Assembly: GCA_030432755.1 (NCBI GenBank)
Contig: JAUILZ010000007.1
Span: 92,389 to 156,388 of the forward strand
Length of the DNA stretch: 64,000 nt
Direction of reading: 5' to 3'
From: Gammaproteobacteria bacterium
GTDB lineage: Bacteria; Pseudomonadota; Gammaproteobacteria; Arenicellales; Poriferihabitantaceae
Shown here: piece after piece, positions 1-64,000 of the stretch
Layout: the number at the start of each line of letters is the position of its first letter
Position numbering within the stretch: position 1 is the first letter of the stretch
The notes under the pieces: model-generated
What the model was told of the DNA's origin: nothing
Seen by the model: only the letters and a program-made list of their open reading frames with translations
The model's database searches: none
Program-made: the position numbers and the translations under genes

Positions 1-132
1 CGCTGCCATCCGCTCAATCCGGGGGGCTGGGATCCGGTTCCCGGATCAAAGATGGCGAAGGAAAACGACACAGCGCCGGGGGATGCGGAAGACGCGACCG
101 CCGGCAACCACTATCAACACGCACCGCAGTAA
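1..132 (+). CDS. yidD: Membrane protein insertion efficiency factor YidD, C-terminal fragment (5' end outside window)
   Basis: Frame 1 reads RCHPLNPGGWDPVPGSK... to TAA at 130-132. This matches the conserved YidD C-terminal motif, and it lies directly upstream of yidC as in the rnpA-yidD-yidC-mnmE cluster. Confidence 0.7.
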   Translation, partial: RCHPLNPGGWDPVPGSKMAKENDTAPGDAEDATAGNHYQHAPQ

Positions 133-147
133 CACCGACACTCCCCG

Positions 148-1845
148 ATGGATTTCCGACGACTGATTCTTTTCGGCGCTCTCGGCCTGGTCCTGATGAT
201 GATCTGGCAGTCCTGGATCCAGTTCCAGGTGGAGCACGACCCGAATTACGCCGCCCAGGGCGGCACGGAATCCGCCACCGGCGCCGGCACTACTGGTGGC
301 AGCACCAATCTCAGCGACGACATTCCCACCGCACCCGCGGTAACCACCGAAGCGGCGCCCGCGACGCCGGAGTCGGAGCCTGCGGCGGAAGCTGCCACGA
401 CCGGACGCATCATCAACGTCGAGACTGATGTCATCCGCGCGCAGATCGACACCCATGGCGGCGACCTGGTGCGGGTGGAGCTGCTGAAGCATCCGGTCAG
501 CGTGGAAACCCCGGACGACCCCTTCGTCCTCATGCACCGTGACAGCCCGGCGCTCTACGTTGCCCAAAGCGGTCTCATTGGTAGCAGCGAGCGCGAGTAT
601 CCGAATCACAACGTGGAATTCACCACTGACCGGGATTCGGTGACCCTGGGTGATGGCGAAGACGTGCAGGTGGTACTGCGCTGGGACGCGCCCGACGGCG
701 TGGCTTACACGAAGACCTATACCTTCCGTCGGGACAGCTACCGCATTGACGTGGACTTCGGCGTAGAGAACCGTAGCGACACGGACTGGACCGGCTTCTT
801 CTACGGCCAACTGAAGCAGACCGAGGTTTCCCAGCCGGGCTCCATGGGGTTCCTTGGACGCCTCCCGAGTTACAACGGCGCGGTGATCTACACCGGCGAG
901 GAAAAATACGAGAAGGTCAACTATGGCGACATCGCCGATGGTCCGCTCAATGTCACCACCGGTACGGGCTGGGTGGCGATGCTGCAGCATTACTTCGTCG
1001 GCGCCTGGTTGCCCGGCGGGACTTCCGCGGTACAACTCTATTCCGGCGTCAGTCGCAATACCACGCTGCCGCAGTACCGTATCGGCTTCAAGCAGACCGA
1101 GCCGGTGCACATCGCCGCCGGCGGTAGCGGCAACGTAAGCAGTTCCCTGTTCGTCGGGCCCAAGAACCAGAAGCGGCTCAATGCCCTCGAGGTGGAAGGC
1201 ATCGAACTCACCGTGGACTATGGCTGGCTCACCCCCGTCGCGGAGCCCCTGTTCTGGCTGCTGCAGAAGATCCACGACCTCGTCGGCAACTGGGGCTGGG
1301 CGATCATCCTGCTTACCGTGCTGGTGAAACTGGTTTTCTTCCCGTTGTCCGCCGCGAGCTACAAGTCGATGGCGAAGATGAAGAAGCTGCAGCCGCGCCT
1401 GCAGACGCTGAAGGAGCGTTACGGCGACGACAAGCAGAAATTCCAGCAGGAGATGATGAAGCTGTACAAGACGGAGAAGGTCAATCCGGCTGGTGGCTGT
1501 CTTCCCATCCTGGTGCAGATCCCGGTATTCATCGCGCTTTACTGGGTGTTGCTGGAGAGTGTCGAGCTGCGCCAGGCGGACTTCGCGCTCTGGCTCAGGG
1601 ACCTCTCGCTGCCGGACCCGTACTTCGTCCTGCCGATCATCATGGGCGCTTCCATGCTGGCGCAACAGCTTCTCAACCCGGCCCCGCTGGACCCGCTGCA
1701 GAAGAAAATCATGACCGCGCTGCCCGTGGTGTTCACCGTGTTCTTCCTCTGGTTCCCCGCCGGTCTCGTCCTCTACTGGGTGGTGAACAACCTGTTGTCC
1801 ATTGCGCAGCAATACTTCATCACCCGGAAGTACCAGTCCAGCTGA
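148..1845 (+). CDS. yidC: Membrane protein insertase YidC
   Basis: 565 aa. N-terminal TM MDFRRLILFGALGLVLMMIWQSW, a large periplasmic domain, and a C-terminal 60 kDa IMP core (GWAIILLTVLVKLVFFPL, KLQPRLQTLKERYGDDKQK, NPAGGCLPILVQIPVFIALYWVL). Confidence 0.97.
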   Translation: MDFRRLILFGALGLVLMMIWQSWIQFQVEHDPNYAAQGGTESATGAGTTGGSTNLSDDIPTAPAVTTEAAPATPESEPAAEAATTGRIINVETDVIRAQIDTHGGDLVRVELLKHPVSVETPDDPFVLMHRDSPALYVAQSGLIGSSEREYPNHNVEFTTDRDSVTLGDGEDVQVVLRWDAPDGVAYTKTYTFRRDSYRIDVDFGVENRSDTDWTGFFYGQLKQTEVSQPGSMGFLGRLPSYNGAVIYTGEEKYEKVNYGDIADGPLNVTTGTGWVAMLQHYFVGAWLPGGTSAVQLYSGVSRNTTLPQYRIGFKQTEPVHIAAGGSGNVSSSLFVGPKNQKRLNALEVEGIELTVDYGWLTPVAEPLFWLLQKIHDLVGNWGWAIILLTVLVKLVFFPLSAASYKSMAKMKKLQPRLQTLKERYGDDKQKFQQEMMKLYKTEKVNPAGGCLPILVQIPVFIALYWVLLESVELRQADFALWLRDLSLPDPYFVLPIIMGASMLAQQLLNPAPLDPLQKKIMTALPVVFTVFFLWFPAGLVLYWVVNNLLSIAQQYFITRKYQSS

Positions 1846-3193
1846 CCACGGCCAGGACCCGGACAACGGCCAGGGCAACGACACCATTGTCGCCCCGGCC
1901 ACGCCGTACGGACGCGGCGGCATCGGCATCGTGCGGCTGTCAGGGTCCGCGGTGGCGGACATCGCGCGCGCCCTGACCGGCGTCCTGCCCGCGCCGAGGG
2001 AGGCCTGCTTCACGGTATTTCGCGACGCCGACGGCAGCGCCCTCGACGAGGGCATCGCGATCCATTTCCCCGGTCCTCAGAGCTATACCGGCGAGGACGT
2101 CCTCGAACTCCAGGGGCACGGCAGTCCGCTGGTGCTCGACATGATGGTGCGGCGCTGCCTCGCCCTCGGCGCGCGCCTCGCGCGGCCGGGGGAATTCAGC
2201 GAGCGCGCCTTCCTCTCGGGTCGCATGGACCTCGCCCAGGCGGAGGCGGTGGCGGATCTCATCGAGAGCAGCACCGAGGCCGCCGCGCGCTCCGCGCTCA
2301 ACGCCTTGCGGGGCCAGTTCTCCACCGAGGTCCATGCGCTATCGGATCAGCTTACCGGGCTGCGCGTCTACGTCGAGGCGGCGATCGATTTCCCCGACGA
2401 GGAGATCGACTTCCTCGCGGACGGCGAGGTGCTGCGGCGACTCGAGGCGCTCGAGCAGGCATTTTCCGAACTGCGCCGGGGCATGCGCCGTGGACGCCTG
2501 CTGCGCGACGGATTTCGCGTGGTCCTGAGCGGCGCGCCCAATGCCGGCAAATCCAGTCTCCTCAATCACCTGCTGCGCGAGCAGCGCGCCATCGTCAGCG
2601 ACATTCCGGGCACTACCCGGGACGTTCTCGAACAGTATCTCGATCTCGACGGCCTGCCGGTGCTGCTGGTGGATACCGCCGGCATTCGCGAGAGCCGCGA
2701 CGAGATCGAGGCCGAGGGCGTGCGCCGCGCGCGGGCGGCACGCTCGGGCGCCGACCTGGTGTTGCATGTCGTGGACCATGCAGCGGACGGCGACGCACTG
2801 CCTGCTGCTGACGATAGCGGAGCGCCGCTGCTGACCGTGTTCAACAAGATCGACCGCAGCGGCCATATGCCCGGGGCGGAAAAAAGCGCGATATACCTGT
2901 CCGCGAAAACCGGCGCGGGCGTCTCGCTGTTGGTCGAACGGATCAAGTCACTGGCAGGCTATTTCGAGGCCGATGGTGGCGGATTCATCGCTCGTCAGCG
3001 GCACATCGATGCGCTCGAGCGCGCCCATGATCGTGTCCATCACGGCATCACCCAGCTACGCGAATTCCACGCCGGTGAACTGCTCGCGGAAGAGCTTCGT
3101 CTCGCGCAACTGGCGCTCGGTGAAATCACCGGCGAGGTCACCAGCGACGAGTTGCTGGGACACATCTTCAGCGCGTTCTGCATCGGCAAATAG
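1802..3193 (+). CDS. mnmE: tRNA modification GTPase MnmE (TrmE)
   Basis: DTIVAPATPYGRGGIGIVRLSG N-domain, G1 GAPNAGKSSLLN, DTAG, NKID, and C-terminal CIGK. The start is uncertain: the only in-frame start before the conserved N-terminus is TTG at 1802, which overlaps yidC by 44 nt. Confidence 0.92.
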   Translation: MRSNTSSPGSTSPADHGQDPDNGQGNDTIVAPATPYGRGGIGIVRLSGSAVADIARALTGVLPAPREACFTVFRDADGSALDEGIAIHFPGPQSYTGEDVLELQGHGSPLVLDMMVRRCLALGARLARPGEFSERAFLSGRMDLAQAEAVADLIESSTEAAARSALNALRGQFSTEVHALSDQLTGLRVYVEAAIDFPDEEIDFLADGEVLRRLEALEQAFSELRRGMRRGRLLRDGFRVVLSGAPNAGKSSLLNHLLREQRAIVSDIPGTTRDVLEQYLDLDGLPVLLVDTAGIRESRDEIEAEGVRRARAARSGADLVLHVVDHAADGDALPAADDSGAPLLTVFNKIDRSGHMPGAEKSAIYLSAKTGAGVSLLVERIKSLAGYFEADGGGFIARQRHIDALERAHDRVHHGITQLREFHAGELLAEELRLAQLALGEITGEVTSDELLGHIFSAFCIGK

Positions 3194-3262
3194 CGCTACC
3201 CGGCGCCGCGCCTGCGCGTGAGCGCGCCGGGGTTGACATTGTAGGCGGCGCGAAGGCCACCT

Positions 3263-3268
3263 TATAAT
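3263..3268 (+). promoter_or_regulatory. Candidate -10 hexamer (perfect TATAAT) upstream of the ExbB-like/ExbD-like pair
   Basis: TATAAT at 3263-3268 in the 178-nt mnmE-to-3372 spacer. A perfect TTGACA lies at 3233-3238, but the spacer is 24 nt, too long for a canonical sigma70 pair. Confidence 0.3.
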
Positions 3269-3371
3269 CAGGCCATTCCTGCCGAATACGCCAGTCGGGG
3301 CCGGCGGGGGGAAACACAAATACGAATGGCCCAGCCCCGCCGATAAAGCGAGCCCGAAGAGGACAGCGACC

Positions 3372-4400
3372 ATGAGTAGAAGCACGCGGCTGACCACCAA
3401 CTACACCCAGAGCATCCTCATCCAGATGGTGCTCGTGCTGGTGATACTGGTGGGCGTCACGATCTGGCAATGGGATACGTTCCGCTCGATCTATATCCAC
3501 AACCAGGTCAACGCCGTCGGCTGGGTGATCAATGGCGGCATCGCGCTCCTTTTCCTGAGTGGCCTCGTTCAGCTCGTTGCCCGGTTCGCGGAGTACCGCA
3601 AGCAGGAAATCGCGCTCAACCGCTTCCTCGACAACGTGCACAACGACGAGGATCCGCTCAAGGGAATCGACCAGGCGAGCATGATCGCCGAGCGTTACCT
3701 GACCCTGGGCAAGCTCAACCGGCGGCGCGCACGGATCAACCACAGCGCCCTCGCGGCAACGCTCCACGCGGTGGAATCGAGCCGCAACAGCTACCTCAAG
3801 TTCGTCCAGAGCGTGCTCGTGCTCACCGGCGTTTTCGGCACCATCGTCTCGTTGTCCATCTCGCTGCTCGGCGCTTCCAACATCATCCAGGTCGGCCTGC
3901 ACGAGGCGCAGAGCACCGACGGCATGGGCACCATGATCTTCGGCATGTCCACGGCGCTGTCCACCACCATGTCGGCGATCCTCGCCTACCTCATCTTCGG
4001 CTACTTCTTCATCAAGCTCACGGATACCCAGACCTATCTCATCAGCCGGGTTGAGGAGGTCACCGCGACCACGTTGCTGCCGCATCTCCAGTCCATCCAG
4101 GACAAGGTCACCATGGACTACTCCGAGAGCATACGCGGGGCGACGGAGCTGATGCAGCGCTTCGACCAGTCCCAGCGGGTGTACGCCGACTCCGCCCAGC
4201 AGTTGCAGTCCTCCATCGAGCAGATCGCGGCCAACTATCGTCCGGAACTCACGGACGCCAGCGTGGAGACCGGCCGCCAGGTGCTGGAGGAGTTGCGCGA
4301 GATCGGCGAGAGGCAGCGCGAGGTTGCGCTGCGCAATGAACAGGCCATGGCGCAGATGATCCAGTTGCTGCGCGAAGGATTCCGCCTGAGCGGCAAGTAA
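3372..4400 (+). CDS. MotA/TolQ/ExbB-family proton-channel protein (A subunit of a stator-like pair), atypical
   Basis: 342 aa with four hydrophobic helices (about aa 14-33, 48-70, 145-166, 188-214). TM3 VLVLTGVFGTIVSL (G-x-x-GT) and TM4 GMSTALSTTMSAILAYLIFGYFF (AL-x-TT) match the signature helices of MotA/TolQ/ExbB. It has a 120-aa helical C-terminal tail. AGAGGA lies about 10 nt upstream of the ATG. Confidence 0.8.
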   Translation: MSRSTRLTTNYTQSILIQMVLVLVILVGVTIWQWDTFRSIYIHNQVNAVGWVINGGIALLFLSGLVQLVARFAEYRKQEIALNRFLDNVHNDEDPLKGIDQASMIAERYLTLGKLNRRRARINHSALAATLHAVESSRNSYLKFVQSVLVLTGVFGTIVSLSISLLGASNIIQVGLHEAQSTDGMGTMIFGMSTALSTTMSAILAYLIFGYFFIKLTDTQTYLISRVEEVTATTLLPHLQSIQDKVTMDYSESIRGATELMQRFDQSQRVYADSAQQLQSSIEQIAANYRPELTDASVETGRQVLEELREIGERQREVALRNEQAMAQMIQLLREGFRLSGK

Positions 4401-4409
4401 GCCGGTCCG

Positions 4410-6035
4410 ATGTCGGAAGAGAGCGGCTTCATCGACCTCAGGGTCGGCCACGGTATCCGCGGGCCCGGCGACGAAAGCGTCTGGCCGTCGTTCACCGACA
4501 TCATGACCGTGGTGGTGATGATCTTCCTCATGGCGCTGGTGATCATCATGGTGCGCAACAGCGATCTCAATCGCCAGTTGCTCAGCAGTTTCGATGTCAA
4601 CCAGGCAATCTCCAACGCCAACGTCGGCTTGAGCTCCGAGGTCAGCACCCTGCGCGACAACCTGCTCGCGATGCAGAAGGCGCTGGGGGACACCGAGAAC
4701 GAGAAACAGGACCTCAGCCGGCTGCTCGCGGACGAGACCGGCCGAGTGATCCAGTTGCTCGCGGCCAAGGACGCGCTTGAGCAGGAAGTGTCCGGCCTGA
4801 GCGAGCTCAAGGCCAGCCTGAGCGCGGAGAATCTCGACCTGCTGGCGGAGAAGGACCGCCTGACAGAAGTGAATCTCTCGCTGCTGGCGGACAAGGACCG
4901 GATGACGCTGGAGAACAGCGACCTGGCCACGGAGAACCAGCGCCTGCGTGACGCCAATGCGGCGCTGACGCAAAGCCGTGACCAGCTTTCCACCGAGAAC
5001 CAGGCGCTCACCACGGAGCGGGATACGCTGCGGGTCAACCTCGGCGACCTGCAGGATCGCAACCAGGTTCTCGAGTCGGACAAGGCGGCGCTGATCAGCC
5101 AGAGCGAGACGCTGGCGGCGTCGCGCGACGAGCTCGACCGCGAGAAACAGGCGTTGGCGGAGGAGGTGGAAACACTGATGGCGGCGCGGCGCCAGCTTCA
5201 GGCCGATCTCGAGTCCCTGCGCGAGGCGAACCAGGGGCTTGCCACGCGCAGCTCCGAACTCGAAGAGGAGAACCAGCGCCGCCAGGAGACCATCGAGGAC
5301 CTGTCCCGCCAGGAAGCGCTGCTGTCCAGCCAGCTCGCGGATATCTCGAGCCAGCTCGAGCAGCTGACCGTTTCCTCCGAGGCGGAGGTCGGCTCGCTGA
5401 CCCGGCGCAATCTGTCCTTGTCCGAGCAACTCGACGACGTCAACCTCAAGCTCGCGCAGCTCAATCTCGAGCTCGAACGCCAGCGGGCCCAGGAGTCCAC
5501 GCTGCTGGAGCAACTGGCGGATCGCCGGCGCGAGTTCGAGCAACTCCAGTCGCGGGAACAGTCCGCGCTGGAGCAGTATTCCGCCGCGAGCGAGGAAATC
5601 GAGGCGTTGGCGGAGCGCATCCGCGCGCGCGAATCGGAGAATCGTGAACTCCAGGCCGAGGCGGAGCGCCAGGGCGAGCTGTTCGTGTCGTTGCAGGAGG
5701 AATACGATGCCCTGGAGGAACGCTACCGCGGCCTGGTGCGCGCGGCGCGCTCGCCGGCCGGCAAGGAGGTCGCCGAGGTTTACTACCTGCGCTCCCCGAG
5801 CGGCTACGAGTATCGCCTGCGGACGCCCGGGGATGTCTCGCCGGAACTGGTCACCAGGGGGGAACTGGACAGCCGCCTCGCGGAACTCAAGGAACGCCAT
5901 GGCAGGGACCTCTACACCCGGGTGATCATTCCCGAGGACAGCAACCTGTCGCATAACGAGGCCTGGCGATTCACCCAGGAGATCCTCAACAACTACGACT
6001 ACTACTACCAACCCGTGGAGCGCGACGGGGAGTAG
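4410..6035 (+). CDS. ExbD/TolR-like membrane anchor fused to a ~370-aa coiled coil and a possibly ExbD-like C-terminal domain (B subunit of the stator-like pair)
   Basis: 541 aa. The N-terminus WPSFTDIMTVVVMIFLMALV resembles the ExbD/TolR/MotB TM helix and has a single membrane-embedded Asp (D30, codon 4497-4499). Residues about 75-445 are heptad-repeat coiled coil. The C-terminal ~90 aa (EVYYLRSPSGYEYRL...DLYTRVIIPEDSNLSHNEAWRFTQEIL) resembles the ExbD periplasmic domain. No OmpA-type peptidoglycan-binding motif is visible. It starts 9 nt after the upstream gene. Confidence 0.8.
   Translation: MSEESGFIDLRVGHGIRGPGDESVWPSFTDIMTVVVMIFLMALVIIMVRNSDLNRQLLSSFDVNQAISNANVGLSSEVSTLRDNLLAMQKALGDTENEKQDLSRLLADETGRVIQLLAAKDALEQEVSGLSELKASLSAENLDLLAEKDRLTEVNLSLLADKDRMTLENSDLATENQRLRDANAALTQSRDQLSTENQALTTERDTLRVNLGDLQDRNQVLESDKAALISQSETLAASRDELDREKQALAEEVETLMAARRQLQADLESLREANQGLATRSSELEEENQRRQETIEDLSRQEALLSSQLADISSQLEQLTVSSEAEVGSLTRRNLSLSEQLDDVNLKLAQLNLELERQRAQESTLLEQLADRRREFEQLQSREQSALEQYSAASEEIEALAERIRARESENRELQAEAERQGELFVSLQEEYDALEERYRGLVRAARSPAGKEVAEVYYLRSPSGYEYRLRTPGDVSPELVTRGELDSRLAELKERHGRDLYTRVIIPEDSNLSHNEAWRFTQEILNNYDYYYQPVERDGE
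4830..5375 (+). repeat. Thirteen consecutive 14-residue (42-nt) periodic units inside the coiled-coil CDS
   Basis: From aa 141-322: NLDLLAEKDRLTEV / NLSLLADKDRMTLE / NSDLATENQRLRDA / NAALTQSRDQLSTE / NQALTTERDTLRVN and onward. Position 4 is Leu or Ile in 13/13 units, and position 11 is Leu or Met in 12/13. The first two units (4830-4871, 4872-4913) are about 74% identical at the DNA level, consistent with tandem duplication. Confidence 0.75.
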
Positions 6036-6074
6036 ATAAGCTCTGGGTTTTCAGTGAGTTGCGTCAGGCGCCCG

Positions 6075-6083
6075 TGATATAAT
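6075..6083 (+). promoter_or_regulatory. Candidate extended -10 promoter element (TGaTATAAT) immediately upstream of mnmG
   Basis: TGATATAAT at 6075-6083. The hexamer ends 6 nt before the mnmG ATG (6090). No good -35 is present (GTGAGT at 17-nt spacing). Confidence 0.4.
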
Positions 6084-6089
6084 CGGGCC

Positions 6090-7970
6090 ATGCAGGCGCG
6101 CGGAAAATTCGATGTCATCGTGATCGGTGGCGGCCACGCGGGGGTGGAAGCCGCCCTGGCGGCCGCGCGCGCCGGCGCGTCCACGCTGCTGGTGACCCAC
6201 AACATCGAGACCGTGGGCCAGATGTCGTGCAATCCCGCCATCGGCGGCATCGGCAAGGGTCATATCGTCAAGGAGATCGACGCCCTCGGCGGGATCATGG
6301 CGCGCGCCATCGACCGCGCCGGCATCCACTTCCGAATTCTCAACGCGCGCAAGGGCCCGGCGGTCCAGGCCACCCGCGCCCAGGCGGACCGTGCTCTCTA
6401 CCGCATGGCCATCCGCGCCGCGGTGGAACGCCAGCCCGGCCTGACCCTGTTCCAGGAGGCGGTGGATGACCTCCTGGTGGAAGGCGGAAGGGTGCAGGGC
6501 GTGCGCACCCGGATCGGCATCACCTTCGTGGCGCCCGCCGTGGTGCTCACCACCGGCACGTTCCTCAACGGCAAGATCCATATCGGCATGGACAATGCCA
6601 TGGGCGGGCGCGCCGGCGACCCGCCCTCCATCGCGCTCGCCGACCGGCTGCGGGAAATGGCGCTCGGCGCGGACCGCCTGAAAACCGGGACCCCGCCGCG
6701 GATCGACGGCCGTACCATCGATTACAGCGAGCTCGCGCCGCAGCCCGGCGACGAGCCGGTGCCGGTGTTCTCCTTCATCGGCAGCGCGGCGGAGCACCCG
6801 GCCCAGGTGAACTGCCACATCACCCATACCAATGCCCGCACCCACGAGATCATCGCCGCCGGCCTCGATCGCTCACCGCTCTACGGCGGCGTCATCGAGG
6901 GCACCGGACCGCGTTACTGCCCGTCCATCGAGGACAAGGTGGTGCGCTTCGCCGACCGCGCGAGCCACCAGATCTTCATCGAGCCGGAGGGGCTGAACAC
7001 CACCGAGGTGTATCCCAACGGCATCTCCACCAGCCTGCCGTTCGACGTCCAGCAGGAACTGGTACGCAGCATTCGCGGATTCGAGAACGCGCGCATCACG
7101 CGACCCGGCTACGCCATCGAGTACGATTACTTCGATCCGCGCGGGTTGAAGCACAGCCTCGAGACCCGCGCCATCGAGGGGCTCTATTTCGCCGGCCAGA
7201 TCAACGGCACCACCGGCTACGAGGAGGCCGCGGGCCAGGGCCTGGTGGCGGGTCTCAACGCCGCGCGCCAGGTCGCCGGGCGCGAACCATGGTACCCGGG
7301 CCGCGGCGACGCTTACATCGGCGTGATGATCGATGACCTCGTGACCCTCGGCACGAGCGAACCCTATCGCATGTTCACCTCGCGCGCCGAGTACCGCCTG
7401 CAGCTGCGGGAGGACAATGCCGACCTGCGGCTGACGGAGACCGGGCGCGAACTCGGCCTGGTGGACGATGAGCGCATGCGGCGATTCGAAGCCAAGCGCG
7501 AGGCGGTAACCAGCGAGAAGCAGCGCCTGTCGCGCACCTGGCTGCATCCCGGCAGGCTCGACCCGGTACGCGAACAGCAGGTGCTCGGCCAGCCCCTTGC
7601 ACGCGAGGTCAACCTGCTGGAACTGCTGCGTCGCCCCGGCGTGGATTACCGCGCCGTGACGGGACTGGCGGGGCTCGCGGATACCCTCGCCGACCCCGAG
7701 GCGGTGCGCCAGCTGGAGGTCCAGGCGCGCTACGATGGCTACATCGAGCGTCAGCAGGGCGAGATCGCGCGCCTCCGGCGCCAGGAGAATACCGTCATCC
7801 CCGCAGACATGGATTATGAAACCGTGCGCGGGCTGTCAGCCGAGGTGCGGCAGAAGCTGGGCGAATCCCGGCCCGAGACAGTGGGCCAGGCGGCGCGAAT
7901 TCCGGGTATCACGCCGGCAGCGGTATCCCTTTTGCTGGTGCATCTCAAGCGTATCCAGCGGGCCGCCTGA
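6090..7970 (+). CDS. mnmG: tRNA uridine 5-carboxymethylaminomethyl modification enzyme MnmG (GidA)
   Basis: 626 aa. [24 protein letters not shown] fold, [24 protein letters not shown], and [19 protein letters not shown]. Confidence 0.97.
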
Positions 7971-8001
7971 ACCACCCCGGGCAATTCAACAGCCGAATCC
8001 C

Positions 8002-9351
8002 TCAGCGCAGGGTGACCAGCTCCTCCGCCGCTGTGGGATGGATCGCCACGGTATCGTCGAAGTCGCGCTTGGTGGCGCCCATCTTCACCGCCACCGCGAA
8101 TCCCTGCAGCATCTCGTCGGCGCCGTCGCCGATGACATGGCAGCCGACGACGCGCTCCTCCTCGCCCACGGTAACAAGTTTGACCACCGTGGGTGGTTTG
8201 TGCGCGGACACCGCGTAGCGCATGTTGACGAATCGGCTCTGGTAGACGCGTACGGCGTCGCCGTGGCGTTCCCGGGCCTCCTCCTCGGTCAGGCCCACGG
8301 TGCCGATGGGCGGGTGGCTGAACACCACAGTGGGAATGTTGTCGTAGTCGAGCATGGCGTCGGCGCGGTCGTTGAACAGCCTCTCCGAGAGGCGGCGCGC
8401 GGCGGCGATGGCCACCGGCGTGAGCGGCGGTTTGCGGGTCACGTCACCCACCGCATAGATGCCCGGGGCGCTGGTGTTCTGGAACGCGTCAATCTCGATG
8501 AAGCCGTCGTCGTCCAGGCTCACGCCGGTGTTCTCGAGCGCCAGGGATGCGACGCTGGTCTGCCGGCCGATAGCCCAGATGATGCAGTCGAATCCATGCA
8601 TGGAATCTCCGCCTGAGGCGCTGAAACCGAGGCTGCCGTCCGCACTCCGCTGGAGCCCGGAGACGCTGACCCCGCGCAGGATACGGATGCCGGCCGCCTC
8701 CATCTGCTCCATCAGAACCTCGTGCAGGGTGTGATCGAAGCTGCGTAGCAGCCTGTCCTTGCGCAGCAGAATGGTCACCTGGCTGCCGAGTCCGTGGAGG
8801 ACGCCGGCGAGTTCCGCGGCAATGTAACCGGCGCCGATGACGAGGACATTATGTGGCTGCTCCGCGAGGGTGAAGAAGCCGTCGCTTGTGATGCCGAGTT
8901 CCGCCCCCGGCAGGTCCGGCACCGTGGGCTGGCCACCTGTGGCGACGAGGATATGGGGTGCCTCGTAGCGCTCGCCGTCCACCTCGACGATGTGGTCGCT
9001 GACGAATCTCCCGGTGCCGCGTACCAGGCTGACCCCGGAGCCGTCGAGGTTGCGTGCGTAGATGCCGTTCAGGCGCTCGACATAGGCGTCGCGGGCGGAC
9101 TTCAGCTTGCGCCACTGGAAACCGCCGGTTTCCACCCCAAATCCGTAGTCAGAGGCGAGTTGCAGCGTTTCCGCCACCTGGGCGGTATTCCACATGACCT
9201 TCTTCGGCACGCAGCCCACGTTGACGCACGTGCCGCCAAGGGGGCCGTGCTCGACGAGCAGTACCCGCGCGCCGTGTTCCGCCGCGCGGCGGGCGCCGGC
9301 GATGCCACCGCTGCCACCGCCGATGACGATAAAATCGAACTTTTTTGACAT
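8002..9351 (-). CDS. gor: Glutathione-disulfide reductase
   Basis: [24 protein letters not shown], redox-active [13 protein letters not shown], and C-terminal [12 protein letters not shown]. The start is taken at the ATG at 9351; the ORF-track start at 9426 adds a non-homologous extension. Confidence 0.92.
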
Positions 9352-9383
9352 CGGTTCAGACCCGATCAACCTACAGAGCGACC

Positions 9384-11444
9384 ATGCAGCAAGACAACCC
9401 GTTGATGGACCTGAGTGGACTGCCACGTTTCGACGCGATCTTACCAGAGCACGTGGAACCCGCCGTGGATGCGGTGCTGAAGCGCAACCGGGCGGCGATC
9501 CGGGAGCTGATCGATACCGTGGCGCGGCCGGAATGGGACAATTTCATGGCGCCGCTGGAGCAGCTAGACGACGATCTCGAACGGGTCTGGGCGCCGGTGT
9601 CGCATCTCAACGCGGTATGCGACAGCGAGGAGCTGCGCGTGGTCTACGAACGCTGTCTGCCGAAGTTGTCGGATTATTCCGCGGAACTGGGTCAGGACAG
9701 GGATTTGTACGAAAAGATCCACCACATCCGTCACCAGGGCCACTATGCCGAACTGGGTCGCGCGGAGCGCAAGGTGATCGACAATGCGCTCCGGGATTTC
9801 CATCTTTCGGGCGTCGACCTCGAGGCGGCGGACCAGGAGCGCTACCGCGAGATCACGAGCGAACTCTCGCGCCTCGGCAATTTCTTCTCGCGTAACCTGC
9901 TGGACGCCACCGACGCGTGGCACATCGACATCGCCGATGAATCCCGGCTCGCGGGAATCCCCGACAACGCCCGGGCGCAGGCGCGCCAGGCTGCCCTGGA
10001 AGCCGACATCGAGGGTTGGCGTTTCACCCTCCATGCGCCTTCGTTCCTGGCGGTCATGTCCCATGCGGACGATGCATCCCTGCGCGAAGAGGTATACCGC
10101 GCCTACGTGACCCGGGCGAGCGAGACGGGACCCAACGGCGGCCAGTGGGACAACGGCGGGGTAATGCTGGACATCCTCCGCCTGCGGCGGGAACTCGCCG
10201 TCCTCCTGGGATATACCGACTATGCCGCCTATTCCCTCGCCACCAAGATGGCGGACAGCAGCGAGGAGGTGCTGGGCTTCATCCGGCAGCTGGGGGGCAA
10301 GTGCCGCGAACCGGGACGCAGGGAGGTGCGCGCGCTGCGGCAGTTTGCCAGGGAGGAGCTGGGTATCCAGTCACTACAACCCTGGGACCTCGCCTGGGCG
10401 AGCGAGAAGTTGCGTCATCACCGATACGACTTCTCCCAGGAGTCCCTGCGTCCCTATTTTCCGCTGCCGCGGGTGCTGGAAGGCATGTTTACCATCGTCG
10501 GCCGCCTGTTCGGTATCCGCGTGGAGGCCGCCGAGGCGCCTTCGACCTGGCATCCCGATGTGCAGTTCTATCGAATCCTCGACGAGAGCGGGGCGCCGCG
10601 TGGACATTTCTACCTCGATCTCTACGCGCGCAAGCAGAAACGGGGTGGCGCCTGGATGGCGGATTGCATGGGACGCCGGCGGACCGACAACGGGCTGCAA
10701 CGCCCGGTAGCGTTTCTGACCTGTAATTTTTCCGCCCCGGTGGAGGGCCAGCCCGCGCTTCTGACCCACGACGAGGTCATCACCCTGTTCCACGAGTTCG
10801 GTCATGGGCTGCATCACATGCTCACCCGGGTGGACGTGGCCGGGGTGGCGGGGATCAACGGCGTGCCCTGGGACGCGGTGGAGCTGCCGAGCCAGTTCCT
10901 CGAGAACTGGTGCTGGGAGCGCGAGGCGCTGGACCTCATCTCCGGCCACGTGGACAGCGGCGAGCCGCTACCCCAGGAGCTGCTGGACAAGATGCGCCAG
11001 GGGCGCAACTTCCAGTCCGCGATGCAGATGTGCCGCCAGCTCGAGTTCAGCCTGTTCGACATGCGTCTGCATACAGAATTCGAGCCCGGCGGTGACGCAA
11101 CCATCCAGGATGTGCTCAACGGAGTGCGGGAAGAGGTGGCGGTAGTCGAGGCGCCAGCCTTCAATCGATTCCAGAATTCATTCGGTCATATCTTCGCCGG
11201 CGGATACGCCGCGGGCTACTACAGCTACCAGTGGGCAGAGGTGCTGTCCGCCGACGCGTTCAGCCTGTTCGAGGAAAAGGGCATTTTCGACGCCGCCACC
11301 GGACGCCGATTTCTCGCGGAAATCCTGGAGCGTGGCGGGAGCGAGGAACCGATGGTGCTGTTCGAGGCGTTTCGCGGCCGCAAGCCTACGGTGGACGCGC
11401 TGCTCCGGCACTCGGGATTGAGTCCGCTCGAGGATGCGGCGTAA
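9384..11444 (+). CDS. prlC: Oligopeptidase A (M3 family zinc metallopeptidase)
   Basis: N-terminus [24 protein letters not shown], zinc site HEFGHGLHH, and C-terminal [17 protein letters not shown]. The start is taken at the ATG at 9384. Confidence 0.93.
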
Positions 11445-11453
11445 AATGGCTGG

Positions 11454-12047
11454 ATGAACGCACAAAAAACCGGGTGGCTGGCCGCGGCGCTCCTGTTGCC
11501 GCTGGTGCTGGGGGTGGCGCACGGGGCCACGCTGTATAAATGGGTGGACGCCGACGGCAACGTGACCTATCAGGACACGCCGCCCCCGGACAACGTCCAG
11601 TTCGAGGAAAGCACCGTGGACGCGCCGCCGGCGCCGCTGCCGGAGGATGCCGGCCGGCAGATCGAGGAGGCCGCGCTGGAAAACCCGGTGTCTCTCTACT
11701 CGGTGCCGGACTGCGATGCCTGCGCGCTGGTGCGTCTGTATCTCGAGCGCAACTCCATTCCCTTCGCGGAAAAGGACGTGCGCAACAATCTCGACACTCA
11801 GGCGGAGCTCGAGCAGCGCGCCGGCTCCCTCACGGTGCCTACCCTGACGGTCGGTGACCGGGTTCTCGATGGCTACAGCCGCAGCGCGATCCGCGACGCG
11901 CTCGTCGATGCGGGATTTCCAGTGGATCGGCCAACTCCCGAGGCAACGGATAGTGGGGAGTCCGGCGAAGAACCGGCCAGCAGTGAAATCGCGTCACCTG
12001 AAACACCGGTGGCGGAAATAGAAAATTCCGATACCAATCAACAATGA
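11454..12047 (+). CDS. Secreted DUF4124-like domain fused to a glutaredoxin-fold domain
   Basis: Signal peptide LLLPLVLGVAHGA, then LYKWVDADGNVTYQDTPP (DUF4124-type), then LYSVPDCDACALVRLYLERNSIPFAEKDV...VPTLTV (C-x-x-C glutaredoxin/NrdH-like fold), then an acidic tail. Confidence 0.75.
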   Translation: MNAQKTGWLAAALLLPLVLGVAHGATLYKWVDADGNVTYQDTPPPDNVQFEESTVDAPPAPLPEDAGRQIEEAALENPVSLYSVPDCDACALVRLYLERNSIPFAEKDVRNNLDTQAELEQRAGSLTVPTLTVGDRVLDGYSRSAIRDALVDAGFPVDRPTPEATDSGESGEEPASSEIASPETPVAEIENSDTNQQ

Positions 12048-12547
12048 CCCACCGTTTTGTCCGAAGCCCGTGGCGCAGGCCATGGTTGCCGGCGCTTTTT
12101 CTCGCGTTTCTGCTCACCGGCTGTTCCGATGACGTCGACGTCATCAGCGGCGGTGGAGACACCGGTGTCGGCAGCGACGGTGGCTCCGGCTCTTCACAGT
12201 TCGCCGGCACCTATAGCGGCACCGTGACATTCGAAATACGCGGCGACAACGTCGACGACTCCACCGATACCGAAGCAGCTACCGTTTTGATTCGCAGCGA
12301 CGGCACCGGCCAGCTGACCATCGCGGGAGAATCCGTGGAAGGCACGGTGAACGGCAACCGTTTCGGATTTTCCATCTATCGCAGGGTGCGCCGCGACCTG
12401 GTCGATTGCGAGGGCGACGCCACGGTGACCGGCACAATCCAGTCCGGCTCCCTGAGCGGCCCTGTGAACGGTGATGGCGAATGCGATCTGCTCGTCGGCA
12501 AGACGGGATTTACCCTGACCGGCTCCATCCAGGCCACGAGAAACTGA
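12044..12547 (+). CDS. Small lipoprotein of unknown function
   Basis: Lipobox FLLTGC, followed by a Gly/Asp/Ser-rich linker and beta-rich repeats (TVTFEIRG, TVTGTIQSG, TLTGSIQ). The start overlaps the upstream stop (ATGA). Confidence 0.7.
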   Translation: MTHRFVRSPWRRPWLPALFLAFLLTGCSDDVDVISGGGDTGVGSDGGSGSSQFAGTYSGTVTFEIRGDNVDDSTDTEAATVLIRSDGTGQLTIAGESVEGTVNGNRFGFSIYRRVRRDLVDCEGDATVTGTIQSGSLSGPVNGDGECDLLVGKTGFTLTGSIQATRN

Positions 12548-12814
12548 CCGGGGAACTGTCTCCAGCGAATTCATACGTATCCGAATCGACGCAAGCCTGG
12601 CCAGGATCGCTGAATGTGCCCACGGTGTATCCGCATGAGACAGCCGCGCGCAATGCAGTATCGGAAAGCGTTGCAAAGTTGAGACAGCTTGCGGGAGAGA
12701 TTCCCGTGGCATGGTTGCGGCGGCGGTGTTAGAACTGGTCGTCCGCGCAGTGGTGTTCGGCGGCCGACACAGCATCCGGTAAGGAACCGACATCCACTGA
12801 AAGAGGCCTCCAAC

Positions 12815-13441
12815 ATGAAAAAGATTCTCGTGGTCAACCCCAAGGGCGGCAGCGGCAAGTCCACCCTGGCGACCAACCTGGCGAGCTACTATGCATTGTG
12901 GAACGTACCGGTCGCGTTATGCGATCTCGACCCCCAGCAGTCGAGCCTGGAATGGCTGAAACAGCGCCCGGAAAACCTGAATCCGATCATCGGCGTGGAA
13001 GGCACACCGGGGCGCTTCAGCGTTCCGGGGGAAGTTCAGCGGGCCGTCGTGGATGCGCCGGCGCGCACCACCCAGGCACAGATGCAACGCCTGTTCGAGC
13101 AATGCGACGAGGTGATCATCCCGGTGCTGCCATCACCCATCGACATACGCGCGGCGGGCCATTTCGTGGGTGAACTGTTGCTCGACAACATGCTGAAGAA
13201 GTCACGCACCGGGCTGGTGGCCAACCGGGTGCGGGAACACACCCTGATCTACAGCAACCTGGAGGCTTTCCTGAACAAGCTCAGGATTCCGCTGATCACC
13301 CATTTGCGGGATACGCAGAACTACATCCGCGCCGCGGAGCGGGGTTACGGCATCTTCGAGATGCCACCCTACCTGGTTGACCGGGACGTCGACAACTGGC
13401 GGCCGCTGATCCAGTGGGTGGAGAAAGATCACAAGGCCTGA
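12815..13441 (+). CDS. Small ParA/ParF-type (deviant Walker A) ATPase, orphan
   Basis: 208 aa. MKKILVVNPKGGSGKSTLATNLA (K-GG-x-GK-S/T deviant Walker A), LCDLDPQQSSLEW, IIPVLPSPIDI. AAGAGG lies 8 nt upstream of the ATG at 12815. The ORF-track start at 12689 was rejected. Confidence 0.85.
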   Translation: MKKILVVNPKGGSGKSTLATNLASYYALWNVPVALCDLDPQQSSLEWLKQRPENLNPIIGVEGTPGRFSVPGEVQRAVVDAPARTTQAQMQRLFEQCDEVIIPVLPSPIDIRAAGHFVGELLLDNMLKKSRTGLVANRVREHTLIYSNLEAFLNKLRIPLITHLRDTQNYIRAAERGYGIFEMPPYLVDRDVDNWRPLIQWVEKDHKA

Positions 13442-13536
13442 CGCATGCACGGCTATGGCGTTAAAGACGCATCCGGCAGGCGCGGGCATTTTTCCGGCAG
13501 TTATTCATAAAGTCACAGACCACAGAGGAAAGCACA

Positions 13537-14652
<1,116 letters not shown>

Positions 14653-14666
14653 CCCCGGGGTACGCC

Positions 14667-15497
14667 ATGGAAACCATTTCCGAGCAACGCTGTTTCGGCG
14701 GCGTCCAGGGTGTCTATCGCCACGCGTCGGAGACTACCGGCACGCCGATGCAGTTTGCCGTGTTCATTCCGCCCGGAGCGGAGAACGGCGGGGTGCCGGT
14801 TCTCTGGTATCTCTCCGGACTCACCTGCACCGAGGAGAACTTCACTGTAAAGGCAGGGGCCCAGCGCTATGCCGCGGAACACGGCCTCATGCTGGTGGCG
14901 CCGGACACCAGTCCCCGCGGCGCAAGCATTCCCGGCGAGGACGAAACCTACGACTTCGGCAGCGGCGCGGGCTTCTACGTCGATGCCACGGAGGCGCCGT
15001 GGAGCAAAAACTACCGCATGTACAGCTACATAACGGAGGAGCTGCCTGCGCTGGTATTCGACGGGTTTCCCGGTGACCGGGCGCGGCAGGGCATCACCGG
15101 CCATTCCATGGGCGGCCACGGCGCGCTGACCGTCGGCCTGCGCAACCCCGAGACGTACCGGTCTATCTCCGCGTTCTCGCCGATCTGCGCGCCGACCCAG
15201 TGCCCCTGGGGTGAAAAGGCGCTCGGCGGTTACCTTGGCAGCGACCGTGAAACCTGGAAGGCCCACGATGCCTGCGCATTGATCGAATCGGGACAACGCA
15301 GTGGCGAGATCCTGGTGGACCAGGGCGACGCCGACGGTTTCCTCGTCGAGCAACTCAAGCCCGAGTTGCTCGAACAGGCCTGCAAGGAGGCCGGTCAGCC
15401 GCTGACGCTAAGGATGCAGCCGGGCTACGACCACAGCTACTTCTTCATCGCCTCGTTCATCGGCGACCACGTGGCATTCCACGCGGCACGACTGTAG
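14667..15497 (+). CDS. fghA: S-formylglutathione hydrolase (esterase D family)
   Basis: 276 aa. FGGVQGVYRHAS, YLSGLTCTEENF, nucleophile elbow GHSMGGHGA, and GYDHSYFFI. It lies directly downstream of adhC. Confidence 0.93.
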   Translation: METISEQRCFGGVQGVYRHASETTGTPMQFAVFIPPGAENGGVPVLWYLSGLTCTEENFTVKAGAQRYAAEHGLMLVAPDTSPRGASIPGEDETYDFGSGAGFYVDATEAPWSKNYRMYSYITEELPALVFDGFPGDRARQGITGHSMGGHGALTVGLRNPETYRSISAFSPICAPTQCPWGEKALGGYLGSDRETWKAHDACALIESGQRSGEILVDQGDADGFLVEQLKPELLEQACKEAGQPLTLRMQPGYDHSYFFIASFIGDHVAFHAARL

Positions 15498-15533
15498 GCG
15501 GACTGCGCGGCTTTCCGGCGACGGCGTTGGCCG

Positions 15534-16943
15534 CTATGCCTGCCGCGCACCTGCGCTTTCGTCGACCACGATTTCGTAGCAGGGGGTGTATCCGCCGGCG
15601 ATCTTCATCCGCCCCTGGCTGACGAACGCGGCGAGCAGGCGGTCCAGCAGGGCCATGATGCGGGCGGAGCCCTGGATGCGAAACGGGCCCTCGCGCTCGA
15701 TCGCGGCGATCACGTCCTCGCGCACGTTGCCGGAGACGATGCCGGAGAAGACCCGCCGCAGGTTGGCGGCCAGCTCGTGGGGCGGCAGGTCCTCGTCGAT
15801 GGCGATCGCCGCCATATCGGCGTGGCTGGAGCTGAACGGGCGCTGGAACGCCGGGTCGATGGTGAGCCGCCAGTTGAAGTAGTAGGCGTCGTTGTGTGAC
15901 TTGCGGTAGGCGCGCACCGTCTGCAGGCTTTCCTGCATCCGGCGACCGACCGCCGGGGCGTCGTCGATGATGATGTCGTAGTGCTTGCGCGCTTCCTCGC
16001 CCAGCGTATCGCCGATGAAATCGTCGAGCTGGCGGAAATAGGGTTCCGCGGAGGGTGGCCCGGTGAGGATCATCGGCAGTGGCAGCTCGGCATTGTCCGG
16101 GTGCAGCAGGATCCCGAGCAGATAGAGGATTTCCTCGGCGGTGCCCACACCGCCGGGAAAGACGATGATCCCGTGACCGGTGCGCACGAAGGCCTCGAGG
16201 CGCTTTTCCATGTCCGGCATGATCACCAGGTTGTTGACGATGGGATTGGGCGCCTCCGCGGCGATGATCCCGGGCTCGGTGATGCCGACGTAGCGCCCGT
16301 GGCGCAGGCGCTGCTTTGCGTGGCCGATGGTGGCGCCCTTCATCGGTCCCTTCATCGCCCCCGGGCCGCAGCCGGTGCAGACATCGAGCGCCCTGAGGCC
16401 GAGTTCGTAGCCGACCTTCTTGGTGTAGTCGTATTCCTCGCGACCGATGGCATGGCCGCCCCAGCACACCACGAGGTTGGTATCCATGGCGCGCTCGAAG
16501 AGTCGCGCATTGCGCAGGATATGAAATACCGCGTTGGTGATGCCCCCGGACTCCGTCAGGTCGAACCGGTCGCTGCGGCGAATTTCGCTGCCGATATAGA
16601 CCAGGTCGCGGACCACCGCGAACAGGAGTTCGCGCGTGCCTCGGATCATGCGGCCGTCGACGAACGCGGCCGCGGGGGCGCCCTGGAGGGCCACCTTGAG
16701 GCCGCGGTCCTGCTGCACCAGGCTGACGCTGAAATCGCGGTACTGATCCAGTACCGCGCGCGCATCGTCGGTATCCACGCCGGAATTGAGCACCGCCAGG
16801 ATGCAGCGGCGCAGGAGACCGTGCAGGCCTCCCTCGCCCTCGTATCGCAGCTGCTCCACCTCGGCCTGGGACAGCACCTCGAGGCTGCCCTCGGGCCAGA
16901 CCTCGGTGTCGATGGTGGCTATGGCGGTAGCGGGAGAGTCCAT
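15534..16943 (-). CDS. ppnN: Pyrimidine/purine nucleotide 5'-monophosphate nucleosidase PpnN (LOG-family)
   Basis: Collinear with E. coli YgdH/PpnN as I recall it: VVCWGGH, CTGCGPGAMKGPMKGA, PDMEKRLEAFVR, FPGGVGTAEE, and C-terminal YTPCYEI. The start is taken at the ATG at 16943 (MDSPATA). Confidence 0.9.
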   Translation of the reverse strand: MDSPATAIATIDTEVWPEGSLEVLSQAEVEQLRYEGEGGLHGLLRRCILAVLNSGVDTDDARAVLDQYRDFSVSLVQQDRGLKVALQGAPAAAFVDGRMIRGTRELLFAVVRDLVYIGSEIRRSDRFDLTESGGITNAVFHILRNARLFERAMDTNLVVCWGGHAIGREEYDYTKKVGYELGLRALDVCTGCGPGAMKGPMKGATIGHAKQRLRHGRYVGITEPGIIAAEAPNPIVNNLVIMPDMEKRLEAFVRTGHGIIVFPGGVGTAEEILYLLGILLHPDNAELPLPMILTGPPSAEPYFRQLDDFIGDTLGEEARKHYDIIIDDAPAVGRRMQESLQTVRAYRKSHNDAYYFNWRLTIDPAFQRPFSSSHADMAAIAIDEDLPPHELAANLRRVFSGIVSGNVREDVIAAIEREGPFRIQGSARIMALLDRLLAAFVSQGRMKIAGGYTPCYEIVVDESAGARQA

Positions 16944-17016
16944 ATCGATACTGGTTGTTATGGCGGAGTCCTGTGAAGGTGGTATTACAGGGCGTGATTC
17001 CAAGTCCGACCCGGGA

Positions 17017-18213
17017 TCACGCGGCGTCCTCCAGGGTGGAGAGTATGGTGTCGAGAAACAGGTACCCCCGGGGAGTACAGCGAATCCTTTCATCGTTGTG
17101 CTCCACCAGTCCACGTTCCAGCGCCGGCCCGAGCGCCCGGGAAAATTGATCGGGCGACAGGCCCGTCCGCGCCGACGCCACGGCAAGCGTGAACCCGTCC
17201 CGCAGGCGCAGCGCATTCATCAGGTACTCGATGAGACGATCCGCTGGATCCAGTTCGCGGGTCTCGGCAACGGCGTCGTCCCTGCCGGCCACGGCCAGGT
17301 ATCCGCCGGGATGTTTCCTGCGCGCCCGTCGGGTAATGCGTCCGTCGATGCTCGTGATCTTTCCGTGTGCGCCCGCGCCGATACCGAGGTAGTCGCCGAA
17401 GGTCCAGTAGTTGCGATTGTGGCGGCAGGCCAGACCAGGCCGGGCGTAGGCGGACACCTCGTACTGCGGGTATCCCGCCGCCGCCAGGACCGCCTGCAGC
17501 GCTTCCTGGATGGCAAAGAGCGTATCGTCCGGCGGCAGCGTCGGTGGATAGCGGTGAAATACCGTGTTCGGCTCCAGGGTCAGCTGGTAAACCGAGAGGT
17601 GGCCCGGTTCGAGCGAGATCGCGCGCTCGAGATCATCCATCGCCGTTTCGACCGTCTGCCCGGGAAGTCCGTGCATCAGATCGATGTTGACGTTGTCGAA
17701 GCCTCCGTCCCGGGCCTGTTCCATTGCCCTCGCGGCATCGTCACCGGAATGGATGCGACCAAGGCGGCGCAGGTTGTCCGCGTTGAAGCTCTGCACCCCC
17801 AGGGAGAGCCGATTGATGCCCGCTGCGCGGTAGGCGGAGAAGTCAGCGTGTTCCGTGGTGCCCGGGTTGGCCTCCATGGTGATCTCGACGTCCGCCGCGA
17901 ATTCGAGCATTCCGCCGATGCGACCGAGCAGCTCGCCCAGTATCTCCGGCGAAAACAGGCTCGGCGTGCCGCCGCCGAGGAAGATACTGCTGACCGGCCG
18001 TTGTACCGGAAACCTCGACAGTTCCAGCGCGAGGTCCGCCACCATTGCGTCGACGTAACCGGCTTCGTCCAGAGAGCTTCCAACGGGATGCGAATTGAAG
18101 TCGCAGTAGGGGCATTTGCGCACGCACCATGGAAAGTGCAGGTACAGGGCGAGCGGAATCGATGCCACGTCCGGGTACGTGGTTGATTCCGTGCTGTGCG
18201 CCAGGATAGCCAT
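17017..18213 (-). CDS. hemW: Radical SAM heme chaperone HemW (coproporphyrinogen III oxidase-like)
   Basis: LALYLHFPWCVRKCPYCDFNSH (C-x3-C-x2-C), FLGGGTPS, GINRLSLGVQSF. The start is taken at the ATG at 18213; an alternative TTG lies at 18249. Confidence 0.9.
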   Translation of the reverse strand: MAILAHSTESTTYPDVASIPLALYLHFPWCVRKCPYCDFNSHPVGSSLDEAGYVDAMVADLALELSRFPVQRPVSSIFLGGGTPSLFSPEILGELLGRIGGMLEFAADVEITMEANPGTTEHADFSAYRAAGINRLSLGVQSFNADNLRRLGRIHSGDDAARAMEQARDGGFDNVNIDLMHGLPGQTVETAMDDLERAISLEPGHLSVYQLTLEPNTVFHRYPPTLPPDDTLFAIQEALQAVLAAAGYPQYEVSAYARPGLACRHNRNYWTFGDYLGIGAGAHGKITSIDGRITRRARRKHPGGYLAVAGRDDAVAETRELDPADRLIEYLMNALRLRDGFTLAVASARTGLSPDQFSRALGPALERGLVEHNDERIRCTPRGYLFLDTILSTLEDAA

Positions 18214-18309
18214 TGCTTCTATTGTCTGGGTTGAGCCGCGCTGAGACAATCCCGGCTCTCGCGGTCATCCTGGTTCCAGTGACCGGCCCCAAAGTTTTTT
18301 CCCTATCCA

Positions 18310-19815
18310 ATGAAGTCCAGACAGGAAAAGATCGCGTTGTTCGACGCCGCCGCCCCGGAACGGGATCGCTGGCGCAGGCGCAATCACTATTACTACGACG
18401 CGCTCGAACGACTCTATCGTTTCCTCGTGCCCCGCGGGCGCAGGGTGCTGGAACTGGGCTGCGGCACCGGCGAACTGCTCGCCGCGGTGGAGCCAGCTGA
18501 AGGGCTCGGCGTGGACTTCTCGGCGGCGATGATCGACCTTGCACGCGCGCGTGCCTCCAGGGACGGGCTGCGCTTTGTCGAGGGCGATGCCGAAAGTTTC
18601 TCGCCAGACGAGACATACGATTACGTGCTCATGTCGGACCTGCTGGGGGAAAGCAGCGATGTCTGGACGCTGTTTCGCTGCGTGCGCGGTTACGCGGCCC
18701 CCCATACCCGTGTCGTCGCGTCCTACTTCAATCCCCTGTGGGAACCGGTGCTGCGGCTCGGCGAACGTTTTGGCCTCAAGATGCCCCAGGACCACCAGAA
18801 CTGGCTCTCGGTGGATGACGTCGAGAACCTGTTCGAGCTCTGTGGTTTCGAGGTGATCAAGTCCGGTCGGCGCCTGCTGTTCCCGCGCGCCGTTCCATTT
18901 CTCAGCGCCTTCGTCAACGGGTTTCTCGCCAACCTGCCTCTCATCAATCGGCTCTGCCTGGTCAACTACACCGTGGCCCGGCCGGTGGCGCCACGCGATG
19001 TCACCACCATCGGCAATCCGGTACGCGGGTCGATGGCCGCCGATACCCTTCCGGGCGTCTCGGTGATCATTCCCTGCCGCAATGAAAAGGGAAACATCCG
19101 CAACAGCATCCTGCGCGTACCGGAGATGGGTTCGTTTACCGAGGTCCTCTATGTGGACGGAAACTCCAACGATGGCACGGTCGAGGAGATCGAGAAGATC
19201 ATTGCCGAGTTCGGCGAGACGCGCGACATCCGCCTCATCCACCAGGTGCCGCCGTGGTCCGAGGATGGCCGCGGTCACGGACGGATGCTGAAGCTCGGCA
19301 AGGGCGACGCGGTGCGAAAGGGCTTCGCTGCCGCCAGGGGCGACGTGCTCATGATCCTCGACGCCGATCTCACGGTGATGCCCGAGGAACTGCCGAGATT
19401 CTACGAAGCGCTGGTGACCAACCGCGCGGAATTCATCAATGGCACGCGCCTCGTCTATCCCATGGAGCGTGAAGCCATGCGGACCCTCAACAAGATCGCC
19501 AATCGCCTGTTTGCGCTGGCGTTCTCGTGGCTACTCGGGCAACGACTCAGGGATACCCTGTGCGGCACCAAGGTGCTGTACCGCGAGGACTACGAGGCTA
19601 TCGCCCGGGGGCGCGCCTACTTCGGCGAATTCGATCCCTTCGGCGACTTTGACCTGCTGTTCGGTGCGGCCAAGCTGAACCTGCGCATCATCGACATGCC
19701 GGTGCACTATGCCGAACGGGTGTCCGGCGACATCAAGATCGAGCGCTTCCGTCATGGCGTGTTGCTGCTGCGGATGTGCGCGTTTGCCGCCGCCAAGCTG
19801 CGTTTTCTGCATTGA
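18310..19815 (+). CDS. Fusion protein: class I SAM-dependent methyltransferase (N-terminal) + family 2 glycosyltransferase (C-terminal)
   Basis: 501 aa. N-terminal VLELGCGTGELL, VEGDAE. C-terminal from about aa 245: VSVIIPCRNEKGNI, YVDGNSNDGT, ILDADL, DTLCGTKV (GT2 / polyprenyl-phosphate glycosyltransferase-like). Confidence 0.85.
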   Translation: MKSRQEKIALFDAAAPERDRWRRRNHYYYDALERLYRFLVPRGRRVLELGCGTGELLAAVEPAEGLGVDFSAAMIDLARARASRDGLRFVEGDAESFSPDETYDYVLMSDLLGESSDVWTLFRCVRGYAAPHTRVVASYFNPLWEPVLRLGERFGLKMPQDHQNWLSVDDVENLFELCGFEVIKSGRRLLFPRAVPFLSAFVNGFLANLPLINRLCLVNYTVARPVAPRDVTTIGNPVRGSMAADTLPGVSVIIPCRNEKGNIRNSILRVPEMGSFTEVLYVDGNSNDGTVEEIEKIIAEFGETRDIRLIHQVPPWSEDGRGHGRMLKLGKGDAVRKGFAAARGDVLMILDADLTVMPEELPRFYEALVTNRAEFINGTRLVYPMEREAMRTLNKIANRLFALAFSWLLGQRLRDTLCGTKVLYREDYEAIARGRAYFGEFDPFGDFDLLFGAAKLNLRIIDMPVHYAERVSGDIKIERFRHGVLLLRMCAFAAAKLRFLH

Positions 19816-19856
19816 CAGGACCCGCCACCACGGTACGCGCGGATAAACGCGCCGTC

Positions 19857-20810
19857 TCAGGCAACGACGCGCAGCGGATCGCCTGAAAGCCAGGCGGAAA
19901 GGTTTTCCGCCATCTGCGCCACCAGCCGCTCGCGGCTCTCCCGGGTGCCCCAGGCAGTGTGCGGGGTGACGATGAGATTGGGTATATCCGCGGCCAGCAG
20001 TGGATGGTCCTCTGGCGGCGGCTCCTCGTCGAGAACGTCGATCCCGGCCCCGCCGATTTCACCCGCGCGCAGTGCATCCGCCAGCGCCGGCGCGTCGACG
20101 ATGGCGCCGCGCGCGGTATTCACCAGGATCGCGTCGTCGCGCATCCGGCGAAACGCATCCATGGAGAGCAGGTGATGCGTCTCCGGTGTCAGAGGACAGT
20201 GGAGACTGATGACGTCCGCGGCGCCGAGAAATTCCGCCATGGGCAGACGATCCCCGGATGGTGTCGTGCCGGGGCGAGCGGCGACGATCACCTTCATGCC
20301 GAAAGCCCGACCGATATCCGCCACCCGGCCGCCGAGATCGCCGAGACCAACGATGCCGAGTGTCCTGCCCTCGAGTTCGCGGATGGGGTGGTCCAGCAGG
20401 CAGAACACGTCACTATCGCTCCACTTGCCGGCGCGCACGTCGTCGCGGTACGCGGGCAGGTTGGTAAGCAGCGCCAGCATGAGGGTGAAGGTGTGCTGCA
20501 CCACCGCGGGACGCGAATACTGGCGCGCATTGCACACCACGATGCCGCGTTCCCGGCAGGTTTCGAGATCCACGTTGTCGGTACCGGTAGCGGCAATCAG
20601 TACGAGCTTGAGCGCGGGCGAGCAGAGTATGGTTTCGCGATCGAGACGCACCTTGTTGGTGATCACAACCGCCGCGCCGTCGATCCGTTCCGCTGCCTGT
20701 TCATGGCGCGTCGCCGGGAAATGGTCCCAGTGATCGAGCTGATCCAGCAGTGAACCGATGTCGATATCGTCGCGATCGAGTGAGCGCTGGTCGAGGATGC
20801 AGCCTTTCAT
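19857..20810 (-). CDS. D-isomer-specific 2-hydroxyacid dehydrogenase (glycerate dehydrogenase-like)
   Basis: 317 aa. GTDNVDL, NAD fold GIVGLGDLGGRVA, LVNTARGAIVD, PHTAWGT. Confidence 0.88.
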   Translation of the reverse strand: MKGCILDQRSLDRDDIDIGSLLDQLDHWDHFPATRHEQAAERIDGAAVVITNKVRLDRETILCSPALKLVLIAATGTDNVDLETCRERGIVVCNARQYSRPAVVQHTFTLMLALLTNLPAYRDDVRAGKWSDSDVFCLLDHPIRELEGRTLGIVGLGDLGGRVADIGRAFGMKVIVAARPGTTPSGDRLPMAEFLGAADVISLHCPLTPETHHLLSMDAFRRMRDDAILVNTARGAIVDAPALADALRAGEIGGAGIDVLDEEPPPEDHPLLAADIPNLIVTPHTAWGTRESRERLVAQMAENLSAWLSGDPLRVVA

Positions 20811-21244
20811 GGATCGCCATCCAGATCCGGAACCTGGTATTTGATCCGCAACATCTTCTCCCTCGCGCGTTTTCCCGGACGCCGTCGATCGAAACGCAGG
20901 CCCTCACGCCGGGCCTTGTCCAGGGCGGCCTGTTCCTCGCGCGCCACGATACTGTCCGGGGTCTCGCGGTAAAGCTGCGCCGCCAGTGGTGCGCCGAGCC
21001 GCCTGGGGGACAGATCGATTACTTCCACGGTGAATTCCCGGGAATCCCGACGAATACGCAATTCATCCCCGGGTCTGATCAGGCGCGCTGGCTTGCAGCG
21101 TTGTCCGTTGAGCCACACGTGCCCGCCGGTCACGGCTTCGTTGGCCACCTTGCGTGTACGAAAGAAACGGCTGGTCCATAGCCAGGTGTCCAGCCGCTGG
21201 GAATCCGGATCACTGTCGCCGGGCGCGCCGGGGTTGGATTTCAT
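20807..21244 (-). CDS. hslR: Ribosome-associated heat shock protein Hsp15 (S4 RNA-binding domain)
   Basis: 145 aa. QRLDTWLWTSRFFRTRKVANEAVTGGHVWLNGQRCKPARLIRPGDEL (S4 domain) with a basic C-terminal tail. Its stop overlaps the start of the downstream dehydrogenase gene. Confidence 0.85.
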   Translation of the reverse strand: MKSNPGAPGDSDPDSQRLDTWLWTSRFFRTRKVANEAVTGGHVWLNGQRCKPARLIRPGDELRIRRDSREFTVEVIDLSPRRLGAPLAAQLYRETPDSIVAREEQAALDKARREGLRFDRRRPGKRAREKMLRIKYQVPDLDGDP

Positions 21245-21299
21245 CGATTTATTTTACACGATAGAATGCGGACGCTTACTCAATTCCCACCAGGTCCCG

Positions 21300-21941
21300 A
21301 TGCACAGAATCCTCCACGCCACGCTGCTGGCGGCCGCCTCGCTCGTGCTTGCGCAACCCGTTCATGCGCTCGGGCCGGTGGATGGCGAGGTCATCGTATC
21401 GCTGTGGAACAACCACTTCGAATCGGACCTTGGGAACGGCGAGGCGGACGTCGGCTCACTCACCGCGAGTGGTGAATTGTGGTTTGGTGATAACTGGGGT
21501 ATGCGGGCGGCATACTTCGAGTCCGACCTCGAGGAGACCGCGCTCGAGAATGAAACCCGCGCGCAGGTCGAACTGCGCAGGCGGTTCCTGTCGGTAAGTG
21601 ACAATAATTTCCTGGCCCTCGGCCTGGGCGCGGAATCCATCGACCTGGCAAGCGGTGACTCCACCAGCGGTGTCCGCCTGTCCATCGCGGGGAGGCTGGC
21701 GCTGGCGCCGATCAGTTACTTCTATGGCCGCGCGGCCTACCTGCCATGGATGGAGGACGCCGGTGAGTTCACCGGTATCGCGGGATCCGAACTGGAAGTC
21801 GGCATCAGCTTCACGCCGTTCCCGTTCGTGTCACTCAAGCTCGGCTACCTGGTGCTTGATCTCGACTACGAGCAGGATGGCAGCGGTGGCGGCAGCGCGC
21901 GCTCGGATGGCTTTCTCATCGGCGCCGGCGTGCACTGGTAA
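21300..21941 (+). CDS. Small outer-membrane beta-barrel protein (putative)
   Basis: 213 aa. Signal peptide MHRILHATLLAAASLVLAQPVHA, alternating hydrophobic beta-strand pattern, and C-terminal aromatic FLIGAGVHW. The start is taken at the ATG at 21300. Confidence 0.65.
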   Translation: MHRILHATLLAAASLVLAQPVHALGPVDGEVIVSLWNNHFESDLGNGEADVGSLTASGELWFGDNWGMRAAYFESDLEETALENETRAQVELRRRFLSVSDNNFLALGLGAESIDLASGDSTSGVRLSIAGRLALAPISYFYGRAAYLPWMEDAGEFTGIAGSELEVGISFTPFPFVSLKLGYLVLDLDYEQDGSGGGSARSDGFLIGAGVHW

Positions 21942-21971
21942 CACCACGTTAAAGTAGGGGGCGTCCACGAA

Positions 21972-22679
21972 ATGACCGACAAGCCAGCGCAGTCGAAGCG
22001 CGCCTCCAATGCGGGGCTGTTGCAGGGTCTCCCGGACGCGGAACTCGAGGCGGTCATCGAGCAGTGTACGCGTCGCGCCTGCCCGCGCGACGCCCAGGTG
22101 GTGCGGCAACATGACCGCGATGACAATATCTACCTGGTGGAAGAAGGTCTGCTTGGCGTGGCCCAGTATGCCGCTTCCGGGCGCGAGGTGGGGTATCGTG
22201 AACTCGGACCCGGGGATAATTTCGGCGAACTGTCAGCCATCGACGGCAGGCCGCGTTCCGCGAGCGTGATCGCCCTGCGGGACAGCGAGGTCACCGTGAT
22301 GCCTTTCCATGTATTCGAATCGCTGGTGCATCACAGCGGGCCGGTGCGCATCCGGCTTTTGCGTCACCTCACCGGCATGGTGCGCAGGCTGAGCGAACGC
22401 GTGTACGAGTTCTCCACCCTCGGCGTGAACAACCGGATACACGCGGAACTCCTGCGACTGGCGCGCAAGGGCGAGGATCTCGACGGCGTGGCGCGCATTC
22501 ACCAGCCACCGACCCATACACAGTTTGCCGGTCGTGTCAGTTGCAATCGCGAAGCGGTGAGTCGCGAACTTGGTCGCCTCGAGAAACAGGGCATTCTGCG
22601 ACGGATGCGCGGGCGCTGGGAAATTCCGGACATGGCGGCGCTCAAGGCACTGGTCGATGATGTCCAGAACGAGCGCTGA
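21972..22679 (+). CDS. Crp/Fnr-family transcriptional regulator
   Basis: 235 aa. cNMP-binding fold (GDNFGELSAIDGRPRSASVIAL) and C-terminal HTH (THTQFAGRVSCNREAVSRELGRLEKQGIL). Confidence 0.85.
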   Translation: MTDKPAQSKRASNAGLLQGLPDAELEAVIEQCTRRACPRDAQVVRQHDRDDNIYLVEEGLLGVAQYAASGREVGYRELGPGDNFGELSAIDGRPRSASVIALRDSEVTVMPFHVFESLVHHSGPVRIRLLRHLTGMVRRLSERVYEFSTLGVNNRIHAELLRLARKGEDLDGVARIHQPPTHTQFAGRVSCNREAVSRELGRLEKQGILRRMRGRWEIPDMAALKALVDDVQNER

Positions 22680-22692
22680 CGGCCGGTAGTCC

Positions 22693-23271
22693 ATGGAACA
22701 CATCCTGGGAGCGCTGGGGCGATTCTCGCCGTCATTGATTGACACAGACGGCATGCGCCGCGCCGCCGTAGCGATGATCCTGCGGCCCGGAAAGGAGGGG
22801 GACGTGGAGGCACTGTTTATCCAGCGCGCCGAGTCTGAAAATGATCCCTGGTCGGGCCAGCTGGCGTTTCCGGGAGGCGGACTCGAGCCTAATGACGACA
22901 GTCTCGCGGACGCCGCCCTGCGGGAGACCCGGGAAGAAATTGGCGTGGACCTGCGCCACGATCTCCAGGTAGGACGTATCGACGATCTACAGGGCAGCAA
23001 CCGCGGCGGATCATTGAATCTTGCCATCAGCTGCTTTATCTACCACCTGGATCACGAGCCGTCGCCGAAACCAAACTACGAGGTGGCGGACATATTCTGG
23101 AGTCCCCTTTCCCTGCTGCGCGACGAGTCGCGCCAGCTCCAGTACCTTACCCGGTTTCGCGAGAGTCCCTACCCCGGCATCCACCTGGGTCACGCGCGCA
23201 CCGGCGCGGACCGGATACTGTGGGGGCTGACCTACCGCTTCGTCCAGCGCTTTCTCGAGGTTACCGCCTGA
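22693..23271 (+). CDS. NUDIX hydrolase, CoA pyrophosphatase-like
   Basis: 192 aa. RRAAVAMIL, LFIQRAESENDPWSGQLAFPGG, and Nudix box GGGLEPNDDSLADAALRETREEIG. Confidence 0.85.
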   Translation: MEHILGALGRFSPSLIDTDGMRRAAVAMILRPGKEGDVEALFIQRAESENDPWSGQLAFPGGGLEPNDDSLADAALRETREEIGVDLRHDLQVGRIDDLQGSNRGGSLNLAISCFIYHLDHEPSPKPNYEVADIFWSPLSLLRDESRQLQYLTRFRESPYPGIHLGHARTGADRILWGLTYRFVQRFLEVTA

Positions 23272-23277
23272 GCGCGA

Positions 23278-23964
23278 TCATTCCCTGAGCTGGATCACGA
23301 GGCGACCGTCGCTGACGGAAATGTTTTCCACCCCTTCCGAGAACGACTGCCAGAATCCCGCGCTGCCGCCAAATTCGCTAACCAGGTCGACGTTCTTCAT
23401 GTTGCCGAGCCAGGCATTGGGCAGGGGCACGCCCATGACGCTGACACCGCGCAGGATCACGATGGGCTTCTGCTCGCGGAAGGCGAGTTCCATGCCCGCG
23501 GTGATCTTCAACGTCTTGCCGCCCATCACGGGGAAATCAGGATCCAGCGGTATCAGCAGCTTGCCGCTGGCGAGGTCGTCGGAAAGGTCTATGGCGAGCT
23601 TCTGCGCGAGATCGGTGTTGTTCGCCAGCAAGCCGTTGAGCTCGCGCTCCGTAAGTTCGATTCGCCGGTCGGCCCCCGATTCGCTGTAGCGCTCGGGCTC
23701 AAGCGGCACGCTTCCGCTATCGGTGCCGCCACTGCCGGTGCTGCTGCCTCCCCGACCGAAGCCGTCGAACACGCGCAGCTTCTGGTCCAGCACCTGCTGC
23801 TCCGACTGGCTGAGTTCCACCGGCTTGAACTGCCGCGGGAAGATGTACTGCGTCAGTACCCAGACGGTGATGCCAACGGAGAGCAACACGCTGACCAGGA
23901 CGATGGCGCCGATCATCAGGCAGCCTGGCCGGTGGTTCTCTGCGGGAGGTTGTACGGATTCCAT
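23278..23964 (-). CDS. Hypothetical single-pass membrane protein
   Basis: The start is taken at MESVQ (ATG at 23964). One TM helix (MIGAIVLVSVLLSVGITVWVL), a Gly/Ser linker, and a ~130-aa C-terminal domain. No family was recognised. Confidence 0.55.
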   Translation of the reverse strand: MESVQPPAENHRPGCLMIGAIVLVSVLLSVGITVWVLTQYIFPRQFKPVELSQSEQQVLDQKLRVFDGFGRGGSSTGSGGTDSGSVPLEPERYSESGADRRIELTERELNGLLANNTDLAQKLAIDLSDDLASGKLLIPLDPDFPVMGGKTLKITAGMELAFREQKPIVILRGVSVMGVPLPNAWLGNMKNVDLVSEFGGSAGFWQSFSEGVENISVSDGRLVIQLRE

Positions 23965-24257
23965 GGTAGCCGGGGTGGGGAAAGTCGCGATTATATCGGT
24001 GGGCGCGTCCGGTGGACTCCCCGGGCGGCCCGCAGGCGTTGCCCGGTCCCAGGGTGTAGCCAGCAACCCGCGTGTCGTCGGAAACGGTCTCGTTGGCGGG
24101 TTTTCACGTCGCCCACCAGTGACAGACGCGAACGCCGTATACGGAGAAATAACGAGTTAAATATCCAAAACTAGAAATCACTTTAAGTACGAGGCGACCC
24201 CGCTGATTTTCTCTTAAAAATCAACAAGATTTTGCTCGGGGATTCCCGGGATTTTCC

Positions 24258-24287
24258 TTGACAACGTGAGACGTTGGCTCATATAGT
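24258..24287 (+). promoter_or_regulatory. dcw-cluster promoter (Pmra-like sigma70 promoter)
   Basis: TTGACA (24258-24263), an 18-nt spacer, then TATAGT (24282-24287). It is preceded by an A/T-rich stretch, and the -10 ends 53 nt upstream of the mraZ ATG. Confidence 0.6.
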
Positions 24288-24310
24288 GCAAATAAGTGGG
24301 AGAAAGTGGG
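24285..24310 (+). promoter_or_regulatory. Putative MraZ operator: three direct repeats at 10-bp spacing
   Basis: AGTGCA (24285), AGTGGG (24295), AGTGGG (24305), that is aAGTGGGagaAAGTGGGa. This matches the GTGGG / AAAGTG-type direct repeats reported as MraZ binding sites overlapping the mraZ promoter. Confidence 0.55.
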
Positions 24311-24340
24311 AATTTCTTCACATATCCGGGTAATTTCAGC

Positions 24341-24799
24341 ATGTTCCGCGGCGCCAGCGCACTCAACCTCGACAACAAGGGCAGGCTTGCCATTCCGGTG
24401 GGTCACCGGGACGCCATTGTCGAACGCTGTGGCGGAAAACTCGTGGTAACGGTCAACAATTCACGCGAGAACTGCCTCTGGCTCTATCCCATGGACGTCT
24501 GGACGGAGGTGGAGGCCAAGGTGGTCAACCTTCCCAGCTTCGACCCGGCCCACCAGAGACTAAAGCGCTTCCTCATCGGCTACGCCAGTGACGTGGAGAT
24601 GGATCGCAGCGGCCGCATCCTGCTTCCTGCTCCACTCAGGGAATTCGCCATGCTCGAAAAGGCGGTGTTCCTGGTGGGGCAGGGCAACAAGTTCGAGATC
24701 TGGAGCGAGGGGCTATGGAACGCCAAGTGCGGCGAGTGGCTCAAGGAAGAGATCGGCGGCGAAGAGATGTCCGCCGAGCTCCGGCAGATCTCACTCTAG
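24341..24799 (+). CDS. mraZ: Transcriptional regulator MraZ
   Basis: 152 aa. MFRGASALNLDNKGRLAIP and a second repeat MDRSGRILLP (duplicated MraZ/SpoVT-AbrB motif). The start is taken at the ATG at 24341. Confidence 0.93.
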   Translation: MFRGASALNLDNKGRLAIPVGHRDAIVERCGGKLVVTVNNSRENCLWLYPMDVWTEVEAKVVNLPSFDPAHQRLKRFLIGYASDVEMDRSGRILLPAPLREFAMLEKAVFLVGQGNKFEIWSEGLWNAKCGEWLKEEIGGEEMSAELRQISL

Positions 24800-24803
24800 G
24801 CGC

Positions 24804-25748
24804 ATGGTGCAAATGGCAGAGGAGCGCGATGGACATGTCCCGGTGCTCCGCGAAGAGGTCGTGGCCGCGTTGAACATCGCCCGCGACAGCGTGGTGGTGG
24901 ACGCCACCTACGGCCGTGGCGGCCATACCCGGGCGATCATGGCCCGGCTCGGAGAGGGTGGGCGCATGGTGGTGATCGATCGCGATCCGGAGGCCGTGGC
25001 CAGGGCGCGGGAGGAATGGTCCGCGGACCAGCGCATCGACATCGTCCAGGCGCCGTTTTCGCGCCTGCGCGCCATTCTCGAGGACTACGATCTCTGCGGT
25101 CATGTCACCGGAATCCTGTTCGACCTCGGGGTGTCCTCGCCACAGCTCGATGATGCAAGCCGCGGCTTCAGCTTTTCCCATGACGGCCCGCTGGACATGC
25201 GCATGAATCCCGCCAGCGGGATCGGCGCCGCGGACTGGCTCGAGCAGGTGGAAGAAGCGGATCTCGTGCGCGTGCTGAAGACGCTCGGCGAGGAGCGCTT
25301 CGCGCGCCGCGTCGCCGCGAGCATCAAGGCCCATGGCCGCTTCGACACCACCGGCGAGCTGGCGCGCGTCGTTGCCGGCGCGGTGCCCACCCGCGAACCC
25401 GGCAAGCATCCGGCCACGCGCACCTTCCAGGCCATCCGCATGGCGGTCAACCGGGAGCTCGAGGAGATCGAATCGGTATTGCCCCAGGCCCTGGATGCGC
25501 TGGCGCAAGGTGGCCGGCTGGTGGTGATCAGCTTCCATTCGCTGGAGGACCGCCTCGTCAAGCGCTTCATCCGCGACCAGAGCCGTGGCGATCCGTATCC
25601 ACCCGACCTGCCGGTGCGCCATGACATGCTGAATCCCCGGCTTCGACCCGTAGGCAAGGCGACGCGCGCCAGCGGCGACGAATTGCACGCCAATCGCCGG
25701 GCGCGCAGCGCGGTGCTGCGCGTGGCGGAGAAGGTGTCCGCCACATGA
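24804..25748 (+). CDS. rsmH: 16S rRNA (cytosine1402-N4)-methyltransferase RsmH
   Basis: GHVPVLREEV, DATYGRGGHT, LFDLGVSSPQLD, SFHSLEDRLVK. The start is taken at the ATG at 24804. Confidence 0.95.
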   Translation: MVQMAEERDGHVPVLREEVVAALNIARDSVVVDATYGRGGHTRAIMARLGEGGRMVVIDRDPEAVARAREEWSADQRIDIVQAPFSRLRAILEDYDLCGHVTGILFDLGVSSPQLDDASRGFSFSHDGPLDMRMNPASGIGAADWLEQVEEADLVRVLKTLGEERFARRVAASIKAHGRFDTTGELARVVAGAVPTREPGKHPATRTFQAIRMAVNRELEEIESVLPQALDALAQGGRLVVISFHSLEDRLVKRFIRDQSRGDPYPPDLPVRHDMLNPRLRPVGKATRASGDELHANRRARSAVLRVAEKVSAT

Positions 25749-26029
25749 GTCGGCTGCAGGTATTTTTCCTGTTTCTGGTGCTGGTGAGCGCCGTGGCGGT
25801 GGTCACGGTGCGGCATGAGAACCGTCTCGCCTTCGTCGCGTTGCAGAACCAGGAAAAGCGCCACGACGATCTGCAGGCGGAATGGGGACGGCTGATGATC
25901 GAGCGCGCCACCTGGACCCGCCAGCACAACGTCGCCGACGACGCCCGCAAGCGCCTCGACATGAGCGCGCCGGCGCCAGACCGGATCGTCACACTGAAGC
26001 TGGAACTCGATCGGAGCACGAACCGATGA
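25745..26029 (+). CDS. ftsL: Cell division protein FtsL
   Basis: 94 aa. One TM helix (FFLFLVLVSAVAVV) followed by a leucine-zipper-like helix. It sits between rsmH and ftsI with overlapping stop/start codons. Confidence 0.85.
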   Translation: MSRLQVFFLFLVLVSAVAVVTVRHENRLAFVALQNQEKRHDDLQAEWGRLMIERATWTRQHNVADDARKRLDMSAPAPDRIVTLKLELDRSTNR

Positions 26030-27777
26030 ATGGCGCGGCGTACTCTCAGCCGGCCGTCGGAAGCGGAGCGCGACGGCGCGTCCAGCGGCCGCCGGTTTGG
26101 CGTCAGTACCTCGTCCTGGGCCTGATGTTCGTCGGCCTCGGAGCCACCGCGCTACGTGTCGTCCAGATCCAGGTGGTGGAGCAGGGCCACCTGCGCGCCC
26201 AGGGGGATGCGCGTTATCTCAGGGAGATCGTCGTCCTGCCCCAGCGCGGCAGGATCCTCGACCGCAACGGCCAGGTGCTGGCGGTGAGCACGCCGGTGGA
26301 ATCGCTGTGGGCGGAGCCCGGGGTGTTTTGCGCGGCGCGCGACGAGTGGAAGCCGATGCTCGGGCTGCTCGACCTGCGCGCGCGTGATCTCCAGGCGGCC
26401 TGCGAACGCCGCGAGGGCGACGGCTTCATGTACCTCAAGCGCCGCCTGCCGCCGCCGCTGGCGGAGGAAGTGCTCGCGCTCAACATCCCCGGGGTGGAAC
26501 GTCAGCGGGAATATCGCCGTTACTATCCTGACGGCCCCGTGGGCGCGCACCTGGTGGGCTTCACCGACGTCGATGACGCCGGACAGGAAGGCCTGGAGCG
26601 GCAGTTCAATGCCCTGTTGTCGGGCGCCCCGGGACGCAAGCTGGTGCTGAAGGATGTTGCCGGGCACTACGTGGAAAGCGTGGAGAGTGTCGAGCAGGTG
26701 CGCCACGGCGAAGACCTGCGCATCAGCGTGGACCAGCGGGTCCAGTCTCTCGCGGCGGCTTACCTCGAAAAGGCGGTGCAGAAACACAATGCCGCCGGCG
26801 GCAGCGTGGTGGTGCTGTCCATCCCGAGCGGCGAGATCCTGGCGATGGTGACGTCGCCGCAATTCAATCCCAACGATCGCGGCACGCTCAAGAGCGGGGT
26901 GTTCCGCAACCGCACCGTCACCGACGTGGTGGAGCCCGGATCAACCGCCAAGCCGTTCACCGTGGCGATGGCGCTCGACAGCGGCCAGGTGGGGGCGAAT
27001 ACCATGGTGGATACCGCCCCAGGCTGGTATCGCATCGGCGGCAGCACCATTCGCGACGTCCACGACTACGGCGAGATATCGGTGTTCGACGTGCTCGTGC
27101 ATTCGAGCAACATCGGCTCCGCCAAGATCGCGATGGCATTCCCCTTCGATCGCCTGTTCGAGACACTGCAATCGGTGGGCTTTGACGAACCGGCCGGCGA
27201 CCTGCCCGGAGAGATTCGCGGCGCGCTCGTAAGACGCAGCCGCCCCATCGAGCATGCCACCATCTCGTTCGGCTACGGCTTTTCCGTGACCCCGCTGCAG
27301 CTGGCCCGGGCCTATACCGCCCTGGCGACGGACGGCGAGCTGCTACCGGTGACCCTGAAACCGATGCCCGAGGGGTTCCGCCCGCGAGGAGAGCGGGTGT
27401 TCACAGCGCCCACGGTGGAGCGGCTGCGCGCGATGATGGAGAAGGTCGCCACCCCAGATGGCACCGCGCGCAAGGCGCGTATCCCGCGTTACCGGGTGGG
27501 CGGCAAGACCGGTACCACCCACAAGCTGGTGGACGGCAACTACAACAACCGCCGCTATATCAGCCTGTTCGCCGGCATGGTGCCGATCTCCGCGCCGCGT
27601 TTCGTGATCGTGGTGACCGTGGATGATCCGCGGGGCAAGCTCTACTATGGCGGCGATGTCGCGGCGCCGGTGTTTTCCGAGCTCTCCGGGGACCTGATGC
27701 GACTCTATAACGTGCCGCCGGACGGACTGGAGGATACCCGTATCACGGGCGTCGAAGGCTCGGAGGATCCCGCGTGA
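26026..27777 (+). CDS. ftsI: Peptidoglycan D,D-transpeptidase FtsI (PBP3)
   Basis: S-x-x-K GSTAKPF, SSN (HSSNIGSAK) and KTGT motifs, plus an N-terminal TM. The start is taken at the ATG at 26026. Confidence 0.95.
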   Translation: MNGAAYSQPAVGSGARRRVQRPPVWRQYLVLGLMFVGLGATALRVVQIQVVEQGHLRAQGDARYLREIVVLPQRGRILDRNGQVLAVSTPVESLWAEPGVFCAARDEWKPMLGLLDLRARDLQAACERREGDGFMYLKRRLPPPLAEEVLALNIPGVERQREYRRYYPDGPVGAHLVGFTDVDDAGQEGLERQFNALLSGAPGRKLVLKDVAGHYVESVESVEQVRHGEDLRISVDQRVQSLAAAYLEKAVQKHNAAGGSVVVLSIPSGEILAMVTSPQFNPNDRGTLKSGVFRNRTVTDVVEPGSTAKPFTVAMALDSGQVGANTMVDTAPGWYRIGGSTIRDVHDYGEISVFDVLVHSSNIGSAKIAMAFPFDRLFETLQSVGFDEPAGDLPGEIRGALVRRSRPIEHATISFGYGFSVTPLQLARAYTALATDGELLPVTLKPMPEGFRPRGERVFTAPTVERLRAMMEKVATPDGTARKARIPRYRVGGKTGTTHKLVDGNYNNRRYISLFAGMVPISAPRFVIVVTVDDPRGKLYYGGDVAAPVFSELSGDLMRLYNVPPDGLEDTRITGVEGSEDPA

Positions 27778-29297
27778 ACGCGGTACAGCCAGCGTCATCT
27801 GCATCGCCCATGTCTCTCGGTACGTTGCTGGCCGGCATGCAGGATTGCGATCCCGTACCTGCGGCGCTGGAGAGCAGGTCGGTCGCGGGAATTTCCCTCG
27901 ACAGCCGCCGTGTATCCGGCGGCGACCTGTTCGTCGCCCTGCCGGGGTCCGCCGGGGACGGCCGTGCCCATGCCGGGGAGGCCCTGTCCGCGGGCGCGCT
28001 GGCGGTGGCATTCGAGCGCGCCGATGCGCCGGAAGAGTGTCTGCGGCTTCGCGATGAGCATCTCGCGTTCGCGGTTGGCGATCTCCGGGAGCAGCTCGGC
28101 GTCATGGCGGCGCGCTACTTTGGCGATCCCTCGCTGGCGCTCGAGGTGATCGGCATCACCGGCACCAACGGCAAGACCACCTGCGCCTGGCTGCTGACCC
28201 AGGCGCTGGAGCGGCTTGGCCGGCGCAGCGTGATGCTTGGCACCATTGGCCAGGGATTCACGGATTCGTTGTCGGCTGCGTCGTTGACCACCGGCGACGC
28301 GGTGGCAACCCAGCAGGCATTGCGACACTGGCTCGACCAGGGCGCCCAGGCGGCCTGCATGGAAGTGTCTTCCCATGGCCTGGACCAGGGCAGGGTAAAC
28401 GGGGTGCGCTTCCGCGTCGCGGTATTCACCAACCTGACCCGGGACCACCTCGACTATCACGGCGACATGGCGACCTATGCCGCGGCGAAGAAACGGCTGT
28501 TTGATTTCCCGTGGCTCGATGCGGCGGTCGTCAACGTGGACGATCCGGTGGGCCGCGATATCGCCGCCGCGAATGGCGCCGCGCGCACCCTGACATACGG
28601 CAGATCCGGCGCCGACCTGGTGGCGGAGAACATCCGCCTCGCTATCGACGGCATAGCGTTCGACTGGCAATTGGAAGGTCGGCGTTACGCTGCGCGTTCG
28701 ACGCTGCTGGGCGAAGTCAACCTGCCGAACCTGCTGGCGGTGATCGGCGCGTTGCTGGCGCGCGGTCACGCACCGGAGCGGATCGCCGAAGTGCTGCCCG
28801 GCCTCAAGGCCGCTCCGGGGCGCATGGAATTGGTGCCCGGCCCCGTGGGGCGGCCAACGGTGGTGGTTGATTACGCGCATACGCCGGACTCCCTCGACCG
28901 CGCGTTGACCTCCCTGCGACCGCTGGTGCGCGGGCGACTCATCACCGTGTTCGGTTGCGGTGGCGATCGCGATCGTGGCAAGCGCGCACCCATGGGAGCC
29001 GCCGCGGCGCGCCACGCGGACGAAGTCGTGATCACCAACGACAATCCCCGTGGCGAGGACCCCGCCACGATCGCGCGCATGGCGCTTGAAGGCGCGACCG
29101 CGGAGCGCGCGGACATCCCCCGCAGGGTCGAACTCGACCGGGCGCGGGCAATCCGCGCGGCGGTGGCCTCCGCGGCCGAGGACGACCTCGTCCTGATCGC
29201 GGGCAAGGGCCACGAAACCGTCCAGGTCATCGGCGACCAGACGCTTCCGTTCAGCGATGTGCTGGTGGCGCGCGCGGCGCTGGAGGAGGTGCGGTGA
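27774..29297 (+). CDS. murE: UDP-N-acetylmuramoyl-L-alanyl-D-glutamate--2,6-diaminopimelate ligase MurE
   Basis: GITGTNGKTT, DYAHTPDSL, and the DNPR motif (ITNDNPRGEDP). The GTG start overlaps the ftsI stop (GTGA). Confidence 0.95.
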   Translation: MNAVQPASSASPMSLGTLLAGMQDCDPVPAALESRSVAGISLDSRRVSGGDLFVALPGSAGDGRAHAGEALSAGALAVAFERADAPEECLRLRDEHLAFAVGDLREQLGVMAARYFGDPSLALEVIGITGTNGKTTCAWLLTQALERLGRRSVMLGTIGQGFTDSLSAASLTTGDAVATQQALRHWLDQGAQAACMEVSSHGLDQGRVNGVRFRVAVFTNLTRDHLDYHGDMATYAAAKKRLFDFPWLDAAVVNVDDPVGRDIAAANGAARTLTYGRSGADLVAENIRLAIDGIAFDWQLEGRRYAARSTLLGEVNLPNLLAVIGALLARGHAPERIAEVLPGLKAAPGRMELVPGPVGRPTVVVDYAHTPDSLDRALTSLRPLVRGRLITVFGCGGDRDRGKRAPMGAAAARHADEVVITNDNPRGEDPATIARMALEGATAERADIPRRVELDRARAIRAAVASAAEDDLVLIAGKGHETVQVIGDQTLPFSDVLVARAALEEVR

Positions 29298-30667
29298 TGA
29301 CCTTGTCGCGCGTAGCCGAAATCACGGGGGGCAGCCTGCACGGCGCGGATCGCGCGTTTTCCGGCGTTGGTATCGATTCGCGCGCCATCGGCGATGGCGA
29401 ACTGTTCGTCGCCATAGCGGGAGAAAATTTCGACGGCCACGACTTCGTCGCCGCGGCGGTGGCGCGGGGCGCGGCGGGCGCCCTGGTTGTACGAGCGGTG
29501 GATGCCGCTATCGACCAGGTGACCGTGGACGACACGACCCTGGCGCTGGGCAAGCTGGCCGCCGACTGGCGGCGGCAATACCGCGGACCCGTGATCGGCA
29601 TTACCGGCAGCAATGGCAAGACCACGGTTACCGCCATGGTGCGGGACATTCTCGCGGTCTCCGGAAACCCGCTTGCGCCGCGCGAGAGCTTCAACAACCA
29701 GTGGGGCGTGCCGTTGACCCTGCTCGCCCTGCGCGATGACCACAGCCACGCGGTGATCGAGATGGGGATGAACCATCCCGGTGAGATCGACTACCTCGCC
29801 GATATCGCCAAACCCGACGTGGCGCTGATCAACAACGCCGCCGCCGCGCACCTGGAAGGCCTCGGCAGCGTGGAACGGGTGGCGGACGCCAAGGGCGAGA
29901 TCCTCGACCACCTGGACGACGATGGCGTCGCGGTACTGAACCGTGACGATGCGTTCTGCGACCACTGGCGTGAACGCGCAGGGCAACGACGGGTCATCAC
30001 CTTCGGCCAGGGCGCTGGCGCCGATATCCGCGCCCGGGGCATCGAGACGATCCAAGGCGGCATGCGCTTCGAGCTCACGGGCGCGGCGGGTGACGCGGTC
30101 ATCACCCTGGGCGTGCCCGGACGCCACAACGTGATGAATGCACTGGCTGCCATCACCTCCTGTCATGCCGTGGGCGTGGCATTGGCGGACGCGGTTACGG
30201 GGATCGCGCTATTTGCCGGGACCCCCGGACGTCTTCGGCGCAGCCGCACCGCCGCGGGCGGCATGCTCATCGATGACAGCTTCAACGCCAATCCGGCCTC
30301 GATCGCCGCTGCAATCGACGTGCTCGCGGAAACGAACGGCCGCAAGGTGCTCGTACTCGGCGCGATGGCGGAACTCGGCGCGGACGCCGCCACGCTCCAC
30401 GCCGGGGTGGGACGACAGGCGCGTGACGCCGGCCTTGATCGCCTGCTGGTGCTGGACGACAACGGCAATCCCGTGGTGGCCGGTTATGCGAAAGGGTGGG
30501 GCGCCGGGGCGGAAGTGTTCGCCACGGTCGACGACCTGGTGGCGGCGATCGGCGAGGACGCCGGCCAGGGAAGCACGATCCTGGTGAAGGGCTCCAAGTC
30601 GTCACGCATGGGGCGGGTGGTGCGCGCCCTGGAGGCCGGGCAGGACGGGGAGGGCGAGCCATGCTGA
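29294..30667 (+). CDS. murF: UDP-N-acetylmuramoyl-tripeptide--D-alanyl-D-alanine ligase MurF
   Basis: [37 protein letters not shown]. Confidence 0.95.
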
Positions 30668-31743
30668 CCTGGCTGTTCGAGTATCTCTCGCAGTACTACA
30701 CCGGCTTCAACGTGTTCCGCTATCTCACGCTGCGCGGCATTTGCGGCGTGCTCACCTCGATCACGATTTTCTTCCTGTTCGGCCCGGCGATGATCCGCAA
30801 GCTGAGCGAGTACCAGATCGGCCAGACCGTTCGCGACGACGGGCCGCCGACCCATTTCGACAAGGTCGGCACGCCGACCATGGGCGGCCTGCTGATTCTC
30901 ATCTCTGTGGTGGTGGCGACCCTGTTGTGGGCGGATCTCGGCAACCGTTTCGTCTGGGTGGTGCTGTTCACCACGGTGTCGTTCGGCATCATCGGCTGGA
31001 TCGACGACTACCGCAAGCTGGTGGACCGTAATCCCCGCGGCATGGGCGCGCGCAACAAGTTCATCGCCCAGACCCTGGCCGGCGCCGGCGCCGCCTGCTT
31101 CCTCTACTTCAATGCGCAGACGCCGGCGGAAACCGCGCTTCTGGTGCCGCTGGTCAAGGATGTCTACATACCCCTCGGGATCGGCTTTGTTTTCGTCGCC
31201 TGGTTCGTGGTCGTCGGCACCAGCAACGCGGTAAACCTCACCGACGGCCTAGATGGTCTCGCGATCATGCCCACGGTGATGGTGGCGGGGGCGCTCGGCA
31301 TATTCGCCTACGTCACCGGTAACTCGATCTACTCGGAATACCTCGGCATTCCCTATATCGCCGGCTCTGGCGAGGTGCTGATCTTCTGCGCTTCGCTGGT
31401 GGGGGCGGGTCTCGGCTTCCTCTGGTTCAACACCTATCCGGCGCAGGTGTTCATGGGGGACATCGGCGCGCTGTCACTGGGCGCCGCCATCGGCATCGTC
31501 GCGGTCATCGTGCGCCAGGAGATCGTGCTCATGGTGATGGGCGGGATCTTCGTCGTCGAGACGGTGTCTGTGATCCTGCAGGTGGCGTCGTTCAAGCTGG
31601 TGGGCCGGCGCATCTTCCGCATGGCGCCGCTCCATCATCACTTCGAGCTCAAGGGCTGGCCCGAACCGCGGGTAATCGTGCGCTTCTGGATCATCAGCCT
31701 GATGCTGGTGCTGGTGGGTCTCGCGACGTTGAAGGTGCGCTGA
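30661..31743 (+). CDS. mraY: Phospho-N-acetylmuramoyl-pentapeptide-transferase MraY
   Basis: [44 protein letters not shown]. The start is taken at the ATG at 30661. Confidence 0.96.
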
Positions 31744-33074
31744 TGATGGCGGCCCGGCAAATCTCCGCCGCGCGTCTCCCGGTGCTGGTGGTGGGACTCG
31801 GTCTCACAGGCTGGTCGGTGGTGCGCCATCTCGTTGCCCGTGGAGAGGAGGTCGTGGTCACCGATACCCGCGCCGATCCGCCCTACCTGGACGAACTGCG
31901 CAGGACTTATCCCGATGTCACCGTGCTGCCACCCGGCAGCGACTTCGACGCGCACGGTTATGCCGAAGTGGTAGCGAGCCCCGGGATCGCGGTAGCGGGA
32001 GACAACGTCATCGGTGATATCGAGCTTTATGCGCGCGAGACCCGCGTGCCGGTGGTGGGTATCACGGGCTCCAATGGCAAGTCCACGGTGACCATGCTGG
32101 TGCAGGCGATGCTGGACGCCGGGTCTACCCGGGCAATGGCCGGCGGCAATATCGGCACCCCTGCGCTGGAACTTCTGAACGCGCCCATAGTGGATTTCCA
32201 CGTGCTGGAACTGTCGAGTTTCCAGCTGGAGACCACTTTCAGCCTGCGCCCGGTGTCGTCGGTAGTGCTCAACCTGAGCGAGGATCACCTGGACCGTTAC
32301 CCGGGCATGGCGGAATACGCGGCGGCGAAGCTGCGTGTCTACGAGCATGCCGCGCGCCGCGTCATCAACCGCGACGATCCCGCGCTCGCCCCCCTGGCCG
32401 GGCGCGACGGCGATGTGACCTTCGGCATGGACGCGCCCGAAGATGGAAACTTTGGCCTGCGCGAGATCGATGGCGAGCGCTGGTTCTGCCGCGGCGACGA
32501 GCCCCTCGCGCCTGTGGGCGCGATGGCGCTTCGCGGTGAACAGAACATTGCCAACCTGCTCGCGGCCATGGCGCTCGCGGAAACCGCGCTCGCCGGCAAG
32601 GGCCAGGTCCTGGATGCCGCCCGGCTGGCCGCGGGACTCGCCTACGCCGGCCTGCCGCACCGCTGCGAGCCCGTCGCGACCACCGATGGTCTCCACTGGG
32701 TCAACGATTCCAAGGGCACCAACGTTGGCGCCACGGTTGCCGCTATCCGCGGCGTCGCCCGGCCGATGATCCTCATCGCCGGTGGCCAGGGCAAGGGGGC
32801 GGATTTCGCCCCGCTGCGCGCGGCGATCGATGACGGCGTCCGCGGCGTCATCCTGATCGGCGAGGATGCGCCAGTCCTGGAAAAGGCACTCGATGGTGCC
32901 GCGCCACTCTGGCGCGAGGCCTCCCTGGAGGATGCCATCCGCCGCGCCGCGGACATCGGCAGGCCGGGAGACACCGTGTTGTTCTCGCCCGCCTGCGCCA
33001 GCTTCGACATGTTCGACAGCTATGTCCATCGTGGCGACACCTTCCGCCGGCTGGTCACGGAGTTGAGCGCATAG
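31743..33074 (+). CDS. murD: UDP-N-acetylmuramoylalanine--D-glutamate ligase MurD
   Basis: [42 protein letters not shown]. Confidence 0.95.
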   Translation: MMAARQISAARLPVLVVGLGLTGWSVVRHLVARGEEVVVTDTRADPPYLDELRRTYPDVTVLPPGSDFDAHGYAEVVASPGIAVAGDNVIGDIELYARETRVPVVGITGSNGKSTVTMLVQAMLDAGSTRAMAGGNIGTPALELLNAPIVDFHVLELSSFQLETTFSLRPVSSVVLNLSEDHLDRYPGMAEYAAAKLRVYEHAARRVINRDDPALAPLAGRDGDVTFGMDAPEDGNFGLREIDGERWFCRGDEPLAPVGAMALRGEQNIANLLAAMALAETALAGKGQVLDAARLAAGLAYAGLPHRCEPVATTDGLHWVNDSKGTNVGATVAAIRGVARPMILIAGGQGKGADFAPLRAAIDDGVRGVILIGEDAPVLEKALDGAAPLWREASLEDAIRRAADIGRPGDTVLFSPACASFDMFDSYVHRGDTFRRLVTELSA

Positions 33075-33081
33075 CACGCCG

Positions 33082-34257
33082 ATGAATACCTTTACCGCAC
33101 ACAATCCGAACCAGGCCCTGCCCGCGGAACCCATGGAGGACATCCCGGCCCAGGACCCGTGGCTGGTGATCACCCTGGTGGCGCTTGTCAGCCTGGGCGC
33201 GGTGATGGTGTTCTCCGCCACCGTGGCGGCTGACAGCGGTTCACTCGCCTTCAACGATCATCACCTGCAGCGCCATCTCGTCCACGTGGCGCTCGGCGGA
33301 GTCCTCCTGTTACTGGCGATGCGTATACCGCTCGACTGGTTGCAGGTGAGCAGTCGCGCCATCCTCGTCGCCGGCCTCGTCATGCTGATCCTTTTGTTCG
33401 TTCCCGGCGTCGGGCGCGAGGTGAATGGCAGCCTGCGCTGGTTCGATCTTGGTGGCTTTCGCATGCAGCCGTCGGAGTTCATGAAGATCGCGGCGCTGAT
33501 CTATTTCGCCGACTACCTTGCGCGCAAGAAGGACGATCTGCACCTGTTCAAGGTGGGCATCATCAACGTCGGCCTGGTGGCAGGCGCCATCGGCCTGCTG
33601 CTGTTGCTGCAGCCGGATTTCGGCACCACCGCGGTGCTCTTCACCACCGTGGCCGGGATGATGTTCCTCGCCGGGGTCCGCTTCTGGCACTACCTCGTCA
33701 GCATCAGCGTGGCGGGCGCGCTGATGACGCTGCTCATGTGGATGGAACCCTACCGCGTGCAGCGCCTGCTGAGCTATCGCGACCCCTGGGCGGATCCCTT
33801 TGGCTCCGGATTCCAGCTGACCCAGGCATTGATCGCGATTGGTCGCGGGGAATGGTTCGGCGCCGGCCTCGGCAGCAGTATCCAGAAGCTCTTCTACCTG
33901 CCGCATGCGCGCAACGACTTTCTCATCGCGGTGATCGGCGAGGAGCTCGGGGCGGTGGGCATCTTCTGCGTGATCGGCCTGTTCGCCGTCCTCCTGTGGC
34001 GCGCCTTCGTGGTGGCCCGACGGGCCATCGAACAGGGACATCGCTTCGCCGCCTTCCTCGCCCAGGGTGTCGGCCTGCTGCTCTGCGTCCAGGCGATCGT
34101 GCACATCGCCGTGAACACCGGCCTTCTGCCCACCAAGGGCCTGACCCTCCCACTGATGAGCTACGGCGGCAGCAGCATGCTGTCCTGCATGATCGCGGCG
34201 GGCCTGCTGCTTGGCGTGGACCGGCAGTGCCGGCCGGTGCCGGGGAGGACGCGATGA
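33082..34257 (+). CDS. ftsW: Peptidoglycan glycosyltransferase FtsW (SEDS family)
   Basis: 391 aa polytopic membrane protein. RMQPSEFMKIA, LQPDFGT, LPHARNDFL, GLLPTKGLTLPLMSYGGSS. Confidence 0.95.
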   Translation: MNTFTAHNPNQALPAEPMEDIPAQDPWLVITLVALVSLGAVMVFSATVAADSGSLAFNDHHLQRHLVHVALGGVLLLLAMRIPLDWLQVSSRAILVAGLVMLILLFVPGVGREVNGSLRWFDLGGFRMQPSEFMKIAALIYFADYLARKKDDLHLFKVGIINVGLVAGAIGLLLLLQPDFGTTAVLFTTVAGMMFLAGVRFWHYLVSISVAGALMTLLMWMEPYRVQRLLSYRDPWADPFGSGFQLTQALIAIGRGEWFGAGLGSSIQKLFYLPHARNDFLIAVIGEELGAVGIFCVIGLFAVLLWRAFVVARRAIEQGHRFAAFLAQGVGLLLCVQAIVHIAVNTGLLPTKGLTLPLMSYGGSSMLSCMIAAGLLLGVDRQCRPVPGRTR

Positions 34258-35324
34258 CCCGGATGATGATCATGGCGGGAGGCACCGGTGGTCATGTCAT
34301 GCCGGCCCTCGCGGTGGCGCGCCAACTGCGCGAGCGCGGCGCCGAGGTGCGCTGGATGGGCAATGCCGACGGCCTCGAGTCGACGCTGGCGACCGCTGAT
34401 GGCTTTGAGCTGGACGCCATCCATATCCGTGGCCTGCGGCAGAGCGGTCTCGCGCGCAAGCTGGCGATGCCCTGGATGCTCGCCCAGGCCTGCGCACGTT
34501 CGCTGCGGATCTTTCGCGAACGCAAGCCCGAGGTGCTGCTGGGCATGGGCGGATTCGTCTCCGGTCCCGGTGGCCTCGTGGCCGGGATACTGCGCAAGCC
34601 GCTGGTGCTGCACGAGCAGAATGCCGTGGCGGGACTCACCAATCGCTGGCTGGCGCGTCTCGCCACCCGGGTGTTGACGGGATTCCCCGATACCGAGGGG
34701 CTGTCCATGGGGCAGTGGGTAGGAAACCCGGTGCGGCGTGATATCGCCGACCTGCCCGCGCCCCGCGAACGACTCGCGGAGCGTGACGGCTTTCTGCGGC
34801 TGCTCGTCGTCGGCGGCAGCCAGGGCGCGAGGGTGTTCAATGAGGAACTGCCCGGACTGCTCGCGACACGATTCACCGGCCGTATCGAGGTGCTGCACCA
34901 GTGCGGCCGCAACAACGCGGAACCGGTGATCTCGGCATACGCGGACCGCGGAATCGACGCCCGGGTGCAGGATTTTATTGAAGACATGGCCGCGGCCTAC
35001 GCCTGGTGCGACGTGGTGGTCTGTCGCGCCGGGGCGATGACCGTGGCCGAGGTCTGCGCCGCGGGCGCGGTCGCGATCTTCGTGCCCTATCCCTTCGCGG
35101 TGAACGATCACCAGGCGCGCAACGCTGACTATCTCGCACGCCAGGACGCGGCGTTCAGCGTGCCCCAGCCCGCATTCATCGACGGCGACTGGCTGGGCCG
35201 GCTGGACGTTCTGGCGCGGGACCGCGGCAAGCTGCTGGAGATGGCGGAGAAGTCGCGCGCGCTGGCGAAACCCGATGCCGCGAAAACGGTGGCGGACATC
35301 TGCGAGGCGCTGGCCCATGCGTGA
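34254..35324 (+). CDS. murG: UDP-N-acetylglucosamine--N-acetylmuramyl-(pentapeptide) pyrophosphoryl-undecaprenol GlcNAc transferase MurG
   Basis: MIMAGGTGGHVMPALAVA, HEQNAVAGLTNR, VVCRAGAMTVAE. The start is taken at the ATG at 34254; the upstream part of the ORF-track frame overlaps ftsW. Confidence 0.95.
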   Translation: MTRMMIMAGGTGGHVMPALAVARQLRERGAEVRWMGNADGLESTLATADGFELDAIHIRGLRQSGLARKLAMPWMLAQACARSLRIFRERKPEVLLGMGGFVSGPGGLVAGILRKPLVLHEQNAVAGLTNRWLARLATRVLTGFPDTEGLSMGQWVGNPVRRDIADLPAPRERLAERDGFLRLLVVGGSQGARVFNEELPGLLATRFTGRIEVLHQCGRNNAEPVISAYADRGIDARVQDFIEDMAAAYAWCDVVVCRAGAMTVAEVCAAGAVAIFVPYPFAVNDHQARNADYLARQDAAFSVPQPAFIDGDWLGRLDVLARDRGKLLEMAEKSRALAKPDAAKTVADICEALAHA

Positions 35325-36717
35325 ATTCGTCCGCCGCATTCACTTCGTCGGCATCGGCGGCATCGGCATGAGCGGCATCGCCGAGGTACTGATCAGCGAG
35401 GGATTCACCGTCTCCGGGTCCGACATGTCGCGCAACGCGATCGTCGATCGGCTGGCGCGCGCGGGTGCGCGCATCCACATCGGTCACGATGCGGCGAACA
35501 TCGAGGGTGCGGACGCGGTGGTGACCTCGTCGGCGGTGAGTCGCGACAACGTCGAGGTGCAGGCCGCCCAGGCGCAGCAGATCCCGCTGGTGCAGCGCGC
35601 CGAGATGCTCGGTGAGCTGATGCGTTTCCGTCGCGGGATTGCCATCGCCGGCACCCACGGCAAGACCACCACCACGAGCCTGGTCTCCGCGGTGCTCGCT
35701 TCGGCGGGACTCGATCCGACTTTCGTCATCGGCGGGGTGGTCAACAGCGCCCGCACCAACGCGCGCCTGGGGCGCGGCGAGTACCTCGTCGCCGAGGCGG
35801 ACGAGAGCGATGCCTCGTTTCTCCACCTGCAGCCACAGATGGCTGTGATCACCAACATCGACGCCGATCACATGGAGACCTATGGCGGCGATTTCGAGCG
35901 CCTGCGTCGTACCTACCTGGCCTTCCTGCATAACCTGCCGTTCTACGGTCTCGCGGTACTGTGCTTCGACGACCCGGAAGTGCGCGCCCTGGTGCCGGAC
36001 CTGTCGCGGCGCTTCCTCAGCTACGGTCTCGAGGAGGGCGCCGACTTCCGCGCCACGGAGATCCGCTTCGAGGGACGCGACAGTTACTTCAAGGTCCAGG
36101 GTCCAACCGGCGAGCTTGGGGAATTCCGCCTCGCGATGCCCGGCGAGCACAACGTGCAGAATGCCCTCGCGGCGATCTGCATCGCCAGCAAGCTGGAGAT
36201 CGGCATGGGCCACGTGCGCCGGGCGCTCGCCGATTTCGAGGGCATCGGCCGGCGCTTCCAGACCATCGGCACCATCGCGGTAGACGGTGGCGAGGTGGAA
36301 ATGGTGGACGACTATGCCCACCACCCACGGGAACTGCGCGCCACCCTGCGCGCCGCGCATGGCTGCTGGCCGGACCGGCGCATTGTCGCGGTGTTCCAAC
36401 CTCACCGCTATTCCCGCACCCGCGACCTGTTCGATGACTTCGCCCAGTTACTGTCCGAACTCGACAACCTGATCGTCACCGAGGTCTATCCCGCGGGCGA
36501 GGCCCCCATCTCCGGCGCCGACGGGCGCGCGCTCTGCAAGGCGATCCGCAAGCGTGGTCGCGACCCGATCTTCGTCCAGGACCTGGATGAGCTGCGCGTC
36601 CTGCTGCCCGGCTACCTCCAGCCCGGCGACGTTCTACTGACCCTGGGAGCCGGCGACATCGGTCGATTCGCCAACGCGCTCTGCGCCAGCGGTCTCGACC
36701 CGGAGGAGGGCAAATGA
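35317..36717 (+). CDS. murC: UDP-N-acetylmuramate--L-alanine ligase MurC
   Basis: IHFVGIGGIGMSGIAEVL, AGTHGKTTTTS, DDYAHHP. Confidence 0.95.
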   Translation: MREFVRRIHFVGIGGIGMSGIAEVLISEGFTVSGSDMSRNAIVDRLARAGARIHIGHDAANIEGADAVVTSSAVSRDNVEVQAAQAQQIPLVQRAEMLGELMRFRRGIAIAGTHGKTTTTSLVSAVLASAGLDPTFVIGGVVNSARTNARLGRGEYLVAEADESDASFLHLQPQMAVITNIDADHMETYGGDFERLRRTYLAFLHNLPFYGLAVLCFDDPEVRALVPDLSRRFLSYGLEEGADFRATEIRFEGRDSYFKVQGPTGELGEFRLAMPGEHNVQNALAAICIASKLEIGMGHVRRALADFEGIGRRFQTIGTIAVDGGEVEMVDDYAHHPRELRATLRAAHGCWPDRRIVAVFQPHRYSRTRDLFDDFAQLLSELDNLIVTEVYPAGEAPISGADGRALCKAIRKRGRDPIFVQDLDELRVLLPGYLQPGDVLLTLGAGDIGRFANALCASGLDPEEGK

Positions 36718-37634
36718 TGGCGGCCAGGAAACTGCCCCCGCTACCGTTCGATACCGAAGGCTTGCGTGGTGAGCTGCGCTTGCGCGAGCCGATGTCTCGC
36801 CATACCAGCTGGCGCGTGGGGGGGCCGGCGGAGTTTTTCTACCAGCCGGCGGACAAGGCCGACGTGATAGCACTCATGCGCCGCCTTCCCGATGACTTGC
36901 CGGTGTACTGGCTGGGCCTCGGCAGCAACCTGTTGGTGCGCGATGGCGGCATTCCGGGCCTGGTGGTGAAAACGGTCAAGTCACTTGGTGAGCTGGTGCT
37001 GCTGGAAAATCAACGGCTCTACGCCGAGGCCGGGGTGACCTGCGCCAAGGTCGCGCGCAAGAGCGTTGCCGCGGGGCTTGCGGGGGCCGCCTTCCTGGCC
37101 GGGGTGCCGGGTTCGTTCGGCGGCGCGCTGGCGATGAATGCCGGCGCCTTCGGTGGCGAAACCTGGCCACTCGTGGAATCCGTGGAATGCGTGCAGCGCG
37201 GTGGAGCGGTGCTGCATTTCAACCGCGGCGAGATTGGCTACGGTTACCGCCGGGTGGAACTGCCCGCGGATTGCTTCCTGCTGTCCGGCGTGCTCGCACT
37301 GGGCGCTGGTTCGGGAGACGGCGGCCAGGCGGAAATCCGTGCCCTGCTGGAGAAACGTGGCGCCAGCCAGCCGGTGCAGAGCGCCAACGCCGGTTCGGTG
37401 TTCAAGAACCCGAAAGGCGGGTACGCGGCGCGGATTCTCGAGGACCTGGGGCTCAAGGGCCACCAGGTCGGCGGCGCGTGTTTCTCCACCAAGCATGCCA
37501 ATTTCATCATCAACGAAGGAACGGCCACAGCGCGCGACATCGAGGGATTGATCGAACTCGCGCGCCGGAAGGTGCGTGAAGAAACAGGCGTCGAACTCGA
37601 GCACGAGGTACGCATCGTGGGTGAGGCGTCATGA
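36714..37634 (+). CDS. murB: UDP-N-acetylenolpyruvoylglucosamine reductase MurB
   Basis: HTSWRVGGPAEFF, LGLGSNLLVRDGG, AGSVFKNP, HANFIINEG. Confidence 0.93.
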   Translation: MMAARKLPPLPFDTEGLRGELRLREPMSRHTSWRVGGPAEFFYQPADKADVIALMRRLPDDLPVYWLGLGSNLLVRDGGIPGLVVKTVKSLGELVLLENQRLYAEAGVTCAKVARKSVAAGLAGAAFLAGVPGSFGGALAMNAGAFGGETWPLVESVECVQRGGAVLHFNRGEIGYGYRRVELPADCFLLSGVLALGAGSGDGGQAEIRALLEKRGASQPVQSANAGSVFKNPKGGYAARILEDLGLKGHQVGGACFSTKHANFIINEGTATARDIEGLIELARRKVREETGVELEHEVRIVGEAS

Positions 37635-38539
37635 GCGCGAGATCCCTCGACACGCCGATGGACGACGCGGAATACGCCGACGGTGAACAACAGGGTCCGG
37701 TGGCGCGTTCCGGCCTGGTGGCGGCACTCGTCTTCGTTCTGCTGTTGGGAATGGTGGGGCTGTTCCTGCTCGATCGCCTCTACGATCCCGGGAAATTTCG
37801 CATCGAGGAAGTGGAAATCCGCGGCCAGTTCGAGCGCGTCGATCCGCAAATCGTGCGCGCGGCGGTGGTCGAAGAACTGGATGGCAACTATTTCTCCGCC
37901 AGCCTCTCCGGAATCGAGGAAGTGGTCAGCGACCTGCCCTGGGTTTTCGATGCCGCGGTGCGCCGCCGTTGGCCCGACACACTGGTGGTGGAGGTGGACG
38001 AGATCCAGCCCGTCGCCGCCTGGGGCGAGGATCGCTGGCTCAATGCCACCGGCGACCTGGTGGAGCGCGAGAACTGGGACGGCGATCTGCCGCGCCTCGA
38101 CGGGCCGGATGGTATGAAGGAGCCGATCTGGCGAGCCTTCCAGGAATGGCATGGCCTGTTCGCCGCCCAGGGCCTGTCTCTGGACCGGCTCGAATTCGAC
38201 GAGCGCGAATTGTGGTACCTCACGCTGTCACTGTCCGCCCTGGCGCTGGAGCGCATCGCGCCGCCGCTCGAAGCGGAGGAAGAAGCAGTGGAATCCGGAG
38301 AAAACAAGGCGGACGCGGAAACGGAAACCGATGCGCCCCTGCCCACCGCCGAGGTCACCATGATTGTCGACAACACAGACGCCGATGCCCGTATCCGGCG
38401 CCTGATCAGCGCCCTCAGGACCCAGTTACTTGCCGAGTTTCCCGGTATGCAATCCATCGACCTGCGCTATCCGAACGGCTTCGCCATCCACTGGACCAAC
38501 GGCGCCCCCGCTCCCCGGGCGCTCACCGAGTCGAACTGA
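37631..38539 (+). CDS. ftsQ: Cell division protein FtsQ
   Basis: 302 aa. N-terminal TM, POTRA-like RIEEVEIRGQFERVDPQ...WPDTLVVEV, and C-terminal SIDLRYPNGFAIHW. It sits between murB and ftsA. Confidence 0.88.
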   Translation: MSARSLDTPMDDAEYADGEQQGPVARSGLVAALVFVLLLGMVGLFLLDRLYDPGKFRIEEVEIRGQFERVDPQIVRAAVVEELDGNYFSASLSGIEEVVSDLPWVFDAAVRRRWPDTLVVEVDEIQPVAAWGEDRWLNATGDLVERENWDGDLPRLDGPDGMKEPIWRAFQEWHGLFAAQGLSLDRLEFDERELWYLTLSLSALALERIAPPLEAEEEAVESGENKADAETETDAPLPTAEVTMIVDNTDADARIRRLISALRTQLLAEFPGMQSIDLRYPNGFAIHWTNGAPAPRALTESN

Positions 38540-38542
38540 ACC

Positions 38543-39778
38543 ATGGCCAGGAAATCCCACAGCAACCTCATCGTCGGCATCGATATCGGCACCTCCAAGG
38601 TGCTGGCCATCGTCGGCGAGATCGGCGCCGACGGCGAGCTCGAGGTCATCGGTGTCGGCCATCATCCCGCGCGCGGGCTGCGCAAGGGGGTGGTGGCCAA
38701 TATCGAGTCCACGGTCCAGTCCATCCAGCGCGCGGTAGAGGAAGCCGAGCTCATGGCCGGCTGCCAGATCTACTCGGTGTTCGCCGGCATCGCCGGGGCG
38801 CATATCAACAGCTTCAACTCCCATGGCGTGGTGGCGGTGCGCGATGGCGAGGTCACCCACGGCGATATCGAGCGCGTGATCGAGGCGGCGAAGGCGATGG
38901 CGATCCCCAATGACCAGCGCATCCTCCACGTCATGCCCCAGGACTTCATCATCGACGGCCAGGATGGCATCCGCGAGCCGGTCGGCATGAGCGGGGTGCG
39001 GATGGAGGCCAAGGTGCACATGATCACCGGCGCGGTGAGCGCGGCGCAGAACATCGTCAAGTGCATCCGCCGCTGCGGCCTCGAGGTGGATGACATCATC
39101 CTCGAGCAGGTGGCCTCGAGCGAATCGGTGCTCACCGAGGACGAGCGCGAGCTCGGCGTCTGCCTGATCGATATCGGCGGCGGCACCACCGACATCGCGA
39201 TTTTTTCCGAGGGCGCGATCCGTCACACCGCGGTGATTCCCATCGCCGGCGACCAGGTGACCAACGATATCGCGGTGGCGTTTCACACGCCGACGCCGGC
39301 GGCGGAAGAACTGAAGAAGAAGTATGGCTGTTGCCTCGCCCAGATGGTGGACGAGAACCAGCTGGTGGAAACCCCGAGCATGGGGGGCAGGCCGCCGCGT
39401 ACCCTGTCGCGCCAGAATCTCGCCGAGATCATCGAGCCGCGGGTCGAGGAACTGCTGCTGCTGGTGCAGGCGGAACTGAGGCGCAGCGGCTTCGAGGAAC
39501 TGGTGGGCTCCGGCATCGTGATGACCGGGGGCAGCTCGCGCATGGAGGGAATGATGGAGCTGGCGGAGGAGATCTTTCACCTGCCGGTCCGCCTCGGGGT
39601 GCCGAACTACAGCGGCGCCCTCAGCGAGGTGGTGAAAAACCCGATCTACGCCACCGGCATAGGCCTGATCCAGTTTGGTCACGCCAACCGGTCGAAGGTC
39701 AGCCAGATCAGCCAGGAGCCCGGCGGGTTCCGCGCCCTGCTGGAGCGCATGAAGGGCTGGTTCAAGGGGAGTTTCTAA
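38543..39778 (+). CDS. ftsA: Cell division protein FtsA
   Basis: 411 aa actin-like ATPase. VGIDIGTSKV, DIGGGTTDIAIF, GIVMTGGSS, and a C-terminal amphipathic helix (LERMKGWFKGSF). Confidence 0.96.
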   Translation: MARKSHSNLIVGIDIGTSKVLAIVGEIGADGELEVIGVGHHPARGLRKGVVANIESTVQSIQRAVEEAELMAGCQIYSVFAGIAGAHINSFNSHGVVAVRDGEVTHGDIERVIEAAKAMAIPNDQRILHVMPQDFIIDGQDGIREPVGMSGVRMEAKVHMITGAVSAAQNIVKCIRRCGLEVDDIILEQVASSESVLTEDERELGVCLIDIGGGTTDIAIFSEGAIRHTAVIPIAGDQVTNDIAVAFHTPTPAAEELKKKYGCCLAQMVDENQLVETPSMGGRPPRTLSRQNLAEIIEPRVEELLLLVQAELRRSGFEELVGSGIVMTGGSSRMEGMMELAEEIFHLPVRLGVPNYSGALSEVVKNPIYATGIGLIQFGHANRSKVSQISQEPGGFRALLERMKGWFKGSF

Positions 39779-39909
39779 CGTCATGAAGTACGAAGTCATG
39801 GCACACGGTTTCGCGCTGGTGGTGACGCCGGCGGAAGGTTCGAAGCGGCGGGTGAATCAAACAGGCCCGCGGTTTCCTTTTTTGACTTGCATAACTGGAG
39901 GCGATAAAC

Positions 39910-41085
39910 ATGTTTGAACTGGTAGAAGCGGTAAGCCAGCAGGCGGTGATCAAGGTCATCGGTGTTGGTGGCGGCGGCGGCAACGCCGTCGAGCACATGT
40001 TGCGGGCAGACCTGGAGGGCGTGGAGTTCATCAACGCCAACACGGACGCGCAGATGCTGTCGCGTTCGAATGCTCCGACGATCCTGCAACTCGGTCAGAA
40101 CCTGACCAAGGGCCTTGGCGCCGGCGCCAATCCCGACATCGGCCGCCAGGCGGCGATGGAGGATCGCGACCGGATTGCCGATGCCATCGACGGCGCGGAC
40201 ATGGTGTTCATCACCGCCGGCATGGGTGGCGGCACCGGCACCGGCGCGGCGCCGATCATTGCCGAGATCGCGCGCGAGAAGGGCATCCTCACCGTGGCGG
40301 TGGTGACCCGTCCGTTCCCGTTCGAGGGCAAGAAGCGCATCGATCTCGCGCTGCGCGGGATCGGCGAACTGCAGGAGCACGTGGACTCCCTCATCACGAT
40401 TCCGAACGAGAAGGTTCTCGCGGTGATGGGCCACGAGGCCACCCTGGTGGACGCGTTCGCGAAGGCTAACGAGGTGTTGTTCAACGCGGTGCAGGGCATT
40501 TCCGAACTGATCACCCGGCCGGGCCTGATCAACGTCGACTTTGCCGACGTGCGTACGGTGATGTCGGAGATGGGCAAGGCGATGATGGGTTCCGCCACCG
40601 TGAGCGGGGAAAACCGCGCGGTGGAGGCGGCGCGCCAGGCGATTTCGAGCCCGCTGCTGGAGGACATCAACCTGCACGGCGCCAAGGGCCTGCTGGTGAA
40701 CATCACCGCGGGGCCGGACATGGCGATCGGCGAATTCGAGGCGGTGGGCAACGCGATTCACGAATACGCCGCCGCGGATGCCAACGTGGTGATCGGCACC
40801 GCGTTCGACCCGGAGATGCAGGGCGACCTGCGGGTGACCATGGTGGCCACCGGCCTCAGCGATCCGAAAGCGGCGAAGCCGGAAGTGGAGAAGGCGCAGC
40901 CTCTCAAGGCAGCGCCTCCGCCACGGGAAGAAAAGGCGGAAAAGCTGCCCAAGGGCGCGGTGGCGCCGCCACGACGGTTCGCCCGCGGCAGCGGTGGAGC
41001 GGCGGCGACGGCCACCGCCGAGGCGCGCCAGCTCGACCTGGATCATCTCGACATCCCGGCGTTCCTCCGACGCCAGGCTGACTGA
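39910..41085 (+). CDS. ftsZ: Cell division protein FtsZ
   Basis: [14 protein letters not shown], tubulin signature [12 protein letters not shown], and C-terminal [16 protein letters not shown] lies 8 nt upstream of the ATG. Confidence 0.98.
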
Positions 41086-41170
41086 TCCCGGCCGGGAAAC
41101 CGGGGCCATGTCGGGCCAGAACCGGCAAATCGTGCAAGTCCGGCGGGCGGGTACTGACAACCGAAAATGG

Positions 41171-41199
41171 TTCTCATCTGAACCGAATTGGTGTAGTAT
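41171..41199 (+). promoter_or_regulatory. Candidate sigma70 promoter for lpxC
   Basis: TTCTCA (41171-41176), a 17-nt spacer, then TAGTAT (41194-41199), in the 170-nt ftsZ-lpxC spacer. The hexamers are only a moderate match. Confidence 0.3.
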
Positions 41200-41255
41200 C
41201 CGCCCGTTTCCCGCCTACAATATAAAATTTTCTTATACTCGCTCGGTTATCCGGG

Positions 41256-42164
41256 ATGATCAGACAGCGCACGCTTAAAAACATCATACGCGCCACGGGG
41301 GTTGGCCTGCATACCGGGCAGAAGGTATATCTCACGCTGCGTCCCGCGGTGGAGGATTCCGGCATCGTCTTCGTGCGCACCGACCTCGATCCCGCGATAT
41401 CCGTTCCCGCGCGTCCGGAAAACGTCAGTGACACCCGCCTGTCGACGACGCTGGAACGGGACGGGGTGAAGATCTCCACCGTCGAACACCTGATGTCGGC
41501 CTTCGCCGGCCTGGGCATCGACAATGCCACGGTGGAACTGAGCGCGCCCGAGGTGCCCATCATGGATGGCAGCGCGGGTCCGTTCGTCTTTCTGCTCCAG
41601 TCCGCGGGGATTCACGAGCAGAAGAAACTGAAAAAATTCATCCGAATCAAGAAGCCCTGCATCCTCCAGGAGGACGACAAGTGGGTGAAGTTCGAGCCCT
41701 TCAACGGCTTCAAGGTGTCCTTCGCCATCGACTTCGATCACCCGATCCTGAAGAGTTCGACGCAGACGGCATCGGTGGACTTCTCCACCACGTCCTTCGT
41801 CAAGGAAGTCAGCCGTGCGCGGACCTTCGGCTTCATGGACGACCTCGAGGCCCTGCGAAACGCCGGCCTCGCCCAGGGCGGCAGCTTCGACAACGCCATC
41901 GTCATGGACTCGTTTCACATCCTGAACGACGACGGCCTGCGCTACGAGGACGAGTTCGTCAAGCACAAGGTGCTCGACGCGATCGGCGATCTCTACCTGC
42001 TGGGCCACCCGCTGATCGGCGAGTTCAGCGCCCACAAGTCCGGTCACGAACTCAACAATCGCCTCCTGCGCCAGCTCATCGCGGATCGTACCGCCTGGGA
42101 ACTGGTGTCCTACGAGGATGAGGCCGAGGTTCCCATCGCCTTCGTGCGCAGCGCGACCGCCTGA
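41256..42164 (+). CDS. lpxC: UDP-3-O-acyl-N-acetylglucosamine deacetylase LpxC
   Basis: [43 protein letters not shown]. Confidence 0.97.
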
Positions 42165-42212
42165 TACCGCATTCACCCGGTGCCCATCAGCGCCCGGGTA
42201 TTGATTCCGGCG

Positions 42213-42704
42213 TTATTTCCTCCCCGCTTCGGATTCACCGGCGTCCGTCCCGGTGCCCGTGCCCTCCTCGCCCGCAGCGCGCCGCGCAAGCCGCTCCATC
42301 GCCGCCTTCAGTCCCGCGTGCTCGATATGCCTCGCGGTCAGCGCAATACCACGCCGGCTACTGGCGGAAACCGTTACCTCGCGCTTGGGCGGGCGAGGTG
42401 GCGACAGCGGCGCGGGCGTCGCCCGCACCACCAGTTTCGTTACCCCGAACGGCTCGAGCGTGGAGAGGATGCGGCGCTGCTGGTGCCGGAGCTCCGTGGC
42501 CCAGATCGCCGACCGGGTATAGACCACCAGCCTGCCGGATTCGAACAGCAAGGGATGGCTCATGACCGCCGCGCGGCCCGCGCATTTGCTCCAGCGGCTG
42601 CGGATCTGCGCCTGCCGGTCATCCCCCGCGGGGACATCCTGGCCCGCGCCGACGTCCCGCGGCAGGAGGTCTCTGATTGCCTTCGGGTGCTTTATTTTCC
42701 GCAT
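42213..42704 (-). CDS. dciA: DUF721/DciA-like protein
   Basis: 163 aa. Core LLFESGRLVVYTRSAIWATELRHQQRRILSTL is typical of DUF721. It occupies the lpxC-secA position seen in other proteobacteria. Confidence 0.65.
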   Translation of the reverse strand: MRKIKHPKAIRDLLPRDVGAGQDVPAGDDRQAQIRSRWSKCAGRAAVMSHPLLFESGRLVVYTRSAIWATELRHQQRRILSTLEPFGVTKLVVRATPAPLSPPRPPKREVTVSASSRRGIALTARHIEHAGLKAAMERLARRAAGEEGTGTGTDAGESEAGRK

Positions 42705-42748
42705 GTTGCAGCCATCTGCCGTGTATGAACGAACCCGTGGCCGGACTC

Positions 42749-42757
42749 TGGCATAAT
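42749..42757 (+). promoter_or_regulatory. Candidate extended -10 element upstream of secA
   Basis: TGgCATAAT at 42749-42757, ending 80 nt upstream of the secA ATG in the divergent dciA-secA spacer. Confidence 0.35.
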
Positions 42758-42837
42758 CCCGGCCTGCTTTTCCGGACCCGGCCCCGCTCTTCCGATAGCG
42801 GCACAGCCAGCGGGCCGGGGCACATCATACTGGATCC

Positions 42838-45615
42838 ATGCTGCAAAACGTACTGAAGAAAGTGTTCGGCGATCGCAACCAGCGTCTGCTGAACAAGATG
42901 CACAAGATCGTAACCCGGATCAACGACCTCGAGGAGGAGACGCGCGCACTGGATGACGCCGCGCTTGGCGCGCGCACTGCCGAGTTCCGGGAACGCATCG
43001 CGGGGGGCGAAAGCGTCGATGACGTCCTGCCGGAAGCCTTCGCGGTAGTGCGCGAGGCGGCGGTGCGGACCCTGGGCCTGCGCCACTACGACGTCCAGCT
43101 CATCGGCGGCATGGTGCTGAACGATGGCAAGATCGCGGAGATGAAGACCGGCGAGGGCAAGACCCTGGTCGCCACGCTGCCCGCTTATCTCAACGCCGTG
43201 GCCGGGGTGCCGGTGCATATCGTCACGGTGAACGACTACCTCGCCCGCCGCGACGCGGAGTGGATGGGCAAGATCTATTCCTTTCTTGGGCTTACGGTGG
43301 GCGTTATCGCCTCGGGGCAACCCGCGGAGGAAAAACGCGCGGCCTACCAGAGCGACATCGTCTACGGCACCAACAACGAGTACGGATTCGACTACCTGCG
43401 GGACAACATGGCGTTCTCCGCGGAGGACCGTTTTCAGAAAGGGCTGGGATTCGCCATCGTCGACGAGGTGGATTCGATCCTGATCGACGAGGCGCGCACC
43501 CCGCTCATCATTTCCGGTCCCGCCGAGGAAAGCAACGAGCTCTATCAAAAGATCAACCTGGTGGTGCCGAAGCTGGTGCGCCAGCAGGAGGAGGACGGGC
43601 CGGGAGATTTCAGTATCGACGAAAAGGCGCGCCAGGTATCCCTCACCGAGGAAGGCCACGAGCATGCCGAGGAGCTGCTGGTCACCGAGGGGCTGCTCGA
43701 GGAGGGCGCGAGCCTGTACGAGATCGGTAACATCAGCCTGCTGCATCACCTCTACGCAGCGCTGCGCGCGCATAACCTGTTCAAGCGCGACGTCGACTAC
43801 ATCGTGCGCGATGGGCACGTCGTCATTATCGACGAGTTCACCGGCCGGATGATGACCGGACGTCGCTGGTCCGACGGGCTGCACCAGGCGGTGGAAGCCA
43901 AGGAGGGGGTTCAGATCCAGCAGGAAAACCAGACCCTGGCGTCGATCACCTTCCAGAACTATTTCCGCCTCTACGACAGGCTCTCCGGCATGACCGGCAC
44001 CGCGGACACCGAGGCGCCGGAATTCCACCAGATCTACGGTCTCGAGGTGGTGATCCTGCCGACCAACAAGCCGATGATTCGCGACGACCAGCCGGATCTC
44101 GTGTATCGCACCACGAAGGAGAAGTACGACGCCATCGTCGAGGCGATCCAGCAATGCCAGAAGCGAAACCAGCCGGCGCTGGTGGGGACCGCCTCCATCG
44201 ATTCGTCCGAGTACCTCTCCGGCGTCCTGAACAACCTCAAGATCGATCACCAGGTACTGAACGCCAAGCAGCACGAGCGCGAGGCGGAAATCATCGCCGA
44301 GGCCGGACGGCCCGGGCGCGTGACCATCGCCACCAACATGGCGGGGCGGGGAACCGATATCGTGCTCGGCGGCAACCTGGAGCTCGAGCTGGCGAAACTC
44401 GACGAAGCCGAGCATGCCGCCGCGAAGCAGTCCTGGAAGGAGCGCCACCAGCAGGTGCTCGACGCCGGTGGCCTGCACGTGCTCGGTACCGAGCGCAACG
44501 AGTCGCGACGAGTGGACAACCAGCTCCGCGGTCGTTGCGGCCGCCAGGGCGACCCGGGATCGAGCCAGTTCTTCCTCTCGCTCGAGGACAACCTGATGCG
44601 GATCTTCGGCTCCGGCCGGATATCCACGCTGATGCAGAAGCTGGGGATGGAAGAGGGCGAGGCCATCGAGCATCCCTGGGTGACGCGCGCGATCGAGAAT
44701 GCTCAGAAAAAGGTCGAAGGGCATAACTTCGATATCCGCAAGCAATTGCTCGAATACGATGACGTGGCGAACGAGCAGCGCAAGGTGATCTACGAACAGC
44801 GCAATACGCTCATGGCCACCGACGACATCTCGGAAACCATCCGCGACAACCGCGCGGAGGTGATCGACGCCGTCATCAACCGCGGCATTCCGCCGCAAAC
44901 CCTCGAGGAGCAGTGGGACATCCCGGCGCTCGAACAGGACCTGGCAAAGGAATTCGGCATCGAGTTACCGGTGTCGAAATGGCTGGAGGAGGACGAATCC
45001 CTGCACGAGGAAACCCTGCGGCGGAAGATCACCGACGCGATCGAGGGAATGATCGCGGACAAGGAGAAGCGGGTCGGACCAGAGGCCATGCGCCACTTTG
45101 AAAAGGCGGTGATGCTGAAAATCCTCGACGAGCAGTGGAAGGAACACCTTGCGAGCATGGACCACCTGCGCCAGGGCATCGGTCTGCGCGGTTACGCCCA
45201 GAAGAACCCCAAGCAGGAATACAAGCGCGAGGCCTTCGAGATGTTTTCCCGCCTGCTGGACGACGTGAAATACACGGTATCGACGACCCTCGCGAGGCTG
45301 CATATTCCGACCGAGGAGGAAATCGCCGAGATGGAGGCGCGCCAGCGGGAACTGCAGCGCCAGCAGCAGCAACAGGCAATGAACTTTATCCACGCGGAGG
45401 CCGGCGCACCGGCAACCGCGGAAGGTGCGGAAGGCGGCGAGGGCGGCGAGGGCGGCGATGCGGAAGCGGAGGGCCGCGTGATCCGGCCGCAGCGCCGGCC
45501 GCAGGCTGCCCCGCAACAGCCGGTGATCCGCCAGGGCAAGAAGATCGGCCGCAATGAGCCCTGTCCCTGTGGTTCGGGCAAAAAGTACAAGCAATGCCAT
45601 GGCCGGCTTGGTTGA
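42838..45615 (+). CDS. secA: Preprotein translocase ATPase SecA
   Basis: 925 aa. Walker [38 protein letters not shown], and a C-terminal zinc finger [14 protein letters not shown]. Confidence 0.98.
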
Positions 45616-45651
45616 GTTGTTGCCAGAAGCTGGTGTGTCGTTCCTGGCGCC

Positions 45652-46884
45652 ATGAAGTCAGGCAAGGTCTCTCCCCTGGCTCCGGAGAGTTTCCCGGACC
45701 TGCCACCGATACCGGGTATTCGGCTCGGCGCGGTGGCGGCGGAAATCCGTTACCGTGGCCGTGACGATCTCATGCTCGCGGGGTTCGATCCGGGCGCCAC
45801 GGTGGCCGGCGTACTCACGCGATCCGGCGCCGCCAGCGCCCCGGTGACCTGGTGCCGCGAACGCCTTGCCGCGGGACGCGCGGGCGCGCTAGTCGTCAAT
45901 GCAGGCAACGCCAACGCGTTCACCGGCGAGACCGGTCATCGTGATGTACGCAGCACCTGCGAAGGCGTGGCGGAAGCGCTGGGCTGCGACGTCGATACGG
46001 TATTCGTCGCCTCCACCGGCGTCATCGGCGAGTTCCTGCCCATGGAGCGCCTGCTGGCTGCGCTGCCCGACGCCGTCGCCGGCCTCGGGGATCACTGGGA
46101 ACGCGCCGCGCGCGCCATCATGACCACGGATACCTTCGCCAAGGGCGCGACGCGCAGCGCGCGCATCGGCGAGACATCCGTACGGATCAACGGTTTTGCC
46201 AAGGGCTCCGGCATGATCGAGCCCAACATGGCCACCATGCTGGCATTCCTGTTCACCGACGCCGCCATTCCCGGCGACCTGCTGCAGACGATGCTTACCG
46301 CGGCCAACGCGGAGTCGTTCAACGCGATCACCGTGGACAGCGATACCTCCACCTCGGACACCTGCCTGCTGTTCGCCTCCGGCGCCGCGGGCAATGCGCC
46401 GCCGACCGCCGTGGATGACCCCGCGCTCGCGGGTTTTCGCGAGGCCCTGGCGGAGCTGATGCAGGATCTCGCGATCCAGGTGGTGCGCGACGGCGAGGGC
46501 GCGGAAAAGCTGATCGAGGTGCGCGTTACCGGCGCGGAAAGCGACGCCGCGGCGAAGGTGGCGGCCAAGAGCATTGCCAATTCCCCGCTGGTGAAGACCG
46601 CGGTGGCGGGTGAGGACGCCAACTGGGGGCGCGTGGTGATGGCGGTGGGCAAGTCCGGCGTGGCATTCCGCCAGGAAGACCTCGGCGTCGCCTTCGGCGG
46701 GGTGACCATCGCGCGCCACGGGAGCAGGGTCGAGGACTACGACGAGTCGCGCGTGACAGCGCATCTCAAGGGAAGGGAAATCCTGATCGAGGCCGATCTC
46801 TCCGCCGGACCAGGCCGGGCCCGGGTCTGGACCTGCGACCTGACCCACGGCTACATCGCGATCAACGCCGACTACCGTTCCTGA
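45652..46884 (+). CDS. argJ: Bifunctional glutamate N-acetyltransferase / amino-acid acetyltransferase ArgJ
   Basis: 410 aa. VVNAGNANAFTG, autoprocessing region KGSGMIEPNMATMLAFLFTDA, and C-terminal INADYRS. Confidence 0.95.
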   Translation: MKSGKVSPLAPESFPDLPPIPGIRLGAVAAEIRYRGRDDLMLAGFDPGATVAGVLTRSGAASAPVTWCRERLAAGRAGALVVNAGNANAFTGETGHRDVRSTCEGVAEALGCDVDTVFVASTGVIGEFLPMERLLAALPDAVAGLGDHWERAARAIMTTDTFAKGATRSARIGETSVRINGFAKGSGMIEPNMATMLAFLFTDAAIPGDLLQTMLTAANAESFNAITVDSDTSTSDTCLLFASGAAGNAPPTAVDDPALAGFREALAELMQDLAIQVVRDGEGAEKLIEVRVTGAESDAAAKVAAKSIANSPLVKTAVAGEDANWGRVVMAVGKSGVAFRQEDLGVAFGGVTIARHGSRVEDYDESRVTAHLKGREILIEADLSAGPGRARVWTCDLTHGYIAINADYRS

Positions 46885-46887
46885 ACC

Positions 46888-47310
46888 TTGACGCCGACGG
46901 CTCCGGACAACCGGTTGTACGTGGTCGTCGGGGTGCTCGTGGATGATGCCGGCAACGTCCTCATCCAGCAGAGACGCCCGGGCACCCCGCGCGCGGGCCA
47001 GTGGGAATTTCCCGGTGGCAAGCTGGAGCCCGGGGAGTCGGCGGTCGCCGCGCTGGCTCGGGAACTCGCCGAGGAACTCGGCATCCGCGTGGATCACGCG
47101 GAGTTTCTCGCGGTGGTGACCCACGACTACGATCATGCCCGGGTCTGGCTCGACACCTACATGGTACGCGACTTCAGCGGCGAAGCAGTTGGCCGGGAAG
47201 GGCAGGAACTGGCGTGGGTGCCAACATCGGCGGTAACGGACTACGATATCCTCGAAGCGGTACACCCGATCCTCGACGCCCTGGAGCGCCACCAGGAAGT
47301 CCGCCGCTGA
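46888..47310 (+). CDS. mutT: 8-oxo-dGTP diphosphatase MutT (NUDIX)
   Basis: 140 aa. Nudix box GGKLEPGESAVAALARELAEELG and WEFPGG. TTG start at 46888, 3 nt after the argJ stop. Confidence 0.85.
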   Translation: MTPTAPDNRLYVVVGVLVDDAGNVLIQQRRPGTPRAGQWEFPGGKLEPGESAVAALARELAEELGIRVDHAEFLAVVTHDYDHARVWLDTYMVRDFSGEAVGREGQELAWVPTSAVTDYDILEAVHPILDALERHQEVRR

Positions 47311-47328
47311 TCGGAGACCGGCTGGCGA

Positions 47329-47925
47329 TCAGCCGAAAGCTTCCTTGAGCGCGAGGAATACGTCCCCGACCCGCGCCGCGAGGGTCCCGGCGTCGGCGTC
47401 ATTTCTTATGACATGGTCCGCCGCGACCATCCGCTCTTCATCGCTGGCCTGTTGCGCCATGATTCGCAGCACTTCGTCACGCGACATGCCCCGGGAAGTC
47501 TCCAGGCGCCGGATGCGCTCTTCCCGGGGGCAATGGACGACCACCACGCGGTCCATGTCGCGGTCGCGGCCGCTTTCCACCAGCAGCGGGATCTCCAGGA
47601 TGCAGAAGGGAGCGTCCGAGGCCGCGGCCATGGCATCCATCCTCTCCCGAATCAGGGGATGCAGAAGTTCCTCGAGCCATTGGCGCTCCCCGGGATCGGC
47701 GAACACGCGCCGGCCCAGGGCGGCGCGGTCGAGGGTTCCATCGTCCGAGAGGATACTGTCGCCAAACTTCTCCCGAATCGCCCCAAGCGCCGGGCCGCCC
47801 GGGGCGCAGACATCGCGCGCCACCTGGTCCGCGTCGATGACCGGCACGCCGTGTCCCGCGAACAGCGCCGCCACGGTGGACTTGCCGCTGCCGATGCCGC
47901 CGGTGAGGCCGATACGCGCCGCCAT
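47329..47925 (-). CDS. coaE: Dephospho-CoA kinase
   Basis: 198 aa. IGLTGGIGSGKSTVA P-loop. It lies downstream of pilD, as in the conserved pilBCD-coaE arrangement. Confidence 0.93.
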   Translation of the reverse strand: MAARIGLTGGIGSGKSTVAALFAGHGVPVIDADQVARDVCAPGGPALGAIREKFGDSILSDDGTLDRAALGRRVFADPGERQWLEELLHPLIRERMDAMAAASDAPFCILEIPLLVESGRDRDMDRVVVVHCPREERIRRLETSRGMSRDEVLRIMAQQASDEERMVAADHVIRNDADAGTLAARVGDVFLALKEAFG

Positions 47926-48794
47926 CAGAAGGCGAACAGCTTCAGGTAGCCGCTGGTGATTCGTTCGCCCCAGAGCAACGTGGCCCAGCCTCCGAGTGCG
48001 AGGAACGGGCCGAAGGAAACCGCCGCGCGGCGATCGAGTCCGCGCAACAGCATCAGCCCGACCGCCACCAGGGTGCCGGCGAGGGAGGACAGCAGTACCA
48101 CGGTGGGCAGCATCTCCCAGCCGAGCCAGGCGCCGAACGCGGCGAGCAGCTTGAAGTCGCCATAGCCGAGCCCCTCACGCCCCGTGAGCCGGTAGTGCAC
48201 CTGGTAAACCAGCCAGAATCCAAGGTAGCCCACGATGGCGCCGATCACCGCCGACTCGAGGGTGGTAAACAGGCCGAACAGGTTGGCGATCAGGCCGCCC
48301 CAGAGGAGTTTCAGCGTGAGGTCATCCGGGAGTAGCTGGTGGTCGAGGTCGATCACCGCGAGGGCGATCAGGGTCCAGACGAGAAACAGCGCGCCGACGA
48401 GTGGCCAGCCGATGCCGAAATGCCAGCCAAGATGCACGGTGGCGAGCGCGGTGACCAGTTCGACCACCGGGTAGCGCCAGTGGATACCCGTTCCGCATGC
48501 CGCGCATTTGCCGCGCAGCAGCAGGTAGCTGACGATCGGGATATTATGCCAGGCGCGCAGTCCGGCGCCGCAAGAGGGGCAGCGCGAGGCCGGCCGGCTG
48601 AGGTTGAAGACTTCCCGCGGAGAGTCGTCCGCGCCGTCCGGGCCTTCCAGCAATTCCGCGCACTGGCGCCGCCACTCGTTCTGCAGCATCACCGGGAGGC
48701 GCAGGATCACGACATTGAGAAAACTGCCGATGCAGGCGCCCAGCAGGCCGAGGAAAACCAGCCCCCAGGTCGGGTGTTGCAGCAGTGTCAGCAA
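47925..48794 (-). CDS. pilD: Prepilin peptidase / N-methyltransferase PilD
   Basis: 289 aa polytopic. Paired Cys motifs SRCPSCG...GKCAACG, and the catalytic-Asp context GYGDFKLLAAFG. Confidence 0.93.
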   Translation of the reverse strand: MLTLLQHPTWGLVFLGLLGACIGSFLNVVILRLPVMLQNEWRRQCAELLEGPDGADDSPREVFNLSRPASRCPSCGAGLRAWHNIPIVSYLLLRGKCAACGTGIHWRYPVVELVTALATVHLGWHFGIGWPLVGALFLVWTLIALAVIDLDHQLLPDDLTLKLLWGGLIANLFGLFTTLESAVIGAIVGYLGFWLVYQVHYRLTGREGLGYGDFKLLAAFGAWLGWEMLPTVVLLSSLAGTLVAVGLMLLRGLDRRAAVSFGPFLALGGWATLLWGERITSGYLKLFAF

Positions 48795-48812
48795 GCGAAC
48801 GGCTGCTGGCCG

Positions 48813-50036
48813 TCAGAACACGGCGCCCAGCTTGAAGATCGGCAGGTACATGGCGATGACGATGGTGCCGACGATGATGCCGAGGATGATGATGAGGAAC
48901 GGTTCCACCAGGCTGCTGATGACCGCCACCGCGTTGTCCACCTCGTTCTCGTAGAAGTCCGCGACCTTGTCGAGCATGCGCTCGAGCTCGCCGGTCTCCT
49001 CGCCGGTAGCCACCATCTGCAGCACCATGCCGGGGAACAGCCCGGTATCCGCCATGGAGCTCTCCAGGGTGCGGCCGGTGGATACCTCGCGCCGGACCGC
49101 GAGCATGCCGTCGCGGTAGATGCCGTTGCCCGCGGCGCTGGCCACGGTCTCGAGGGAGTCCACCAGCGGGATACCGGCGCCGAACATCGTCGCCAGGGTG
49201 CGCGCGACGCGCGCGATGATGGCCTTGCGGATGATCGGGCCGAATATCGGGATCTTGAGGATGAACTTGTCCATCAGGTACTGCATCTTCGTCGATCGCT
49301 TGTAGGCGAATACCAGCGCCGTCGACGCCACCATGGTGACCAGCAGGTAAACCGCCCAGTGCTCCTGCACCGAGTGTGACAGGTCCACCACCCAGCGGGT
49401 CAGGGAAGGCAGGTCGGCGCCGAAGTCCTGGAACAGGACCTCGAACTCTGGAATCACCACGATCAGCAGCACCGCGACGATGACGATCGCGACGATGATG
49501 ACCAGCGCCGGGTAGAACAGCGCGGAACGCACCTTGCTCTTGATCTCCTCGATCTTCTCCAGGTACGAGGCGATCTTGTTCATCAGGATATCGAGCGTGC
49601 CCGATTGCTCGCCCACGGTCACGAGGCTGGTGTAAAGCCGGTTGAAATGCTCGGGATGCTTGCGCAGCGCGGAGCTCAGGTTGGTGCCCGCCTCGACGTC
49701 GCCGCGGATCTTGCCCAGCAGCGTCTTGACGCCGGCATTCTCATGGCCCTGGGAGATGCCACGCAGGGACTGGGCAATGGGAATGCCCGCCTCGATCATG
49801 GTCGCGAGCTGACGGGTGAGGAACACGATGTCCTTGACCTTGACCGTGTTGCCGAAGCTGAACAGCGGCTTGGCCTGCTTGCGCAGCTTCTTGACCCGGA
49901 CGCCCTGGCGGCGCAGCAGCATGCGCGCGGTCTGCAGGTTCTGCGCCTCGATCTCGCCACTGGCCTTGCGGTTCGCCTTGTCGAGACCGCTCCACTTGAA
50001 GACGACCGGTTCGGATTTGGACTTTGCCTTGGCCAT
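48813..50036 (-). CDS. pilC: Type IV pilus platform protein PilC
   Basis: 407 aa with the duplicated GspF/PilC domain. FTRQLATMIEAGIPI and RVARTLATMFGAGIPL. Confidence 0.95.
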   Translation of the reverse strand: MAKAKSKSEPVVFKWSGLDKANRKASGEIEAQNLQTARMLLRRQGVRVKKLRKQAKPLFSFGNTVKVKDIVFLTRQLATMIEAGIPIAQSLRGISQGHENAGVKTLLGKIRGDVEAGTNLSSALRKHPEHFNRLYTSLVTVGEQSGTLDILMNKIASYLEKIEEIKSKVRSALFYPALVIIVAIVIVAVLLIVVIPEFEVLFQDFGADLPSLTRWVVDLSHSVQEHWAVYLLVTMVASTALVFAYKRSTKMQYLMDKFILKIPIFGPIIRKAIIARVARTLATMFGAGIPLVDSLETVASAAGNGIYRDGMLAVRREVSTGRTLESSMADTGLFPGMVLQMVATGEETGELERMLDKVADFYENEVDNAVAVISSLVEPFLIIILGIIVGTIVIAMYLPIFKLGAVF

Positions 50037-50046
50037 GCTATCGATC

Positions 50047-51807
50047 TCAGTCTGTGGTTACGCGTTCGATTTCCTCCAGGGTGGTAATCCCCTGGGCGAC
50101 CTTCTCCAGGCCGGACTGGCGCATGGTCCTGATACCCTCGGCGCGCGCCTGGCGCTCGATTTCCAGGGTCGATGACTCGGTCATGACCAGCTCGGCGATG
50201 GCGTCCGACATCGGCAGGACCTCGAAAATCCCGGTGCGCCCGCGATAGCCGCCGGTGCAGCCGCTGCAGCCCTCGGCCTCGTAGACCTGGAGATTCGGAA
50301 TATCTTCTTCGCGGAAGCCGGCGCGGATCAGTACGTCATCCGGCAGGTCCACCGGCTTGCGGCAGGAATCACACAGCCGGCGCACGAGCCGCTGGGCGAC
50401 GATGAGGCTGACGGAGGAGGCGATGTTGAACGGCGCCACGCCCATGTTGACCAGCCGCGTGAGCGAGCTCGGCGCGTCGTTTGTGTGCAGCGTGGAGAGC
50501 ACCAGGTGGCCGGTCTGGGCGGCCTTGACGGCGATTTCCGCGGTTTCAAGGTCGCGGATCTCGCCCACCATCAGGACGTCCGGGTCCTGGCGGAGGAAGG
50601 CCCGCAGCACGGTGGCGAATGTCAGCCCGATACGCTCGTTGACGTTGACCTGGTTGACCCCGTTGACGTAGATCTCCACCGGGTCCTCTACGCTGGAAAT
50701 ATTGCGCTCGGTGATATTGAGCATATTGATGGCGGAGTACAGGGACACCGTCTTGCCGCTGCCGGTGGGGCCCGTGACCAGGATCATGCCATGGGGTTGG
50801 CTGGTGGCCTCGCGGTAGTTACCCAGCTGCTTGTCCGTCATGCCGATGGTCTCGAGACCGAGATTGGCGGCCGAGGTGTCGAGCACCCGGATAACCATCT
50901 TCTCCCCGAACAGCGTGGGCATGGTGCTGATCCGGAAGTCGATGGTGCGGTTGCGGGAAAACTGGATCTTCATCCGCCCGTCCTGGGGCAGCCGGCGCTC
51001 GGCAATGTCGAGGGACGAGAGGATCTTGAGACGCGCGATGATCTTGTGCACCAGGCCCTTGGGCGGGTTGATCGCGTCGTGCAGCACGCCGTCGATGCGG
51101 AACCGGATCCGGGTCTTGTTCTCGTAGGGCTCGATGTGGATGTCCGAGGCGCCACGGCGGATGGAGTCCTGCAGGATCTTGTTGACGAATCGGACGATAG
51201 GGGTGTCGATCTTGAGATCGACCGCGGAGAAACCGTCGTCCTCGATCTCGGCCTCGAGGTCGATTTCATCGAGGCCTTCCTCGCTCACGATGTCGGTCAG
51301 GGAGACATCGGAATCCCTGTCCAGTACCTGCTCGAGCACCACTGCCAGCTTGCGCGGATCCACCAGCACCTGGCTCACGGAAAGGCCGGTATTGAACTTG
51401 ACCTCGTCCAGCGCGGTGGTGTTCGAGGGATCGCCCACCGCGATGAACAGCCGCGTGTCGCGGCGGAACAGCGGCAGGATGTAATGTTTCTCGACAAGCT
51501 GGGCGGGGATCGCCTCCAGCGGCGACAGTTCCATGTTCATGGCCTCGATGTCCATGAACGGGATGCCGAACTCCTCGGACACCAGCTCGCAGGCCTGCTG
51601 CGCCGGTATCGAGTTCTGCTCGATACACTGGAGGAAAAACGAGCGGTTTTCCTCCATCGCGCGCTTGTTGATTTCCTGCGCGGCGGCATCGCTCAGCAGG
51701 CCCCTGCGCACCATCTTGGAGGCCAGGCCGGGCAGCATGATCCCGCCCTTGGCCGCGGCGCTCTCGCCGTTCGCGGAATCCGGCTGTTCTTGTGCTTCAG
51801 ATGCCAT
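50047..51807 (-). CDS. pilB: Type IV pilus assembly ATPase PilB
   Basis: 586 aa. Walker A GPTGSGKT, EDPVE, RQDPDVLMVGEIRD, tetracysteine CDSC...CSGC. AGGAG lies upstream of the ATG. Confidence 0.96.
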   Translation of the reverse strand: MASEAQEQPDSANGESAAAKGGIMLPGLASKMVRRGLLSDAAAQEINKRAMEENRSFFLQCIEQNSIPAQQACELVSEEFGIPFMDIEAMNMELSPLEAIPAQLVEKHYILPLFRRDTRLFIAVGDPSNTTALDEVKFNTGLSVSQVLVDPRKLAVVLEQVLDRDSDVSLTDIVSEEGLDEIDLEAEIEDDGFSAVDLKIDTPIVRFVNKILQDSIRRGASDIHIEPYENKTRIRFRIDGVLHDAINPPKGLVHKIIARLKILSSLDIAERRLPQDGRMKIQFSRNRTIDFRISTMPTLFGEKMVIRVLDTSAANLGLETIGMTDKQLGNYREATSQPHGMILVTGPTGSGKTVSLYSAINMLNITERNISSVEDPVEIYVNGVNQVNVNERIGLTFATVLRAFLRQDPDVLMVGEIRDLETAEIAVKAAQTGHLVLSTLHTNDAPSSLTRLVNMGVAPFNIASSVSLIVAQRLVRRLCDSCRKPVDLPDDVLIRAGFREEDIPNLQVYEAEGCSGCTGGYRGRTGIFEVLPMSDAIAELVMTESSTLEIERQARAEGIRTMRQSGLEKVAQGITTLEEIERVTTD

Positions 51808-51941
51808 CGTTCAAACTGCTCCTGTCATTGGTGCCCCGGAACGCAGCGTCCTCCAAGACTGCCAGGGGGGCAGACCCGCTGCGGGCGTGGCTGGATACAA
51901 ATTTTCACCCATTACGTCGAATTCGGGGTTCGCGGAGCGTA

Positions 51942-51966
51942 AAAACCGAGTAAAATACTTGGTTAT
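51942..51966 (+). promoter_or_regulatory. Candidate IscR (Rrf2) type-1-like operator overlapping a candidate iscR promoter
   Basis: AAAACCGAGTAAAATACTTGGTTAT contains the inverted repeat AACCGAGTA-aaa-TACTTGGTT (8/9). It matches 18/25 positions of my recalled type-1 consensus ATASYYGACTRWWWYAGTCRRSTAT. It overlaps a possible -35 TTGGTT (51959-51964), with a 16-nt spacer to CATATT (51981-51986). Confidence 0.45.
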
Positions 51967-52000
51967 TCCCCGGTGACCCTCATATTCTGACCCCCATAGT

Positions 52001-52021
52001 CATTTATGCGCCATTTATGCG
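52001..52021 (+). repeat. Tandem direct repeat CATTTATGCG x2 (11-bp period) in the iscR 5' region
   Basis: CATTTATGCG at 52001-52010 and again at 52012-52021, separated by one C. The second copy ends 85 nt upstream of the iscR ATG. Confidence 0.6.
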
Positions 52022-52106
52022 TCGTTTGGCACCCTAGTTCGGGCGTGAGTCCAGCGCCCCCTTCGGCGCCGTTCCGCCCACTGACTGTAACCCGAATCCA
52101 GGCAAA

Positions 52107-52586
52107 ATGCGACTGACCACCAAGGGACGATATGCCGTCACCGCGATGATTGATCTCGCAATGAATCAGTCAGTTGGGCCTGTGTCCTTAAAAAGTATAT
52201 CAGATAACCAGGGCATTTCATTGTCGTACCTCGAGCAGTTGTTCGCGAAGATGAAACGCCGGGAACTGGTTGTGGGGGCCCGCGGGCCCGGGGGTGGATA
52301 CGTGCTGGCGCGGGACGTGGACAGCATCAGCATCGCCGACATCATTCTCGCGGTGGACGAACCGCTGGACATCACCGAGTGCGAGGGCGAGGAGAACTGC
52401 CACGATGGCAAACGTTGCCTGGCCCATGACCTCTGGTCGGAACTGACCGACCAGTTGCACGACTTCCTCTCCGGCATCCACCTCGGGGAGCTGATGCGCC
52501 GCAGCGGCATCGAGCAGGGGGCGGACGGCGCCCCGATGGTGCGCATCGCCCGGCGCAGTGGACAGCGCGTGTCGTTCCCGGAATAG
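52107..52586 (+). CDS. iscR: Rrf2-family Fe-S cluster regulator IscR
   Basis: 159 aa. MRLTTKGRYAVTAMIDLA, wHTH ISLSYLEQLFAKM, and cluster ligand region CEGEENCHDGKRCLAH. Confidence 0.9.
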   Translation: MRLTTKGRYAVTAMIDLAMNQSVGPVSLKSISDNQGISLSYLEQLFAKMKRRELVVGARGPGGGYVLARDVDSISIADIILAVDEPLDITECEGEENCHDGKRCLAHDLWSELTDQLHDFLSGIHLGELMRRSGIEQGADGAPMVRIARRSGQRVSFPE

Positions 52587-52637
52587 CCCCGGCGAATACC
52601 TGAAACCATTACGAAAGCAAAGCGATAGACCATAGAT

Positions 52638-54089
<1,452 letters not shown>

Positions 54090-54133
54090 GACCCGCGCCG
54101 GAAATCATTATCTATCAAGTACTACCAGGCAAC

Positions 54134-54886
<753 letters not shown>

Positions 54887-54887
54887 G

Positions 54888-56186
54888 ATGAACGATATCG
54901 TTTCCCGTTACCTGGAACAGTTCGTCGCCGCGGGTCCCGACGCCGGCGCCGCGCCCCCCTGGCTCAGGGAGCAACGCGACGCCGCCATGGCGCAGCTGCG
55001 CAAGCACGGGTTTCCCGGCCCCCGGGACGAGGACTGGCGCTATACCCCGCTCAAGCCCCTGGCCGGCAAGGCATGGGAAACGGCCGCCACCGGCGCCGCG
55101 GATATCGGCGGTATCGACGACCGGTTGATAGCGGGGCTGGACAGCCACCGGCTGGTATTCATTGATGGCGTGTTCAGTTCCGACCTGTCGACCACGGCGC
55201 TGGCGCAGGAGGGTATCTCGGTGCGCCCGTTGTCCGTGGTGCTACGGGAGGACGCCGGCGCATTGCCCGACACCATCCGTGGTGGAATCGATGCGCGCGA
55301 CGGCTTCCAGGCGCTCAACATCGCCTTCGCCCGCGACGGCTACGTGGTGGATATCGCGAGCGACAGCAAGCCTGATAAGACTCTCGAATGCCTGTTCATC
55401 GCCGCTACCGCCGGCAAGGCCGGACAGACGCGCAACGTGGTGCGCCTGGGCGAGCACGCCAGCGCCAGCCTGGTGGAGCGTCATGTCTCGCTGGACGGCG
55501 TCGACGCACTGGTCAACTGCGGCAGCCGCCTGCTGCTCGGTGCGGGCAGTTCCCTCGACTACCACCTGGTGCAGACCATGGATTCCGGGGTCAACATGAT
55601 CAGCGACACCGAGGCCGACCTGGGCGCCGACGCCACCCTGCGCATTCTCACCGCGACACTGGGTGGGGCGGTGGTGCGTAACAACCTGCAGGTGCGGCTG
55701 AACGCGCCCGGGGGGCACTGCGACATGCTCGGGCTGTACGCCGCCACCGGCCGCCAGCACGTGGACAACCACACCGGCGTGATTCACGTGGCACCCCATT
55801 GCACCAGCCGCGAGCTCTACAAGGGTGTGCTCGACCAGCGCGCGCGCGGCGTGTTCCACGGCCGCATCCGGGTGGATCGCGGCGCGCAGAAGACGGACGC
55901 CACCCAGGCCAACAACAACCTCCTGCTGTCGGCGAACGCGGAGATCGACACCAAGCCGCAGCTCGAGATCTACGCCGATGACGTCAAGTGCGCCCACGGC
56001 GCCACCGTGGGACAGCTCGACGAGACCGCGTTGTTCTACCTGCGCTCCCGGGGGATTTCCGCGGATGACGCGCGCTCACTCCTGACCTTCGCCTTCGTCA
56101 ACGAGGTCCTGTCGGAGATCGGCGTGGATGCTCTTGCGGAGTATCTTGGCGAAGGACTTGCACGGCGGTTGATCCAGCATGGATGA
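54888..56186 (+). CDS. sufD: Fe-S cluster assembly protein SufD
   Basis: 432 aa. The C-terminal beta-helix region is homologous to SufB (QKTDATQANNNLLLS, KPQLEIYADDVKCAHGATVG, RGISADDA). The start is taken at the ATG at 54888. Confidence 0.92.
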   Translation: MNDIVSRYLEQFVAAGPDAGAAPPWLREQRDAAMAQLRKHGFPGPRDEDWRYTPLKPLAGKAWETAATGAADIGGIDDRLIAGLDSHRLVFIDGVFSSDLSTTALAQEGISVRPLSVVLREDAGALPDTIRGGIDARDGFQALNIAFARDGYVVDIASDSKPDKTLECLFIAATAGKAGQTRNVVRLGEHASASLVERHVSLDGVDALVNCGSRLLLGAGSSLDYHLVQTMDSGVNMISDTEADLGADATLRILTATLGGAVVRNNLQVRLNAPGGHCDMLGLYAATGRQHVDNHTGVIHVAPHCTSRELYKGVLDQRARGVFHGRIRVDRGAQKTDATQANNNLLLSANAEIDTKPQLEIYADDVKCAHGATVGQLDETALFYLRSRGISADDARSLLTFAFVNEVLSEIGVDALAEYLGEGLARRLIQHG

Positions 56187-56643
56187 CAAGACCTCCAGTC
56201 GCAAGGTGCCCTTCGATCCGGCGCTGACCCCGCACGAGCAACTCATGCTGCAGCACGAGCAACTGGTGCGGGAAATGGCGGAAGGGAATGGCCCGTCAGA
56301 CGAGACTGATTCCGGAGCCGGCCCGCAAGGTGAAGTCGACGAGTCGGTGATCCACGATCGCGTGGTGGACGCGCTGCGCACGATCTACGATCCCGAGATC
56401 CCGGTCAATATCTACGACCTCGGCCTGATCTACCGGGTGGAGGTCAAGGGGCGATTCGTCGCCGTGGACATGACCCTCACCGCTCCCGGCTGCCCGGTGG
56501 CGCAGACATTCCCCGGCATGGTGGAAGGGACCGTGCGCCTGGTGCCCGGGGTCGAGGATGCCGTGGTGGAACTGGTCTGGGATCCGCCCTGGCGCCAGGA
56601 CATGATCAGCGAGGCTGCGCGCCTCGAACTGGGACTTATCTAG
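56179..56643 (+). CDS. sufT: SUF-associated Fe-S assembly protein, DUF59/MIP18 family (SufT-like)
   Basis: 154 aa. LRTIYDPEIPVNIYDLGLIY, TLTAPGCPV. It overlaps the sufD stop by 8 nt. Confidence 0.82.
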   Translation: MDDKTSSRKVPFDPALTPHEQLMLQHEQLVREMAEGNGPSDETDSGAGPQGEVDESVIHDRVVDALRTIYDPEIPVNIYDLGLIYRVEVKGRFVAVDMTLTAPGCPVAQTFPGMVEGTVRLVPGVEDAVVELVWDPPWRQDMISEAARLELGLI

Positions 56644-56669
56644 AAAAGCACACCCGAAGGGGGACCTGC

Positions 56670-56990
56670 ATGAGTGACTGGATCAACGCGGTGGCGGTGG
56701 GCGACCTGCCGCCGGGGGAGCATATCGTGGTGGAGGTGGAAGACGCCGTGATGGTGCTGTTCAATCTCGACGGCGAGTTCTTCGCCATGGAGGATATCTG
56801 TACCCATGACGGCAGCGAGATTTCCAGCGGCTGCATCGTCGACGGCTCCATCGAATGTCCGCGCCACGGCGCGCGCTTCGATATCCGTACCGGCGAGGTC
56901 ACCGCGCCACCGGCCTACGAGCCGGTGGACATCTTCCCGGTTCGGGTGGTGGACGGCGTGGTGCAGGTGCGGGACGACCGCTGGGACTGA
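56670..56990 (+). CDS. Rieske [2Fe-2S] ferredoxin
   Basis: 106 aa. Rieske ligands CTHDG ... CPRHGARF. It is the last gene of the suf cluster. Confidence 0.88.
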   Translation: MSDWINAVAVGDLPPGEHIVVEVEDAVMVLFNLDGEFFAMEDICTHDGSEISSGCIVDGSIECPRHGARFDIRTGEVTAPPAYEPVDIFPVRVVDGVVQVRDDRWD

Positions 56991-57045
56991 CTGCGCGCAC
57001 CGGGTTCTCTGGGTCGCTGGCTCCCGGCTTGTGGGTATCGAATGA

Positions 57046-58863
<1,818 letters not shown>

Positions 58864-58875
58864 TCCGTTTTTGCC

Positions 58876-60192
58876 ATGATCAGGATTCTCGACAGCGCAC
58901 GGGAGGACTTCGATGCGTCCCTGGCCAGCCTGCTGGACCGCGAGACCGGGGAGTCGGCCACCGATCCCGAATCGGTGGAGCGGGCAGTTGCCGACATCAT
59001 CAAGGCGGTGCGCGCACGCGGCGACGCCGCGCTGATGGAACTGACGGCGAAGTTCGACGGCCTGCAACCCGACGGCCCGGCGGCGATGGAACTGGGGCAT
59101 GAACGGCGGGATGAAATCTGCGCGTCGGTGAACGAACCCCTGGCGGACGCGATCCGCTTCGCCGCCAACCGGATTCGCCGCTACCACGAGCAGGAGGTCG
59201 CGCGTTCCTGGCAGATGCGCGAGGAGGACGGCACCGTGCTCGGGCAGAAGATCACGCCCCTGGACCGCGTCGGCGTCTACGTTCCCGGGGGCAAGGCGGC
59301 GTATCCCTCCTCGGTATTGATGACCGTCATTCCTGCCCGCGTGGCAGGGGTAAGCGAGGTGATCATGACCGTGCCCACGCCTGGCGGCGAGATCAACCCG
59401 GCCATCGTGTTCGCCGCTCGCGAGGCGGGTGTCGACCGGATATTCACCGTCGGCGGAGCCCAGGCGATCGCCGCGCTTGCCTGGGGAACGGAAAGCGTAC
59501 CCGCGGTGGACAAGATCGTCGGCCCGGGCAACATCTACGTCGCCACCGCCAAGCGCCAGGTCTTCGGCAAGGTGGGCATCGACATGATCGCCGGGCCTTC
59601 CGAGGTGGTGGTGATCTGCGACGACTCCGCGAACCCGGACTGGGTCGCGATGGACCTGTTCGCCCAGGCGGAGCACGATGAACTCGCCCAGTCCATTGCG
59701 ATCGCCGTCGGTGACGGCGTCGCCGACGCCGTGGCGGCCTCGGTGGCCAGGCTGTTACCGGAAATGGACCGCCGGGAGATCATCGCCGCCGCGCTGGAGT
59801 CCCAGGGGGCGATCATCCGCGCAGGCTCGCTGGAAGACGCGGCGCGCATCGCCAACCGGATCGCGCCGGAGCACCTCGAGCTGCTGCTCGCGGACGCGCG
59901 CGGCATGGTCGAGCATATCCGCCACGCCGGCGCCATCTTCGTCGGTTCCCATAGTGCCGAGTCGCTGGGCGACTACTGCGCCGGCCCGAACCACGTGCTG
60001 CCGACCTCCGGCACCGCGCGTTTCAGCTCCCCCCTCGGGGTCTACGATTTCCAGAAGCGCAGCAGCCTGATCCATGCGAGCGTGGAGGGCGCCGACGCCA
60101 TGGCGCGCCAGGCTTCCGTGCTGGCGCGCTGCGAAGGCCTCACCGCCCATGCGCGCTCCGCGGAGTACCGTATCCGGGGACGCGACGCATGA
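58876..60192 (+). CDS. hisD: Histidinol dehydrogenase
   Basis: 438 aa. [39 protein letters not shown]. Confidence 0.96.
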
Positions 60193-61257
60193 GCGCCGCC
60201 GACGCGGCGGCAGCCGTCGAACGCCTGGTGCGTCCGGCGATCCGCCAGCTCAGCGCCTACCATGTGCCGCCGGCCGCGGGACTGGTCAAGCTGGACGCAA
60301 TGGAAAATCCCTACGCGCTGCCCGAGTCCCTGCGCGCCGGTTGGCTGGAATGCCTCGCCGCGGCGGAGATCAACCGCTACCCGGATCCCGGTGGCGCCAC
60401 GCTCACCGCGCTGATCCGCCAGGTATTCGACGTACCCGCGGAAAGTGACATTCTGCTCGGCAACGGCTCAGACGAGTTGATCCAGATGCTCGCGCTGCTG
60501 GTGGGTGGGCCGGGGCGGACTTTCCTCGCGCCGTCGCCCTCGTTCTCGATGTACGAGATGATCTCCCTGTTCACCGGCACGGGTTTCCGGGCGGTGCCGC
60601 TGGACTCCAGTTTCGGTCTCGACGCCGGAGCGATGCTGAAGGCCATCGGGGAGACGGCCCCCGCCTGCGTGTTCCTCGCCTATCCCAACAATCCCACCGG
60701 CAACTGCTTCGACCCTGAAGCGATCCGGGAGATCATTGCGCGCGCGCCGGGCCTGGTGGTGGTGGACGAGGCCTACTGCCTGTTCAGCGGCCAGACGTTT
60801 CTCACGGAATTGCCGGCGTATCCGAACCTGCTGGTCATGCGCACCCTGTCGAAAAGCGGACTCGCGGGCCTCAGGCTCGGCATGCTGATGGGAGATCCGC
60901 GCTGGACCCGGGAACTGGACAAGGTGCGCCTGCCCTACAACATCAATTGCCTCACCCAGGCCGGCGCCGCCTACTGCCTCGAGCACTACGCCGTGCTTGA
61001 GGCCCAGGGCAGGTCGATACGCGAGGAACGCGGCTACCTGCTGGAAGCGCTGGGCGCAGTTCCCGGCGTGACCGCATATCCCAGCGACGCCAACTTCATT
61101 CTCTTCCGCCTTGACCGCGATGCCGTAACGGTGTTCGAGCGGATGCGCGCCGACGGCGTGCTGATCAAGAACCTGCACCAGCCCGGTGGCGCGCTGGAAA
61201 ACTGCCTTCGGGTCACCGTGAGCACCCCGGAGGAAAATAGTACCTTCCTCGCTGCCC

Positions 61258-61283
<26 letters not shown>
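60189..61283 (+). CDS. hisC: Histidinol-phosphate aminotransferase
   Basis: 364 aa. [20 protein letters not shown]-lysine context [14 protein letters not shown]. The start overlaps the hisD stop (ATGA). Confidence 0.93.

Positions 61284-64000
<2,717 letters not shown>

What the first reader, a model, noticed from the sequence alone, without database searches (positions are those of the whole stretch)
3372..6035. Orphan ExbB/MotA-like channel plus an ExbD-like protein carrying a ~370-residue coiled coil: candidate uncharacterised 5:2 ion-driven motor
Two tightly linked genes (9-nt gap) sit between mnmE and mnmG. Gene A (342 aa) has four hydrophobic helices, and the last two carry the family signatures of MotA/TolQ/ExbB channels (VLVLTGVFGTIVSL and GMSTALSTTMSAILAYLIFGYFF). 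It also has a 120-aa helical tail. Gene B (541 aa) opens with WPSFTDIMTVVVMIFLMALV. This lines up with the ExbD/TolR/MotB anchor helix (E. coli ExbD, as I recall it, reads TPFIDVMLVLLIIFMV), including the single membrane-embedded Asp that is the protonatable residue in all known stators. Its last ~90 aa may resemble the ExbD/TolR periplasmic domain rather than an OmpA-type peptidoglycan-binding domain. About 370 residues of coiled coil lie between anchor and C-terminal domain. In TonB and Tol systems the periplasm-spanning arm is a separate protein (TonB, TolA). In GldLM it is part of the B-like subunit. Here the arm appears fused to an ExbD-like B subunit, and no TonB, TolA, Pal, flagellar, gliding or Zorya partner is adjacent. 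I do not recognise this architecture as a described system.
Basis: partly seen in the sequence, partly recalled or inferred. Interest (0 to 1): 0.85.

Follow-up and report, generated by a model that had tools for sequence, protein, structure and literature searches.

The report
Unnamed ion-motor gene pair with stalk
Two adjacent genes look like a new, unnamed branch of the membrane ion-driven motors that power flagella and Ton/Tol transport. Its inner subunit carries a very long coiled-coil stalk and an end domain unlike any described family. What the machine does is unknown.

Summary
Genes A (3372-4400, 342 aa) and B (4410-6035, 541 aa) lie 9 nt apart between mnmE and mnmG. A is a divergent MotA/ExbB/TolQ-type subunit: it falls below the Pfam threshold, but 14 of 30 homologues hit PF01618, and the top 46 PDB fold matches of its AlphaFold model are all ExbB, TolQ, ZorA, PomA or MotA. 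B has a MotB/ExbD-type helix with Asp30, which is invariant in 209 of 209 relatives. A proline-free coiled coil of about 380 residues follows, then a C-terminal alpha/beta domain. The claim that this domain is ExbD-like is not supported. An exhaustive profile search of 1.84 billion proteins found only 378 clusters, and Foldseek, PDB and hhalign gave nothing significant. A sits immediately upstream of B in every locus where both genes are readable, in at least 251 species genomes (Arenicellales, Acidiferrobacterales, Chromatiales-like sulfur oxidisers, Zetaproteobacteria, some Desulfobacterota). No third gene recurs, and the pair is absent from plasmids and phages. Sources call it "hypothetical protein", and I found no paper describing it. 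I read it as an uncharacterised 5:2-type motor, a new variant of a known kind. B subunits that carry their own periplasmic arm already have precedents (GldM, TPH-vWA proteins, PRK09039-type proteins). Stoichiometry, ion and cellular role are untested.

The parts
3194..3371 (+). Intergenic region upstream of A (178 nt). It holds a GAGGA ribosome-binding site 9 nt before the ATG. It also holds perfect TTGACA (3233-3238) and TATAAT (3263-3268) hexamers, but they are 24 nt apart.
   Evidence: Sequence read. The promoter scan found no canonical site on the + strand and no terminator between 3000 and 6300. No Rfam family matched.
3372..4400 (+). Gene A, 342 aa: a divergent MotA/ExbB/TolQ-type channel (pentamer-type) subunit.
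3408..3581 (+). A transmembrane helices TM1 (about aa 13-33) and TM2 (about aa 48-70), joined by a short conserved periplasmic loop (Y41, N44, Q45, N47 invariant). Boundaries are approximate.
   Evidence: Hydrophobic stretches and AF2 helices H11-32 and H48-90. Invariant residues.
3582..3809 (+). A compact cytoplasmic loop (about aa 71-146). It is rich in Arg and Lys and has 2-3 short helices. It is of the ExbB/TolQ type, not the large MotA torque domain.
   Evidence: hhalign against MotA gave nothing (P = 0.45).
3810..4010 (+). A TM3 (about aa 147-168, LTGVFGTIVSLS with invariant T157) and TM4 (about aa 187-213, GMSTALSTT with invariant T194, T198, T199). These are the putative ion-path helices facing the Asp of B.
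   Evidence: PF01618 profile positions 35-125. In one search, hhalign places GVFGTI over ExbB GLFGTV and GMSTALSTT over GIAEALLAT.
4011..4397 (+). A cytoplasmic C-terminal tail (about aa 214-342). It is predicted as a helical hairpin whose middle varies in sequence and length. It ends in the invariant motif LxxGFRL (4368-4388).
   Evidence: pLDDT 47-65 in the tail. No heptad periodicity.
4410..6035 (+). Gene B, 541 aa: a MotB/ExbD-type (dimer-type) subunit with a long coiled coil and a novel C-terminal domain.
4410..4481 (+). B cytoplasmic N-terminus (aa 1-24) with the conserved motif GFxDLRxG.
   Evidence: F7, D9, L10, R11 and G18 at least 90% conserved.
4482..4553 (+). B transmembrane (transpore) helix, aa 25-48, WPSFTDIMTVVVMIFLMALVIIMV. 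The Asp30 codon is at 4497-4499.
   Evidence: D30 is invariant in 42 of 42 sequences and in 209 of 209 family members with an intact N-terminus. It aligns with ExbD D25 and MotB D32. ZorB hits and PRK09039/PRK09040 hits cover this region.
4554..5699 (+). B coiled-coil stalk, about aa 49-430, or about 55 nm if it is one continuous coil.
   Evidence: 0 Pro and strong heptad periodicity. Coiled-coil and SMC-type profile hits. Length is variable across the family, 127-467 aa.
4808..4915 (+). A 42-nt tandem repeat (2.6 copies, 72% matching) encoding 14-residue (two-heptad) units inside the coil.
5700..6032 (+). B C-terminal region, aa 431-541. It comprises the conserved linker LVRxARSxAGK, a globular core at about aa 453-529 (5766-5996) with order beta-beta-beta-alpha-beta-alpha, and the terminal motif YDYYYQ.
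   Evidence: core pLDDT 82-91; 378 clusters found; the domain is at the C-terminus in all 150 listed.

Best explanation
A and B are the two subunits of an uncharacterised member of the MotAB/ExbBD/TolQR/ZorAB superfamily of ion-driven 5:2 motors.

Inferred mechanism. Five A subunits (four TM helices each, N- and C-termini in the cytoplasm) form a ring around the transmembrane helices of a B dimer. Protons, or possibly Na+, pass between Asp30 of B and the Thr/Ser-lined TM3 and TM4 of A (T157, T194, T198, T199), and this drives rotation of A relative to B.

What differs from the known systems lies outside the membrane. The B dimer continues as a proline-free parallel coiled coil, about 380 residues here and 127-467 across the family. 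The coil acts as a periplasmic stalk and ends in a conserved aromatic-rich alpha/beta domain of a new family. My best guess is that this domain fixes or engages the stalk on the cell wall or an outer-membrane partner.

On the cytoplasmic side, each A carries a helical tail of about 125 residues with an invariant GFRL end, and B carries a conserved GFxDLRxG N-terminus. These look like docking or regulatory elements.

The pair sits among core housekeeping genes, so I expect an envelope-maintenance or force-transduction role rather than defence, flagellar motility or TonB-type uptake.

Shown: the homology and fold of A, the anchor helix and invariant Asp of B, the coiled coil, the distinctness of the C-terminal domain, the strict A-B linkage, and the genomic context. 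Inferred: the 5:2 stoichiometry, the topology, the ion, which part rotates, what the end domain binds, and the cellular role.
For: A. PF01618 matches 14 of 30 homologues, best E = 1.4e-5. Four homologues are flagged PF01618 and one is named "MotA/TolQ/ExbB proton channel family protein" by NCBI. Foldseek of the AF2 model gives ExbB, TolQ, ZorA, PomA or MotA as hits 1-46, with TM-score to target 0.5-0.6 over about 225 columns. hhalign puts GVFGTI and GMSTALSTT over the ExbB GLFGTV and GIAEALLAT helices.

B. Asp30 is invariant in 209 of 209 relatives. The helix aligns to ExbD (P = 5.9e-4) and MotB (P = 0.013) with the Asp residues matched. Homologue P0197 passes the PF02472 cut-off. Of 42 members, 28 hit PRK09040, 26 hit PRK09039 and 7 hit ZorB1.

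Coiled coil.

Linkage. A lies immediately upstream of B in all 11 loci, in 71 of the 72 (L064 ends inside B, whose start one search finds there) and in all 77. In some loci the stop and start codons overlap.

Context. In relatives the order is gyrB-dnaN-dnaA / yidD-yidC-mnmE-A-B-mnmG-rsmG-parAB-atp. There are no hits in plasmids or phages.

The shortest stalk in the family is 127 residues, about 19 nm. That lower bound fits a need to span the periplasm.
Against: The window's own A is below the Pfam cut-off. A profile of the A family finds no ExbB, TolQ or MotA in a search of PDB sequences. hhalign probabilities against single E. coli sequences are low. The AF2 model of A is only moderately confident (pLDDT 69). 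No complex was modelled, so the stoichiometry is assumed from the superfamily.

The coil in this window (about 55 nm) is roughly twice the usual periplasmic width, and coil length varies nearly four-fold across the family. That does not fit a simple rigid spacer. The C-terminal domain has no detectable relative, so its ligand is a guess. There are no expression or phenotype data.
Confidence: 0.6

Rival explanations
1. The pair is only the energiser of a larger system. A separate TonB/TolA-like transducer or an outer-membrane partner is encoded elsewhere in the genome, and the B stalk is an accessory.
For: ExbBD and TolQR work this way. In six Sedimenticolaceae/Thiodiazotropha-type loci, two Slp-family outer-membrane lipoprotein genes follow B directly. 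Whole-genome co-occurrence could not be tested here.
Against: No third gene recurs across the loci examined. B already carries its own arm and end domain. Slp is adjacent in only 6 of about 160 loci.
Confidence: 0.2
2. It is a Zorya-like anti-phage sensor: a ZorAB-type motor with a cytoplasmic tail that signals envelope damage.
For: A has a C-terminal cytoplasmic tail, as ZorA does. ZorB models give weak hits on the anchor helix of B (E = 3.6e-4; ZorB1 in 7 of 42 members). ZorA appears among the fold hits.
Against: There are no ZorC, ZorD, ZorE or other effector genes nearby. The pair sits in the origin-proximal housekeeping cluster, conserved across orders. It is absent from plasmids and phages. 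The ZorA PADLOC hit is not significant (E = 1.8). B lacks the ZorB peptidoglycan-binding domain.
Confidence: 0.03
3. It is a motility stator, whether flagellar, gliding or pilus-associated.
For: B's anchor helix resembles MotB, and NCBIfam MotB-like families PRK09039/PRK09040 hit it. PomA and MotA are among the weaker fold hits.
Against: A has a compact cytoplasmic loop of about 75 residues rather than the MotA torque-generating domain, and hhalign to MotA gives P = 0.45. B has no OmpA-like domain. The pair is never in a flagellar or gliding cluster. Carriers include sponge symbionts and open-ocean MAGs.
Confidence: 0.05
4. The coiled coil is cytoplasmic, and the pair has an origin- or chromosome-related or cytoskeletal role. 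JGI annotates some B homologues as "chromosome segregation ATPase".
For: SMC models hit all 42 B homologues. The genes lie next to the dnaA/parAB origin cluster.
Against: The SMC hits cover only coiled-coil segments and score far below the cut-off (49.8 bits against 567), and there is no ATPase head. With the Asp five residues from the N-terminal end of the helix, homology to MotB and ExbD implies N-in, C-out. Outside two orders the pair is not near the origin genes.
Confidence: 0.05
5. The resemblance is due to chance, or the ORFs are not real genes.
For: The window proteins themselves have only sub-threshold profile hits.
Against: There are hundreds of conserved homologues with invariant motifs. 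Third-position GC is 0.88-0.90. Gene order is strictly conserved. The fold hits are coherent.
Confidence: 0.01

Closest known systems
ExbB-ExbD and TolQ-TolR (Ton and Tol-Pal motors)
   Same: These are the best fold matches for A. A has the same compact cytoplasmic domain. B's anchor helix and Asp align best with ExbD. The gene order is A then B.
   Different: A has an extra N-terminal TM helix (four TMs, N-terminus inside) and a tail of about 125 residues. B has a coiled coil of 127-467 residues and an unrelated end domain in place of the ExbD/TolR periplasmic domain. No TonB, TolA, TolB or Pal gene is adjacent.
MotAB/PomAB flagellar stators
   Same: A has a four-TM topology. B has an N-terminal helix with the essential Asp near the cytoplasmic face.
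   Different: There is no MotA torque-generating cytoplasmic domain. There is no OmpA-like peptidoglycan-binding domain. There is no flagellar context.
ZorAB of Zorya
   Same: It is a 5:2-type pair in which the A subunit has a cytoplasmic C-terminal helical tail. There are weak ZorB hits on B's helix.
   Different: The tail is far shorter than I recall for ZorA (an unchecked recollection) and is not a heptad coiled coil. There are no effector genes. The location is housekeeping rather than a defence island. B's periplasmic part is different.
GldLM/PorLM (type 9 secretion and gliding motor)
   Same: The B-type subunit itself forms a long dimeric periplasmic shaft (PMC9389320).
   Different: No sequence or profile match was found. 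From my knowledge of the family, GldM uses Ig-like and other domains rather than a coiled coil, lacks the Asp-in-B arrangement, and GldL has two TM helices.
TPH-vWA proteins paired with tolQ-like genes (PMC12204202, section 8)
   Same: This is a two-gene module without a separate TolR or ExbD. A protein with an Asp-bearing transpore helix carries its own periplasmic linker and distal domain. Its function is also unknown.
   Different: In those proteins the distal domain is a vWA fold, and they come mostly as heterologous pairs. Here there is a single B gene, a coiled coil and a novel small alpha/beta domain.
NCBIfam PRK09039/PRK09040 MotB-like 'peptidoglycan-binding' and 'hypothetical' proteins
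   Same: These are the closest named sequence families for the N-terminal part of B. Of 42 members, 26 hit NF006543 (best E = 3.2e-12) and 28 hit NF006547. For the window's B the NF006542/NF006543 matches cover the helix and the first 110-175 residues after it.
   Different: All scores are far below the curated cut-offs (for example 21.8 bits against 388), so B is not a member. By their names those families are peptidoglycan-binding, and I recall an OmpA-like C-terminal domain (not checked here); B has no OmpA domain. I found no functional study of those families either.

Membership tests
MotA/TolQ/ExbB channel family (Pfam PF01618), for A | A score at or above the Pfam gathering cut-off | tested here: inconclusive
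   The window's A scores 16.3 bits against a cut-off of 22.9 (E = 0.0083). Fourteen of 30 homologues hit at E <= 0.01, best 1.4e-5. Four homologues carry a precomputed PF01618 flag.
MotA/TolQ/ExbB channel family, for A | The ExbB/TolQ/MotA fold: a TM helix pair continuous with cytoplasmic helices | tested here: met
   In the Foldseek search of PDB, hits 1-46 are all ExbB, TolQ, ZorA, PomA or MotA. The best is 9ddo_A at E = 9.7e-4, with TM-score to target up to 0.60. The model has pLDDT 69.
MotA/TolQ/ExbB channel family, for A | Conserved Thr on the last two TM helices, lining the pore around the B-subunit Asp | tested here: met
   T157, T194, T198 and T199 are invariant in 30 sequences. The hhalign register with ExbB is GVFGTI over GLFGTV and STALSTT over AEALLAT (that alignment is itself weak, P = 0.005).
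5:2 motor complexes in general | An A5B2 assembly with the B helices inside the A ring | not testable with these tools
MotB/ExbD/TolR B subunits, for B | A single N-terminal TM helix with an invariant Asp near its cytoplasmic end | tested here: met
   D30 is invariant in 209 of 209 relatives. It aligns with ExbD D25 (P = 5.9e-4) and MotB D32 (P = 0.013). P0197 scores 28.5 bits against the PF02472 cut-off of 25.4 over aa 27-119.
MotB/ExbD/TolR B subunits, for B | Encoded immediately downstream of the A-type gene | tested here: met
   every locus where both genes are readable has this order. Some have overlapping stop and start codons.
ExbD/TolR (PF02472), for the C-terminal domain of B | A periplasmic domain homologous to the ExbD/TolR C-terminal domain | tested here: not met
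   The profile search of PDB sequences found nothing. Foldseek's best hit is E = 0.1, with no ExbD or TolR in the top 50. hhalign gives P = 0.5 and 0.2. The exhaustive HMMER search found 378 clusters only. Two of 26 C-domains touch PF02472 at E >= 0.031. The secondary-structure order is compatible, so very remote homology is not excluded.
MotB/ZorB/Pal type | An OmpA-like peptidoglycan-binding domain (PF00691) | tested here: not met
   There is no PF00691 hit at E <= 10 for B or for its C-terminal segment.
Ton or Tol-Pal system | An adjacent TonB or TolA (SHLS-type anchor) and, for Tol, TolB and Pal | tested here: not met
   Apart from the genes of the origin cluster, no gene family recurs next to the pair. 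tblastn with E. coli TolA, TolQ, TolR, ExbB and ExbD found nothing in 2.2 Mb of held loci. The rest of each genome could not be searched.
Zorya | ZorAB together with ZorC/D (or E, F, G) effector genes, in defence-island or mobile context | tested here: not met
   PADLOC gives ZorA E = 1.8 and ZorB only on the helix. There are no effector neighbours, and the pair is absent from plasmids and phages.
Flagellar stator | The large MotA cytoplasmic torque-generating domain and a flagellar gene context | tested here: not met
   The cytoplasmic loop is about 75 residues. hhalign against MotA gives P = 0.45. Context.

The most novel reading that the evidence does not exclude
This is a distinct, self-contained class of ion-driven 5:2 machine. 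The B dimer is itself a long coiled-coil shaft or torsion bar (19-70 nm) capped by a new envelope-binding domain. The A ring carries a cytoplasmic tail with a docking motif. Two genes would then couple the membrane potential mechanically to both the outer envelope and the cytoplasm. It would serve as a housekeeping function in marine sulfur- and iron-oxidising proteobacteria and sponge symbionts.
Probability: 0.3. Interest if true: 0.8.

Novelty: new variant of a known kind. Interest (0 to 1): 0.55.

Why it matters
Only a handful of 5:2 ion-driven motors have a known job: flagellar rotation, Ton uptake, Tol-Pal division, gliding and T9SS, and Zorya defence. Recent surveys stress that many non-flagellar relatives remain unexplained (PMC12505986, PMC12204202). 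This pair is a clean case. It is a two-gene module with no Pfam or NCBIfam name, it is conserved in at least 251 species, and it is embedded in the origin-proximal housekeeping cluster. Its parts are unusually simple and suited to structural work: a plain coiled-coil stalk whose length varies naturally nearly four-fold, and a small new end domain. It could show how rotation or force is carried through a coiled coil across the periplasm. It could also reveal a new envelope function in ecologically important uncultured marine bacteria and sponge symbionts. If the end domain proves to be a very diverged ExbD domain and the role is Tol-like, the finding is a modest extension of known biology.

Tried and rejected
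(1) HMMER profile of the A family against PDB sequences. Only coiled-coil and designed-protein noise came back, with no ExbB or MotA. Fold comparison was needed.

(2) hhalign of the family profiles against single E. coli ExbB, TolQ and MotA sequences. Probabilities were low, although the register with ExbB was sensible. Single-sequence templates are too weak.

(3) All tests for an ExbD/TolR-like C-terminal domain were negative or insignificant. I ran no further search on building a deep ExbD profile, because the exhaustive HMMER search had already shown that the family does not reach ExbD or TolR.

(4) Search for a recurrent third gene. Only lineage-specific housekeeping neighbours turned up: DUF455, DUF4147/MOFRL, a metallophosphoesterase, cyclophilins, a TsaD-family protein and Slp.

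(5) Defence reading. PADLOC hits are confined to the anchor helix and to coiled-coil noise. Rejected.

(6) Mobile-element reading. No plasmid or phage hits.

(7) RNA element or terminator around the genes. None found.

(8) DnaA-box cluster in the window. Not found: 2 near-matches against 3.7 expected.

(9) The search for related loci with the C-domain alignment failed for lack of a conserved stretch. The exact-match lookup of the window's A found no record.

(10) Literature searches for this architecture or for PRK09039 found nothing relevant.

Full report
WHAT IS THERE. The two ORFs are exactly as described. A runs from 3372 to 4400 (342 aa) and B from 4410 to 6035 (541 aa), both on the + strand and 9 nt apart. 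yidC (148-1845) and mnmE (1802-3193) lie before them, and mnmG (6090-7970) follows. Their third-position GC (0.90 and 0.88) is the highest in the window, so they are native, coding genes. No terminator-like site lies between 3000 and 6300, and no Rfam family matches. A has a GAGGA ribosome-binding site. The closest relatives are metagenome-assembled genomes of Candidatus Poriferihabitaceae, sponge-associated Arenicellales in the Gammaproteobacteria, with A up to 81% identical.

GENE A. Against Pfam, the window protein reaches PF01618 (MotA_ExbB) only below the cut-off: 16.3 bits against 22.9, E = 0.0083, residues 131-227 on profile positions 35-125. NCBIfam and PADLOC give nothing meaningful. 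The family is large and well conserved, with at least 2330 database hits. Four homologues carry a precomputed PF01618 flag, and NCBI names one "MotA/TolQ/ExbB proton channel family protein". Of 30 aligned homologues, 14 hit PF01618 at E <= 0.01, best 1.4e-5.

A sequence profile of the family did not reach any solved ExbB or MotA. hhalign against single E. coli sequences was weak, P = 0.005 for ExbB, though the register is sensible: GVFGTI falls over GLFGTV and GMSTALSTT over GIAEALLAT.

The fold comparison settles the matter. The AlphaFold2 model (pLDDT 69, all-helical), searched against PDB, returns ExbB, TolQ, ZorA, PomA or MotA chains as its 46 best hits. TM-scores to the target are 0.5-0.6 over about 225 columns.

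From the hydrophobic stretches, the model and the positive-inside rule, I read the following layout: four TM helices (about 13-33, 48-70, 147-168, 187-213), both termini in the cytoplasm, a compact Arg/Lys-rich cytoplasmic loop of about 75 residues, and a helical tail of about 125 residues. The middle of the tail varies in sequence and length, and its end (LxxGFRL; G336, F337, R338) is invariant. The tail shows no heptad periodicity. T157 on TM3 and T194, T198 and T199 on TM4 are invariant. They stand where ExbB and TolQ carry the pore-lining threonines.

GENE B. The N-terminus holds a conserved cytoplasmic motif (GFxDLRxG) followed by one TM helix, WPSFTDIMTVVVMIFLMALV. Asp30 is invariant in all 209 family members whose N-terminus is intact. 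hhalign matches it to ExbD D25 (P = 5.9e-4) and MotB D32 (P = 0.013). One homologue, P0197, passes the PF02472 ExbD cut-off over this region (28.5 bits against 25.4). ZorB models hit the same helix. Among 42 homologues, 28 hit NCBIfam PRK09040, 26 hit PRK09039 (best E = 3.2e-12) and 7 hit ZorB1, all far below the membership cut-offs. B is therefore a B-type subunit. Whether it is called ExbD-like or MotB-like is a matter of taste.

Residues 49-430 have no proline, 8 glycines and 18% leucine. Their 3.5-residue periodicity was never reached in 1000 shuffles. The many SMC and coiled-coil profile hits reflect this composition only. A 42-nt tandem repeat at 4808-4915 encodes two-heptad units. Across the family, the distance from the helix to the end domain ranges from 127 to 467 residues, or about 19 to 69 nm if the coil is continuous at 0.148 nm per residue. 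This window's coil is about 55 nm.

THE C-TERMINAL DOMAIN OF B. The last 110 residues or so are conserved: the linker LVRxARSxAGK, then LYTK, NEAWxFT and a terminal YDYYYQ. They are predicted with good confidence in the core (pLDDT 82-91) as beta-beta-beta-alpha-beta-alpha.
- A family profile finds nothing among PDB sequences.
- Foldseek against PDB has a best E of 0.1. Its top 50 is a mixed set of weak hits (integrase cores, ribosomal proteins and others) with no ExbD or TolR, although ExbD and TolR periplasmic domains have solved structures.
- hhalign against E. coli ExbD and TolR gives P = 0.5 and 0.2.
- Only 2 of 26 C-domains touch PF02472, at E >= 0.031.
- An exhaustive HMMER search of 1.84 billion representative proteins finds just 378 clusters, 344 of them below 1e-10. 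In all 150 listed hits the domain is at the C-terminus of the protein.

The domain is thus a sharply bounded family with no Pfam model. From my memory of the ExbD structure (2PFU), the order of secondary-structure elements is the same, and the insignificant hhalign alignments fall in the equivalent region. Very remote homology therefore remains possible but is not shown.

DISTRIBUTION AND CONTEXT. A lies directly upstream of B in every locus where both genes are readable: all 11 close relatives, 71 of the 72 found with the A profile (the contig of L064 ends inside B, and ORF clustering finds B's start there), and all 77 found with the B profile. Some have overlapping stop and start codons. At least 251 species genomes carry the pair. 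They include Arenicellales, Acidiferrobacterales, Chromatiales, Sedimenticolaceae, Candidatus Thiodiazotropha, a Lamellibrachia endosymbiont, Thiotrichales, Zetaproteobacteria (Mariprofundaceae), some Desulfobacterales and Desulfuromonadales, and the cultured Thiohalomonas denitrificans, where B is annotated "hypothetical protein".

In most Arenicellales and Acidiferrobacterales loci the pair sits between mnmE and mnmG. In two ocean and environmental contigs the wider order is gyrB-dnaN-dnaA / (yidD)-yidC-mnmE-A-B-mnmG-rsmG-parA-parB, followed in one of them by the atp operon; this is the classic origin-proximal cluster. Neither A nor B has a Pfam hit on record there. In other lineages the flanks differ and are housekeeping genes: DUF455, DUF4147/MOFRL, a metallophosphoesterase, cyclophilins and a TsaD-family protein. 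No third gene recurs. Two Slp-family outer-membrane lipoprotein genes follow B in six related loci only. The pair has no relatives in plasmid or phage collections.

HOW IT PROBABLY WORKS. Everything that can be checked matches the superfamily of 5:2 ion-driven motors. I therefore infer an A5B2 complex in which ions pass between Asp30 of B and the Thr/Ser-lined TM3 and TM4 of A, turning A relative to B. The parts outside the membrane are distinctive. The B dimer should continue as a parallel coiled-coil stalk in the periplasm (N-in, C-out by homology) and end in the new aromatic-rich domain. My best guess is that this domain binds peptidoglycan or an outer-membrane component. The family's minimum stalk of about 19 nm fits a need to cross the periplasm. 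On the inside, the conserved GFRL end of A's tail and the GFxDLRxG start of B look like docking or regulatory motifs. The housekeeping location argues for an envelope-maintenance or force-transduction role.

None of the following was tested: stoichiometry, topology, ion, which part rotates, the ligand, or the cellular role. One fact fits poorly. This organism's stalk of about 55 nm is roughly twice the usual periplasmic width, and stalk length varies nearly four-fold across the family. The stalk may tilt, fold back, lie along the membrane or act as a flexible tether.

RIVALS. A separate partner encoded elsewhere is possible and could not be excluded without whole genomes. A Zorya-like defence role, a motility stator, and a cytoplasmic SMC-like role are each contradicted by context, missing domains and topology, as set out in the rival entries. 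Chance is excluded by the conservation.

COMPARISON WITH WHAT IS KNOWN. The review of 5:2 motors lists MotAB/PomAB, ExbBD, TolQR, AglRQS and GldLM (PMC9389320), and ZorAB has since been added. A 2025 survey of MotAB relatives notes great structural variety among non-flagellar "generic ion transporters", including very large periplasmic domains, but it does not describe this family (PMC12505986). A 2025 study of periplasmic force transducers reports proteins with an Asp-bearing transpore helix fused to a vWA domain. These pair with tolQ-like genes and have no tolR (PMC12204202). That is a direct precedent for a B subunit that is its own transducer. GldM is another. For the N-terminal part of B, the closest named sequence families are the MotB-like PRK09039/PRK09040 families, which I could not find characterised. 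Further searches found nothing on this architecture. The literature library is limited to open-access papers and bioRxiv, so an unseen description cannot be ruled out.

VERDICT. The pair is a real, conserved, unnamed two-gene member of the ion-driven motor superfamily, with a new B-subunit architecture: anchor helix, long coiled coil and novel end domain. It is a new variant of a known kind, not a new category. Interest is 0.55.

Noticed in passing
window 4368-4388 and 4425-4448: The invariant C-terminal motif of A (LxxGFRL) and the conserved N-terminal motif of B (GFxDLRxG) resemble each other. By the inferred topology both lie in the cytoplasm. They may dock on the same site or on each other.
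   Followed up: no
window 4808-4915: A 42-nt tandem repeat (2.6 copies, 72% matching) encodes 14-residue two-heptad units inside B's coiled coil. This is a plausible source of the four-fold variation in stalk length across the family (127-467 residues).
   Followed up: partly
window 4554-5699: If continuous, the coiled coil here is about 55 nm, roughly twice a typical periplasmic width. The sponge-symbiont and Arenicellales versions are among the longest in the family; the shortest members have about 19 nm. This is unexplained.
   Followed up: partly
window 3233-3268: Perfect TTGACA and TATAAT hexamers lie upstream of A, but with a 24-nt spacer. That is too long for a canonical sigma-70 promoter, and the scan did not call it.
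   Followed up: no
window 1-12000; L164 and L165: In relatives the pair lies in the origin-proximal cluster, where mnmG is followed by rsmG-parAB. In this window mnmG is followed instead by a glutathione-reductase-like gene on the minus strand and an oligopeptidase-A-like gene (both named by eye, not tested). GC skew changes sign at about 8-10 kb. No DnaA-box cluster was found.
   Followed up: partly
L140 9047-10055; also L144, L149, L158, L159, L162: One or, in five of the six loci, two Slp-family outer-membrane lipoprotein genes (PF03843, E = 8.6e-53 and 7.3e-37) lie directly downstream of B, on the same strand. This occurs in six Sedimenticolaceae/Thiodiazotropha-type loci only. They could be a lineage-specific outer-membrane partner, or the adjacency could be coincidental synteny.
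   Followed up: partly
window about 30500-51800: By eye, from ORF N-termini only and not tested: a cell-division and cell-wall cluster (ftsA at 38543, ftsZ at 39910, lpxC at 41256, secA at 42838), and type IV pilus genes pilB, pilC and pilD on the minus strand (47925-51807).
   Followed up: no
window 4410-6035: The window's own A is in the protein database as an exact match (P0001). The window's B is not: the best listed hit is 64% identical. B is far less conserved than A between the same genomes (for example 61% against 81% in L012).
   Followed up: no
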